Shown here in pieces: positions 1 through 64,000 of a DNA stretch of 64,000 nucleotides; within the stretch, counting starts at the first letter, position 1, and each line of letters opens with the position of its first letter. Location of the stretch: contig NMRA01000595.1 in the NCBI GenBank assembly GCA_002633005.1, positions 194,225-258,224 of the forward strand. Direction: 5' to 3'. Source of the DNA: Phoronis australis (Eukaryota; Animalia; Phoronida). The notes below the pieces were generated by a model. It was not told the DNA's origin. It saw only the letters and a list, made by a program, of their open reading frames with translations, and made no database searches. Made by a program: the position numbers and the translations under genes.

Positions 1-1346
1 GGTTATAGCCTAACACTTCTTTCAAAGCTGCGCCGCCCATGTTGTATCAAGAATATTCGACTGACAACTCGCGTACTTCCTTGTGACAATTTGGGCATGC
101 ACTATACATGTATATTACAATAACTCTATTTGGTCCAAATCGGTTGTTAAGAAAACCACTGTTTTTAATCACTTTTCCAAAGTGCAACCCTTCTAAAAAG
201 CCCTTCGCAACACAAATTTAGACATCATAAACTTGGCGAGACATTACGAAATCTATACTACCTTTTTGAAATCCTTAAAAAGTCAAGTAAACACCAAGGC
301 TTCTATACTGCAGCCAACTTAAAAATGACAAAAACAGTGGCAGCGTACACAACACCTGATGTACCGGCAGTCGACGTTGCCATACGAGGTTAGATGCAGA
401 TACATGTAGGTCGAGCCCAACATCTGTGAATTAATAGGATGGCCAAGATGCTTAACGTTGAATAATCCCGTGTCATCTGCGTTGATTGTAGCTCAAAATG
501 CTATGGTTATACGCTGCGTAGTTTGAAACCTCTTTTACCTTTACCCATGGTCAAAGTGGTACATGTAGGAAGCGAGCGACACCGTGGTGAGCGCACTGTA
601 TTCATGAAGAAGTCTAACGGGGAGGGGGTAAATTACATGTACATTGTACACTGTATGTCATCTGCGGAGGGGTGTTTAAGGTGGATATTGTGAAAGATCG
701 CTGCACTAAACTACCTCCATTACGATATGCATTCTATGACACCAAAATGTCTATCAATGAAAAATGTCGGCAATAAGCAAACAAGTAGGCATCCAGGACA
801 TGCTTTTTCGTAGATTTTTCGAATCAACGTCCAAACGTGCATCTCTTTGGCCAAATAACACCTTTCAAAACATTTGCAAAAGACCGGCCGGTACACGAAA
901 TGTAGAAAAGGTACAAATTGATTTCTGCTATGAGGAATCATTTGTTACACTGCTTAAAGATTGTATTTACAGTGTACATTGTTTTGAGTTAAACAGACTT
1001 TGCAATCTACTGCATAGCAGTTAGATTAAATTGAAATTATAACAAAAATGTGAGGGACAAAAATAGTCACTAAACATGTGTATAGACCACGTAACAGCAC
1101 CACATTTTTATGGAAATTTTTCTTTCTAACATTTTATTAAATATCGCACTGTAAACCTTCGCGCACATAGAAGCGATGAATAATACACATCCCTGTTTTA
1201 TATTCGAATCACTAAATGTATAACCACGAATTTCAGGAACATATCTAATGGAGACGTGACAGCAAAACCCTAGTCTCCCACAAATTATACTACATGTTTC
1301 AGTACTTTGTGTATGTTGTGTTTTAATTCAAAAGTGGTTCGATTAC

Positions 1347-1442
1347 CTTATCATCCACCTTTGCTCCATTGTCCAACAATAACTCCACCATCTTGACGTC
1401 ATCTCTTCGAATTGACCAGTGTAGAGGGGAATTATTGAGCCA
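1347..1442 (-). CDS. Ankyrin-repeat exon, 96 nt (WLNNSPLHWSIRRDDVKMVELLLDNGAKVDDK)
   Basis: ttcacag acceptor and gtaatc donor, phase 0/0; SPLH and MVELLLDNGA motifs. Confidence 0.88.
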
Positions 1443-4400
1443 CTGTGAATTAAAATAGTACCTATGCTTACTGATCGGCCATTGTACGTAAATTTACAAC
1501 TGTTCCTATGCCAAGTGTATCAATACCCGTTTTAAGATACAAGGGCTGAATTTCAACCAATTTTCAACGTCTGCTTTGTAAACCTCACACAACATACATG
1601 ACGCGTTAACAAATTGACAAATACGTGATGGTAAATATCACGAAGACAGCTGTTGACAGTAAATACAAACATCAATCTTTCGAAAATTCAATATATTACG
1701 TCTTCGTACTCAAGTCACTCTTGACTGACACATATAAAGGGCAGAGAGTCTTCAGAAAAACACTTTCGTCTTATTTTCACTTTCGACGGTATTTTTCCAT
1801 TGTACAGCGTCTTTTTGGTGAAACATTTCATGACCGTACATGTATCTAGAATATTCCCCTGACATATCTTACGTCGTTGTGAATATTTGCCCCGCGGTGA
1901 CAATTTAGGCCTGCACTATACAGTGCAATAACTCTATTTGGTCCAAAAACGGTTATTAAGAAAACCCTCTATTAAAAATGTGCAATCTTTCTAAAAAACA
2001 CTTCGCAACACAATTTCAGACATCATTTGAACTAAACACGTACTATTCATTGATAAACCATCGTTTATGTAAAAAGAAACTCAAGTTGTCTCAATGATAA
2101 ATGACACACATGTAGTATAGTTTGGCTTAATTAATGAATGACTTAGCATTGTTCGGTAGAATCAAAACACTTAATACCCCACACGGATAGTGTTCGTCGC
2201 CAGTCAAATTTTTGACATTATCATCCAATAGGTGTAAAGCCTTACTCAATAAGCATAATTATTATAAAAATTCACGGGACGGCGCAAATATTTTTGTTTG
2301 GCAAACATTTCGAAAATGATATTGCCGATCGATCTTCCTTATTACCTTATTAGGGTCTGCTCCATGCTCTATCAGCAGCTGCACCATTTCGCGGTTGCCT
2401 GTTACCACTGTATACTCCAGTGCGCGGAGTCCTAACCGTCGAATAACCTGAAGAATCAATAACAAAACACAACTACAAAGTGTAAGGACATGCAATGCAA
2501 ATAAACCAGCGTAGTGAAAAGGTAATAAAAAATACAAAGGAAATTTATTGATAATTCAATTGCAACGTTTTACAACAACAAACAATTGCAGCTTAAAATG
2601 CAAATAAACTCGAAATGCACAACTTGCAGGCCTAAATGAACTGGAAATCCTTACCCTGCCTACATTTGTCTTGAAAGAGATGAACAGGGAAAAAACAAAA
2701 GCATCAAAAGCGTTGGCTTTCTGCTGTACCGGCGTGCTTTGCACTCCTAAATAACACACACCTTTCTGTTTGATTGCATTGTGTGTATACTCAGTTGCTA
2801 GGTTACCATCACGTCCACAGGTTTGTTTAGTGCCTTTTTTCATCCACCAGTCCTTATATGGCGATTGATACAGATAATTTTGTTTTATATGGATTCTGAA
2901 AGTGTTGTTATAAATGAAAGCGATGTGCGACAGACGACGTTTGCGTAAACAAACACGTAATGTACTATTTTGATCTATAGTTTTTAATCATCATAGTACT
3001 CAAAAAGTGCCCATCTATCATATGATGACAAAACGCCCCAGTGGCAACAATCGAAGGTAGACATAACGTACTGAACTACGCGTTTGTCCGCTGAAATACG
3101 CGCAAAACTATTACAAGCAAGCAGCCGCTTATAGAACGGAGGTGGGGTGGCACAGGACCACGGCCCAGGGCATCCATATTAGGAAGTATCCAATCGATAA
3201 ATAAGCTTTTGTAAGTTGTGATTCATTTTTAGTTAACGTGTATAAAGTTTCTTTTTTATGTTTCATTTTTTGCTTGTGTTAGTACTTATGGGTGCATGCA
3301 TTTGAGTAGAGAAGGCCGCCCAATAAAAAATCGGCCTGGGCATCACCAAACCTCTGCACGCTATTGCTAGGATCAACTCTCAAACGTTGCCGTTGGCATC
3401 CACTAATTGTTTGAGGAAGTGGATGAGGTCTTCGTAGTTTGACGTAAACTCTTCAACAATAACGGATTAAATATTACATCTTCTATTTCGTGTTGTAAAG
3501 ACCCGTTTGTATTTTGGGCGGCGCGTCATCGGAGACTGGGAGGGGAGGAGACGGCGCCAGAGCCAACACTTTTTCAGTGCTGCACCACCCATGGTATATG
3601 GGGGGCTGGGAGTTATAGCCCAACTCTTTTTTCAAAGCGGCGCGTCTCAAGTTGTATCAAGAATATTCGACTGACAACTCACTCGAGACCTTGTGGCAAT
3701 TTGGGCATGCACTTGTATACTGTATTACAATAATTCTATTTGGTCGAAATCGGTTGTTAAGAAAACCACTGTTTTTAATCACTTTTCAAAAGTGCAACCC
3801 TTCTAAAAAGCCCTTCGCAACACAAATTTAGACATCATAAACTTGGCGAGACATTACGAAATCTATACTACTTTTTTGAAATCCTTAAAAAGTCAAGCAA
3901 ACACCAAGGCTTCTATACTGCAGCCAACTTATAAATGATAAAAACAGTGGCAGCGTACACAACACCTGATGTACCGGCAGTCGACGTTGCCATCCGAGGT
4001 TAGATGCAGATACATGTAGGTCGAGCCCAACATCTGTGAGTTAATAAGATGGCCAAGATGCTTAACGATGAATAATCCTTTGTCATCTGCGTTGATTGTA
4101 GCTCAAAACGCGATGACAAAAACTATTTGATATTCATTAAATAAAACAACAAACCAGATTTTCTTTAAGAATGACGATGTTCTTAGCAACATCCTAACTG
4201 AATATTGGAGGACATTGCTAAGGATTTGAATGAGTGACAAGCTAAAGCTTTGCTAGCGCAAAATTTTTCTTTTTGGAACGTGTCCTTAATTATTTCGGCA
4301 ATTCATGCATCAGTGAAAGGTTCAACCTTTTACGTCAACTTTTGATCTAAACGAAATAGAAAAACGACTAATCCGAAAGGGAGAGGCGAAATTAATAAAG

Positions 4401-7400
4401 ATTCATTACGATCCAAACTGGTATTGTGCTGCTGCGGGAAAGAATTGGTATCAAACAGGAAAATGGGAACACGCAAACTGGGCTGAGTTTCGTAGATGCA
4501 AGAATCTCTCGAAGGAAACGAGTGTCATCACATGCTTCAAGTGTAAAACGTAGCGATATTTTGCGAAGTCTTCCATGATCTTCAAAATGCTATTTCTCTA
4601 AGTTCACGCTTCTACGGACCGCAAAACACACGTGATACAACTGGCTTAGACAGGAGTGTTCAACAGCGGGACTACTTATAAATAATATTAGGAAACAATT
4701 TCGATAAAACGGCATTGTTTTAAAGAGTAATAAATAATGGACAGGATTTCTAAATAACGCTACACAGCTGATAGGGAATAATGAGAGAAGCAATCAACAA
4801 AGCTCTTACTAGTCAATAAGACTCCTTCAAAAATCACGTGATTGCTGCAACTCTAGATATGTAGTGTGAATAAGAAGCTGTGGCCGAACAAACTTTTGTC
4901 GTGACCTGTGTCACGTGAATCTAACTATTTAAAAATGATCTGATTATAAGAGAAAAAATTCGTATGTGGTTATAGGTCACCGACTTTGGAACTGCATGTG
5001 ATATCGGATTTCATATTATCATCCATTGGCCCGTTCAATTGTTTGCAAAGTTGAAATTCACTTCTCCAAATGTTTAGGTAGCTTTTGAACTCTGCTAGTT
5101 AAAATAAACAGCTGCTGATTGGCTAGAGGGTCCCAAGTGATTCAAAGGTGATGCACGTGAAGTTAATCGCTACACTTACTTTTGCCATGAATATAATAAA
5201 AGATTCGGCTTGTTGTCTTACATTCTTGTGTCTGATTGCGTGAATCAGTTCTAATTCAGATCCATTCAATCTTTCTTTGTTCAGTGTTGTCGCAGTTTCG
5301 CAATAAGGGCCAATTCGCTAATCAGTTTACAGGCCTGCTCTGTTTAAGTGAATAATTTATGCTAAATTATTGCCGACGCCATCTGCTAAGCCCAATATAT
5401 TTAAAATAATAAAAATCCATTCATTGAAGAATTAAAGAATTTTGATGAAAGACAACAATTCCTTTCTTTATGAGTACTGCTGTTTTAATAATACATCATT
5501 TGAACTAAACAAATATTTATTGATAAATCTTCATTTATGTTTAAAGAAACCCAAGTATGATGACTGAAGTTGTCTCAAAGACAAATGACACACATGTAGT
5601 ATAATTTGGCTTAAATAATGAATGACTTAGCATTGTTCGTTAGAATCAAAACACTTAATACCCCACACGAATAGTGCTCGTCGTCAGTCAAATTTTTGAC
5701 ATTATCATCCAAAATGTGTAAAGCCTAACTGAATAAGTATAATTAAAATAAAAATTCACGGGACGGCGCAAAAATTTTTGTTTAGCAAACATTTCGAAAA
5801 TGAAATTGCAAATCGATCTTCTTTATTACCTGATTAGGGTCTGCTCCACGCTCTAACAGCACCTGCACCGTTTCGAGTTTGCCTCTGGATATTGCAAACT
5901 CCAGTACATTTTGCCCAAACAGCCGAGAAACCTAAAGAATCAAAAACAAAACACATTTTTAAAAGTGTAAGGACATGCAATGCAAATAAACCAGCGTATT
6001 AAAAAGGTAATAAAAAGTACAAAGCAAATTTATCTATAATTCAATTGCAACGTTTTACATCAACAAACAATTGCAGCTTAAAATGCAAATAAACACGAAA
6101 TGCACAACTTTCAGGCCTAAATGAACTGGAAAACCTTACCCTGCCTACATTTGTCTTGAAAGAGATGAACAGGGAAAAAACAAAAGCATCAAAAGCGTTG
6201 GCTTTCTGCTGGACCGGCGTGCTTTGCTCTCCTAAATAACACAAACCTTTCTGTTTGATTGCATTGTGTGTATACTCAGTTGCTAGGTTACCATCACGTC
6301 CACAGGTTTGTATAGTACCTTTTTTCATCCACCAGTCCTTATATGGCGATTAATACAGATAATTTTGTTTTACATGGATTCTGACAGTGTTGTAATAAAT
6401 GAAAGCGATGTGCGACAGACGACGTTTGCGGAAACAGACACGTAATGTACTATTTTGATCTATAGTTTTTAATCATCATAGTACTCAAAAAGTGCCCATC
6501 TATCATATGATGACAAAACGGCCCAGTGACAACAATCGAAGGTAGACATAACGTACTGAACTACGCGTTTGTCCGCTGAAATACGCGCAAAACTATTACA
6601 AGCAAGCAGCAGCTTACAGAACGGAGGTGGGGTGGCACAGGACCACGGCCCAGGGCATCCATATTAGGAAGTATCCAATCGATAAATAAGCTTTTGTAAG
6701 TTGTGATTCATTTTTAGTTATCGTGTATAAAGTTTCTTTTTTATGTTTCATTTTTTGCTTGTGTTAGTACTTAAGGGTGCATGCATTTGAGTAGAGAAGG
6801 CCGCCTAATAAAAAATCGGCCTGGGCATCACCAAACCTCTGCACGTTATTGCTAGGATAAACTCTCAAACGTTGGCGTTGGCATCCACTAATTGTTTGAG
6901 GAAGTGGATGAGGTCTTCGTAGTTTGACGTAAACTCTTCAGCAATAACGGATTAAATATTACATCTTCTATTTCGTGTTGTAAAGACCCGTTTGTATTTT
7001 GGGCGGCACAGCATAGGAGACTGGGAGGGGAGGGGACGGCGCCAGAGCCAACACTTTTTCAGTGCTGCACCACCCATGGTATGTGGGGGGCTGTGGGTTA
7101 TAGCCTAACTCTTTTTTCAAAGCTGCGCCGCCCATGTTGTATCAAGAATATTCTACTGACAACTCACTCGAGACCTTGTGGCAATTTGGGCATGCACTAT
7201 ACATGTATATTATAATAACTCTATTTGGTCCAAATCGGTGATTAAGAAGACCACTGTTTTTAATCACTTTTCAAAAGTGCAACCCTTCTAAAAAGCCCTT
7301 CGCAACACAAATTTAGACATCATAAACTTGGCGAGACATTACGAAATCTATACTACTTTTTTGAAATCCTTAAAAAGTCAAGCAAACACCAAGACTTCTA

Positions 7401-10400
7401 TACTGCAGCCAACTTAAAAGTGATAAAAACAGTGGCAGCGTACACAACACCTGATGTACCGGCAGTCGACGTTGCCATACGAGGTTAGATGCAGATACAT
7501 GTAGGTCGAGCCCAACATCTGTGAGTTAATAAGATGGCCAAGATGCTTAACGATGAATAATCCTTTGCCATCTGCGTTGATTGTAGCTCAAAACGCGATG
7601 ACAAAAACTTTTTGATATTCATTAAATAAAACAACAAACCAGATTTTCTTTAAGAATGACGATGTTCTTAGTAACATCCTAACTGATTATTGGAGGACAT
7701 TATTGAAGATTTGAATGAGTGACTAACTAAAGCTTCACTAGGGCTAAGTTATCTTTTTGGAACGTGTCCTTAATTATTTCGGCAATTGATGCATCAGTGA
7801 AAGGTTCAACATTTTAGGTCAACTTTTGACCTAAACAAAATAAAAAAAACGACTAATCCGAAAGGGAGAGGCGAAATTAATAAAGATTCATTAAGATCGA
7901 AACTGGTATTGTGCTGCTGCGGGACTGAATTTGTATCAAACAGGAAAATGGGAACACACAAAACTGAGCTGAGTTTCCTAGATGCAAGAATCTCTCGAAG
8001 GAAACGCGTGTCATCACATGCTTCAAGTGTAAAACGTAGCGATATTTTGCGAAGTCTTCCATAATCTTCAGTTGCTATTTCTCGAAGTTCTCGCTTCTAC
8101 GGAACGCACAACACACGAGATACAACTGGCTTAGCCAGGAGTGTTCAACAGCGGGACTACTTATAAATAATATTAGGAAACAATTTCGATAAAACGGCTT
8201 TGTTTTAAAGAGTAATAAAAAGTGGACAGGATTTCTAAATATCGCTACACCGCTGATAGGGTATAATGAGAGAAGCAATCAACAAAGCTCTTACTAGTCA
8301 ATAAGGCTCCTTCAAAAATCACGTGACTGCTGCAACTCTAGATATGTAGTGTGAGTAAGAAGCTGCAGCCGAACAAACTTTTGTCGAGACCTGTGTCACG
8401 TGAATCTAACTATTCAAAAATGATCTGATTATAAGAGAACAAAAATTCGTATATGGTTATAGGTCACCGACTTTGGAACTGCATGTGATATCGGATTTCA
8501 TATTATCATCCATTGGCCCGTTCAATTGTTTGCAAAGTTGAAATTCACTTCTCCAAATGTTTAAGTAGCTTTTGAACTCTGCTAGTTAAAATAAACAGCT
8601 GCTGATTGGCTAGAGGGTCCCAAGTGATTCAAAGGTGATGCACGTGAAGTTAATCGCTACACTAACCATTGCCATGAATATAATAAAAGATTCGGCTTGT
8701 TGTCTTACATTCTTGTGTCTGATTGCGTGAATCAGTTCTAATTCAGATCCATTCAATCTTTCTTTGTTCAGTGTTGTCGCAGTTTCGCAATAAGGGCCAA
8801 TTCACTAATCAGTTTACAGGCCTGCTCTGTTTAAGTGAATAATTTATGCTAAATTATTGCCGACGCCATCTGCTAAGCCCAATATATTTAAAATAATAAA
8901 AATCCATTCATTGAAGAATTAAAGAATTTTGATGAAAGACAACAATTCCTTTCTTTATGAGTACTGCTGTTTTAATAATACATCATTTGAACTAAACAAA
9001 TATTTATTGATAAATCTTCATTTATGTTTAAAGAAACCCAAGTATGATGACTGAAGTTGTCTCAAAGACAAATGACACACATGTAGTATAATTTGGCTTA
9101 AATAATGAATGACTTAGCATTGTTCGTTAGAATCAAAACACTTAATACCCCACACGAATAGTGCTCGTCGTCAGTCAAATTTTTGACATTATCATCCAAA
9201 ATGTGTAAAGCCTAACTGAATAAGTATAATTAAAATAAAAATTCACGGGACGGCGCAAAAATTTTTGTTTAGCAAACATTTCGAAAATGAAATTGCAAAT
9301 CGATCTTCTTTATTACCTGATTAGGGTCTGCTCCACGCTCTGACAGCACCGGCACCGCTTCGAGTTTGCCTCTGGATATTCGATACTCCAGTACATCTTG
9401 CCCAAACAGCCGAGAAATCTAAAGAATTAATAACAAAACACAACTACAAAAGTTTAAGGACATGCAATTCAAATAAACCAGCGTCATAAAAGGTAATAAA
9501 AAGTACAAAGCAAATTTATTTATAATTCAATTGCAACGTTTTACATCAACAAACAATTGCAGCTTAAAATGCAAATAAACTCGAAATGCACAACTTGCAG
9601 GCCTAAATGAACTGGAAAACCTTACCCTGCCTACATTTGTCTTGAAAGAGATGAACAGGGAAAAAACAAAAGCATCAAAAGCGTTGGCTTTCTGCTGGAC
9701 CGGCGTGCTTTGCTCTCCTAAATAACACAAACCTTTCTGTTTGATTGCATGGTGTGTATACTCAGTTGCTAGGTTACCATCACGTCCACAGGTTTGTATA
9801 GTACCTTTTTTCATCCACCAGTCCTTATATGGCGATTAATACAGATAATTTTGTTTTATATGGATTCTGAAAGTGTTGTATTAAATGAAAGCGATGTGCG
9901 ACAGACGACGTTTGCGTAAACAAACACGTAATGTACTATTTTGATCTATAGTTTTTAATCATCATAGTACTCAAAAAGTGCTCATCTATCATATGATGAC
10001 AAAACGCCCCAGTGGCAACAATCGAAGGTAGACATAACGTACTGAACTACGCGTTTGTTCACTGAAATACGCGCAAAACTATTACAAGCAAGCAGCCGCT
10101 TACAGAACGGAGGTGGGGTGGCACAGGACCACGGCCCAGGGCATCCATATTAGGAAGTATCCAATCGATAAATAAGCTTTTGTAAGTTGTGATTCATTTT
10201 TAGTTAACGTGTATAAAGTTTCTTTTTATGTTTCATTTTTTGCTGGTGTTAGTACTTAAGGGTGCATGCATTTGAGTAGAGAAGGCCGCCCAATAAAAAA
10301 TCGCCCTGGGCATCACCAAACCTCTGCACGTTATTGCTAGGATAAACTCTCAAACGTTGCCGTTGGCATCCACTAATTGTTTGATGAAGTGGATGAGGTC

Positions 10401-13400
10401 TTCGCAGTTTGACGTAAACTCTTCAGCAACAACGGATTAAATATTACATCTTCTATTTCGTGTTGTAAAGACCCGTTTGTATTTTGGGCGGCGCAGCATA
10501 GGAGACTGGGAGGGGAGGGGACGGCGCAAGATCCAACACTTTTTCAGTGCTGCACCACCCATGGTATATGGGGGGCTGGGGGTTATAGACTAACTCTTTT
10601 TTCAAAGCGGCGCGTCTCATGTTGTATCAAGAATATTCTACTGACAAGTCACGTGAGACCTTGTGACAATTTGGGCATGCACTATACATGTATATTATAA
10701 TAACTCTATTTGGTCCAAATCGGTCATTAAGAAAACCACTGTTTTTAATCACTTTTCAAAAGTGCAACCCTTCTAAAAAGCCCTTTGCAACACAAATTTA
10801 GACATCAAAAACTTGGCGAGACATTACGAAATCTATACTACTTTTTTGAAATCCTTAAAAAGTCAAGCAAACGCGAAGACTTCTATACTGCAGCCAACTT
10901 AAAAGTGATAAAAACATTGGCAGCGTACACAACACCTAATGTACCGGCAGTCGACGTTGCCATACGAGGTTAGATGCAGATACATGTAGGTCGAGCCCAA
11001 CATCTGTGAGTTAATAAGATGGCCAAGATGCTTAACGATGAATAATCCTTTGCCATCTGCGTTGATTGTAGCTCAAAACGCGATGACAAAAACTATTTGA
11101 TATTCATTAAATAAAACAACAAACCAGATTTTCTTTAAGAATGACGATGTTCTTAGTAACATACTAACTGATTATTGGAGGACATTATTGAAGATTTGAA
11201 TGAGTGACTAACTAAAGCTTCACTAGGGCTAAGTTTTCTTTTTGGAACGTGACCTTAATTATTTCGGCAATTTATGCATCAGTGAAAGGTTCAACATTTT
11301 AGGTCAACTTTTGACCTAAACAAAATAAAAAAAACGACTAATCCGAAAGGGAGTGGCGAAATTAATAAAGATTCATTAAGATAGAAACTGGTATTGTGCT
11401 GCTGCGGGACTGAATTTGTATCAAACAGGAAAATGGGAACACACAAAACTGAGCTGAGTTTCCTAGATGCAAGAATCTCTCGAAGGAAACGCGTGTCATC
11501 ACATGCTTCAAGTATAAAACGTAGCGATATTTTGCGAAGTCTTCCATAATCTTCAGTTGCTATTTCTCTAAGTTCTCGCTTCTACGTGATACAACTGGCT
11601 TAGCCAGGAGTGTTCAACAGCGGGACTACTTATAAATAATATTAGGAAACAATTTCGATAAAACGGCTTTGTTTTAAAGAGTAGTAAAAAGTGGACAGGA
11701 TTTCTAAATAACGCTACCCCGCTGATAGGGTATAATGAGAGAAGCAATCAACAAAGCTCTTACTAGTCAATAAGGCTCCTTCAAAAATAACGTGACTGCT
11801 GCAACTCTAGATATGTAGTGTGAGTAAGAAGCTGCGGCCGAACAAACTTTTGTCGAGACCTGTGTCACGTGAATCTAACTATCCAAAAATGATCTGACTA
11901 TAGGAGAACAAAAATTCATATATGGTTATAGGTCACCGACTTTGGAACTGCATGTGATATCGGATTTCATATTATCATCCATTGGCCCGTTCAATTGTTT
12001 GCAAAGTTGAAATTCACTTCTCCAAATGTTTAGGTAGCTTTTGAACTCTGCTAGTTAAAATAAACAGCTGCTGATTGGCTAGAGGGTCCCAAGTGATTCA
12101 AATGTGATGCACGTGAAGTTAATCGCTACACTAACCATTGCCATGAATATAATAAAAGATTCGGCTTGTTGTCTTACATTCTTGTATCTCATTGCGTGAA
12201 TCAGTTCTAATTCAGATCCATTCAATCTTTCTTTGTTCAGTGTTGTTGCAGTTTCGCAATAAGGGCCAATTCACTAATCAGTTTACAGGCCTACTCCGTT
12301 TAAGTGAATAATTTATGCTAAATTATTGCCGGCGCCATCTGCGAAGCCCAATACATTTAAAATAATAAAAATCCATTCATTGCAGAATTATGAATTTTGA
12401 TGAAAGACAACAATTCCTTTCTTTATGAGTACTGCTGTTTTAATAATACATTATTTGAACTAAACAAATATTTATTTATAAATCGTCATTTATGTTTAAA
12501 GGCGAAGGCAACCTTTTTCCATGTCATTTTGAGCTAAAATAAGGTTGGTTGGTTATCCTAGACATATTTTCTACTTAATTACAGCTTTTCGTAATTTATT
12601 AATTACTCGTCCGCTACTCCGGAAGTGACGTTTTAGGAGGCAAGCATTTCGCGCCAATTTCTTTTCATATAGTCTGATTGTGAGAGCTGCCGAGTCAGTC
12701 ATTGTTCTACCTCGCTTGTGTTAAGTTCCGTCGTCGTTTGCTTTCATTTACTAGTCAGACAACATGCCACACTGTTGCTACGTACCAGGATGTACTATTT
12801 ATCGGCTCACGCGCGCTTTGGTAGTACCTTTCCATCGCTTTCCGATGGATGACACACTTCGCCGTACTTGGCTCGTTCGTGTGAAGAACGCAGCGTTACC
12901 CGTCCACGCAACGTACATGTACAAAGCAGTGGAGAATTCCGTGTGTGTGGCAAGCACTTTCTGCCGTCCGATTACGAAAGGGATCTGTACGCTGAACTGA
13001 TGAAGGTCCCTGTGAAACAACTTCTGAAGAAAGATGCCATTCCGTCTGTGTTGATTCCCGGCAGTGCCCCGTCGCCACCCCCGAGAAGTGAGTTTTTGAA
13101 ACGAGAAGCCTCGCGAGCTGTGGCCAGTACAGTGACTGGAGCCAGTGGAGGCACTTTATCTACTGTCACCCGTGCCTCCGAACGTACCCCAGAGCGTGCA
13201 ATTCCTGGAACCAGTAGTGATTCGCACTGTGCTGTTTTCTCCAGCCCAGAGCCTCTAAGCAGCCCTGCAGCGATATCGAGTAGTGGGAGTGATTACAGGC
13301 CCAGTTCGACACCCAGTGAAGAGGACAGTTCGTCGTCCAGTGAACAGATCGGTGAGCCAAACTTTGATAAGTTTATTGTGGACTTGTCTAAAGTGTTGGA

Positions 13401-15809
13401 GCTATTTAGAAGGTGCCAGGTGTGTGGCGAGGGAGTCACACGACACAATGTAAGCAGTTTGGGTGCTCAGGTCACCATCCAGTGGGAGTGTGTCACGGGA
13501 CACTCTGGCAAGTGGGACAGTTGTTCCTCTGTCCGTGGTATGCCGGAGGTCCACTTAACCATGTCCAGTGGTGTGCTCTTCACTGGAAACACGTTTCAGT
13601 CGGTGAAGACAATGATGGACTTTGGAAAAGTCAAGTTTTTTTTCGAAAACAACATTCAACAACATTCAGAATTCCTATTTAATACCAGTTGTCAATGACG
13701 CATACATGTCACAACATCTCGAGTTGGTGGCGGAATTCATGGAGAAGGAGAACTTGTCTGACTCACCAGGGCGGTCCGCCAAGTATACCACATACACTCT
13801 AATGGAGGAAGAGACCAAAAAGATAATTGATGTGGAACTCGGAACAGCACAAGCATTCAATTGAGGTAGGCATAACAACGCACACAGTGCATTTGCACCA
13901 AGATGTGTCACCACGTCTGTCTTCAGTAGCCGCCTCGTTTCTCTCAACAGCTGCCTGTGCCTGTGTGTACTCTGCCTCGTTGTACTCGGGCTCAAACATG
14001 TACCCACCCACTGAATGTCCGTGAAAAAATTCCTCGTCACCACTGCTGTGAACAAGGTCTCCGTCACTCACACTACTGTCACTGTGATACGGGTCACCGA
14101 CTCCAGCCATTTTCAGCTTACAACACACTAAACAATCCCTAAATCCAACGCAGTTGAGTTCTCTACTAACCTATCTTGCCGCAGAATACTCGCCGATGGA
14201 AAGTGGTGGCGACAATTGGTGAAAAATAGCACAAAACAAAAGTAGAATAGAACAGATTCGCACAGTAAGCTCAACGCAAAACCAAGTGGCGGGAAGCGCT
14301 TGCCTCCTAAAACGTCACTTCCGGAAAAGCGGACGAGTAATTAATAAAATTACGAAAAGCTGTAATTAAGTGAAAAATATGTCTAGGATAACCAACCAAC
14401 CTTATTTTAGCTCAAAATGAAATGGAAAAAGGTTGCCTTCGCCTTTAAAGAAACTCAAGTATGATGACTTAAGTTATCTCAATGATGAATGACACACATA
14501 TAGTATAATTTGGCTTAAATAATGAATGACTTAGCATTGTTTGGTAGAATCAAAACACTTAATACCCCACACGAATAGTGTTCGTCGTCAGTCAAATTTT
14601 TGACATTATCATCCAATAGGTGTAAAGCCTTACTCAATAAGCATAATTATTATAAAAATTCACTGGCCGGCGCAAATATTTTTGTTTGGCAAACATTTCG
14701 AAAATGATATTGCAGATCGATCTTCTTTATTACCTTATTAGGGTCTGCTCCTGGCTCAAACAGCAGCTTCAACAGTTCGCGTTCGCGGAAAGACCCTTCA
14801 ATCACATGTGCGATGGTTTTTATCGGTCGATGAACCTGAAGAATCAAGAACAAAACACAACTACAAAACTGTAAGGACATGCAATGCAAATAAACCAGCG
14901 TAGTAAAAAGGTAATGAAAAAGTACAAAGGAAATTTATTTATAATTCAATTGCAACATTTTACATCAACAGACAATTGCAGCTTAACATGCAAATAAACT
15001 CGAAATGCACAACTTGCAGGCCTAAATGAACTGGAAATCCTTACCCTGCCTACATTTGTCTTGAAATAGATGAACAGCTAAAAAACAAAAGCATCAAAAG
15101 CGTTGGCTTTCTACTGGACCGGCGTGCTTTGCACTCCTAAATAGCACACACCTTTCTGTTTGATTGCATTGTGTGTATATTCAGTTGCTAGGTTACAATC
15201 ACGTCCACAGTTTTGTTTAGTGGTTGTTTTATCCACCAGTCCTTATATGGCGATTGATACAGATAATTTTGTTTTACATGGATTCTGACAGTGTTGTAAT
15301 AAATGAAAGCGATGTGCGACTGACGACGTTTGCGGAAACAGACACGTAAGGTACTATTTTGATCTATAGTTTTTAATCATCATAGTAATACCCAAAATGT
15401 GCTCATCTATCATATGACAAAACGTCCCAGTGGCAACAATCCAAGAGCCACATAATGTATTCAACGGAATGTTTGCCACTGTTTTGCGCGCAAAACAATT
15501 ACTAGCAAGCAGTAGCTTAGAGAATGGGGGCACGGAACCACGGCTCCGGGCATCCCTATTAGAGAACATCCACTCGATAAATAAACTTTTTGAAAATGCG
15601 ATTCGGCGCCAGAGCAGACATTTATTCAGTTCTGCACCGCCCAAGGTATATGGGGGCTGGGTGAGGGGAAAGTCAGGCTATAGCACAACACTTTTGCAGT
15701 TGTACGCCGCCCATGTTGTAAGACTTGTTTACCAAAGATCACGAAATTTCGTTTTGATTTTATGCAAAAGTATACATGGCGTTAATTCTCGGATGCTGTA
15801 AACATTCCA

Positions 15810-15852
<43 letters not shown>

Positions 15853-15864
15853 NNNNNNNNNNNN

Positions 15865-15905
<41 letters not shown>

Positions 15906-18900
15906 ATAGCCATTATCTTCTGCCAGTCTTTCAGAATCTACTCTCAGTACAGTTGTGTTGTATAATTTCCTTCATTTGCACCTTCAAGTTTCTTTGACAC
16001 TACGTCAGTACCCTTTTGTGGATTTTTGGCGTTGGACACCTCTTACATCGAGCCTGTTGCTCGTATGATGTCGGAGAGATCGTGCACTATTCTGATATAC
16101 TGTCTTCTATTGATCAAAGCTTTTTGATAGACCTAGGGCTACTTGCTTCAAAATACTGTGAACTAACGGCCGTGGTCACGTTGGGGGTTTTCTGCAAGAA
16201 AACACAGCTAAACGTCTGGTTTTGAGTAACAGGAAGTGTATTGAAAGTACATATGTTGAACGGAAACCCATTGTTTTGTTGCATCCTCACCGTAGCATTG
16301 AAATGAATTTTGAATGGCGTGGGGTGGAATTTCTGCAAATGAGTAGTGGGGGCATGGTACTGTTTACCCCACGTGACAACATTGGTGGGCTGACAATGCC
16401 AACGTACAGTGTACGAGCACACCGTGTGAACTAAGTCGATAGATGTATTCCTCGGAGCCTTTACTATCCAATATGGAAAAACGAAGAAGACACTAGGAAA
16501 ACAAAGTTGCGCTCCTAGCATATGCTTTCAAGGGATTTTAGAGTTAACATCTAGGTGAACACATTTGCAACGAGATCTGACAGTGGCAAAGAGTGGTAAG
16601 ACGGTTCCTTTCATTACACGCTGCGTGGTTTCAGAGCCTCTATTAGGTTTACCCGTCTACATACATGCAGGAAGAGGGAGGGGGGGGGGGNNNNNGGTGA
16701 GCGCCTCACCATCCACACAGTAACCCAAATCGACAGAGTTAATTTTTACTTGGGTTGGTGTCATACACCAACATTCGCCACTCAAGACTGTCGCAAGTGA
16801 TGACGGTCGTTATGTTTTCCCATATTACACAGGCGAATAAAAGCGATGGATTATAGAGGACATTTTTCGATACAAAGGCGTAAAAATGTTCTTCCTATCA
16901 ACTTTGTAAGTTATCCACAATGTCTTCATATATACTAATATGACAATGGCCCAGGCAGCAACTATCCAACAATTCTGCTATGACTGTACCTCTCTCCTAA
17001 TGGAATATGATGTTAAGCGTCAGAAAACGATTCCGAACTTGGGCATAATAGAATGAGTACAACAACTGGGTGAGTTAAATTGCGCAGACAACAACAAGGA
17101 ATGACTTCCCAGACTCTCAAAAATCAACTGAATACATGGGTTTGCGAAACTTGGCACATCTAGATCCCAAATTTAAATTTTGGCAATGAACCATTGACTG
17201 GGTGGTGGGCATTTGAAATGACCAAAATAGCTACATTTTCAGATCTGTAAAATCGGCCCAATCAAACTTTAAACTGCACTAATATTTGAAAAGGAGATAT
17301 TATAATGTTAACTTTTCACATTTTAGACTTTAAACCAGTAAACTGAAGTCATCTAAAAGTGGGAAATTCTATGAACTTTCATGTTCACACGACCATTCGA
17401 CCTGTTCAATGATACTTAAATAAAATTAAAATCAGTAATTCACGACCCTGGTTTATAACTTAGTCCATGAATTTACGGCCACATCTAAGTTTCACTAATA
17501 GGTATGCGTGTAAAAGGTATGGAAACAACGAAATAGTTCTTCATATTATCATTCCCACATGAATAATTAGCACTGTGCTTAAACTGAATAATGATGCCGA
17601 TTAAAACATCATCTTGATTTACTCCATAGTCGAACAAATGCTTCACCACATCGACGTGGCCATTCATTAAAGTCCTTCTCTCAAACTGTCCATGTGGTTC
17701 CAGTATCCGAAAATACTTACTACATAAATTCTTATTTTCGACACCCTTTCTTTATATTCTTTTCGCCTTTCTTGCCAAAAGCGATTTTTTAACAGTATTT
17801 GACCCTTCTCTATGAGCATATGATTACCGGTTGTCATCGGTTATTTCCGTACCCACATTTCCGGCTCATCAGTTCAGGAACTTGTCCTGAACGCCGCCAT
17901 TTTTTCCTTGTAACTGAATGTGCTATGGCTTGCTCGAAAAGTCTTTATTATTTCGTTTTATTAGTAATATATCGTGATTCGTTTGCATATGTAGTGTATT
18001 TATAGTTTGTAGTTAGTGGTCGTTGAATTTTTGGAATGTTACGCGTACTTAGTATGTTAAAATAGCATTGGTGTTTAGTTCCTTACGTAGGCCGGTCGAA
18101 CCTAGGAACCAATATGGGTCGAACCAATTTTTTTCGGTTTTATTTTTTCCTCGTTTTGAAAAAGTACTTTGCTATCATCGGAAAGGTAGTACATTGTACT
18201 CAGTAAAAATCGAAAAAGTATCAAAATCGGGGAAAGCACTGTAAAGTTATTGCAAGTTTTGTGGCGAAATTTGGGTCACTTTGTTGGATCGCGTCGGCCA
18301 TATTGGAGGACAGCGGGATAAGTTACGAGTTTAAAACTTTGTGTAAATTGTTTTCGCCAACAAATTACGGTGAAATTTAGTTAGACATATCTTTACTTAC
18401 TATTCTGCACGATTTAACAGTGTTCACCAAATTTCAGCCTCGCAGTTGTTACTCATTAAGTGATATGTGCTCAAAATTCCCGTTGGACAACATGGCGACT
18501 TTTGCTGAACTGAAAGGTATGTTCAATCGGCTACTTTGTAATTTGTGAAGATTTAACGTTGATACATTTTGACAAACGTTGCTACAAAAAAGAAACTTTG
18601 TTCAATTTTCGTGTTTTTTGTGCAAAAATATAAGATATATTCGAATTATTTCAGGTTATCAAGTCAACAATTTGAACAATCTTAATTTGAGAAATAAGCT
18701 ATGTTGGATTGTGAGGCTTCAAGCCTCTAATTCTTGTTCCTTGCAACTTCATATTTTTTTAAGCGATGCTTGTCAAATTCTGGTGAAAGGAAACACTATT
18801 CCGTCACCATGGTAATAGTTACATGTATGTCCACTTTCATATCATGGAAACTGTTGCTGTTGTGTTGGACTTGTCATACTTAAAGATAGTAAAAGATGGA

Positions 18901-21900
18901 CATTCTCAAAAATTCCAGCCCCCCATTCTTTTAGGCTTGGTGCGCAAATACAAAGTCTGGGAAAATCTCTATTGAAAGCCAACAACTTTGCACAGTTCGT
19001 ACCCAAGTTCTAAATAAACCTCGTTTGAGCGAGCGCTGTGGCCAGGGACCAGTTAGCAGCAACTATCCAACAATTCTGCTATGACTGTACCTCTCTCCTA
19101 ATGGAATTTGAAGGGAAACTTTAATGAGAGTGAGAAAATGATGTCAGAATTTGCGCATGTTAGACTGATTACAACAACAGGGTGAGTCTCATTGTGTAGG
19201 AAATAATTCTCAGACTCTTAAATATGAACTGAATACAAGGGTGTGACAAACTTGGCACATCTAGATCCCAAATTAGTTTAAATTTCGTCAATGAACCATG
19301 GTCTGGTTGGAAGGCATTGGAAATAACCAAATAGCTACATTTTCAGATCTGTAAAATTGGCCCAATCAAATTTTTAGTATTAGAAAAAGAGACATCTCAA
19401 TGTCAATTTTATATTTTTTAGAGTTTCAACCAGTAAACTGAAGTCATTTAAATGTGGGGGAATTCTATGAACTTTCGAGTTCACGCGACCATTTGACCTG
19501 TTCAATGATACTAAAATAAAAGGGAGATGAATAATTTACGTCCCTGGTTTATAAACTTGGCCATGAATTTACGACCACAGCTAATTTTAACTCACAGTTA
19601 TGCATGCAAAAGGTATATATTACAACGAAATTGTTCTAAATATAATTCCCACATGAGTAATTAGCACTGTGCTTAATTTGAACAATGATGCCGATTAAAA
19701 CATCATTCACATTTAGTCCATAGTCCAATAATAGGTTCACCACATCGATGTGATCATTCGTTGAGGTGTAGAGAGGTGGTGCTCTTTTCAGTGACTGGGA
19801 TTTGTTGTCTTCGTAGACAAATGCTAACGCATCATGGCAAACTTCACGTGACAATCAACGAATAAATATAGATTATTACATGGCGAAGTCGTTATCCTCC
19901 GTTATCTAGAGCCCGAGTGGATTTTGGAGAAATATCGCCCGAGGGGCGTTAGCCCCGAGGGTGATAATTCTCCAAAATCCACTCGGGCTCTAGATAACGG
20001 GGGATAACGGCTGAGAACATGTAATAATCTATTTATACCACATACTAAACGAGAAACATTGCAATGAATCGATTTACCTTTTCTGACTCTCCACGGCTTT
20101 GTAACTACTTTCTATGTCAGAGGCCCGGGGTCGGAGGTCGTGACCTTTTAAGAAAAGCCCGGCTATTTTTGTCAAATAATGCTTTTACTCAAAACCAATT
20201 GAAAACTTAAATATTATAGAAATAAATTGAATTTATAAATTAAGGTTTACCAACTATTATAGCTTAAAACACGTTTTTTTCACGCTAAGCTTCGATCGGG
20301 AAATTATCGTCTGCTAAAGTAGGTTACCACTGGTAACTGAACCTAATTCTCAAGTCAAAGATCCTGACGAGACGATACCCGCATTCAAACTAGAGATCGG
20401 TGATTTACAAGTAAGAGGACATGAGAGAAAAATTTCACCGAATTAAGATATCATTTTTATGGAAATTATGTGTCTTATTTTTCGTAGCGTATAAGTACAG
20501 TACAATGTGGTTTGTTGAACGTGCGATTATTGCGCGTGCTCATTTAAGTATTCTATTTTCAATCTTGATGACGTCAGTCGCTGCGTGGTGTAGTGGTAAA
20601 GCCGGCTCTGTACTGGGAGTAACTAAGAGACCGGACAAACATTTTAAAGTCTGTACAGGTGACTGTGGATGTCACGGTGACGGTGGTTTAGAAACAATCG
20701 AGAGTGGCCTGTAAACGCTTAGGGGCTCTAACATTCTTTCATTGTTCATACTTTCACAAAGTGGAAGTTTAAAAGCGGCTCATCAACTGACTTTTCGCCC
20801 CCAGACGTTAGGTTTCAAAATGGTTACCATTCATTGTGTTCATTCCTTCTCGCTTCTCTGTGGCAGAAATATTTCTTTATAATCATCGATTAATTTGGGA
20901 GGCTCCGCCAAGCCCCCTTTGGACGCCTATGAAAATGCATTATGCATCTAGGGAAGATTGACCTGGTAATTATTAAATTAAATGTGTATTTCTCACCTCA
21001 AACATTAGAGCGGAATAGAAATGCTGATTTGCAGCTTTATAGACATTATTTTTAAAAGTTCACTGAATGGTTTGAATGACCTGACTAGTGTATATAACTG
21101 TCCGAGCAGTTACTTTTTAAATTGAGCGGAAGCCTATAATGTAGCTACAAGTAACAACTGACTTGACACATTCAGATATATTTAACGTAAAACAAGGGAA
21201 TCGTGTTGTGATTCACAGGACAGGGCTGGTGTTCCCACGTTGCTGCACTCATCTAGCAAATAGGGAACTATAAGATGTTGAAGTTGACTAAAGTATAAGA
21301 GATATCCGTCTAAACGCCAAGCTCACAAAGTTTGCACGTTACACCTCGCACTCATGATATTACGCCCCAGTCCACCCATGCAGTTTTATTTATGAAGCTG
21401 TCACTGAGTAAAAAGACTGACCAGTGTGTGCGATCAACTCTGCATAATAGCATCAACATCGACTTCCCAGAAATTCCACTCACTAAAAACTTGTCGACAC
21501 ATTATGACTGCATGGCCCAGGAAGTCATCTCCTTCAAGCCGTGTCAGATGACTTTGACTGCTTTTTACCTGTCGACACAACATTTGGCATAATACTGTCA
21601 GGCTGACCACTCTTTCCCACCAATTTCCAGCACCACCAAGTCATGGGACAGTTCAAACTGTGCCACTGGATGTTGAGTTCCCTGTCACCCTTCTAGGCAC
21701 CCAGTCTTCTGTGGCAATGTGAGCGTGAGCTATCCCCAGATGAAAAATTGTCTCTCAGTGCATGGTCAAAATCTGAGATCGTGCGCACAAGGCACGGTCA
21801 AAATCTTGAAGTAAGTTATTATTCATTAGCGGCACGAGGAGTAAGTCACAGTTTTAGTTTCGGCAAGTCTCACTAACTTGAAAGTGCCACCTCTTCTGCA

Positions 21901-24900
21901 GGCCCACAGGAAGGCAAAAATTACTGGGTGGCGGGGGGCAAAAACCCTTTTCTACTTCGCCAAACAACCCCCGCCCATCGCCACCACCTCCGCCACCCCA
22001 CCGTCGCCCCGTGTTTCCGGTGCCACTATTATTTGTACCGAATCTCCCACGTCCGCATAGGTGGGGGCACAGTGGCGGATTTAAGGGTGGCGAAGGGGCC
22101 ACGCCCCCTAAAGTTCTACCAGATTCCATTTGGCAGCTTGGGGGGGACGAATTTCTGACGGGTAAAACCCTGGCTAATACTCTGCCCTGTCCCCCCAAAT
22201 CAAAATCCTGGATCCGCCCCTATGACAACCCCGGGAATGAAGCCATCAAGAGTTGAGTAACCGTGAACCAACTCGGAGAGTAAGAATGGGCCTAGGACCA
22301 GTATACGAACCGGTAGCTAGGAGCTGCCTCAAGTAGCTACAACTGAGATCTAATAGTGTGTAGATTCGAAATTCCCGATGAACTAAAGGTAGTTGCTGCA
22401 TGGTCAGCTCAGCTGTGTTTCAATTGAGACCGGCAGCTCGTACCGGCCGTCAAGATTTGTTTTATTGTGATCCGGTTTCGGGAAAACTTTATTTTATTAT
22501 GGTCATTCTTTGAAGGAGTTTTTTTTGAAAAGGTGAGATCCCGAAGTCACTGGTATAGTGCCTTTGGGGCTGTTTCAAAATGCGTAGTTGAAACAGGACC
22601 GGTACTCCCTTTTTCTGGTGGCTGGGGAAAATGATAGTGTGTCCCAAAATGTACACACTTCCTGAATGCCTGGAGTTCAAATACAGTTCCCATGGACCAT
22701 GAGATTCTGCGATGGCCAACTGCATGGTTGCATCTTATCTTTAACGTTTGTACGTCAGTCATAACGTGCACGCAAATAAGGACAAGCAATCAATTCTGTT
22801 TTGAAGAACAAAAATTAATTGCTCAGTACTACTGGAAACGAAAGACACCAACTGAGGATGTGCAAACGCAACGTTTCCAAGCAATGAAATTAATTTTATT
22901 TATTTAAGTATTTTTAAAACGTTTTTCTAGCTACGGCTTATGAGTCTGAATTTCATCAATGTCTTTGAGAGTTATTTTAGATATGCAAAAATCTTCTATA
23001 AGTGTACTTTACTATTTGCGGATCGGATTATAGAGTTTTTCCAACTTCAGGCTGCAATTAAATTCACTGAAACATCGTCAATTCTTACAAAATTACCTTC
23101 TAATTGTCAAAAATCATTCACGAATCTATCGATTTTTGTAGCTACACTGTACATAAACAAGTAAATCAGAAACCAACGGATTTGTTTATCAAATCGGAAT
23201 GTTTTTGCAATTTCGGTAAGCATGCTTGCAGACTTTTGACGGGTACCAGGGGGAGTATGGGGGATGCGGTATTAAGGTGTATTTTTGCTCATTTCAAAGG
23301 TACCTATAACGGTTCACGAGGTAAACTTGAATTCCACTGACACAAAACGCTGAAATCTTTTTGTATGATTGCGAGAGTTCTTTGAGTACCCCCGTTCGAC
23401 ATGTAAACGGTCATCACAAATAGTAGCCTAGACAGCAGTGCTTTCCACATGTGTGAATTCCTTACTAACAACTCATAGTTAGTAACCCTATTCAAAAGAG
23501 ATACTACTCTTGTGATACTATAGGAAACAGTAACATCATCTTATAAGTAACTGCAGGAAATAGTCCTTTTGCGTAATTCACAAATAGTTGTCTTCACGTT
23601 CTTCAAAATTCCACCCTTTCGATGTTATTTGTCAGGTCATCATTTTTTCTCAAGTGATACATGTATGCAGTTTCGAGAAAAAAATAAAGTTAAAGTTGTC
23701 TCCATTATCCCTTGCCAGAGAGGGGCACATGGAAAAATGTAGTTTTTCAATCGCAAAATTGACTTATTGAATTTAAAAGTCCGGTAAATCAGTACGCCCC
23801 CCCAAATTCACCACTGGTCTTCTTTTATCTAGTCTCGGGATTTTGAGTTTGCGATTGTGTTATGCAGTGCTAAAAGGAAGGTTTAATGTTGCTGTCAATT
23901 ATCAAAACAAATTGAAGATAAATGGCAATTTTAATCACTTAAAGAAAGGACAATCAACTAGATAACGAAACTGGTGAAAATTAAGGAAAATGTCACTTTT
24001 TTAAGGTAAGGGAAAACGTAAATGAAATAGGCAATAGTTAAAGAAAATCGCATCTACGTGAGAGAAACTCTTAATTAATTAAAACTCAGAATAGTATCAT
24101 TCGATAGAATAATAATGTTAAAGTATCTCGATTGTATCCATGTGTGTGTCAAAAGCTTTTATTACTGTTTAAAGAGCAACTTTACCGTTTTTTGAATGTT
24201 TCTTTGGTCAACACGGCAAAATATAAAAAAAAACACAATGTAGGTCTTGTTTGTTGATTTTGGTTTTGAAAACTGACGGAAACAGTGTGCTTATGTTGGA
24301 TTTAATGGCCTTTTTGGATTCCTGTGCCATATCAAAGATATGAGAGGCGTTTCGGTACTGTTTTTACCCCGGTCGTTATACAAAAAATCGGCAATGGCAG
24401 CACTAATTTGCATAAAAAACGTACGAGAGACATTTTTTCGGCTTGTTAACATCGTTTTTCTGGTTTCACGCATATTTTCCTTCATAAAAATTCAGCTTAG
24501 AAGTTGAAGTCCGGGGGGTGCACGGAAGGCCATTTTTCGACTAGACTAATACACACGCATGTCATTAAAAATTTGATCTGTTGTCTCTCCAAGTCAATAA
24601 TGACTAACAAAATGAGCACGTAGTCAGGAGGAGAAGGCTTACGCTTCATTTCACAGTCGACGGGATTTTTATATTGTACCACGTCTTTTTGGTCAAACAT
24701 TACATGATCGTAGATAGAATATTCAAGTGACAAAGAATACCGTGGCCTGTGCAGCTGTGGAAACAATTGGGGATTGTACCATATACAAATGTAGTACAAA
24801 AACTGAGTATGGCCCCAAACCGGTTTTTAAAAGCAATACCTTGCAACCGTTTTTTAATTATCTTTCAAAAGAATTCACCTTTTCTAAAAGCACCCCGTAC

Positions 24901-26011
24901 CACAAATTTTGATATCAAAAAGTTGACGAGACATTATGAAATATATTTTGTTGTTGAAACCCTTGAAAAATCAAGCAAACGTCAAGACTTCTACAGTTGT
25001 GTAGTGCAGTCAAACTGAAACGAAAACGAGAAAAGCAGCGGCGGCTTTTGTGATAGAGATTGTCAAAAATGATCGTTTTCATTTTGCATCATGCATCAAA
25101 TAAAATCTTTAATCCTGGGTGGGAAAGTCCCAAAGTCGAGGGTACTTGCATTGTCTTACAATAACCGTGAGAAATCCTAATCGGTGTCAAATTGAAACAA
25201 AAGTGAGAAAAACAATGGCAGCTTTTGTGATAGGGATTGTCAAAAAAGATCACAGCAGAACTTAAAGAGATGGCATCATACATCAAACGAATAAAACTTA
25301 AGACAATAGAATGGGTTTTGCATGATGTCTCTTATGAATAAAACAATATGTCCTTTTGATACGATCGAGTGATGGTATTTTAACCACTTCTTTATCTTAT
25401 TGTAAATATTGACATTATTTATGTAGATCGATGTAAATAAAGTGAAAGTGTAATACTATGTGACTTAGTGTATGAAAGTGCTTCCCCCTCCCATTTCCTC
25501 TATCCGTATTTTGTAATAATCTCATCTTAATTGCAAGCATAATCAATATGAGTTATTTTCAAAATACCTATTTGTTTTGTACGATGTACTGTTGCTTACG
25601 TTGTAAGGATACCTAACTAGGGCCACCCAACCCCAGCTATATTCACTAATTATAATTGATAATATGATTACTGCGTAAATGAATGTATTAAATGAGAAAA
25701 GAAATCACCTATTTTTTAATCCTACAGTTGGTTTACCCTTTTTGACTTTTAAAAATGCAACAAACCCAATTTTAAGGCTTAATTGGTAAATTGCTAAATA
25801 TTACTGGAATGTTTATTCCATGGCCTATCTACATTTGCAACATTTTACGTCACGTGTTCAATACATGGACAAAGTTATATTCTGTCATTGTAAGTTCATT
25901 ATGTTGCACATTTGAAATACTAGTCATACTTACATGGTAATTGACATGCACACCTTGCCTCAGCAACCATCGAACTTCATCAACTTCACCTCCTCCTACA
26001 GCCCTGAACAA
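1347..26011 (-). CDS. Multi-exon ankyrin-repeat protein gene, one repeat per phase-0 exon; start exon not identified; 3' end runs off the left edge of the window
   Basis: Exons read by hand in transcript order: 25934-26011, (19699-19794), (17605-17667), 14734-14835, 9317-9418, 5830-5931, 2346-2447, 1347-1442. All intact ones are AG/GT-bounded, multiples of 3 nt, stop-free, and encode ankyrin-like (G)xxExVxxLLxxGAxxN sequence. Confidence 0.8.
2346..2447 (-). CDS. Ankyrin-repeat exon A, 102 nt (VIRRLGLRALEYTVVTGNREMVQLLIEHGADPNK)
   Basis: ttcttcag acceptor, gtaata donor, phase 0/0; lies inside ORF 2262..2537. Confidence 0.88.
5830..5931 (-). CDS. Ankyrin-repeat exon B, 102 nt (VSRLFGQNVLEFAISRGKLETVQVLLERGADPNQ)
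   Basis: ttctttag acceptor, gtaata donor, phase 0/0; not in the ORF track, translated by hand. Confidence 0.88.
9317..9418 (-). CDS. Ankyrin-repeat exon C, 102 nt (ISRLFGQDVLEYRISRGKLEAVPVLSERGADPNQ)
   Basis: Intact AG/GT sites and open frame. It differs from exon B at 8 nt, some at structural positions (A>R, Q>P, L>S), so it may be decaying. Confidence 0.72.
12764..13845 (+). pseudogene. Kolobok THAP-domain DDE transposase, frameshifted and 3'-truncated
   Basis: THAP motifs MPHCCYVPGC...FHRFP...W / RVCGKHF...DAIPSV, then CQVC...WECVTGH and DSPGRSAKYTTYTLME. Split across ORFs 12764, 12868 and 13622 by frameshifts. Confidence 0.85.
13835..14110 (-). pseudogene. KolX-like second Kolobok gene (Cys-rich, related to the P2X7 C-terminal ballast/nanor-type domain), truncated
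   Basis: GYMFEPEY...SWCKCTVCVVMPTSIECLCCSE motif, oriented convergently to the transposase inside the TIRs. Confidence 0.78.
14734..14835 (-). CDS. Ankyrin-repeat exon D, 102 nt (VHRPIKTIAHVIEGSFRERELLKLLFEPGADPNK)
   Basis: ttcttcag acceptor, gtaata donor, phase 0/0; C-terminal half is ankyrin-like, N-terminal half highly divergent. Confidence 0.78.
15812..15902. repeat. (TA)n microsatellite spanning an assembly gap
   Basis: Pure TA runs on both sides of an N run. Confidence 0.97.
16948..19761. repeat. Older duplicated block of ~720 bp (16948-17667 and ~19040-19761), each copy ending in a 96-nt-class ankyrin exon
   Basis: Shared gcagcaactatccaacaattctgctatgactgtacctctctcctaatggaat, aacttggcacatctagatcccaaatt and taattagcactgtgctt segments. 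Confidence 0.85.
17605..17667 (-). pseudogene. Truncated ankyrin pseudo-exon (NGHVDVVKHLFDYGVNQDDV)
   Basis: Only the C-terminal half of a repeat remains. The donor position reads ttaatcgg versus gtaatcga in exon 1347-1442, and the 5' half is replaced by unrelated sequence. Confidence 0.65.
19699..19794 (-). pseudogene. 96-nt-class ankyrin exon with non-canonical donor (SLKRAPPLYTSTNDHIDVVNLLLDYGLNVNDV)
   Basis: cccag acceptor, same length as exon 1347-1442; the donor reads TT instead of GT (a weak GT lies 3 nt upstream). Confidence 0.65.
19862..20036. mobile_element. Short palindromic (fold-back) non-autonomous element
   Basis: Near-perfect hairpin of ~175 bp centred on cccgaggggcgttagccccgaggg; arms gttatctagagcccgagtggattttggagaa and ttctccaaaatccactcgggctctagataac. 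Confidence 0.8.
22070..22222. mobile_element. MITE with CAGTGGCGGAT...ATCCGCCCCT termini
   Basis: Imperfect terminal inverted repeats, GC-rich interior, no ORF. Confidence 0.55.
25934..26011 (-). CDS. Ankyrin N-capping repeat exon, 78 nt (LFRAVGGGEVDEVRWLLRQGVHVNYH)
   Basis: gttacag acceptor, strong gtaagt donor, phase 0/0; matches the N-cap pattern L-x-x-A-x-x-x-G-x-x-D-E-V-R-x-L-L-x-x-G-x-x-V-N. Confidence 0.8.
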
Positions 26012-27235
26012 CTGTAACAATAAAGACATGATTCATCAAAGAACACACGCTACAATTTTCAATTTCTATATGAAGCTTGCGTGTCCTTACTACGCTAGTC
26101 TATTTAAGCAAGGCTAGTGATCTTTGTACAGTACACGAAATATTTTTTACTTTTATAGTTACTTCAGTGACAATTCAAGGTAAGAGTCAAGGCTTACTAT
26201 TCTGTGCATTAAGAAGACACAACTACATGCAAGTTCTCTAAATCTCTGTCACAAATATTGTGTTTTTCTATTACTTTACTCATACTATGAGTTCCTCGTT
26301 TACTTATGTTATGTAGTATTTGAGCTCATATTTCAATGAAAATAAAGAGCCAACTATTTACGACTTTATTTTGCACTGAAATACAGTAAAATCAATTTTG
26401 AGTACTCGAATTTTAATCCAAATGGATTAACTTTGTGTTATTGTGAATTAGTGATGGCCTGCACAGCTGTATCCCCAGGCCTTTTTCCTCAAAACGTCTT
26501 TCAATCCAGTCAGGTCGCCACTTCACGTGCAAAGTAAAATGAAATAGAACCTAAAAACTGCGCAACGTTGTGACATCACAAGATACCATGGGACCCGCAA
26601 ATGTTCATCAACTTCGCAGCCCACTATTGTGAATTGATGGCTCGTCTCTTGCGGTCCTGATTTCGATAGACTTAACTAGGAGATGGTTGGTGAAACTTAC
26701 CCACCAGCGTAACCAAAGCCTGATAGGTCGGAATGACGTTTTTAGGACTACCATGGAAGTTTGCACGCTCAAAATTTTGGTCGGCGTGCCCTCGCGACAG
26801 CTTAATTGGCATGCAGTGTCATCACTTCTCTTTAAAATTTTGCCACTAAATTTGCCACCCCTTCAAATCTCAGTAATTGCCACCGGGTCTCATTGCCTTA
26901 ACAATCAGTGGAGCACCACTGATAAGATAAGTGAGTTCCGTCCGAGGCAGCACCTCGGTAGATGGGCTGGGCACCGACGCCGGGAGAGAGCGGTGCACTC
27001 GAAAATTGTCAAGATTGGCACAAACATTTCACCAACAAGGAGACGTGAAGCGACGCAAAGTTGGTGGTGACCATGGAGAGGAACACTGTTGTCTTCCACC
27101 CGGGGTGGCGATAGAGAGCTTCTGATCACCCTTTGTTAGCTTGGTAAAAATTATTCAGACTCATCCGAGCAAAAATGGGGAGTGTGCCCTTGTTTATTTG
27201 CCTTCATTTCACATCGCCAAGTAGGGAAAGTCAGG

Positions 27236-27731
27236 GCGTAAAAATTCCAGGACACGTATTAGCAAATTTTAAAAACAATCCTAAACATCATTTTCACCCT
27301 GCAGGAAAAAATCAAGACCAAAGTTTATGAATTTAGGACCTAGAATTTATCACGTCTAATCTGTAATTGATCAAGCAAGGACCCAAAATGTAACAAGTCA
27401 GGACAGAAAATTTAATACCTCAAGACAGAAAATTAAAAACACCAGAAAGGTTTCTTGCCAGGAGACCACGTGACCATCCATAATCATTGATCAAAGGCAT
27501 AACGTTGGCACTTGGTAAAGGAGAGCTAAGAGTTCTATTTTTGTCCTGGCGGGATTAATTTTCAGCTGCGGTTTGATAAGTTTCCGGTCTTAAAGAGTTA
27601 AATTTTGGTCCTAGGCTGACCTGAGAAATTATAGGGTCCTGGCGTGATAAATTAAGGTTTTGAGTAAGGCTTTTGGTCCGCAGCGATTTTAATTGACGAA
27701 TAAAAAATATTTGTCTTGGAATTTTGTCCGC
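27236..27731. mobile_element. Degenerate fold-back element with iterated CA(G/A)GAC motifs
   Basis: ggcgtaaaaattccaggacacgtatt is inverted against aatatttgtcttggaattttgtccgc; caggac/caagac is repeated on the left and gtcctg/gtcttg on the right. Confidence 0.5.
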
Positions 27732-28112
27732 TTTTGCTTTCCATAGCCAATAGCCATTGTTCAAGATTGGCTGATAACCTAGTGCTGCTATACCGAGTCA
27801 GAATATCTGCATGAGTAAATTATAACCGTACTTGTTAGTTAGTGCAGAAACCACAATAACTTGCAGGATTCAAGTAAATGAAATGCAAACTTTCTAGTTT
27901 TTCTCCCAATAAGAAATTGATAAAATATCTCTGTTACACAGTAAGGTAAGATGGAAATGGGGAGGAAAAAGCACAAAAAACGAAAATCTCAAAATGGAGG
28001 ATTCACAATAATTTCGTTTTCAAAAAGATTTTGAACTCTCGTCAATGCCATTGCGACCTAAACGTTGAAATCAAATTACCATGCTCCCACATATTTGTCT
28101 TGGAATTGGTTA

Positions 28113-28669
28113 GGGGAGACCGGGGCTAGTTGGGCCCCGGGGCTAGTTGGGCCATCGCCCCAAACTCTGCTATTACATGTGCACTTTCAGCCTCAGTCAT
28201 TTTGAGCAATCATGCGACTTGTACCACTACACTAAAACCACGCTGGTTGAAGGCGGAGTATTTTTCTTGATCTGACAGGCAACGATTGGATTTTAACCCA
28301 GGTGAGCAAATTTTGGAGCTTCACTCGATTCAGTGCTGGCCATAAGCGGCCGTGAGCAGTGATGTAAAAATGTTTTGTTCGTGGGTTTTAACAACAGCTT
28401 ACTCTACAAGACAGGCCATCTGTTTCATCAGATTCCTCAGTGATTGATGAGGTAATCACGTGTGTATCATTTAGAGCTGTGGGGCAAGTTGGGCCCTTTG
28501 ACATGGGGCTAGTACATGTATGGCCAGGGTCCGAACTTGCTCCGTTCACTTTACTTGATATATCATCAATAAATGGGTTTTTTAGGAAATTTAATGAGTA
28601 GTATTAGACCGGCAGCCCAGAGCACTTAGCACCGATGAAGAAAGGGGTCGAACAAGCCCCGGTTTCCCC
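28113..28669. mobile_element. MITE with TA target-site duplication (Tc1/mariner-pogo-like)
   Basis: TA|GGGGAGACCGGGGC...GCCCCGGTTTCCCC|TA; subterminal ggggctagttgggcc repeats. Confidence 0.8.
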
Positions 28670-31600
28670 TACTACCGTAAAAAAGAATTGAAGCACTGAT
28701 CAATCTGCCATCAACTTGGCTAACAACAACATTGTGGGCGAGTAGAACAACCTGTCAAAGTGATGACTGTTGGAATATTCTTTCTTGCTAATTCCATGAC
28801 TTATGCTGTATATTTGGGGATAACAATCAATTCCATCACGGTGTGGCTGGGTTTCAGACATCGTTTGTGTCTTACACGTATGTAGGTAGCGAGCAAAATA
28901 ATAGTACGGTTTAAGATCACCTTTATAGTCACCATGGCATAGAAATATACGAAACATTTCCAGCTGGTCTTCAACTTATCTTTATCGCAAATGTTATTCG
29001 CTGGAAGCGACCTGACACAGTAGCCACGTCAAAACGAAACTGAATTAAGCCATGAGTGAATCCAAACGGGTGAAACTAGACTGGCATTCCGCCAATCGGT
29101 TATTTCGTGACACTTGTTGTTGACTATAATTTTCTTAAAACAATATTCTTTCACCGTAACACAGTCATCAAGAATTTTGACTCAGTGGAACAATCGCAAA
29201 TGGATTATCATTTGCTCAATTTCCTAGATATGGCCGNAATACTATAGAAGGCACGCTTACATGCTTAGTAATTCAGTGGTTCTGGACAATTCACTGAATA
29301 CAATGTATGTATGCGTGTGTGAACAAACGTTTATCACTCAGTTAAGTTCAAAACAATATAGTGGTATAAACTGGTTTGGAAATTTCCTCATCGAGGCGAC
29401 AGGAAGTGCCCAAGTCAAGCTTTTTTTGTTTCTAGTCCAACGCCGGTAAATGGTTTTCAACTTCAAATAAGGAGACGCCAACAACAAACATCGAAACCAC
29501 AAAGTACAAGAGGAATAGAACAAGTTAAGTAGTCAAAAAGTGTCAAAGAACATCCAAAGTATTACCGCTTCCTGTACGTCCATACTCGCTGCCAAAATGC
29601 AACGAACTGGATTCGGCTTACTGTAAGGGTTTTTCCAAAGTGCTTTTGATAGGTTTTCAAATTAGGTCATTACATGTATGTTTCCATTTCTATCCGCTAG
29701 GGGATTCACGTCAGTGTCGACCGTGAAGGGACCAGGCAAAAAGAATACTCGGAACGTTGAGGTAAGACTGTTATCCAGGGGTACTGGTGTAAGGGACATG
29801 ACTGATGTGTGTAATTTGCATACCCTTGTCCGGACTGCTCCGCAGCGAAACCCCGAAAGCCAACTTGTAGGATTCGCGTTTATTACCGAATTCTCTAAAT
29901 GGATGGTTTTCAATTTTGCAGTTGAACTTCAAGAGAGGGCGTCATATTTTAACGAGTTTTGTGGTAAACAATAATCCAAAATGGTTGTTACAGCGTGACT
30001 GAGAAATTAGACGTATTGATTCGAATAAATTTTTAGTTTTTTAAAATTTACAACGAAAAGTATACTTTCATGGGAAAACAGTTTCTAGTTTACGAAAGGC
30101 TACTATTTCGATCCCATTTATCATGCTAACATCCTAACATGGAATATTTTTATTGTGGTGACCATGAGTGCCGGGGTAACCATAATTCCCAAGGCGCCGT
30201 ATTCAGCCCCGGTCGTCGCTGAGCCGCCAACCGGGGGCCTCCGTGATCATAGGATCTATTTTACACGAGGAGTTAGATGAAATAATACTGAACTACATGT
30301 ATCTTTGAGTAAGAGTCTTCCACGATACCGAAAAATACACAGGAAGAATGGTGTGAGAAGAAAATGTCTAGTGCTGACCTGTAGTCAATTAGACCATGTT
30401 GGGCGTCCCAATGGCGGAGATAATGAGTACTTATTTTTATTGTGTTTTGCAGCGAGGGTATTCATTTGCACGGATAAATCCGAACATATTTAAAACGGAT
30501 GTAGGCCTAAGTCTGCGCTCCGGCCAGGAAGCGAACTTTTAATTGAGACTACTTACCGCAATAAAGCATCTTTCAAATTGTTCTTCCCTCGGATGAAAAG
30601 TGATTTCTGAACTTGCAAAGAATTGTCAGTTCATTATTTGTTGAGACTTCGCTCCGCACATAACTTGACACATTGTGACATGGTTCATATGAATCAATAA
30701 TAAATTGTAAGCTCTGTCGAGCCCTTGGCATCATATCCACGTTGATTAAGAAACAATGAAAGGCGTATTTCACAATGGTACTGTAAGTGCTCTAAATAAA
30801 AAAATGTTTGTTGCCAGGCAGACGAAATAGCTACCACATGCCGAAGAATCCCAACACAGAGATTCCGTGCCTTTCGGTATTGCCCCGACTCTTGTGGCAA
30901 ATGGCAAATACACTACTATAAGCTAAATCGTTAAACTGAAAACGTGCACTTACAAAAACTGACTGACTTTTGACTAACTGTTAACGTGAACGAAGCCTTA
31001 CTAGTTTTTGAACGACCACTCGGGAGACCCTATCCCTGAAAATTTTTAATACCTCGTGTCTCCAGAAGTGGCGCCATGGGCAATTATTCAACAAATTTTC
31101 CTATATGAATACATACATTGTGCATTCGCTGCCGGCCTCTGTCGTTTATGCCTATGAGCGTACATGTATGTAACAAAAATCTTAATGCTCTTCATTGATT
31201 GAGAAAGGGTGAGTTAAGACCACTGTCATTATAACTGGGATCAGTTTCAAAAAAGTTTTTCTGTCTTAACCTAGCCCGAATTTGATTTTAACTTAAACAA
31301 ATTTTTGGTCTAAGTCTTAGTCGGTTATCATGAAACGTGTCCCTGGACTCATGCTCTTCCTTCCTTACATTCATGTTTAGAAGGACGTAGGCCTACAGTA
31401 CAGTTCATTATTGCTTACAGGCCAATTGCACTGCTCCGACCGGATTTCCAAACGTGTTTTACTATAACCAATTTTAATTCAAACAAACGGTAGCAATTCA
31501 ACAACATTGCCTTGGAAGAGTAATACACTTGAGAGTAAAATATTTTGGACATGGTTTACAGTTGCATGCCTCCGTCTACCATTCGGTAGGTTACGTACAC

Positions 31601-34277
31601 TGTTGGCCATCTTATTGAAGAACGTTAACTTAAAATCAATTACGTACCAGAGAAACTAGGCTGTGTCAACCAGTAAAAATGCACATTTTCTGACCGAAGA
31701 AAGATTAGTGACTTCAAAAAGCACACATTATATTTACGCGATATTGTTATTCTATTTTGGTCAACCCTCAAAGTCAAATTTTCATTTCTAATAAAGGTAC
31801 AATTATAGCACATGACACCTGATTAGGCTTAGCGCCAAGCATGAAATCACTAAATTATAAACGAGTATCGACGAACTTACTAAAAAACAGAAAAAAGATA
31901 AACAGGAGATAAGTTGCCAACTTATCTCCTAGTAGGCTAAACGCGTTGAATGTGGGGATCGCGTTTGTAAACCAATACGCCTTTTTAGCATACGAGTTTC
32001 AAAGTCAAGAAACGAACTACAACTAGGGCAACTAGGGACCAACATGACTGTTTTTCTAAAATGGAAAAGTAAATTATACCCGTCTTTGAAATTTTAACAC
32101 CGGTGACGATTTTAAGGAATTAGCGAGTAGGCTTTCTTCAGCATCGTGGCTAGCGCACGTGCATTAATGTGTGAACCGGTTAGAACGGTTTAGTCACAGT
32201 CTGGCTTAGGCTGGCTTTGGAGTAAACCACAAATTTTAGCGTAGATTTTGTCTCATGACACGTTTCATTACCTTATGAGAAGTGTGTGCACTTGATATAT
32301 AACATTACAAAAACATAGATTCAAAACGGTTTTGGGGGGAGCGGGATAATTTAGTAGAATTTGTAGATATTGTTAACAAATCACTAATTCTTTATTCACG
32401 ACATTTGAATAACAAACTATTTGCACCACCGAGCCTTCTGTGGCCGACTGCCGTTAGTGTACAATTGCAATCGGTAGGTGGCGCGAATTAGATACGGAAC
32501 AAGCCTTATCAGCGTTTATATCTGAGCAGTCGGGGAACATAACACAAGACGCTTATCAGACGTATTTGCTGCGAGGACGTGATCACATTCACTGGATTTT
32601 AGTTAGGGCGCACACTGAGAACAAGTGAGCTCAATGAACGGCAGTGTATTTCGGACAATGACAAGACAGTGATTTGTGGTGAGCCACAAGTTCAACAGCG
32701 TTCTGTTACTTGTGTATTATAGACTCGTCGGGTTAAGCGGTCAACGTTTCAGCTATTTTTAGAAATGACAAGGTCTTCCACATTCACTAGGCACAAAGCG
32801 GAATTCCTGGATGAGGACTGGACATGATACGTCAACTGGAATATGATACTGTTGCGAATGAAGGTTGCATTTTAATGCACCGAACACCTTGTGGGGATTC
32901 GGTTTAGAAAGAAGCTCAATACAAGGCCAATGAGTAACAAGTAGGTCACAACAGTCGTATTGACTTTGAATATTTAGTGAATTGCTCGTTGTGGATTGGG
33001 TAGGCCTACTCCTATAAAAGAGGCCATGGTATGACATGTTCGGGTCATAATAATCAGTTGGGTGATTTTTCGCGACGCATTCCCTTAGATAATGCCTTTC
33101 CCGACAACTTTTTTTTTGTAGAGGTACGGCAGTGTTCCGTTTGAACTCCCTACGAAGAGTTTACGTTGACGGTTCTAGCAAAATTTCTCTGAACTTGAAA
33201 TTACCCAAGATCGCACATGGAGTTAAGTTCTTTAGTGCAGTGCACTTCTTTATGAACCTGGACGTGATTATTTGCCGGAGTAAACTTGTCAAGTTTACTC
33301 AGATACATTGTTAGTTCAGACATTTGCAATCCTGAGATCAAGCTGAATGCCAAGTTCAAACACACAGGATTATACCTTTGTCTGTCCTGCAGGTCTGTGG
33401 CTTTTGTGGAAAACCCGGGTACCGTCCAAAAACGAGCTTTTGATTTTTACCACTGGTACACTTAAACGGTATAAAATTGGTCTTGATACTGTTCATCGCT
33501 CAGTTGAGAACTGAATGATGATCATTCATTATTACATTAGACCATGCTCAGTGCATAAAATGACACACCGACTAAGTCTTATCTCAAGGCAATAGGAGAC
33601 TGTCAGTCCTTTTGAAGCCCTAGCATCACCTCAGTGATTACACGAAAGGGTTACTTTTTCATAGGGTCTACCTGCTAATGAGTCGCTGTTCTAGTTAATC
33701 TTGCAATGAATGGGATTCCTCATGTGTTAGCGTCACCCTGGCCGAAAATGTCGGTGATTATTCCCAGCGCAATGAGTTGACATCAAATGGCATCATCGCG
33801 TATGGGTTTGCAATTTATTGTATGTGTTGAAGCACGCTTGCAATACATGGTTGCATGCACCAGTGCGTTTGTAAGCATACAGCTAATGCCAATCAGAATG
33901 TCGCTAGTTTGTAGAAAGTTTAGTTCATTTCAAAAATAATCATGATAAGTTTCCTATATGTATAAAAGGATGCCTTTTCATAAACAATTTCCCAACGAAA
34001 GGTTCTTATTTGCAACTATATACACAACTATGGAAAGGACGGGTTTATTAATTGTCAACATTTTAAAACTGTTATGGCACTGGTGCACATATTTTTAACA
34101 GCAAGATAATCTTCTGGGGACAGTTGCATAAGAAGTTATACGCCGTATAGCAACAGTGGCGTCACATTATCATGTGTCACGTTGTTATTGTTGAACAATG
34201 CTCCTGACGTCATGCAACTTATGCCAGTTTTGATGACCAAAAGCATGAAAATTTTGAGACATCCAGTTGAGAAAATA

Positions 34278-34359
34278 GATCAAGATTGAGTCGAATACTG
34301 GATTAAAAACTTATTAATTTTTGTAAGTTTTTAATCCAGTATTCGGCTCATTCTTGATC
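34278..34359. repeat. Inverted-repeat hairpin with ~35-bp arms
   Basis: gatcaagattgagtcgaatactggattaaaaactta / taagtttttaatccagtattcggctcattcttgatc. Confidence 0.85.
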
Positions 34360-36407
34360 AGTTTTGATGACCGTTTGGCCACGTTAGTATTTTCTTTTTT
34401 TGTAGATTCATTTGGGGGATGGCATATTTTGTGTACTATGTCGCCTGTTACCTCCGTTATGTGGCTATTAGGGACTCGGACACTTAAGTGCACGACTGGA
34501 TCTCTATATTTTGATGCACACTATGATTCACGCTGGCACTGACATTGTTGTTATAGTACCGAGTCTTAGCTTTGATCGTTTGCTTTCCAGTGTTGTTGGG
34601 TTAGAATCTGACTACTATAGGTACTGTATTAGTCGAGATCAAACAAGACGTGAATACCACTCAATTTTTATGTGTTCGTTGGCCCTAGTTAAGCAGTCTC
34701 TGGAGCACCGATAAAGCGTGGTGCAGTCATATAATTGTCCCTTAAATGGGTCCTCTTTTCTAGTCTACATGGATGGATTTATGAACTAATTATCCAGCTG
34801 CGTCGCCGTCAAAAATACAATCGAGTACCCGCCCCGGATGGAACCTCCGGACTACTTGTACGCATTAGCTATGTAGCGCATTTCCCATGTCAACACTGCT
34901 CGAGGCTGAATGCAAAAATGACAGTTCAGGGTCAGAATGGTTGAACTCAAATGCCTGGACGGGTTAAATGCCGAGTGCTGATGCAATCACCAGTTTTCTG
35001 GTACCCGCTGTACGGTGGATAACAACATATTGTAATCAGGTGACTTTGCTAAATGGGTGGATATTATGTCTGGCAAATTAATTCAACGATTCTGCTTTGA
35101 CTTGCATGCTATGCATTGCAGACGGAGCTCCGACGACCTAGTTATTTGTAAAAGCGTTTGGGAATTTCCAAGAGTTCAGAACAGTACATTAAGTACGTCA
35201 CAAGTTCAGTCGTAATCACTATCGCGCCTGTAGTAAAGAATAGAAACATACGTGGGAGTGGTGCGTTGGTGTAAAGTAGGTATTTTGCTTATTGGCGGCA
35301 ACTTGAATTATGTCATTGTTGTTTGATGTGATACGCTACTGTTGTGATTTGTTTTGCAAACGAAGTGGTTCTCTTGCCGCGTGATAAACCAGTACTGAAA
35401 CCGGCACAGTGTAGGTAATGAGCTATGGAGCTTATGTAATGGTCTACAGTAGAAAGATTTTTCACTGCAGCGGTTATCTAACCGACAAGTTATCGAGCGG
35501 AAGTATATGAGTTGACGCGTCTAATTTTTGCCATGTGCGCGTATTAAGCCCAATGCGTTTTCATCCAAAATTATTGACTCGTTCATGTGCCATTTGTGTA
35601 TTTTGGTTGACCCATTTTGTGTACTTTTTCATAGTTTATCTTAGATTGAGTATACATGTACATCTGTATGTGTAGGTCTAGCTTGACTCATAAGGTATCT
35701 AAAAATATTCACACTTTGCTTTTAGTCAAATGTTTCGCATACAGTCGGATAAGCAGACAAGTGGTCACAAGTATTTTGTTCTGTACGATGCAGCTGGGGT
35801 TATCTTGGTGGCACATTGGCTGCAGTGTAAGCTATATTTGAGTGCACAGTTCACATTCTTACAGGGTCTTGTGGTTTTTGTTGAAAAGTTAATGTAAAAA
35901 CTGAATGCACGCCAAAATCAAAAGTTTTTGTAACGTTTGGTTTCACTGCTATTTTTAAATAGCTTGTTTTAAAAACTGTTGTTTATTTTAGAGTGCTTCG
36001 CATGCGTCGGATACAAATGCATGTCAGATCCTGATGCATGGGCCAAAATACGTACATGTAAATATGCTGTGTTACAAGTTGCGTGCACTTGCTGTGTACA
36101 ATCCTTTCTACCCAGTCTTTGAGTGAGTAAAATCGTCTCGTGGGTTATCGCACGTTCGTGCGTTTTGTTTATTGTAGATGTCCTGCTGCACCTAGGGTGT
36201 CAGCGGTCGTTTCCGTACGTAGCTGGTGATATTTTTTTGGATAACGTGAAATGTTGTCGCGGTCGACACTCCTCAACCGCGCTTATCGCAACAACTTTTT
36301 ACCCACCCGAAGAACTCGATTCACAAATTAATACCCGTTTTATTCCAGATCGACAATGAGCTGGAGATGACACTTCGTTACGTCACGGCTACCGTACACT
36401 GACCGTG

Positions 36408-39400
36408 ATGTTTGCAGAATTGGACGACGGGTTCCCCTCGCTTTCCCTAGAAGACGAGGACGAACCAGTGCGTGTGAAGGAGTTTAAAAAACAATTTAGG
36501 TTTAAGAACGAGCATCCTATCTTCGTCGGTCGACGGCAAGAGAGGGAGACTTTGAAACAACGACTTAAGTTGGCGTCCAGCGTTGTCTCCATCTGCGGCC
36601 CTCCTTTAGTTGGAAAGTCGAGACTTGCTAAACAGGTTTGTTCTGTTTAATGGAAAGTAAAAATGGTTTTAGTAGTCTCAGGTCCTTTTTGCTTATCTCT
36701 GCGTGAATTAGGTGCGCAAGGCTGACGGACGAGGCGTGTTGGATCCAGTAAAACTTCCCGTTTTAAAATAATTCATCATTTTTTGGCCAAATACGATTAG
36801 AAAACGGATAATTGCCGCACAAATAAAGAAGTTCATGTTAACTCAACGTTTCGTCTTATTCAGCAAGACATCATCACGATATGTACAGTATCTCTCACTC
36901 TCATTTCACCACATGGGTGTGACTTTGAAAGAATATATCGACACTTGTCCTACAGTACATATCCTGATGATGTCTTGTTGAATAAGACGAAACGTTGAGT
37001 TAACATGAACGTCTTTATTTTTGCGGCAATTGTCCATTTTCTAAAATAATTAAAAAACTTAAGGGAGCTCCCGGCTTCCACGTAGTGGGTGAAGGCGAGA
37101 AAACAATGGGAGTAATTCAAAACCAAGATAAAGGGGATACTTAGGCAACCGAGAAGATGGTTACCCGGGACTCTTCAAGTGACTAGAATCCTTAGCCAAA
37201 ATAATACTATTGAACTTGTGGATACGAGTTATCCATCGGGTACTCGATCAGCAGAATTGGAGATTGTACCAATTTGGTTCAACGGAACCTACAGTTCATA
37301 TATTATTTGATTGAGATCAGGTTGTACAAGCTGGCTTGCCTCTGGATGTCGCTTTAGGTTCCAGCATGGTCTCGTAGAATAATGGACTTCTGTTCTTTGC
37401 AAACCCCGACGGAAATCACTTCTCACCTTTGTAAGGAATGCGTGGAGGTCAGTATAGCGGTTAGACTTCGAAATCTGAAATTCGCTTTGACGCCGGGATC
37501 GTGGATTTGTAACGGTTTATTTAAAGATTTCCATGTTTAAGCATAGGTTTAAGGAAATGTACTTTTGGAGAAATTTCAAGTTTTCACCTACTTCCTGTTG
37601 GTGTTAATCATTCAATGGACTTTTATTTAACATTTCCGCCTCCCGTTCAGTAATGCTAGGACCTCGCTAAAACGCAAGACTTCGCGAGATTACGTGAGAT
37701 ACTGCCGTGCATTTTAAATGAGAGCACGTGACTTTGACTAGGTTTTAGCTAGGTCCTAGCGTAGGTACTAGCGTCATGCAGGCAGGAAGTTCCGGCTTTA
37801 GTGATACCCGTCGAGCTCTCCACGCTCTTTGTCTCGCATCTATGCTCTATTAGCATTGGTCGTCTGCTCAACTAATTTGACGAGTCTGCCCTAGGTCTAA
37901 CCGATTGCAATAAAATGCTTTTTTTCGCATGTGAGATTGCAGTTCATGCTCGAGCTACTGACTCCAGCAAAAACCATGTAAACCATAATCACGCTTGTCT
38001 TGGGTTTGCGTAAAAGTAGAACAGAAAATGGCTAAAATAATTTGTAATTTAATTTAGATTGCACTAATTAGACTGCGGATCCACGTTCTCTATTTGTCGA
38101 GCAAGGATGAGGTCAATCCGCGTATTTAAACCATCTGATTATAAAAAATCATGCTTGTACAACCTTGAGAGGCGTCATAGTCCTGATGATCAACACGGAT
38201 GTGATCATTGTGCCCTTTGCTCACTATGTCCCTCGAGCTGAACGTTTTGTTATGGTTTACAGTAGAGATAAGAGTATGTTTTCGTGTTTCATATGGGTTA
38301 TGCAAAAAGTATCGACGTCATCTTGGAAATCATTGAGTAGCATTTCGAATCTAATAAAGGTTATCCGAAATGAGACGGCATGCAATTCAATGAGTATTAT
38401 CTCGGAAAATTGCAGAAAATAAGGTAACTAAGAGACTATTTGAAATGCTGAATTACGCTTGCAAATCATGTCGTAGCTTGGTATGGGAATATTAACAAAA
38501 TGGCCTCGTTTTCGAGTTATTCTCGAGACTGATAATGGAGAGGATTTATTCGAGGCAAGCCACGCTTTGCATATTTGATTGGGGCTTCCATGTCAAAACG
38601 TTCATAGCTGTGGATTCCCACTGTGTCTCGCCATGCGGCGGTAACTGTCTAGTCCTCCAACTTCAAACTGAAACTCAGTAGTTGCGTAGAACGCTGACCC
38701 TGTGTGAAATGATGTTTTTTAAGATATGGCGCTGTTTATGGATTAAATGAATTGACACTGCATCGATTCTAGCGCTAAACAACAAAATCTCCGCAGAGTA
38801 AATTCTCTTCGACGTTTTACTAAACTTAGATTGACATCGGAAAACTGTTTTATTGCGTTTTATTCCACTCAGACGCGGAGAACAGTGAATCTTGAAAGCA
38901 TTACGGCGAGATTCTTGATACAAGGGTGCCTTTAAATTTTCTAAATGTGCAAAAAGTGATAATTCCGTATCCTCCACAGATATTTCTGGAACTGCTTCAG
39001 GAGAGTCTAGACCTGAATGTCTCGCTTCGGACGTTTTATATGAACTTGGAGGACGACAATCAAGCACTTTCCGAGTACGCGTCGAAATCGTCGATTCTCC
39101 TGCAACGAATTATACGGAGCACATCAACAGGGTTGTCGGAATATGGCGGGAGAGAGTGTACTGTTGATGACGTAATTGTGCACATCAACCAAATGTGCAA
39201 ACCAAATGGAGTTAAGACGTACTGCCTACTCCTCGTCGATAACTGCGACGGTCTTTTGGAGAGCACCGAAAGTCGAAAGGAGTTTGTGAACGTGTGTGTG
39301 TTGCTTGCCAAAAACTGCAAATATGTAAGGATCGTGACGACGTCACGGTTTCGGATAAATTTGGCGCGGAGACTTGGCGAAAAGCACTACTGTAAGCCTG

Positions 39401-42400
39401 TATCTACACTCTGTGTCGAGTCTGCTGTGGATCTTCTGAGAGCCGTTGCGCCTAACGTCGACTTCGGAGTGTCGTATGCAGAGGAACTTGTCACGCACTG
39501 CTGTTCTCTCCCTAGTGTCGTCCGCTTAGTGGGTCAGATGCTTGAGGAACGCAAGCAGCTGTTCACTCCCGCCGAGGCTTGCGACCTGTTTAAAAGCAAA
39601 TCGCTCTTAGAGTTCCTTGATGCACAGGTTTTCGTCGATGACGAGGACATGCACGAAAAGATCGTGACGTCGTTCAAAATCGTTTCTGAACACCTCCAGG
39701 AATTCTGGGCGGCGCTGAGTTTTGTGTCCGGGAACTTTTCCGCCAATGTTGCCCGCGCGATTTTGAATAGTGAATCTATTGCTGAAGTTAAAGAAGGAGC
39801 GTTAATACCTCTTGTGGATCGCAGTCTTCTGGAATATTCCGAAGACACTAAGACTTTCTTCATGTATCCTTTCTTGCGAACAATCGCTTCGGAAGTGATG
39901 ACTGAGATTGCCAACAGTGACCCTGTCAGGGAAGGGTTCGTTCATTACTTTGGCAAATGCCTTCTGGAGATCAACAAACAATGTTTAACACGGAGCTACA
40001 CCGCGGTCTCGTCTGAGCATGCGCACGAAATGGACAACGTGCGCCAACTGTTAACCGAAGCTGTGAACTGCACGGAGGCTGTCTATCCCATTTACTACAA
40101 GGTAATTTATCATAAATTTGCACATACCGCGCATGCTTTATGCAAAAGTGTCTCAATACCGCTTCTTACAGACATGCTGCGCATGCTCAAAAATAGTGAA
40201 AGCTTTCTCCCCAAACACAGTGGTGTCCAGCGAACACAAAACAAATGTTTTCATGTTCATTAAAACGCTCTAGAAACCATTGCAATATCAAAGAACAACA
40301 CTTTGTGCACAATATTAGGAAAGGGTGAACACGATGTACTTTTTAGCAATGATGCTACTGTAGGAAGATATTGATAATTGTTTTTTCTTGAATTTTACTT
40401 ATTACACTTGATTACCATTCTGTCCAACGTGGCTCACTCGTCGTCTGCTGTAATTAAAATTCTGTCGTCATATGACGCATAAAACGGAGCCACGACCGAA
40501 CACTGCAAATGTTCACGTAAATTCAATCAAAAGACTTTCAAATAATTTCGTAAGATTTGGAAGCGCTACATGTATATTATGTACACTCAAAGTGTGCAAC
40601 TAGTGACATCAATAGAATGATATTTCAAATGTGGAACATCTCGTAAATTTACGTGAATGTTTATTGAGCATGTGCTAGCAAGTATAATGTACGACATTCA
40701 GATATATTTGAAAAATATAATCTGAATTTAATTACCTATGGACAAGTGTCTTATAGGTCAGGACAAGTAAGTTTCACTTCTACTTGTTTAAGTGGACAAG
40801 TTGAAAAAGGTTAAGGTCGAGCTCTGGGCCGTTCATTACCTTCTGTTTTCGAATGTCCGCAAAATGAAGTTAAGTGTCTCAAATTGTTTAAAAATGTTCA
40901 TTGAAGTGAATTATAGAGAAAGTATTTGAAAAGCATTTCTACTGTTGAACATTAAAGCGGCTATGAACCCGCGTTCCGTGGCAAAAGCGAATTTTTGATT
41001 TAAGCCACCCCTGGCCAGTGAAAATAATCTCATTTTGCTTCTTACTGAGGTGCTCGTTATTGGTCTGAGATCATGTTGAGCGTGTAAATATGACTCGTTT
41101 TAGCAACCCAACTTGTTGAGGCTTGAGTGCTTCTGTAGACCTACAGGGGTTTCTCGCGAGAAAAGCGTGGTCTTGCAAACCTTCACAAAATCACGCGAGT
41201 GAAAAGCAAGTGTTTCGCAAAAACTTACTAGAATGTTTTATCGATATTACAGCCATTGAAGTGATTGGGCGGCGAAGGGGGAGCGTTGAATTGGGATTGA
41301 ATGAGTGTTTCCGTTCCGTAAGAACAGATTTTTCGCCGCAAGTGCAAGAAAATGTTTTGCTATCTACTGAGAACAACCCTATTCTCAGGCAGTCACCACC
41401 TATCTGTTCATTCGGTGCTCCAAATTCACATCCAATTTCTTTAAGGGGTATTCTGAGACCAATTTCATGTCGCATTCTGTAAGTGAAAATAATACAAGGT
41501 AGCTTTTGTGAATGCAAATGAATTTATTGACTTCCATGTTGACTAATATCACATTCGTGTTCTTCCTTGGCATGTCGCCAATTCAAGCATGCCATTTAAT
41601 ACACTGTCCTAATTATCGTGCAGATGTTGAACTAAGAGTCTGGTCGCTTAATTTCCATCGTTTGGGATTTTCCAAACAGGTTACTGAAATGCCATTTAGA
41701 TTTCTTTGTTTAAATCGGTACACGTCAAATTCACGAGCTCAGCGTTTTGTCACGAGGAGTGTTGTTATTTGAACAATCTAATAATTTTGCTTCACAATCA
41801 TAGACGTCTTTATTTGCCGTAAACTTTTCGAATGACTCATCAGTTCTGTGGGTATTTAAAGTGGTTCATTTGCTGATTTTACAGCCACCAAAGGACGACT
41901 GAAATGTGTTTTAATTTTTGATCTGTGAAAACTTGGTATTTCGTAGCTGTTTTGATGTCAATTTTGAATTTTAACCCGAATCACCTTTGTGTTTAAGAAC
42001 ATTACCACTCTCATCCGATCTTGAATTGTTACCAAATGATAATGAAACCCAATTCACATTCAATTATGCACTATTTTCGAATTCGCTATTCTAGGGTTGA
42101 CCAACCCAATGAACCCTGAAGCGTTTCCTTTCGTATGTTGTGGTTCCGATGCGCTTTTTGTAACAGAAATAAAACGCTATAACGGTAAGAAACGTAATAA
42201 CACCGATTTGATTTGAGGACTAGTTTGATTTTTCGTTATTTAGCCAGCTCAACCGTGCAAATGTAGCTTTTAAGTTTAACTTACTGGTGATAGATTTGAG
42301 CCCAATAAACTTCGATGCAATGCACTTGGTAATTTTGGCATTCCTGGATATGAATAAAATTATTTGTTGTAAAAGAATCAATACGACTTGTATTACCATA

Positions 42401-45400
42401 CATTGTTTTTTTAATTTTTTTTAAAACAACTGACTAAGAGTGGAGGTCACTGTACAAGGATTTTACTGTTTTATGGCGTAATTTGGAGTGATATCGTTGA
42501 CGTGTAACCGTTGTGACCACTTCTGCGAAAACTTTTATATAAAGACGATGATCGAAACATTTACAATTGTACGTGCGCTATTATCGTTAATGTTACTTGT
42601 TATTATTACTGTTATTAATATTATTGTCATTTTCGTTGCCGTTTGTTATTTGTTGTTTTATATTATTATTAGTACTGTTATTGCTTTTGTCACTACTGCC
42701 GTAACTAGTGGTATTCCAATTAGTTTCAAAGTAATTGTTACTATTTGCGTATTTAGATGACTTTAACTGACTTCGCTAAAAAACCCAGTGTTAATTTTGT
42801 GCGTTTTAAGTATTGGTCTGTCTCAATATAGATACGTATTCCCTGTGTAAACACTCAGTCTTAAACCCACATCGGGAGTGTTTGTTCTAAAAATCAATAT
42901 GTGCGTAGTTCACCGTTCTTGTTTTCTATGAATTTCGAAATAGTACTTCCACTTTCGTTTTCAATTCGCGGTACCACATGATGCAATAACCACACGTTTG
43001 CCTCTGCTGACAACAACAGAATTATTGCCAAGATTTGTCATGTGATGTCTGTTTGTACTCGTGACATCGTATTTAGGTCAGCCATTCCTAGCGTTTAGTC
43101 TGTTGTGCAAATCAATACGTGTACTAATGACAGGGGAATTCCAGACGTAGCAAGTTGTAATTATTAGTGTCATGACTTTTCAAATTATTTTTCGGCTAGG
43201 TGCAACGTCGTAGTTGTTTTCAATTGATTGGTTGTCAAAGCCTTTGCTTGAATTAGCGTCAGTGGACTTTTGTTTTGTTTTTTTATTTTTTGTAACCACA
43301 TCAATAGAAAGGTTACTCGTACGTTGGTGAACTTTGCACATGATTCGTTGTTCAACTTATTATGACAAACTTGGCTTTACATGACGCCTTCTATCGGTAA
43401 ATCGTGGTACTAGAAGGCACTCTATTCATGATTTTACATTTTTCTCATCTCACAGTCCCAATAATTGAGTTTTTTTATTCCAGTCGTGAAACACCATTTC
43501 ATTTCATCCTTTGGTTTTAGCAGTACATGTACGTAATAAGCATGGTTTCGTGTAATTTTATCACGAAGCACGTTTTTGTTCAAAATCATAAGATTGTGCT
43601 CTGCCCCTCAGGTTGGTAAGGAAGCCTTCCACTATCTGTCTTTAGTGGCACCCTACGAAAGTATCAAGTTTTACAATGCATGCCGGGAGTCTGCCAAGAA
43701 GTTTGGTACTCGTGAAGAAGAGAGTCAAATGTTAACCAACTATGGCGATCTAAGTTTAGAACACACAAGTAAATATATTTTCTTCAGTTGTATTGTACAC
43801 TAATTGTTGAATTCTGTGTGTGAGTGGTATCCCAGGATTCCAAGAAGTAGTAATCACCTTTATATTATCTCCCCTGGTGACCCACGCGTTAGATACAAGT
43901 ACAAGACTTATGACCCGGCAGTTTCTGTTGCCCCTGCTTCATTTTTTCTCTGCCTGGAGACGGGAAATGACCAGGCCAAGCCTGCTGTTTATTAGTTATT
44001 TTTTGTAACCTAACATCTCTTGGTCATTTGTTTTTTATTATTCTTTCACGAATATTCCGAGGCAGAATTTGAGAGAGTGTGCGTTGACATACAACCACAA
44101 ATTGTGCCAAAAACCTAACGGCATTGGGATCAACGCCTAACGTTTTCTCCTGTTCCCTTTTTCAGGGGCACGTGCAGACGAATGCCAGCAGGTATTTAAC
44201 GAAGCCGGAAGTCTACTTGAGAATTACCCGGATAGTGACGTCAGGAGCAGTCTTCTTGTGAAAGAAAGTTGGCTCTATTATCGAACAGGAGACTATCAAA
44301 AAGCTGTTGAGTACGAGCTTTTCATTACTCCATCTTTGTAAACTAGTTGTAGAGTGTAATTTTTCAGTCCTTCAGTTATAGTTTTAGTTGTTTCCTCCAA
44401 GTTCAGGTAAACCTCTTTTCCCAGATGCTGCAGAAGAGCCTTAGACATAGAGACACGTTGTGGTCGCAGCTACAGCCGTCTTGTAACGCAGATTAATTCT
44501 ATAGCTGGAATCTGCTTGAACATGCAAGGTAAATTTATTTGTATAAGTTGGGTGACATCTGCAAAGGATCCTGCATATCAAGTGACCTTTTGACCCATAG
44601 ACCATAACTTGTGGGTGCGCATCCTGCCACGTAATGTTCGATATTTTTTGTTTCATCAGCTAGGGAGCCCCCATTTTTGACAATTCATTGCATTTTCTAA
44701 TGACAGTAATATTTTTGAAGACACCCATTCTGTTCTTCTCACCGGTTTATAACACATAAGTTTCGCCAACCGAAATTCGTAAATCACACCTTGTTATGTC
44801 TTTGCGTTTTCTACGAACAAGTTCCTACATGTACATGTAGATGCGAGGCTCAGTGTTATTCATCTTGTAAGGTCATTTTACCTGTGAAGCAATGATTATT
44901 AGACATCTATAAATATTAGATTCCATTTATTTTGAAAAAAATGAACTCGTGTTAAAAGTGCATTATATGTCTTTTTACTTTATTGTTTTGCCTGGTATTT
45001 CCTTTCGTGAGATAATATGTATGCTTACCGAGGTTGGACTTTTAACAGTCATCGGATGTTTTAAGATATACCCCTGTAGCATTCACATGATATTTTGTTT
45101 ATTTTTAAGAAGTCTTCATACTCTGTACTGTAACCAACGCTCTTAAATTTACACCTGTATTGAACATGTTTTGTCAGGCAAATTCGTGGAAGCGGAGCGA
45201 CATCTTAAGGAAGCTCTTGAAATGAGGAAGCAGATGAACCCACTTCATCCTAGTGTCGCGGTAGCGCTCAATAATCTCGGAGGGCTATACACGAAATGTA
45301 AGATTTGGCGTTCACTTATTTGTACTTAGCTATGAAGTTTCTGGTAATATTTTGCTTACAAATCTCATAACTGAGCATCAAGATTATGGGTGATTCCAAA

Positions 45401-48400
45401 AAATAAGTCTTAAAAATTTTGTTTAATCCTACAGTTATCCATTTATGGCTTTACGTTTGAAAGGGAAACTTCAGTCCATGGAAGTTCTGCGTTCACAAAA
45501 TTTATCACGCGAGTCAGTTTGAATAGATTTTTTTTTCTTTCCAAAATAATTGGAATGTAGAATATCATGCAGATTTTTGTAGGTTTGGGTGTTTAGGGTC
45601 ACCCGCAAGTTAGAATGTCTATGGGGGTAACGCGCTCCTTTTACGGACAATCGGTGCCACCTTCATCCTTAGGTAATCTTATTTCTTGGCTTTTGAAGAA
45701 CTGTGTGGTCGTTATGGGCTCAGACAAGGCTCGTGACATTTGTTTGTCACGGCGGGTTAGTGTCTGGTGCAGAAGCAGTGTAACCGTCAGGTGAATTCGT
45801 GAGGACCTGTTGTAACCTCCTTTGTTCAAACAAAGGGTACAGACGTGGCGACGTTGCTTTGCAAGAGTAGAACGCCAGAACGTGCTTTGATGTCTCAATT
45901 ATTGCACCAGCTTTGGCTATTGTCGATGTCAAAGGGAGTTATTTTATGCATTCATTCCCTGAGTGTTCCATCGAAACAGGAACCCCGTGAAGACAGACAT
46001 AGCAAAGTCGAAAACAGACTCCTGCACCTGTAAAACAGGTAACCAGCCCGAAAAAACACGAACGCCTGGAATCGGACACGACACCCAGGGACTGAAATAC
46101 CACTCCCTCTCGTTCTTTCATACGTTGATGAAAAGTGAATCTTCTTACTTTAAATAGTTGTTGTGATACATTGTTTTACTATGTGAGAATTTTTAGACAA
46201 CTTATAGTGACGGACTGGCGTTCTATGTTATTCTGCTGCTAAAATTGTGGAACACTCTTTCGCGTGAGGTTTCCTGTTTCAACTCACAGTTTGCTGCACA
46301 GAAAATTCGAAAAATTTTCCGCGTTTCCTGTCCGATCCCTGGGGTTTCTGGTTTAAAGGTCAGAGCTCGTGTGTTTTTGAGCTGGTGAGCTGTTTTGAAG
46401 GTGCGGAAGTCTGCTTTTGACTCCAGAATACAAGTTTCGATGGAACACCCTGGTTGCACTGTGTCTGAGGGAGTCGCACTTTACTGAATGTCCACTTGTA
46501 AATATATAATGGACGAGTCTATTCTCTGTTTAGGGGGTAAGTGTAAGAAAGGACTGGATTATTCTAAGGCTTCACTTCTCATTCGGCGACAGCACCACAA
46601 GGAGCCTCACAATGACGTGGCGAGGGCCCTTGTTAGCGTGGCCTATCAGGTTCTGCGCCATCACGGATCTAGCGGAGCGGGTAAGAGTTCGTAGCCACTT
46701 CGTTTTTGTGACTTATATTTAGTGTTGGCTGTCATGCAAGGCTCGCCTTCCAATGGCTTTTATAATATGCTGTGACGTAAAACTCAGACAACGCGACGAA
46801 GGTTCCTGAAGTACAATAACATGCATTTTTAAAGTAATTTAATTGATGAGTAAAGTCTATATCAGAAATCACATCATTGTTACTCTTTCACATTTTTGTA
46901 AAAAATCCTTTTTCCAATGTTAATTCCTATTGGCTAACGCGTGTCTGACGTCACTGAGGCTGTACCGTGGGTAATAAGATAACTGAAGCTTATTATGTAC
47001 ATGTATATAGCTCATCGGGTGAATGCCTCTCGGCTACAGAACTGAGTTTAATGTGTATAACTCGTCTGAGATCTCGGCTCTCAAAAGTTCATAATACAAG
47101 TTTACTGCCGTGTAGTGTTGACTATTAGTGGAACGATGCTGTTCTCGGCACGGGTCAGGAAAGGGCCTCCGACTGTGGAGCCTTGCCTTGGTGCAAGCTG
47201 CCTTGGTGACCATTTTATATACTACAATGCCTCTAGAGACCAATGACGAATGTATTCTACAAAATTCATTTTAAAATGCGGAAACATGTAGGTCAGTCCT
47301 CTTTATTTCACCTTGCCAATTACCGTTTTTCTGAGCCCGCCCCTGTGTTCATTCGTATTTACATCACATGCTCCTGGCTAAGTTGACCTTTTTGCGGATA
47401 GCATAAGACCTCATATACACCCAGGATTATGGTTCCCAGGAAACACGGCCAGCAGATGGAGATAGCACGCCGTTTGCAGACATCAGTTAATTCTAGTGAT
47501 ACTTTCTGCAGTCAAAATGGGATGCGCTGTATCAAGTTTGCTATCGGTAAAAAGGTCAATGGTTAATTGATAGCACTAGACGCCTTGTCGAATTACAAGC
47601 TGGGTAGACAGGGTGGAACACCGAGGGTAAATTGGTCCATCGCCAGAAAATGGAAGAACGTACTGTTACATTCTTTAAGGCTAATTTAATTCTCTTCTTT
47701 CTGTGTTTTAGCAGTGACAACAGTAGTTAACATTCACGTTAAACGGAGTTTCTAGGGAACTTAGAAGTCGGACACATTTGAAATTCTGGCAATGTTGAAG
47801 AAAAATAATGGAATGTCTGTTGAACTCTCGAAACTTATAAAATACTGTAAACTGTTTATGTTAGGCCCAACGCTCACGTCCAAAGTACATTGTGTGCGTA
47901 GTCGTCCGCTTTACCTTGGACATGTAGATGCGGAGGTTTAGACTCGGCGTATGTCGTTTTTCATTTTGATAACTTTTCATTTCAATAGTTTTGTATACGT
48001 CATCGCTTACCGTTTTGTATTGGACCAAGACAAGTTCAACTTACAATGTGCCTGATACCGGCGTATAGGGAATGTGTTAGCACGTGACCCTGTTCTGTTT
48101 CCAGATGAAGCGCTGGGTTATCTGGAAGAGGCGTTGAATCTCAGGAAGAAGTTGTGTTACAATCACCAAAACACGGCTTACGTGCTGTATTACATGGCGG
48201 ACTCGTACGCGTACAAGTACGTATATTTTATCCAACATTCGCTTTACCTCGTGCCAAAAACGCACCCTGTATTGCTCCACAGAAACGGAAACAGGACCAT
48301 TGACTTTTTCAGCTGTGCAAACCAGATACCTGTACATTCTAGACTAGATACATGTATGGTCGGATTTCCTTCCTGTTCCAGGATCTGGTGCCAGCAAATG

Positions 48401-50296
48401 ATTTGTGGGATCAAAGTGTACAATATCCAGATTGCAGTCAATCGTCTACTCGGTATACTGACAACTCATTTTGGATAGATGCTACCTATTGAATCGCGCC
48501 TATAGTAAACTGTACCTTTAGCTGCTTGAAATTATATGAGGAAGTTATATTCATTTCTGCTAGCATATACGTCTTAAGCCTCTGTTATCCCACAATTCTT
48601 TGTGTTCATGACGTCTCACAGTAAACAGCAAAAATGTCAAACTGTGCAGTCCTGTAAAGTCGTCTACTGAGTCCAAAAATAGGCCATTTCCCAATTTTGA
48701 GATAAAAACATTAGTGTCCCAGTGACCCTTTTCATGTCACTTTTTTGTCTTTAATTAAATCAGTCCTCGGCCACAGTAAGATTAAAAACCGGACGATCGC
48801 CGCACAAATGAAGAAGTTCATGATAAATCAACGTTTCCTCTATTCGTTAGACATCATCAGGATATTTATTTAGGACAACAAGTGCCAACATACATCTCAG
48901 GTGACATCCATGAAGTGAAGTGACAGATACACAGTAGACAGTAGCTGGTCATCACCATAGCGGCGATCGTCCGGTTTTTAATCTTTTTCGTCTTGTCTCA
49001 AGTTTGTTTGTAGCAATTGGAAGCTGCTCTAAAATCGCTATCCATCAAAAATAACTTTTGACATAGGTTGCTAATTGCTGTGAAATTAAGTCTCGTCTTT
49101 TTCGTTACCAGATGTGTTTAATAGGCCTGTCAGGTTATTTGAAAAGCATCCTGGTTTACGTCATTGACGAATTAACATCTCCATACACACCCCGACACTA
49201 TACTTCTCACCAGAGTAAGGGACACATTGAGACCAGTTTGACAGCGAGCAGTGGTGTAAATCAAAATTTTGTTTCTTTGATTTACACTAGCAACTTAAAC
49301 GTTATGTATCTTAGTGTGGTTTTAAGTATGAAATGTTGTTTTCATATTAGGGGTCAGAATGAAGTTACCCTACAGATTTTTCATCCACTCACAGTGCCGG
49401 TTTCTTCCACAGTAACAAACCATTGCTCTCGATAAGTCATACAGTTTGTCCTTTAAGCTGTTATCTTTCCATCCACCCACACTGGCCGAAAACCATCAAC
49501 TAGTTTTGGATCTGTTCAAATATTCAGGGTGAGAAGCCGGCAACCCTTATCAGGAGCCGCAAACCTCTAACCATCAAGCAAAACCATTTTTAATATCACC
49601 CTCCACGAAACATTTGCCACGCATTGTAGAAATTACGCTCAAAGAACTTTTGCCACGGGAACCTGAACTACGAGCACACACAAATAGGGCACCTTACCAT
49701 GAGGCTCAAATAAGTCAGTGCATGATATTGGCCACCAGAGGTCATTGCTCTGTAGTCTGGAAGATTGGTTTATATAATTTTAACATTGGTGATCCTCATC
49801 TGATTGCGCGACGTCCTTTCATTCATTTTTGGAAGAGAAACTCTGGGATTTGTGTTGTCCTTTGTCTATTGCTTGTTTACCTTACAGGAAACAACACGAC
49901 CTCGCCATTGCGTATTACACGGAGTCGCTAAAAATTCACGAGCGTTGCCTAGGAAAGTTTTCGTATTTTAGTGAGAAGGTGAACATCAAGATCGGTTGCA
50001 TCTTCCAGGAAACTGGCGAGTTAGAAAAGGCCGCCTTTTTCCTCGCACCTCTCCTGTCGGACGAGAAGCGGAACGAGATTATTACACGTGAGCCAAAGTA
50101 TGAAATGATCCCCAAAGCGGCACTGGCGATGTGTAAAGTCCAGGCACAACTGAGAACTGGAGACTGTGATTACAGGCGAATCTTAAGCCAGGAAGTGGAT
50201 CGGTTGTCTGCGTTATACTTGAGGGACGGCGACGAGGATAACTTGAAAGCTCTTAGAGAGACGTATGGTGAATATTTGGATACGACTGGCGATTGA
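36408..50296 (+). CDS. STAND P-loop NTPase (NB-ARC-like) plus C-terminal TPR-repeat protein, NLR-like, ~847 aa, 9 coding exons
   Basis: Exons 36408-36635, 38980-40101, 43612-43768, 44166-44310, 44425-44528, 45178-45297, 46534-46680, 48105-48216 and 49888-50296 splice AG/GT with matching phases into one 2544-nt ORF. NTPase motifs: FVGR, P-loop GPPLVGKS, Walker B LLLVDNCD, RIVTTSR, SLPSVV (GLPL-like), FMYPFLR (MHD-like). TPRs include AERHLKEALEMRKQMNPLHPSVAVALNNLGGLY. AATAAA at ~50413. Confidence 0.9.
36797..37044. mobile_element. Penelope-like element remnant: inverted pair of terminal repeats carrying hammerhead cores
   Basis: ~95-bp arms at 36797-36890 and 36951-37044 are reverse complements; each holds (C/G)TGATGATGTCTT-loop-AAGACGAAACGTT. 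Confidence 0.7.
36958..37013 (+). ncRNA. Minimal hammerhead-ribozyme-like motif
   Basis: CTGATGA core at 36964-36970, stem II GTCTT/AAGAC, GAAA, then ACGTT...AACGTC as a possible stem III with a GUC triplet; stem I pairing is weak. Confidence 0.55.
38980..40101 (+). CDS. Large NB-ARC-like exon (exon 2) of the STAND-TPR gene
   Basis: Core of ORF 38926..40263, trimmed to the ccacag acceptor and gtaatt donor; continues the P-loop helix ...GKSRLAKQ|IFLELLQES. Confidence 0.92.
45959..46452. mobile_element. MITE in an intron of the STAND-TPR gene
   Basis: TIRs ctgagtgttccatcgaaac / gtttcgatggaacaccctg; no clear TSD. Confidence 0.7.
48778..48985 (-). mobile_element. Second Penelope-like remnant of the same family, with a hammerhead-like core on the minus strand
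   Basis: Left arm is homologous to 36797-36890; minus strand reads cctgatgatgtctaacgaatagaggaaacgtt; terminal inverted aagattaaaaaccggacgatcgccg / cggcgatcgtccggtttttaatctt. Confidence 0.65.
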
Positions 50297-51963
50297 CCGT
50301 CTTGTGTCCGTGATCTGAATGATGAATACACCCTCGCTATTTATTATGTAGTTTGCACTGCTGTTTTATAATATGTGTTGAATGTGTTTGTTCACAAAAC
50401 GTTTGGTTGTCGAATAAAGTCTAGATGTAATCTGGCGTTATCTATATTGAGAGACTCTTAAGACTTCTCTTAAATTTTTTTGCCAGTCGCTCCTGGGGAA
50501 ACAAACGAAGTTATATTGTGGTCCAAGATTTTCTAATGAATATACAATCATGTAGTCTTATGTCTTGGAAACTAGGCTCGGGCCACTGACAGCTAGTTAC
50601 GTTTGTTTAAGAAAAAAATGCCACCGTTTGATAACTAACATCTATGCATTGTTTTCGCGCACGTAATAAAGTTATGTGATGACTAAATATTTAAAAAAAA
50701 TATATAATTTTACCGGTGTACTGGTAATGCTTTTCAAAGTTATGTAAATTCGGTCCTTTTTAACGAAGCTTCAAGGCGCACTTCAACCTAGTTTGCTGGC
50801 TGAACTTGTTTTTGTTAGTTTTTGGCTGTTTAGTGGACTAGATTGGCAATGTACCTGCGGAATGGAATAGTAGTAAGAATAATGGAATTTTAAATTAAAT
50901 CACGTTCGTTTCTGTCTCGAAATCAGACATTGTTGAATATAGTAAGTGGCACACTTGATCCTCTGTGGTAGCAACAAGGATCCACTGAGGTTTGTCCACA
51001 TGTTCGTAAGTCACGAACTTCAAAGGGTACCGGTCAGTGTGTGGAAATTTTTGAAGAAACTGGCATCCTTTTCCATATAAACTTTGAGGTGTTTTTTCAA
51101 TTCTATGTACGGCTAATAATTGTCACGTGATTAACCATGATTTGATTCGTATACCTTATTAGATTCTAATTACCGTAAATTACATGACAACCTATTTCTC
51201 AGATTGTGTGACACAATTTGACGATTTAAAAGAAAGCGCGTCTCTCAAAACTTGTGATAGAAGATTCCTTTGTCAGCACGCCCGTAGCCAAGAGTGAGTG
51301 CGGGTCTGACGGGCGCGAACACACCCCACCGGCAATTGAAGTCCACTCGGTGCAGAGCTGCTTGTGCCGGGCAATTTTGCAAAGTTTTAGCAATTTTTGC
51401 TAAAAGCCCCCGAATCCCTGTGCATTTTGACGTCATAAGCAGTGTATCGCCTCAGAGTAATCTGGGAGCAGGCCACTGCTTACAATGGCGTGGGTAATTT
51501 GGTCGGTAAATATCCCAAACTTCTCAAAGCGGTTTCTCATCAGCACACGACAACTGTAAAGGTCGATTACAAACAACAAGTAGCTTATCATTTATTTAGA
51601 ATATCACTCGATATTATTTGCTCAACTTATCTCATAGCCCGGCCGGGACGCATAGCCACGACAGGCTCAGGCCCAAGTCTCGCAGATCTGCACGCGCCGG
51701 TACCAAGCGCTACATGTAGGTCATGAGAACACGCAGCTACGTTGCACCTTACCAGCACCCGTACTCGTTGCAGGTCATTGTCGTCAGCTCCGTTGTGATG
51801 GCTTTCGTCAGGTAAATCACACTGATCAATTTGAAAGTGCACGAGTTTCAAGTAAAATCGGACACATTCATTGTTATCTAATGACAAACTGGTAAACACT
51901 GCTTATGACGTTAAGAGTTGGGCGGCAAGAATTGTGACTCAGTGATCACGAAAAGGATGATTA

Positions 51964-52393
51964 CATGGGCGGCGTACTAAAGGGGACTGGGGAGCTATAG
52001 TCCCCCACTTTTTTCAGTGCTGTGCCGCCCATGGTCTAGGGACGGTGCACCACAGGGGGGCTGATAGGCTATAGCCCCCACTTCCTTTAGTGCTGCGCCG
52101 CCCATGGTCTAGGGACAGTGCACCAAAGGGGGGCTGATAGGCTATTAGTGCTGCGCCGCCCATGGTCTAGGGACGGTGCACCACAGGGGGGGGGCTGATA
52201 GGCTATATCCCCACTTCCTTTAGTGCTGCGCCGCCCATGGTCTAGGGACGGTGCACCACAGGGGGAGGCTGATAGGCTATAGCCCCCACTTCCTTTAGTG
52301 CTGCGCCGCCCATGGTCTAGGGACGGCGAACCACAGGGGGGGGGGGGCTGATAGGCTATAGCCCCCACTTCCTTTAGTGCTGCGCCGCCCATG
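51964..52393. repeat. GC-rich minisatellite (~61-bp unit, about 6 copies) enclosed by CATGGGCGGCG / CGCCGCCCATG inverted ends (MITE-derived)
   Basis: Unit ctatagcccccacttcctttagtgctgcgccgcccatggtctagggacggtgcaccacag(g)nctgatagg. Confidence 0.9.
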
Positions 52394-52950
52394 TGATAAA
52401 ACTGCATACAGTTGCGTCAGCAATTACGGAAATTCAATTTGCAATGAATAACGGAAGTATATTCCAGCTGAGACGCGGCAATAAATTAACTTATCATGAC
52501 ACCAAAACAGAGGAATTTGTATTTTATATGCATATCGTGATCAGGAATGGTAATAAACATTTGTTGACTGTCGAATTAATAATCGTTTGTGATTTCTTTG
52601 TATAAAGTGACTCCTATTTGTGAAGAGATCATTTGCTTTGTATGTATCTTTTTGATGAGAGAATGGTGAAGAAAGCAAAAACAAACGATGTGAAGCATCA
52701 AGCGCGGAATTTACCGAAGATTTTCGAATGAACAGATTGAGCCATTCTAGATAACACCTCGTCAGATTACTGGACGAGAAATTTAGGCAATAAAATTTCA
52801 AGAGTCTTGTATTGACGACATAACAACTATTTCAAAGAGTTATCTATTCGATCAATAGAAAATACAACGGGCTCTCTATTTGGAAGACGATTCTTTCGAA
52901 AATGTACGGTGGCATGTATTTATTGTACTGCAGCTGCATCGATATTACAT

Positions 52951-54420
52951 CTAATACTTTTCAACACAAAGGACATGCTGCGCGCATTTTTTACACTTGG
53001 TAGAACACCTGTTGCAGTCGACCGTCGGTAAGGTGGGCGAGGCTTCGTCTTGAGTCCACCTGAAACAAGTAATGAAATCCCGAAGCAATGTACGAAAAAC
53101 TCGGCACCCTGTTACGTCATTTCCGGTATGTGAATACTAGCTGCTCAACGCACATGGCGTCACCCTGTTACAAGTTGCATCATGCTTCAACAATCATTTC
53201 CGACAGTGATTATTCCAGCAGGAACGGATTCACAAATCAAAGGTAAACAAGCAAAGGTAACAAAACACTGCGCACGAATTAGAAAGGTGATAAACTGACA
53301 AGATCACTTGAATCTTACTGAGCCTAAAACAACATCCGTTTTGCTATTGATACTGCTCCTGGAAAAGCATTTCACTTTTGAAGTGAAACATACTTACGGA
53401 TTGATTATTGTGCATATTTCCAATGTGTATCCAGTTGAACATTGATATGATGGGTGTCTTAAATAGCCACTGCTCGGGTTCCTTTTCAAGTACACCTTTG
53501 CGCACGTGGCCTTAGCCTACAAACATTGAAAATTGTTGTAGTCTACCGATTTTGGATGTGATTACATTATGTCCCTGTGCTATTACGAGTGTTGTACTAA
53601 GAATTCTCACTCATTAACACAAAGATGTAACATTCGGACATATCGATTTGTGGATGGTGAGAAATGTCCAAGTATAATGTACATTAAGGGAGAAATAGTT
53701 TTTCGTCATTTATGCCTGCCTCTCCAGACAAGGTGAACCGAAGGATTAAAGCCATTCATTTCTTTTCTCCAAAAAACAAAATATGAAACATGTGTGCAGG
53801 TACTGGCTATACATGAAGCTTGCCTACAGTCTAAACGTTGCATTCAAAGTATTTCTTGCATTTATTTATACTGCAAACCTTGCTGGCCATGTCAAAAACC
53901 GAGCACAACCACGCAAAATTGGCAGGTTTAAACCCAAAAACTACAGCTGGCATGCTATTATTGGGCACCAGCCACTCAGAATGCCAAAACACTCTAGATT
54001 TTAAAACCGGAAGATAGTGGGTGTCGACAGAAAGTTTTTTTGCTAACCTGAAAAGTCTGAAGGGTACCTTAATTTCAAGCCAAAACTTTCTTAGTCGAGT
54101 GGAAGTGGTTAAAACATAAATATATAATAAAAACATTCGTGGCTAGCCACCAGAATTTCCGAATTCAGCACAAATGTCGCTTCATAGCTCACCAGAGAAA
54201 CCTTCACCCTCTCATACATGTACCTTGGTTCCACTTTTTCCCCATCTATTGCTGGCGAAGCAAGTCATCACTCCGTTGCTATCTCGCGTCATTTTATTTC
54301 CGTCGCACGTGCCTGTGTTTTCGCAGACGCAGCCAACCATGCGGTCGCCTGGTTCACACGTCACAGACGATAGCTCGTCATCAGCACCACCCGTCGCTGG
54401 TCCCAGTTTGGTGTACACAC
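52951..54420 (-). CDS. Small Cys-rich protein with resistin / PCSK9 C-terminal-module-like repeats (3 well-supported exons; first coding exon uncertain)
   Basis: Exons 54224-54420, 53398-53516 and 52951-53059 join in phase: VYTKLGPATGGADDELSSVTCEPGDRMVGCVCENTGTCDG...TCFASNRWGKSGTK|AKATCAKV...YQCSTGYTLEICTIINP|WTQD...CNRCSTKCKKCAQHVLCVEKY*. Minus-strand AATAAA at 52919-52924. A candidate phase-1 start exon is at 56205-56259. Confidence 0.75.
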
Positions 54421-56486
54421 CTGAAAAATAAACATGACGGTTATTTGCAGGTTAATGCAATATGATGAAAGGTACATGTACCATATTTCCGGCTCCCGTC
54501 TACACGTGTGTGGAGGAGAACCCGTTGCACAACTATTTTGATAACACCATTCAAGGCGGTGGTCACACACAGGTTTAGACTTACATGTATATAGCAAACC
54601 TTAGTGTGATAAATTGTTTGAAGGATTCACAACGCCGGGCTATCAAACATCTTTTCATGATAATGCAGACACTAAGCGGCCGTCCTGGGCGTCCTTGGGA
54701 CGGCCCTTTTAAAAAAATGACGGCTTTGGACGGCACGGCCAAGACGGAAAAAAGACGGCCTGAACCAAAACAACCTCGGCGAAAGTGAAGGCTAAACGAA
54801 GAATTTTAACATTTATTATTAATAAATTTCATTGAAACCTACAATTCATTGTTTAAGTTCGCTAAATATTAAGAAATAACTCGACATTAGAAACGTTTGC
54901 CATCTATTTTTACTATAAATGTCACAATGACGATCGGCAAATACTGGCAGCCATCTTTGGGGAACACCTTCCTTTTCTGTGACGTCAAGGTGACTTCATA
55001 CGGAATCCCCCGCACGACGAGTGTCGAGAAATATTGCCGCATCCAGCGCTAACTACCCGTACATGGACACTTAATCTTTGAAACTGAAGAACCCACACCC
55101 GAAGTTCAAAGGATTTGCCGTACCTCTAATGCTAGTTGCCGACGCGGAAGTTGAAGCGGCACTCGATATATTCGACGGAGCAGCCAATTTGAAATAGCCG
55201 ACGGAGAACGACGTACACTTCGAAAAAATGATACCCGACAAAATTCTAGCCCTGACCTGCCGTACAAATGCCATCAATGTCGTTGAACCGGCATGCAAAC
55301 CAGATAAAACTTAGCGCAAACTTCCTTAGTTTAATTGTTCGCATAGCTCCGTTGCAACTCGAACGAATGAATGAAAAAATATCAAAAAAATCCGCACGGC
55401 CGAACGACTTATATTGATGCGCGAGAATGCAGTGCAAACTTTACGAGAAAAAAATGTGGTGTGTAATGTTGGTTGCGTATTCAATGAATAACTTAGCATG
55501 AAAATAAATGTCTCGAAATACTTCAACTTATTGTGGAATTCCATGATTATTGGGCGATTCGAGTTTATCCTCTGTGTGTGGCAGTGCGTGCCGTATATGG
55601 AAAAAAGTAGGTCAGCCAGTCACGTGCACAGCACCTGTTACTTNAAAGAATTAATTTACCGGAAATGACATTTTTACGAATTCGAAAAATCAGCCACGAA
55701 GTTTGTGTTTCTGTTTTTCAGATTATGTCTCAAATGATGCTGCCATTTTCGTAATACATTAATATTTTATATATATAAAAGTGCGATTACCGGAGTTTAC
55801 TGATAACAATTTTTACAGGCATGAAACCTGTACTTGGAGGCCGGAGCTTATAAAAAGAAAGACACTCGTTTCGATCACATTGGTTTTTTAAAATTGCTTT
55901 AGATGACAAAGTTAAAATCAAAAATTTGAAAATCAACACACAGATTGTTACCGGGACATGTAATAAAATACACAGCATGCTCCGATAAAATCCGATAAAA
56001 TAAATTTCATGCTACATATACCCATTAATTTCTTTTAGTAATTTGGTAAATTTTAAACTTTGATCTATCGATCATCCTTGCAAAAACACTTGGAAATACG
56101 AGTTCATTCCGAATGATTTTTTTGCTTCTTCTTTAAAAAGAAGAATTAGATTCTGTGGCCGAAACAGATATCGTCGTTTAGCAAAATTTTGCGGGTTAGA
56201 TTACCTTTGTTACTATGCATAAGACAAAAAAATGAGCACTGCTTCCAAGTCAACTTCATTTCCCATGTATGGGGTTATATTGCTTTGTGAAATTCACGTC
56301 AACAAGTAGCCGTAAATCCTGTAAATCAGCCCATGGGACTTTTTTCACTTTAACGTTTTCTACAAAATTTTACTTGAGTATGGATTTTCTTGAATTTGCT
56401 TATAAAAGTTTGGTATTTTCTTACTGCAAATTTGCTAATAAAAGTGAGATCACCGAATCGGTTTTTCCGTTACACACGCCAAAAAT

Positions 56487-56790
56487 TGGGTTCGTATGCA
56501 TGAATCATGCATACGAACCCAAAAATCACACTTACGAACAAAAGTCATAAGCACGGACCGCAAAAAATATACAGTGTACATACGATTATAAAATCATACA
56601 CACGAATAGAATCACACGCACGAACACATTATCGTTTGGTGGTTCGTGCGTAGTATTCGGAGGCTCGTGCTTAGGATTTGTGTTCGCATCTGTGAGTTTG
56701 TGGTTCGTGAGTATTTTATGCGTGATTTTTGGGTTCGTGTACGTGATTCATGGGTTCGTAGGCATGATTCATAGTTTCGTAGGTGGTTTG
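56487..56790. repeat. Fold-back-like segment of ~20-bp ACGAAC-containing units in opposite orientations
   Basis: Left half iterates catacgaac/cacgaat/cacgaac; right half iterates ggttcgtg/gttcgta. Confidence 0.55.
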
Positions 56791-58057
56791 TGCGTCTCAT
56801 TCGCGGTGGCATAGGTGGCGCTGGTTACAGTTGCAGCAAGGGGCTGATTTTATTCTCTGAGATGATATTAAAAATCGTGTGAAACGCAAATGAGTTTGTT
56901 TTTAGTAGCGAATTCATTTTCGCTTTATCTTTTAAATTCAAAGTAATAATAGATTTACTGTAAAATCGTTTGGAAGATTTTCTTTTTAAATGTGTTTCAA
57001 AAACAAAAATCGTTTTAAATTTATTTTGCATCAAATTCTCTTTTTAAATTGTTTTACCTATAGAATATTTTTATTTTTGATTTTAAGAACAATAATATAT
57101 TTTAAAATTGTTTAATGTCAGATTCTCTTAAACTAATCAACAGTATCTCAAAGCTAAGAGCGTTTCGTAAATAACAGCTTCGTGAGTAGTTGCGTTTTTC
57201 CACTTACATGTACAAAACGTCTGTAAACTTCAAAATTATTTCATTTCTAATTTAAAAAAAGAATAATTAGTTTTATGTCAGATTTTATCTTTAAACATCT
57301 TTTAACTTCCAGATAATTTTATTTTTAATGTTAGTTTTATCTTGGCACCGAAGGGCCTCCACAGACATGGTTTTATCCAACAAATTTTTTTCTAATTTTG
57401 ACAATGCTTATAAATATCATTATGGCTCTAATGGATTATTGGCAGAAAACGAAAATATGAACTGAAGTAACACCTGGCCATCCACCAGAAAAGGTAATAT
57501 GGTACTTAAGAATTCAAGTCCTTAGCATATTTTCGAGAACGGGGAATTTTTAAATGTTTCCAGAAAATGTATTCGCTTAGGCTCAATATTGCCTTTAAGG
57601 AAACCCTTTCCTTGTCATTTTGGTAAAACGCTTTCCACAACGATTTTTGTTACAAGCCGAGTTGATTTAAGAAATAGGAATTTAGGAGATGTTTTGTAGG
57701 TTGAATTTTGAATTTCTTGTGGTACACCAACAGTATGGTTGGCACAATTGATACATGTAGATGATAAAATTCTAAGTGGAAAAACGCAACTAATCACGAG
57801 ACAGTTATTTAGGAAACGGTCTTACCTTTGAGATATTTTTGGCTGGCTTAAAATTCTTATCTAGTAAAAATCAAGGAAACAATGTCTTAGATCTGTTACA
57901 GGGAGGCTGATAGTGGCAATAGAAACTTGCTCGAAAAGTTCAGCGAAAGTAGACACATGTAGCAAGAGACACTTACCAAAGTCAGGTTCCTGTCTTTTGG
58001 ATTACAGTAAATAGGGGTTCGACCTCAATTACTCACGAATTTGGGTGAGAGGCAGGC

Positions 58058-58065
58058 TATTTATA
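58058..58065 (-). promoter_or_regulatory. Candidate TATA box (TATAAATA) for the minus-strand Cys-rich gene
   Basis: Lies ~80 nt upstream of a strong gtaagt donor at 57976, followed by an AG/GT-bounded non-coding-looking exon at 57826-57892. Confidence 0.35.
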
Positions 58066-58179
58066 GGAGTTTTAGTCACGCTATCAGCTAATACATGTAT
58101 GCATGAAAAGCGAGGAACTGCATTTACATTTAACATCAAAGAAAATTAATGCGGGAGGTTTTAATTTATTTATTTAGGT

Positions 58180-61100
58180 TGTTGATAAATCTCATGATGG
58201 CATAATTGGACTGCAATTTAGTAATGTGTTTTCTGATTATAAGTTTGTTATATTTGTCTGTTATTTACATGAACCTCCAGAAAATTCCCCTTGGGGATGT
58301 GACCCCTGCACTTTTTATGCTCATTTGTTATGTCAGTTGTATTCCCTCGATGATTACGATTCTGTATATTTATGTGGAGACTTTAATGCCCGTATAAGAG
58401 ACTTGAAGGATTATGTACAGGACGTCGATGTAATCCCCAGCAGACAGTCTTTAGATGGTTCTAAAAATAGGCATGGGGATTCCTTCATTGAATTTTGTAT
58501 NTTTGTTATGTCAGTTGTATTCCCTCGATGATGTTGATTCTGTATATTTATGTGGAGACTTTAATGCCCGTATAAGAAACCTGAAAGATCATGTACAGGA
58601 TGTCGATGTAATCCCCAGCAGACAGTCTTTAGATGGTTCAAAAAATAGGCATGGGGATTCCTTCATTGAATTTTGTATTGACTCAAAGTTTTGTGTTCTC
58701 AATGGGCGTATATGTCCCGATCAAGATAACTTTACATTCGTATCTGGAAGGGGTTCTTCTGTTGTTGATTACATACTTACGCATCATGAAAATTGATCTA
58801 ATTGTTTGAAATTTGAAATTCATACACCCGTAGCGTTGGTGGACAAATTTGATCTTCTGAGTGAAATTTCTGGCGTTTGCCATATGCCAGATCATTCTTA
58901 ACTTGCCCTGGATATTTCCATGCATTATAATGGCAACATTTCTCAGTTAAAGGAAGCTTGCATCGATTTCCCAAAGAGATATAAAGTTCGGTCAATTCCC
59001 ATAGACTTTATGAATTCTGAAATTTTTAATACTGCTATGCGAGAATTAATTGATTCTATTTTGGTCTGCAGAGCAACCCAAGAAAACATTGACTGTATGT
59101 ACAGTAGGTTTTGTAAGTGTATATTTGATGAGATGGACAGAAAATTATTTTGTTCTATCTCAAAGAAGGTGAAAAGGAGATTTAAATCAAGCAAACCCTA
59201 TTGGTGTGCTGAATTGTCCGAGCTTTGGAAAGATGTAAGTTTAAAGGAAAAAAAATTTTGAAATGCAGCGGCTCTCGAGAAGAACGCTCTTTACTGAGAC
59301 GCCAATTTCAAAATGCCCAGGTTCTATTTGATAAAGTCCACAAGAGGATCGAAAGAAAATTTTTGAGAGATCAAGCTGACCTCATAGAATCCAACCCAAC
59401 AGAATTTTGGAAGTACATTAAGAACTTGGGCCCCCCTTTTAGAAAGACGATACCCATGGAGGTATACGATGACACTGGAAACCCTAATACCGTACCAATA
59501 ACCAATATGTTTTTAATAAATGGAAGAACGAGTATGAATCGTAATACAATGGTCCAACTGTAAATGAGTTTGACCGGGGATTTTATGCTGATATGCTTCT
59601 CAAAAAAGCTCATCTTGAGTCGTTTAATAATCTTGACTTTGATGAAAACAGTATTTTGAATAAAAATATTACTCGCGATGAAGTAAAGTGTGTAGTGATG
59701 AAATCTAAATACAATAAAGCAGTAGGAATTGATCATATTTGTTATGAAGTATGTAAAAATGATAACGCTACTGACCTTTTGACTAATTTGTTCCAAATGG
59801 TTTTTCGTTACGCTATGGTTCCTAGTTTATGGGCTAAATCCGTTATTATGCCTATCCCAAAGGGGTCAGAGAAGGACCCGCGCGTCCCGCTGAGTTATAG
59901 AGGTATCAGCTTGTTGTCTAACGTACACAAGTTGTATAGTAGTGTATTGAACAATAGACTGGTTGATGAGCAAAATGGCTTTCGTCGTGACAGAGCATGT
60001 GTTGATCACGTCTTTGTTTTGACCTCGATTATACGTAATCGCTTGACTAACAAACAATCCACATTTGCTACTTTTATTGATATGCAAAAAGCTTTTGACT
60101 GGGTAGATAGAAATAGTTTACTTTTTAAAAATGTTTTAAAAATGAATCAGTTAAAAATATTTATGCCAAAACTCAATCCTGTGTTAAGATTAATAATACC
60201 TTTACGGACTGGTTTTATACATCTTGTGGGGTCAAACAGGGAGATGTTTTATCACCTACTCTTTTTGCACTATTTATAAATGATTTGGCAAAGGAATTAA
60301 AACAGTCAAATTTAGGAATTCCTATAGGTGCTGATAATGTTTCATCTTTGTTTTATGCTGATGATATAGTGGTACTTGCCGAGAGCGAAGAAAATTTACA
60401 GGGTTTATTGAATTAGTTGATAAATGGTGTTCTAAATGGTGGCTAATTGTCAATCAGGAAAAAAATAATGTTATTCACTTCAGATCCAAGCATGTCTCGC
60501 GTAGTTTATATCCATTTCGGTTGGGTCGACTAGACCTAGAATATGTACCCAAATTTAAATATTTAGGAATAATTATAAATGAACATTTGAAGTTTNGCCT
60601 ATCCCAAAGGGGTCAGAGAAGGACCCGCGCGTCCCGCTGAGTTATAGAGGTATCAGCTTGTTGTCTAACGTATACAAGTTGTCTAGTAGTGTATTGAACA
60701 ATAGACTGGTTGAGTACGTGGAAGACAGCGGGCTCCTTGTTGATGAGCAAAATGGCTTTCGTCGTAACAGAGCATGTGTTGATCACGTCTTTGTTTTAAC
60801 CTCGATTATACGTAATCGCTTGAATAACAAACAATCCACATTTGCTTCTTTTATTGATATGCAAAAAACTTTTGACTGGGTAGATAGAAATAGTTTACTT
60901 TTTAAAATGTTGGATCTTATGATAGTTGGAAAATTTTATGAATCAGTTAAAAATATTTATGCCAAAACTCAATCCTGTGTTAAGATTAATAATACCTTTA
61001 CGGAATGGTTTTATACATCTTGTGGGTTCAAACAGGGAGATGTTTTATCACCTACTCTTTTTGCACTATTTATAAATGATTTGGCAAAGGAATTAAAACA

Positions 61101-62542
61101 GTCAAATTTAGGAATTCCTATCGGTGCTGATAATGTTTCATCGTTGTTTTATGCTGATGATATAGTGGTTCTTGCCGAGAACGAAGAAAATTTTCAGGGT
61201 TTATTGAATATAGTTGATAAATGGTGCTCTAAATTGAGGCTAATTGTCAATCGGGAAAAAACTAATGTTATTCACTTCAGATCCAAGCATGTCTCACGTA
61301 CATGTAGTTTATATCCATTTCGGTTGGGTCGACTAGACCTAGAATATGTACCCAAATATAAATATTTAGGAATAATTATAAATGAACATTTGAAGTTTTC
61401 TGAAACTGCTAATTTCTCTATCCGAATCTGCCGAGCTTTGGGCGCTTTAATTAATAAATTTAAAAAGAATAAAAATATGGGGTACAGAACGTTCACTACA
61501 TTATTCAATGCTTGTGCTGTGCCTGTTAGAGATTATTGCGTAGGTGTCTGGGGCGGCTCTAGTCTACAGGATTATGATGTCATTCAGAATAGAGCCGCGC
61601 GATTTTTCTTGGGCGTTCACAAATTCGCTCCTAATCATGCTGTTATGGGTGACATGGGGTGGGAATTCCCCAGTGTTAGGCGGAAAATTGAGCTTTTGAG
61701 AATGTGGAATCGTATTATTAATTTCGAGGGTGATAGACTAACATACCGAATATTTTGGTGGGACTACACTACTTGTACTAATAATTGGTCGTCTGAAGTT
61801 TTGAGCATTTTTGAAGAATTAGGGATTTCGGATTGTTTTCATGACTTACGTTCAATTAATCTGTCTCACTGTAAGAATATTTTGCATGATTTAGCATGTA
61901 ATAGGTGGTTGTTTGAAAGCTGTTCGAAACCAAAATTAAGAACCTATGTTTTGATGAAGAATGTCTTTGAAGTTGAGCCTTACGTGCATTTAGACTTAAC
62001 TCGGTCTAGTAGGTCAATTCTTGCTCAAATTAGAACCGGAACCCTACAGCTATTGGTTGATGTTGGGCGTTTTCGTTCTCTTGATTTTGATGACAGAATT
62101 TGCTGTCTTTGTCACACTGGTCAGGTCGAAACTGAACTACATTTTCTGTTTGAGTGTCCGTTATTCTTAGATGCCAGAAACATCTTTTATTGTCAAGTTG
62201 AGATTAAAAATCCACGTTTCCGTGCAGAAAGCTTTGAAAGTAAATTAATCACAATCATGCAAAAAGATTTTATTAGGAAAACTTCAGTTTTCATCAAAAA
62301 TATTTTTGAAGTAAGGAAAAATTATATTTATTTATGACCACTTTTATCTCGGCCTTCTCTTTCTGGTCCTCTTGCAATGCGCGTACACTTGTCTTTTCTT
62401 TTTGTATCATGTATCTAAAGTGACTTATAAGCCCCGTGGAGGGCTGGGTGTTCCTAGTCTTTGTAACGTATTCATTGTTTAAATTCATTTGAACACATGT
62501 CACTATAATAAAAAATTACTTACTTACTTACTTACTTACTTA
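58180..62542 (+). mobile_element. 5'-truncated, decayed non-LTR retrotransposon (APE endonuclease + RT + C-terminal CCHC; RTEX-like)
   Basis: APE motifs GDFNARI, SVVDYI and PDH; RT motifs YRGISLLS, QNGFR, FIDMQKAFD, QGDVLSPTLF, FYADD, YKYLG; C-terminal KPKLRTY and RICCLC...ETELHFLFECP. AATAAA is followed by an (ACTT)n tail at 62516-62542. Several frameshifts and stops. Confidence 0.92.
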
Positions 62543-62839
62543 TTGCCACTGCGATACCTGTAATTTTCACGTTCCCCATAACGATAGAATAAAGGTAGTT
62601 GACTGATATACAGTACTTTTGGACAGGGGTATGTACATATGGTCAAAAACACACTTCTTACATCATTTTGACATACTTCTTGTAGTTATTAGCTTTGGCT
62701 AGAGTTATAAGAACATAAAACTCGGCTGTGTTTATAAAATTTTAAAATAGCAGTAATCACAAAGAAAGTAACAAGTTCGTGTTCTTTGATTTGATTGGAA
62801 ATCACTGGTTCCCGCATGTCTGAATTTCGGTAGCATTAA

Positions 62840-63250
62840 AGGCTAATGCCACCCGATTTAATTAGTCTTTTTTGCCGTCCTAATCGGTCTATTTCCACAT
62901 CGCCTCGCGTACGGTCGACCTTACCTTGCCAAGAGGTGTTGCGTTAACCTGTGAGGAAGGTGAAAAACGACGCTAGCGACGTCAGTGGTTCATATGCATA
63001 GTGAATGCCGCTATGTTGCGGTGTATCGTTCCCGCTTGTCCGAACTAAGCAGCTGCGAGGAATGCGAGTATATAATTTTTTTTTACTTCCTCGAGAGTCC
63101 GAAATGCTTAGGAAGTGGCTCATGGTAGTGAAGAATGAAATGTACGCTGTAAATAGCAAGTATGACATCGTGTCTGTGGCCTGCAGACAACGTCGACAGT
63201 GCCTCACGAATGCCGGCTTACTATACCAAATAACTCCATACGTTCCGTAG
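62840..63250 (+). mobile_element. Left end of a second Kolobok-like element with a degenerate THAP ORF
   Basis: TTAA|AGGCTAATGCC terminus; ORF 63005 MPLCCGV...FFLLPRESEMLRKWLMVVKN with shifted-frame HRVCGL. The right TIR was not found in the window. Confidence 0.55.
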
Positions 63251-64000
63251 TCTGAGCTTGTTCACGGCGCCTCTTTAGTATTTCTTCATCACTGTATTCC
63301 TGTTCGAATTGATAGCCTGTAAGACTTAACGATCCACCTGCGAAGTCGGGATTGATGAGCCGCTCTAGCTCGTCCTAAGTCGGGATTGCGAGTTTCCATG
63401 TTGGCGTTTATTACGGACCGTTCTGTTTCAAAATGAATTATTCTCACTCTAACCAATACTTATATAAAAGTGAAACAAAGTCTGTCTCATTAGATGTAAT
63501 TTGAAATGCTTTTGGAGTGTTCGTGAGTGCACGAAATGATTTGAGAAGCCAGCAGTGAATAGTCACTGCTTTACCGGCTTTAGGTGCAATAAAACTAATT
63601 GACGGGACACCGAGGCCGTGTGAGCTCTAATTTATTGTTTGCTGGCAGAAACTGTTGTAAAGCAATTCGATTTCCACCCCACGACCAGGTGTAAGGGGAA
63701 TCTTTATTTACATTTACGTTACTCAAATAATGATTGTCAGTGTACAACTTCTGCCCTGACGGTGCTGTGGCCAAAGCGGAACCCGGCTGAATTCGCGGCC
63801 ACCGACCAGTAAGTCGATTTACAGTTTCGTGGCTAATTCACCAACATAATCAGGTGCACATTACTTTGGTTCACTAGTATAGTATTTTCTTGACTGGAAG
63901 TTTAGTTTTCACTGAACTTTGGTTGGTTTATGTTCGTGATGTCTTATCTGTTTCCGAGCCACTGGTCGGGATAACAATCCGCCCGGCCGCGACGGGCCTG

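What the first reader, a model, noticed from the sequence alone, without database searches (positions are those of the whole stretch)
2346..14835. Hypervariable single-ankyrin cassette exons inside near-identical 3.5-kb tandem units: candidate diversifying repeat-receptor system
Seen: four tandem units each carry one 102-nt, phase-0 ankyrin exon with intact splice sites, and conservation is inverted, with introns far more similar than exons. Intron 2556-2843 versus 6041-6328 differs at about 9 of 288 nt. By hand count, exon A vs B differs at 27/102 nt (18 amino-acid changes, only 2 purely silent codons) and A vs D at 34/102 nt (20 codons, all non-synonymous, no stops or indels). In A vs B, 20 of the 27 changes fall in codons 2-16, while GADPN(K/Q) is nearly invariant. 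Established: the beta-turn and first helix form the ankyrin binding surface randomised in DARPins. Repeat-per-exon diversification is known for brown-algal ROCO-LRR and NB-ARC-TPR genes, and repeat shuffling for fungal NLRs; Dscam and lamprey VLRs use variable cassettes. Inference: this is a natural DARPin-like recognition protein (immunity or allorecognition) whose repeats diversify by positive selection while homogenised introns act as recombination substrates.
Basis: partly seen in the sequence, partly recalled or inferred. Interest (0 to 1): 0.88.

Follow-up and report, generated by a model that had tools for sequence, protein, structure and literature searches.

The report
Fast-diversifying one-exon-per-repeat ankyrin gene
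An expressed animal gene builds an ankyrin protein from one repeat per exon, and these exons differ far more than the near-identical introns around them, mostly by amino-acid changes, which likely reflects selection for new binding surfaces in what is predicted to be a natural antibody-like recognition protein whose target is unknown.

Summary
Four 102-nt phase-0 ankyrin exons lie in 3.5-kb units whose introns differ by 2.6-5.2%, against 8-44% for exons. RNA reads (three runs, one study) show the exons spliced one after another, with junction counts of similar size; the gene runs on past the window's left edge through a further cassette to a terminal ankyrin exon. No exon skipping was listed, though tables were truncated. 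Codon models give dN/dS about 5-6.5 (p 2.5e-4 to 8e-4; 0 of 200 neutral simulations reached it); stricter pairwise tests are significant for A-D only and borderline for B-C. Variation sits in codons 2-21, the hairpin/first-helix half, but also hits framework residues. No targeted-mutator signature. Best reading: a small ankyrin-only binding protein whose germline repeats diversify under selection while gene conversion homogenises introns. Immune function is inferred, not shown; Dscam- or VLR-like combinatorial use is not supported. Closest precedents: Podospora NLR ankyrin repeats and Ectocarpus ROCO/TPR exons. My searches found no animal ankyrin equivalent, and the scan's index held no matching earlier finding.

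The parts
26701..26754 (-). predicted first coding exon (ATG, 18 codons, GTAAGT donor, phase 0)
   Evidence: sequence only; not covered by either RNA lay
25934..26011 (-). predicted exon 2, 26-aa N-capping ankyrin repeat
   Evidence: AG/GTAAGT, phase 0; best stretch aligns to the N-cap of designed ankyrins, top E 1.2e-4; no Pfam hit; not RNA-tested
19699..19812 (-). degenerate ankyrin-like exon relic 1 (poor donor) in a 0.7-kb duplicated segment; approximate limits
   Evidence: Pfam Ank E 0.023; 16955-17668 ~ 19056-19762 at 79%; not RNA-tested
17599..17712 (-). degenerate ankyrin-like exon relic 2; approximate limits
   Evidence: homologous to relic 1; no Pfam hit; not RNA-tested
14734..14835 (-). 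cassette exon D (34 aa, most divergent)
   Evidence: junction 14734/9418 CT..AC in 33, 13, 30 reads
14444..15604 (.). partial fourth unit (86-88% to the others)
12495..14449 (.). DNA transposon (172-bp terminal inverted repeats, TTTAAA at both ends, THAP-like and P2RX7_C-like ORFs) inserted in the D-C intron
   Evidence: very high read depth
9317..9418 (-). cassette exon C (recent duplicate of B; carries framework changes)
8980..12501 (.). tandem unit 3
5830..5931 (-). cassette exon B
   Evidence: Pfam Ank above cut-off; 30 letters of B seen as a loose end in 13 reads of X5
5493..8979 (.). tandem unit 2
2346..2447 (-). cassette exon A
   Evidence: Pfam Ank above cut-off; RNA junctions on both sides
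2020..5492 (.). tandem unit 1
   Evidence: Pfam Ank E 3e-7; junction 2346/1442 CT..AC in 56, 40, 66 reads
1..505 (.). copy of the unit intron (92-94% to 3612-4115 and sisters); predicts a further cassette exon (Z) about 1.2 kb left of the window
   Evidence: E0-to-new-cassette joints in 17, 13, 18 reads

Best explanation
This is an expressed gene whose one-repeat exons are spliced in series into what is predicted to be a small ankyrin-only binding protein, and its repeats likely diversify in the germline under selection for new binding surfaces while gene conversion or unequal crossing over likely keeps the introns alike. Shown: serial junctions D to C/B, C to B, B to A, A to E0, E0 to a further cassette Z, and a terminal E0 copy that has lost its donor and reads to a stop. 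Inferred: N-cap exons 1-2, giving about nine repeats and about 285 aa. Shown: amino-acid divergence 5-6 times synonymous divergence, concentrated in codons 2-21; synonymous divergence (0.02-0.14) about equal to that of the immediate flanks; a divergence peak centred on the exon; mosaic units. Inferred: units are duplicated by unequal exchange in the 3.4-kb introns; conversion erases intron differences, but tracts crossing the exon are selected against, and replacement changes on the concave face are favoured. Inferred and untested: the protein is intracellular and binds a fast-evolving foreign or selfish-element protein as a sensor, decoy or inhibitor.
For: Exon/intron contrast p 9e-13 for A/B. 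NG86 omega above 1 in 6 of 6 pairs (1.67-4.75, and B/C with no silent change). M0 omega 4.8-5.2, p 4e-4 to 8e-4; M8 vs M8a p 1e-7 to 3e-6. With separate rates for the two halves omega 6.55, p 2.5e-4; still p 0.01 on the two worse trees; 0 of 200 neutral simulations with gamma rate variation reached the observed value. All 7 codons that map to randomised or binding positions (2, 4, 5, 7, 12, 15, 16) have posterior at least 0.86, against 7 of the other 27 (F3x4; mapping and PMC4308713, PMC8415598). Site patterns AD|BC 17 vs ABC|D 7 near the exon, 6 vs 50 far from it, p 2e-7. RNA junctions in 3 of 3 runs on the expected strand. No stop or frameshift in any of the four exons, where random placement gives a stop in 25-72% of trials per pair. 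Two further short cassettes seen only in run X7 differ at 5 nt, all changing the amino acid (my reading of table 5c; 5 and 3 reads).
Against: Only four exons (34 codons) were analysed, and recombination and multi-base changes can inflate site models. A null that keeps local difference density is significant for A-D (p 0.01-0.02), borderline for B-C (0.04 and 0.10), and not for A-B or B-D (0.25-0.41); NG86 Fisher is significant in 1 of 6 pairs. Models find no class with omega below 1. Changes also hit framework positions (codons 8, 13, 14, 21, 26; a proline in helix 2 of C), and D has lost its Pfam match, which fits decay; amino-acid diversity at binding positions is not significantly higher than elsewhere (P 0.06; 0.31 within codons 2-16). 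No ligand, immune induction, population polymorphism or effector domain is shown (no convincing Pfam domain among 117 minus-strand ORFs of 15900-36400).
Confidence: 0.6

Rival explanations
1. The repeats took on fixed, position-specific roles in binding an ordinary cellular partner after one burst of adaptive change; selection now only shields each exon from conversion (a divergence peak as in the red/green opsins), with no ongoing arms race and no immune role.
For: Peak of divergence with raised flanks is what this model predicts (PMC3924837). The extra cassette's loose-end consensus is the same in 3 of 3 RNA runs, and 30 letters of B match the window exactly in X5.
Against: Old retained divergence would normally raise synonymous differences; they stay at flank level while dN is 5-6 times higher. 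The youngest pair B/C already differs at 8 nt, none silent. The three runs are from one study and may not be independent animals.
Confidence: 0.2
2. A combinatorial receptor: exons are used alternatively (Dscam-like, or skipped as in brown-algal ROCO transcripts) or reshuffled somatically through the homologous introns.
For: All exons are phase 0, so any subset stays in frame. D-to-C/B junction reads (76 in total) exceed C-to-B (49) and B-to-A (49), which leaves room for skipping of C. Run X7 has cassette variants not listed for X5/X6. Joint and loose-end tables were truncated (90 and 1049 rows not shown; 103 loose-end rows).
Against: Every serial junction is present at similar counts in 3 of 3 runs; cassette-to-cassette joints exclude mutually exclusive use; no skipping junction is listed; loose-end agreement 0.96-1.0; substitution spectrum like the introns'.
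Confidence: 0.1
3. Relaxed or decaying repeats: extra units are nearly neutral, and the exon differences arise from patchy conversion from diverged donor copies elsewhere in the genome, not from selection on this protein.
For: Framework substitutions in C and D; runs of 4-10 adjacent differences in exons; B/C upstream flank as diverged as the exon; more cassette copies exist (9 contigs over position 2338 in DNA run X1).
Against: Neutral exons should be homogenised like introns; omega significantly above 1; no stops or indels in four exons; splice sites intact and used.
Confidence: 0.08
4. Assembly artefact: alleles or collapsed copies laid in tandem.
For: B/C intron divergence (2.6%) is close to the differences between the window and DNA-run contigs (for example 7/261, 9/336, 4/411). 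The window has N gaps; no long-read support was available.
Against: Reads join two B/C-type exons directly (15, 12, 22 reads) and join D to C/B and B/C to A in the assembled order.
Confidence: 0.02

Closest known systems
[quoted passage not shown]
   Same: Ankyrin repeats under concerted evolution with positively selected sites on the hairpin and inner helix.
   Different: Those are PNP_UDP-NACHT-ANK proteins with repeats over 85% identical in protein and shown repeat-number polymorphism. Here repeats are intron-separated, mostly 24-47% identical in protein (B/C 79%), homogenisation is seen in introns, no NTPase or effector domain was found in the gene, and polymorphism is untested.
Ectocarpus ROCO-LRR and NB-ARC-TPR genes (PMC3341825, PMC11378527; passages read)
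   Same: One repeat per equal-length exon, exon duplication, positive selection on the concave face, inactivated exon relics in introns.
   Different: LRR/TPR rather than ankyrin; joined to a GTPase or NB-ARC module; alternative splicing and opposite-strand spare exons reported there, not seen here; brown alga, not animal.
Hessian fly SSSGP genes (PMC2955719; abstract read)
   Same: Inverted conservation: conserved non-coding DNA and introns, diversified coding region, attributed to positive selection plus concerted homogenisation.
   Different: Whole small secreted genes in tandem, not repeats inside one protein.
Argiope MaSp2 and flagelliform silk genes (PMC9779670; passages read)
   Same: Iterated introns homogenised within a gene (mean 97.6%), delimiting repeat units.
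   Different: Their coding repeats are also homogenised; structural proteins.
Human red/green opsin divergence peak (PMC3924837; passages read)
   Same: Divergence peak at a selected exon amid converted introns.
   Different: Two genes, few selected sites, no repeat array.
Designed ankyrin repeat proteins (DARPin / ANK-N5C; PMC4308713 passages read)
   Same: N-cap plus internal repeats with conserved second helix and GAD-x-N, variable hairpin and first helix.
   Different: Cassette repeats are 34 aa, lack the TPLH motif, have Arg at the conserved hairpin Asp, and vary at framework positions too.

Membership tests
Ankyrin-repeat proteins (Pfam Ank clan) | Repeat matches Pfam Ank above the curated cut-off | tested here: met
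   A 21.9, B 23.4, E0 30.6 bits vs cut-off 21.1; C and D below or absent; exon 2 none
Ankyrin-repeat proteins (Pfam Ank clan) | Stacked repeats fold into a solenoid | not testable with these tools
Fungal-type NLR with conserved ANK repeats | NACHT/NB-ARC and effector domain in the same protein | tested here: not met
   No such Pfam domain in 117 minus-strand ORFs of at least 38 aa in 15900-36400; the 5' end is not RNA-mapped, so a distant exon is not excluded
Fungal-type NLR with conserved ANK repeats | Positive selection on hairpin/inner helix | tested here: met
   specificity to binding positions only P 0.06
Fungal-type NLR with conserved ANK repeats | Repeat-number polymorphism among individuals | not testable with these tools
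   No long reads or population set served
Ectocarpus-type exon-per-repeat receptors | One repeat per equal-phase exon | tested here: met
Ectocarpus-type exon-per-repeat receptors | Alternative splicing of repeat exons | tested here: inconclusive
   No skipping joint listed, but no lay held A, B and C together and tables were truncated
Dscam1-type mutually exclusive cassettes | Only one exon of the array per transcript | tested here: not met
   Cassette-to-cassette joints in 3 of 3 RNA runs (18, 11, 20; 15, 12, 22; 33, 13, 30 reads)
Lamprey VLR-type somatic assembly | Incomplete germline gene completed somatically from flanking cassettes | tested here: not met
   Exons have intact splice sites and are joined at them in genomic order; somatic DNA change itself not tested
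Targeted mutator systems (deaminase- or DGR-like) | Base-biased substitution spectrum in the variable region | tested here: not met
   Exon transition fraction 0.21-0.50 vs intron 0.42-0.44; all six change types present in 5 of 6 pairs

The most novel reading that the evidence does not exclude
The gene is one member of an animal family of natural DARPin-like receptors: ankyrin-only proteins whose binding faces are rebuilt by swapping single-repeat exons through homogenised introns, so that individuals (and possibly tissues) carry different repeat sets, acting as variable sensors, perhaps together with the head-to-head STAND-TPR gene next door.
Probability: 0.2. Interest if true: 0.88.

Novelty: new variant of a known kind. 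Interest (0 to 1): 0.6.

Why it matters
Repeat-domain diversification by concerted evolution plus positive selection is documented for fungal NLRs and brown-algal ROCO/TPR genes. An expressed, ankyrin-only animal protein doing this with one exon per repeat would be a natural counterpart of engineered DARPin libraries and a candidate variable recognition molecule in an animal; my paper searches listed no such case. It is also a clean intragenic example of a selection-maintained divergence peak under conversion, testable by population long-read sequencing. Without a ligand or polymorphism data it remains an evolutionary signature, not a demonstrated immune system.

Tried and rejected
No whole genome is held, so no genome-wide search for further cassettes. 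Protein searches with the exon alignment returned only generic ankyrin proteins: 898 hits of 2299 candidates and 161,643 hits at E 0.001; among the 265 proteins fetched the best per-exon identities were 50-64% over 22-30 aa, higher only on 6-17 aa stretches, so no orthologue or full-length product was found. The STAND ORF found no relative among 7991 longer candidates; the Atlas placed it among NB-ARC/STAND clusters. The LINE ORF's best hits were 40-53% identical and nearly all unnamed: animal, clade not determined. No RNA holder was listed by the run index; RNA evidence comes from raw reads of the same species label. Offsetting indels do not explain exon divergence (gapped alignment gains 0-5 points). 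A targeted mutator was rejected. The 52 X7 reads with an E0-like loose end at D's 3' end were not taken as D-to-E0 skipping: A-type 3' ends can land on D there, and agreement 0.96 fits a mix of the two E0 versions. Back-splicing was rejected for the E0-to-cassette joint because the 5' half differs from A. Summed contig depth was not used as copy number. Structure and complex prediction were not run. Earlier-finding look-ups by place, words and sequence gave nothing matching. Supplements of the papers were not read.
Full report
Observation. The self-comparison of the window shows three full units (2020-5492, 5493-8979, 8980-12501), a partial fourth (14444-15604) and a further copy of unit intron at 1-505. 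Whole-unit intron divergence is 159/3366 (A/B), 86/3366 (B/C) and 173/3347 (A/C), against 27, 8 and 31 of 102 in exons; Fisher p 9e-13, 0.006 and 3e-15. The contrast is a peak rather than a step: for A/B the 280 nt downstream and 100 nt upstream of the exon differ by 12% and 10%, and 3% farther away. For B/C the upstream 100 nt are as diverged as the exon.

The gene. Beyond the four cassettes the strand carries a second repeat type, E0 (1347-1442, Pfam Ank E 3e-7), a predicted N-cap exon (25934-26011, best aligned to the N-cap of designed ankyrins), a predicted ATG exon (26701-26754) and two degenerate ankyrin relics near 17.6 and 19.7 kb. The seven exons join in frame to 212 aa without a stop, all six introns GT-AG. 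No convincing other Pfam domain was found among 117 minus-strand ORFs between 15900 and 36400. A DNA transposon with 172-bp inverted ends lies in the D-C intron at a TTTAAA site that is empty in the other units. The genome is an animal's by its LINE (named hits: a fish and an oyster, 44-45%); the clade was not determined.

Expression and splicing. Three raw RNA runs of the same species label (three samples of one study; about 18-19% of each run read) and one DNA run were laid on 510-5490 and on 9250-14900. Exon reads have the first mate on +, i.e. minus-strand RNA in the usual stranded library. Junction reads (X5, X6, X7): D to C/B 33, 13, 30; B/C-type to a GT-starting B-type exon 15, 12, 22; a CAG-ending exon (B or C) to A 18, 11, 20; A-type to E0-type 56, 40, 66; E0-type to a cassette whose 5' half is not in the window 17, 13, 18. 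That new cassette (Z) is expected about 1.2 kb left of the window, because 1-505 copies the intron that precedes a cassette. All reads that run on past E0 carry a change that removes its donor (1346, 13/13, 31/31, 25/25) and continue to a nearby stop and about 0.8 kb of covered sequence; DNA run X1 holds both versions there (25.8 of 48.8), and 52-68% of reads over E0 carry three further changes, all amino-acid-changing. I read this as a second, terminal E0 copy: D-C-B-A-E0-Z-E0', which also explains why the cassette-to-E0 count is about double. With exons 1-2 this predicts about nine repeats and about 285 aa. Cassette-to-cassette joints rule out mutually exclusive use. No skipping joint is listed, but neither lay held A, B and C together, B and C cannot be told apart at the D junction, the tables were truncated, and exons 1-2 were not covered. 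Z's loose-end consensus is identical in all three runs (agreement 0.96-1.0); whether these are different animals is unknown. X7 alone lists more: 194 and 183 reads of a paralogue sharing only E0's second half and itself repeated (23 back-joints), and rare cassette variants (6, 5, 3 and 2 reads), two of them shortened to 26 codons by my reading. Nine DNA contigs overlap the cassette's 3' flank at 2338. A family of such genes is therefore likely.

Selection. NG86 gives omega above 1 in all six pairs but significance only for A-D (p 0.0045). My own codon-model code on the four exons gives M0 omega 4.8-5.2 (p 4e-4, 8e-4), M1a/M2a p 7e-7 and 2e-5, M8a/M8 p 1e-7 and 3e-6, with about 55% of codons at omega 11-15 and none below 1. 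Because regional rate differences can inflate site models, I refitted with separate rates for codons 2-21 and the rest: omega 6.55, p 2.5e-4 on the best tree, 2.75 and p 0.01 on the other two; 0 of 200 neutral simulations with gamma rates reached the observed statistic. Fitted dS (0.017-0.143) matches flank divergence; dN is 0.11-0.94. A stricter null that keeps differences per 9-nt block is significant for A-D (0.01-0.02), borderline for B-C and not for A-B or B-D. Positive selection is thus well supported overall but rests on 34 codons in four recombining copies.

Where the changes fall. Exon B aligns without gaps to ANK-N5C-317, whose library randomised positions 2, 3, 5, 10, 13 and 33 (PMC4308713, passages); Utges et al. 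(PMC8415598, passages) name positions 1, 3, 8, 33 and 11, 12 of their numbering as binding determinants. These map to codons 2, 4, 5, 7, 12, 15, 16, all seven with posterior at least 0.86, against 7 of the other 27. By plain amino-acid diversity the enrichment is weaker (2.86 vs 2.11, P 0.06; P 0.31 within codons 2-16), and framework codons 8, 13, 14, 21 and 26 also vary; C has a proline in helix 2 and D has no Pfam match. The 5' half as a block is variable; fine targeting is not established.

Mechanism of homogenisation. Near the exon A groups with D (17 vs 7 sites), far from it A groups with B and C (6 vs 50; p 2e-7): the units are mosaics. A divergence peak at a selected exon amid converted introns is the known signature of selection against conversion (PMC3924837, passages). 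The substitution spectrum in exons resembles that of introns, so no targeted mutator is indicated.

Comparison with what is known. It works like the ANK repeats of Podospora NLRs (concerted evolution, positive selection on hairpin and inner helix; PMC4986451, passages) and has the exon-per-repeat anatomy of Ectocarpus ROCO/TPR genes (PMC3341825, PMC11378527, passages); inverted conservation is known from Hessian fly SSSGPs (PMC2955719, abstract) and iterated homogenised introns from spider silk genes (PMC9779670, passages). It is a member of none: no NTPase or GTPase module was found, no alternative or somatic use is shown. Dscam and VLR features are recalled, not read. Eight paper searches aimed at precedents listed no animal ankyrin-only gene of this kind; subscription papers are not in that library. 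No close homologue was found.

Verdict. Real, expressed and more complete than first described; a new variant of a known kind. Best explanation (0.6): germline diversification of an ankyrin binding surface under selection, with conversion-homogenised introns, in a predicted intracellular recognition or inhibitor protein. Function against foreign proteins is inference from precedent. Interest 0.6.

Noticed in passing
window 36360-50296 (+): Multi-exon STAND (NB-ARC-like P-loop) plus TPR gene, head-to-head with the ankyrin gene, about 9.6 kb from its predicted ATG (Pfam NB-ARC E 0.0025, AAA_16 E 0.0026, TPR_12 E 1e-4, all below cut-off; Atlas NB-ARC/STAND clusters 0.92-0.96). An NLR-like neighbour; any functional pairing is speculation.
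   Followed up: partly
window 12495-14449: High-copy, transcribed DNA transposon with 172-bp terminal inverted repeats, TTTAAA target, a THAP-like ORF (+) and a P2RX7_C-like ORF (-); read depth in the tens of thousands in DNA run X2.
   Followed up: partly
window 1346-1347: Internal E0 has a GT donor, while a second copy seen in reads lacks it and serves as the last exon: a single change appears to convert a terminal exon into an internal one and lets the array grow.
   Followed up: partly
reads of run X7 on window 1352-1391 and 2344-2397: A paralogue with tandem hybrid repeats (cassette-like first half, E0-like second half) and short cassettes lacking the hairpin, listed for X7 only: tissue- or individual-specific family members.
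   Followed up: partly
window 16955-17668 and 19056-19762: Older 0.7-kb duplication (79%) each ending in an ankyrin-like relic with a poor donor.
   Followed up: partly
window 58178-62337 (+): LINE-type retrotransposon (RVT_1 E 2e-36) with internal duplications at assembly gaps (58324-58678; 59850-61398).
   Followed up: partly
window 51994-52393 and 3570-3606 (and sister units): Tandem 58-75 nt G+C-rich repeat; a related short element in each unit attracts reads from many other loci.
   Followed up: no
window 19868-20032, 34272-34365, 36797-37044: Palindromic MITE-like elements; the last has a relative at 48769-48878.
   Followed up: no
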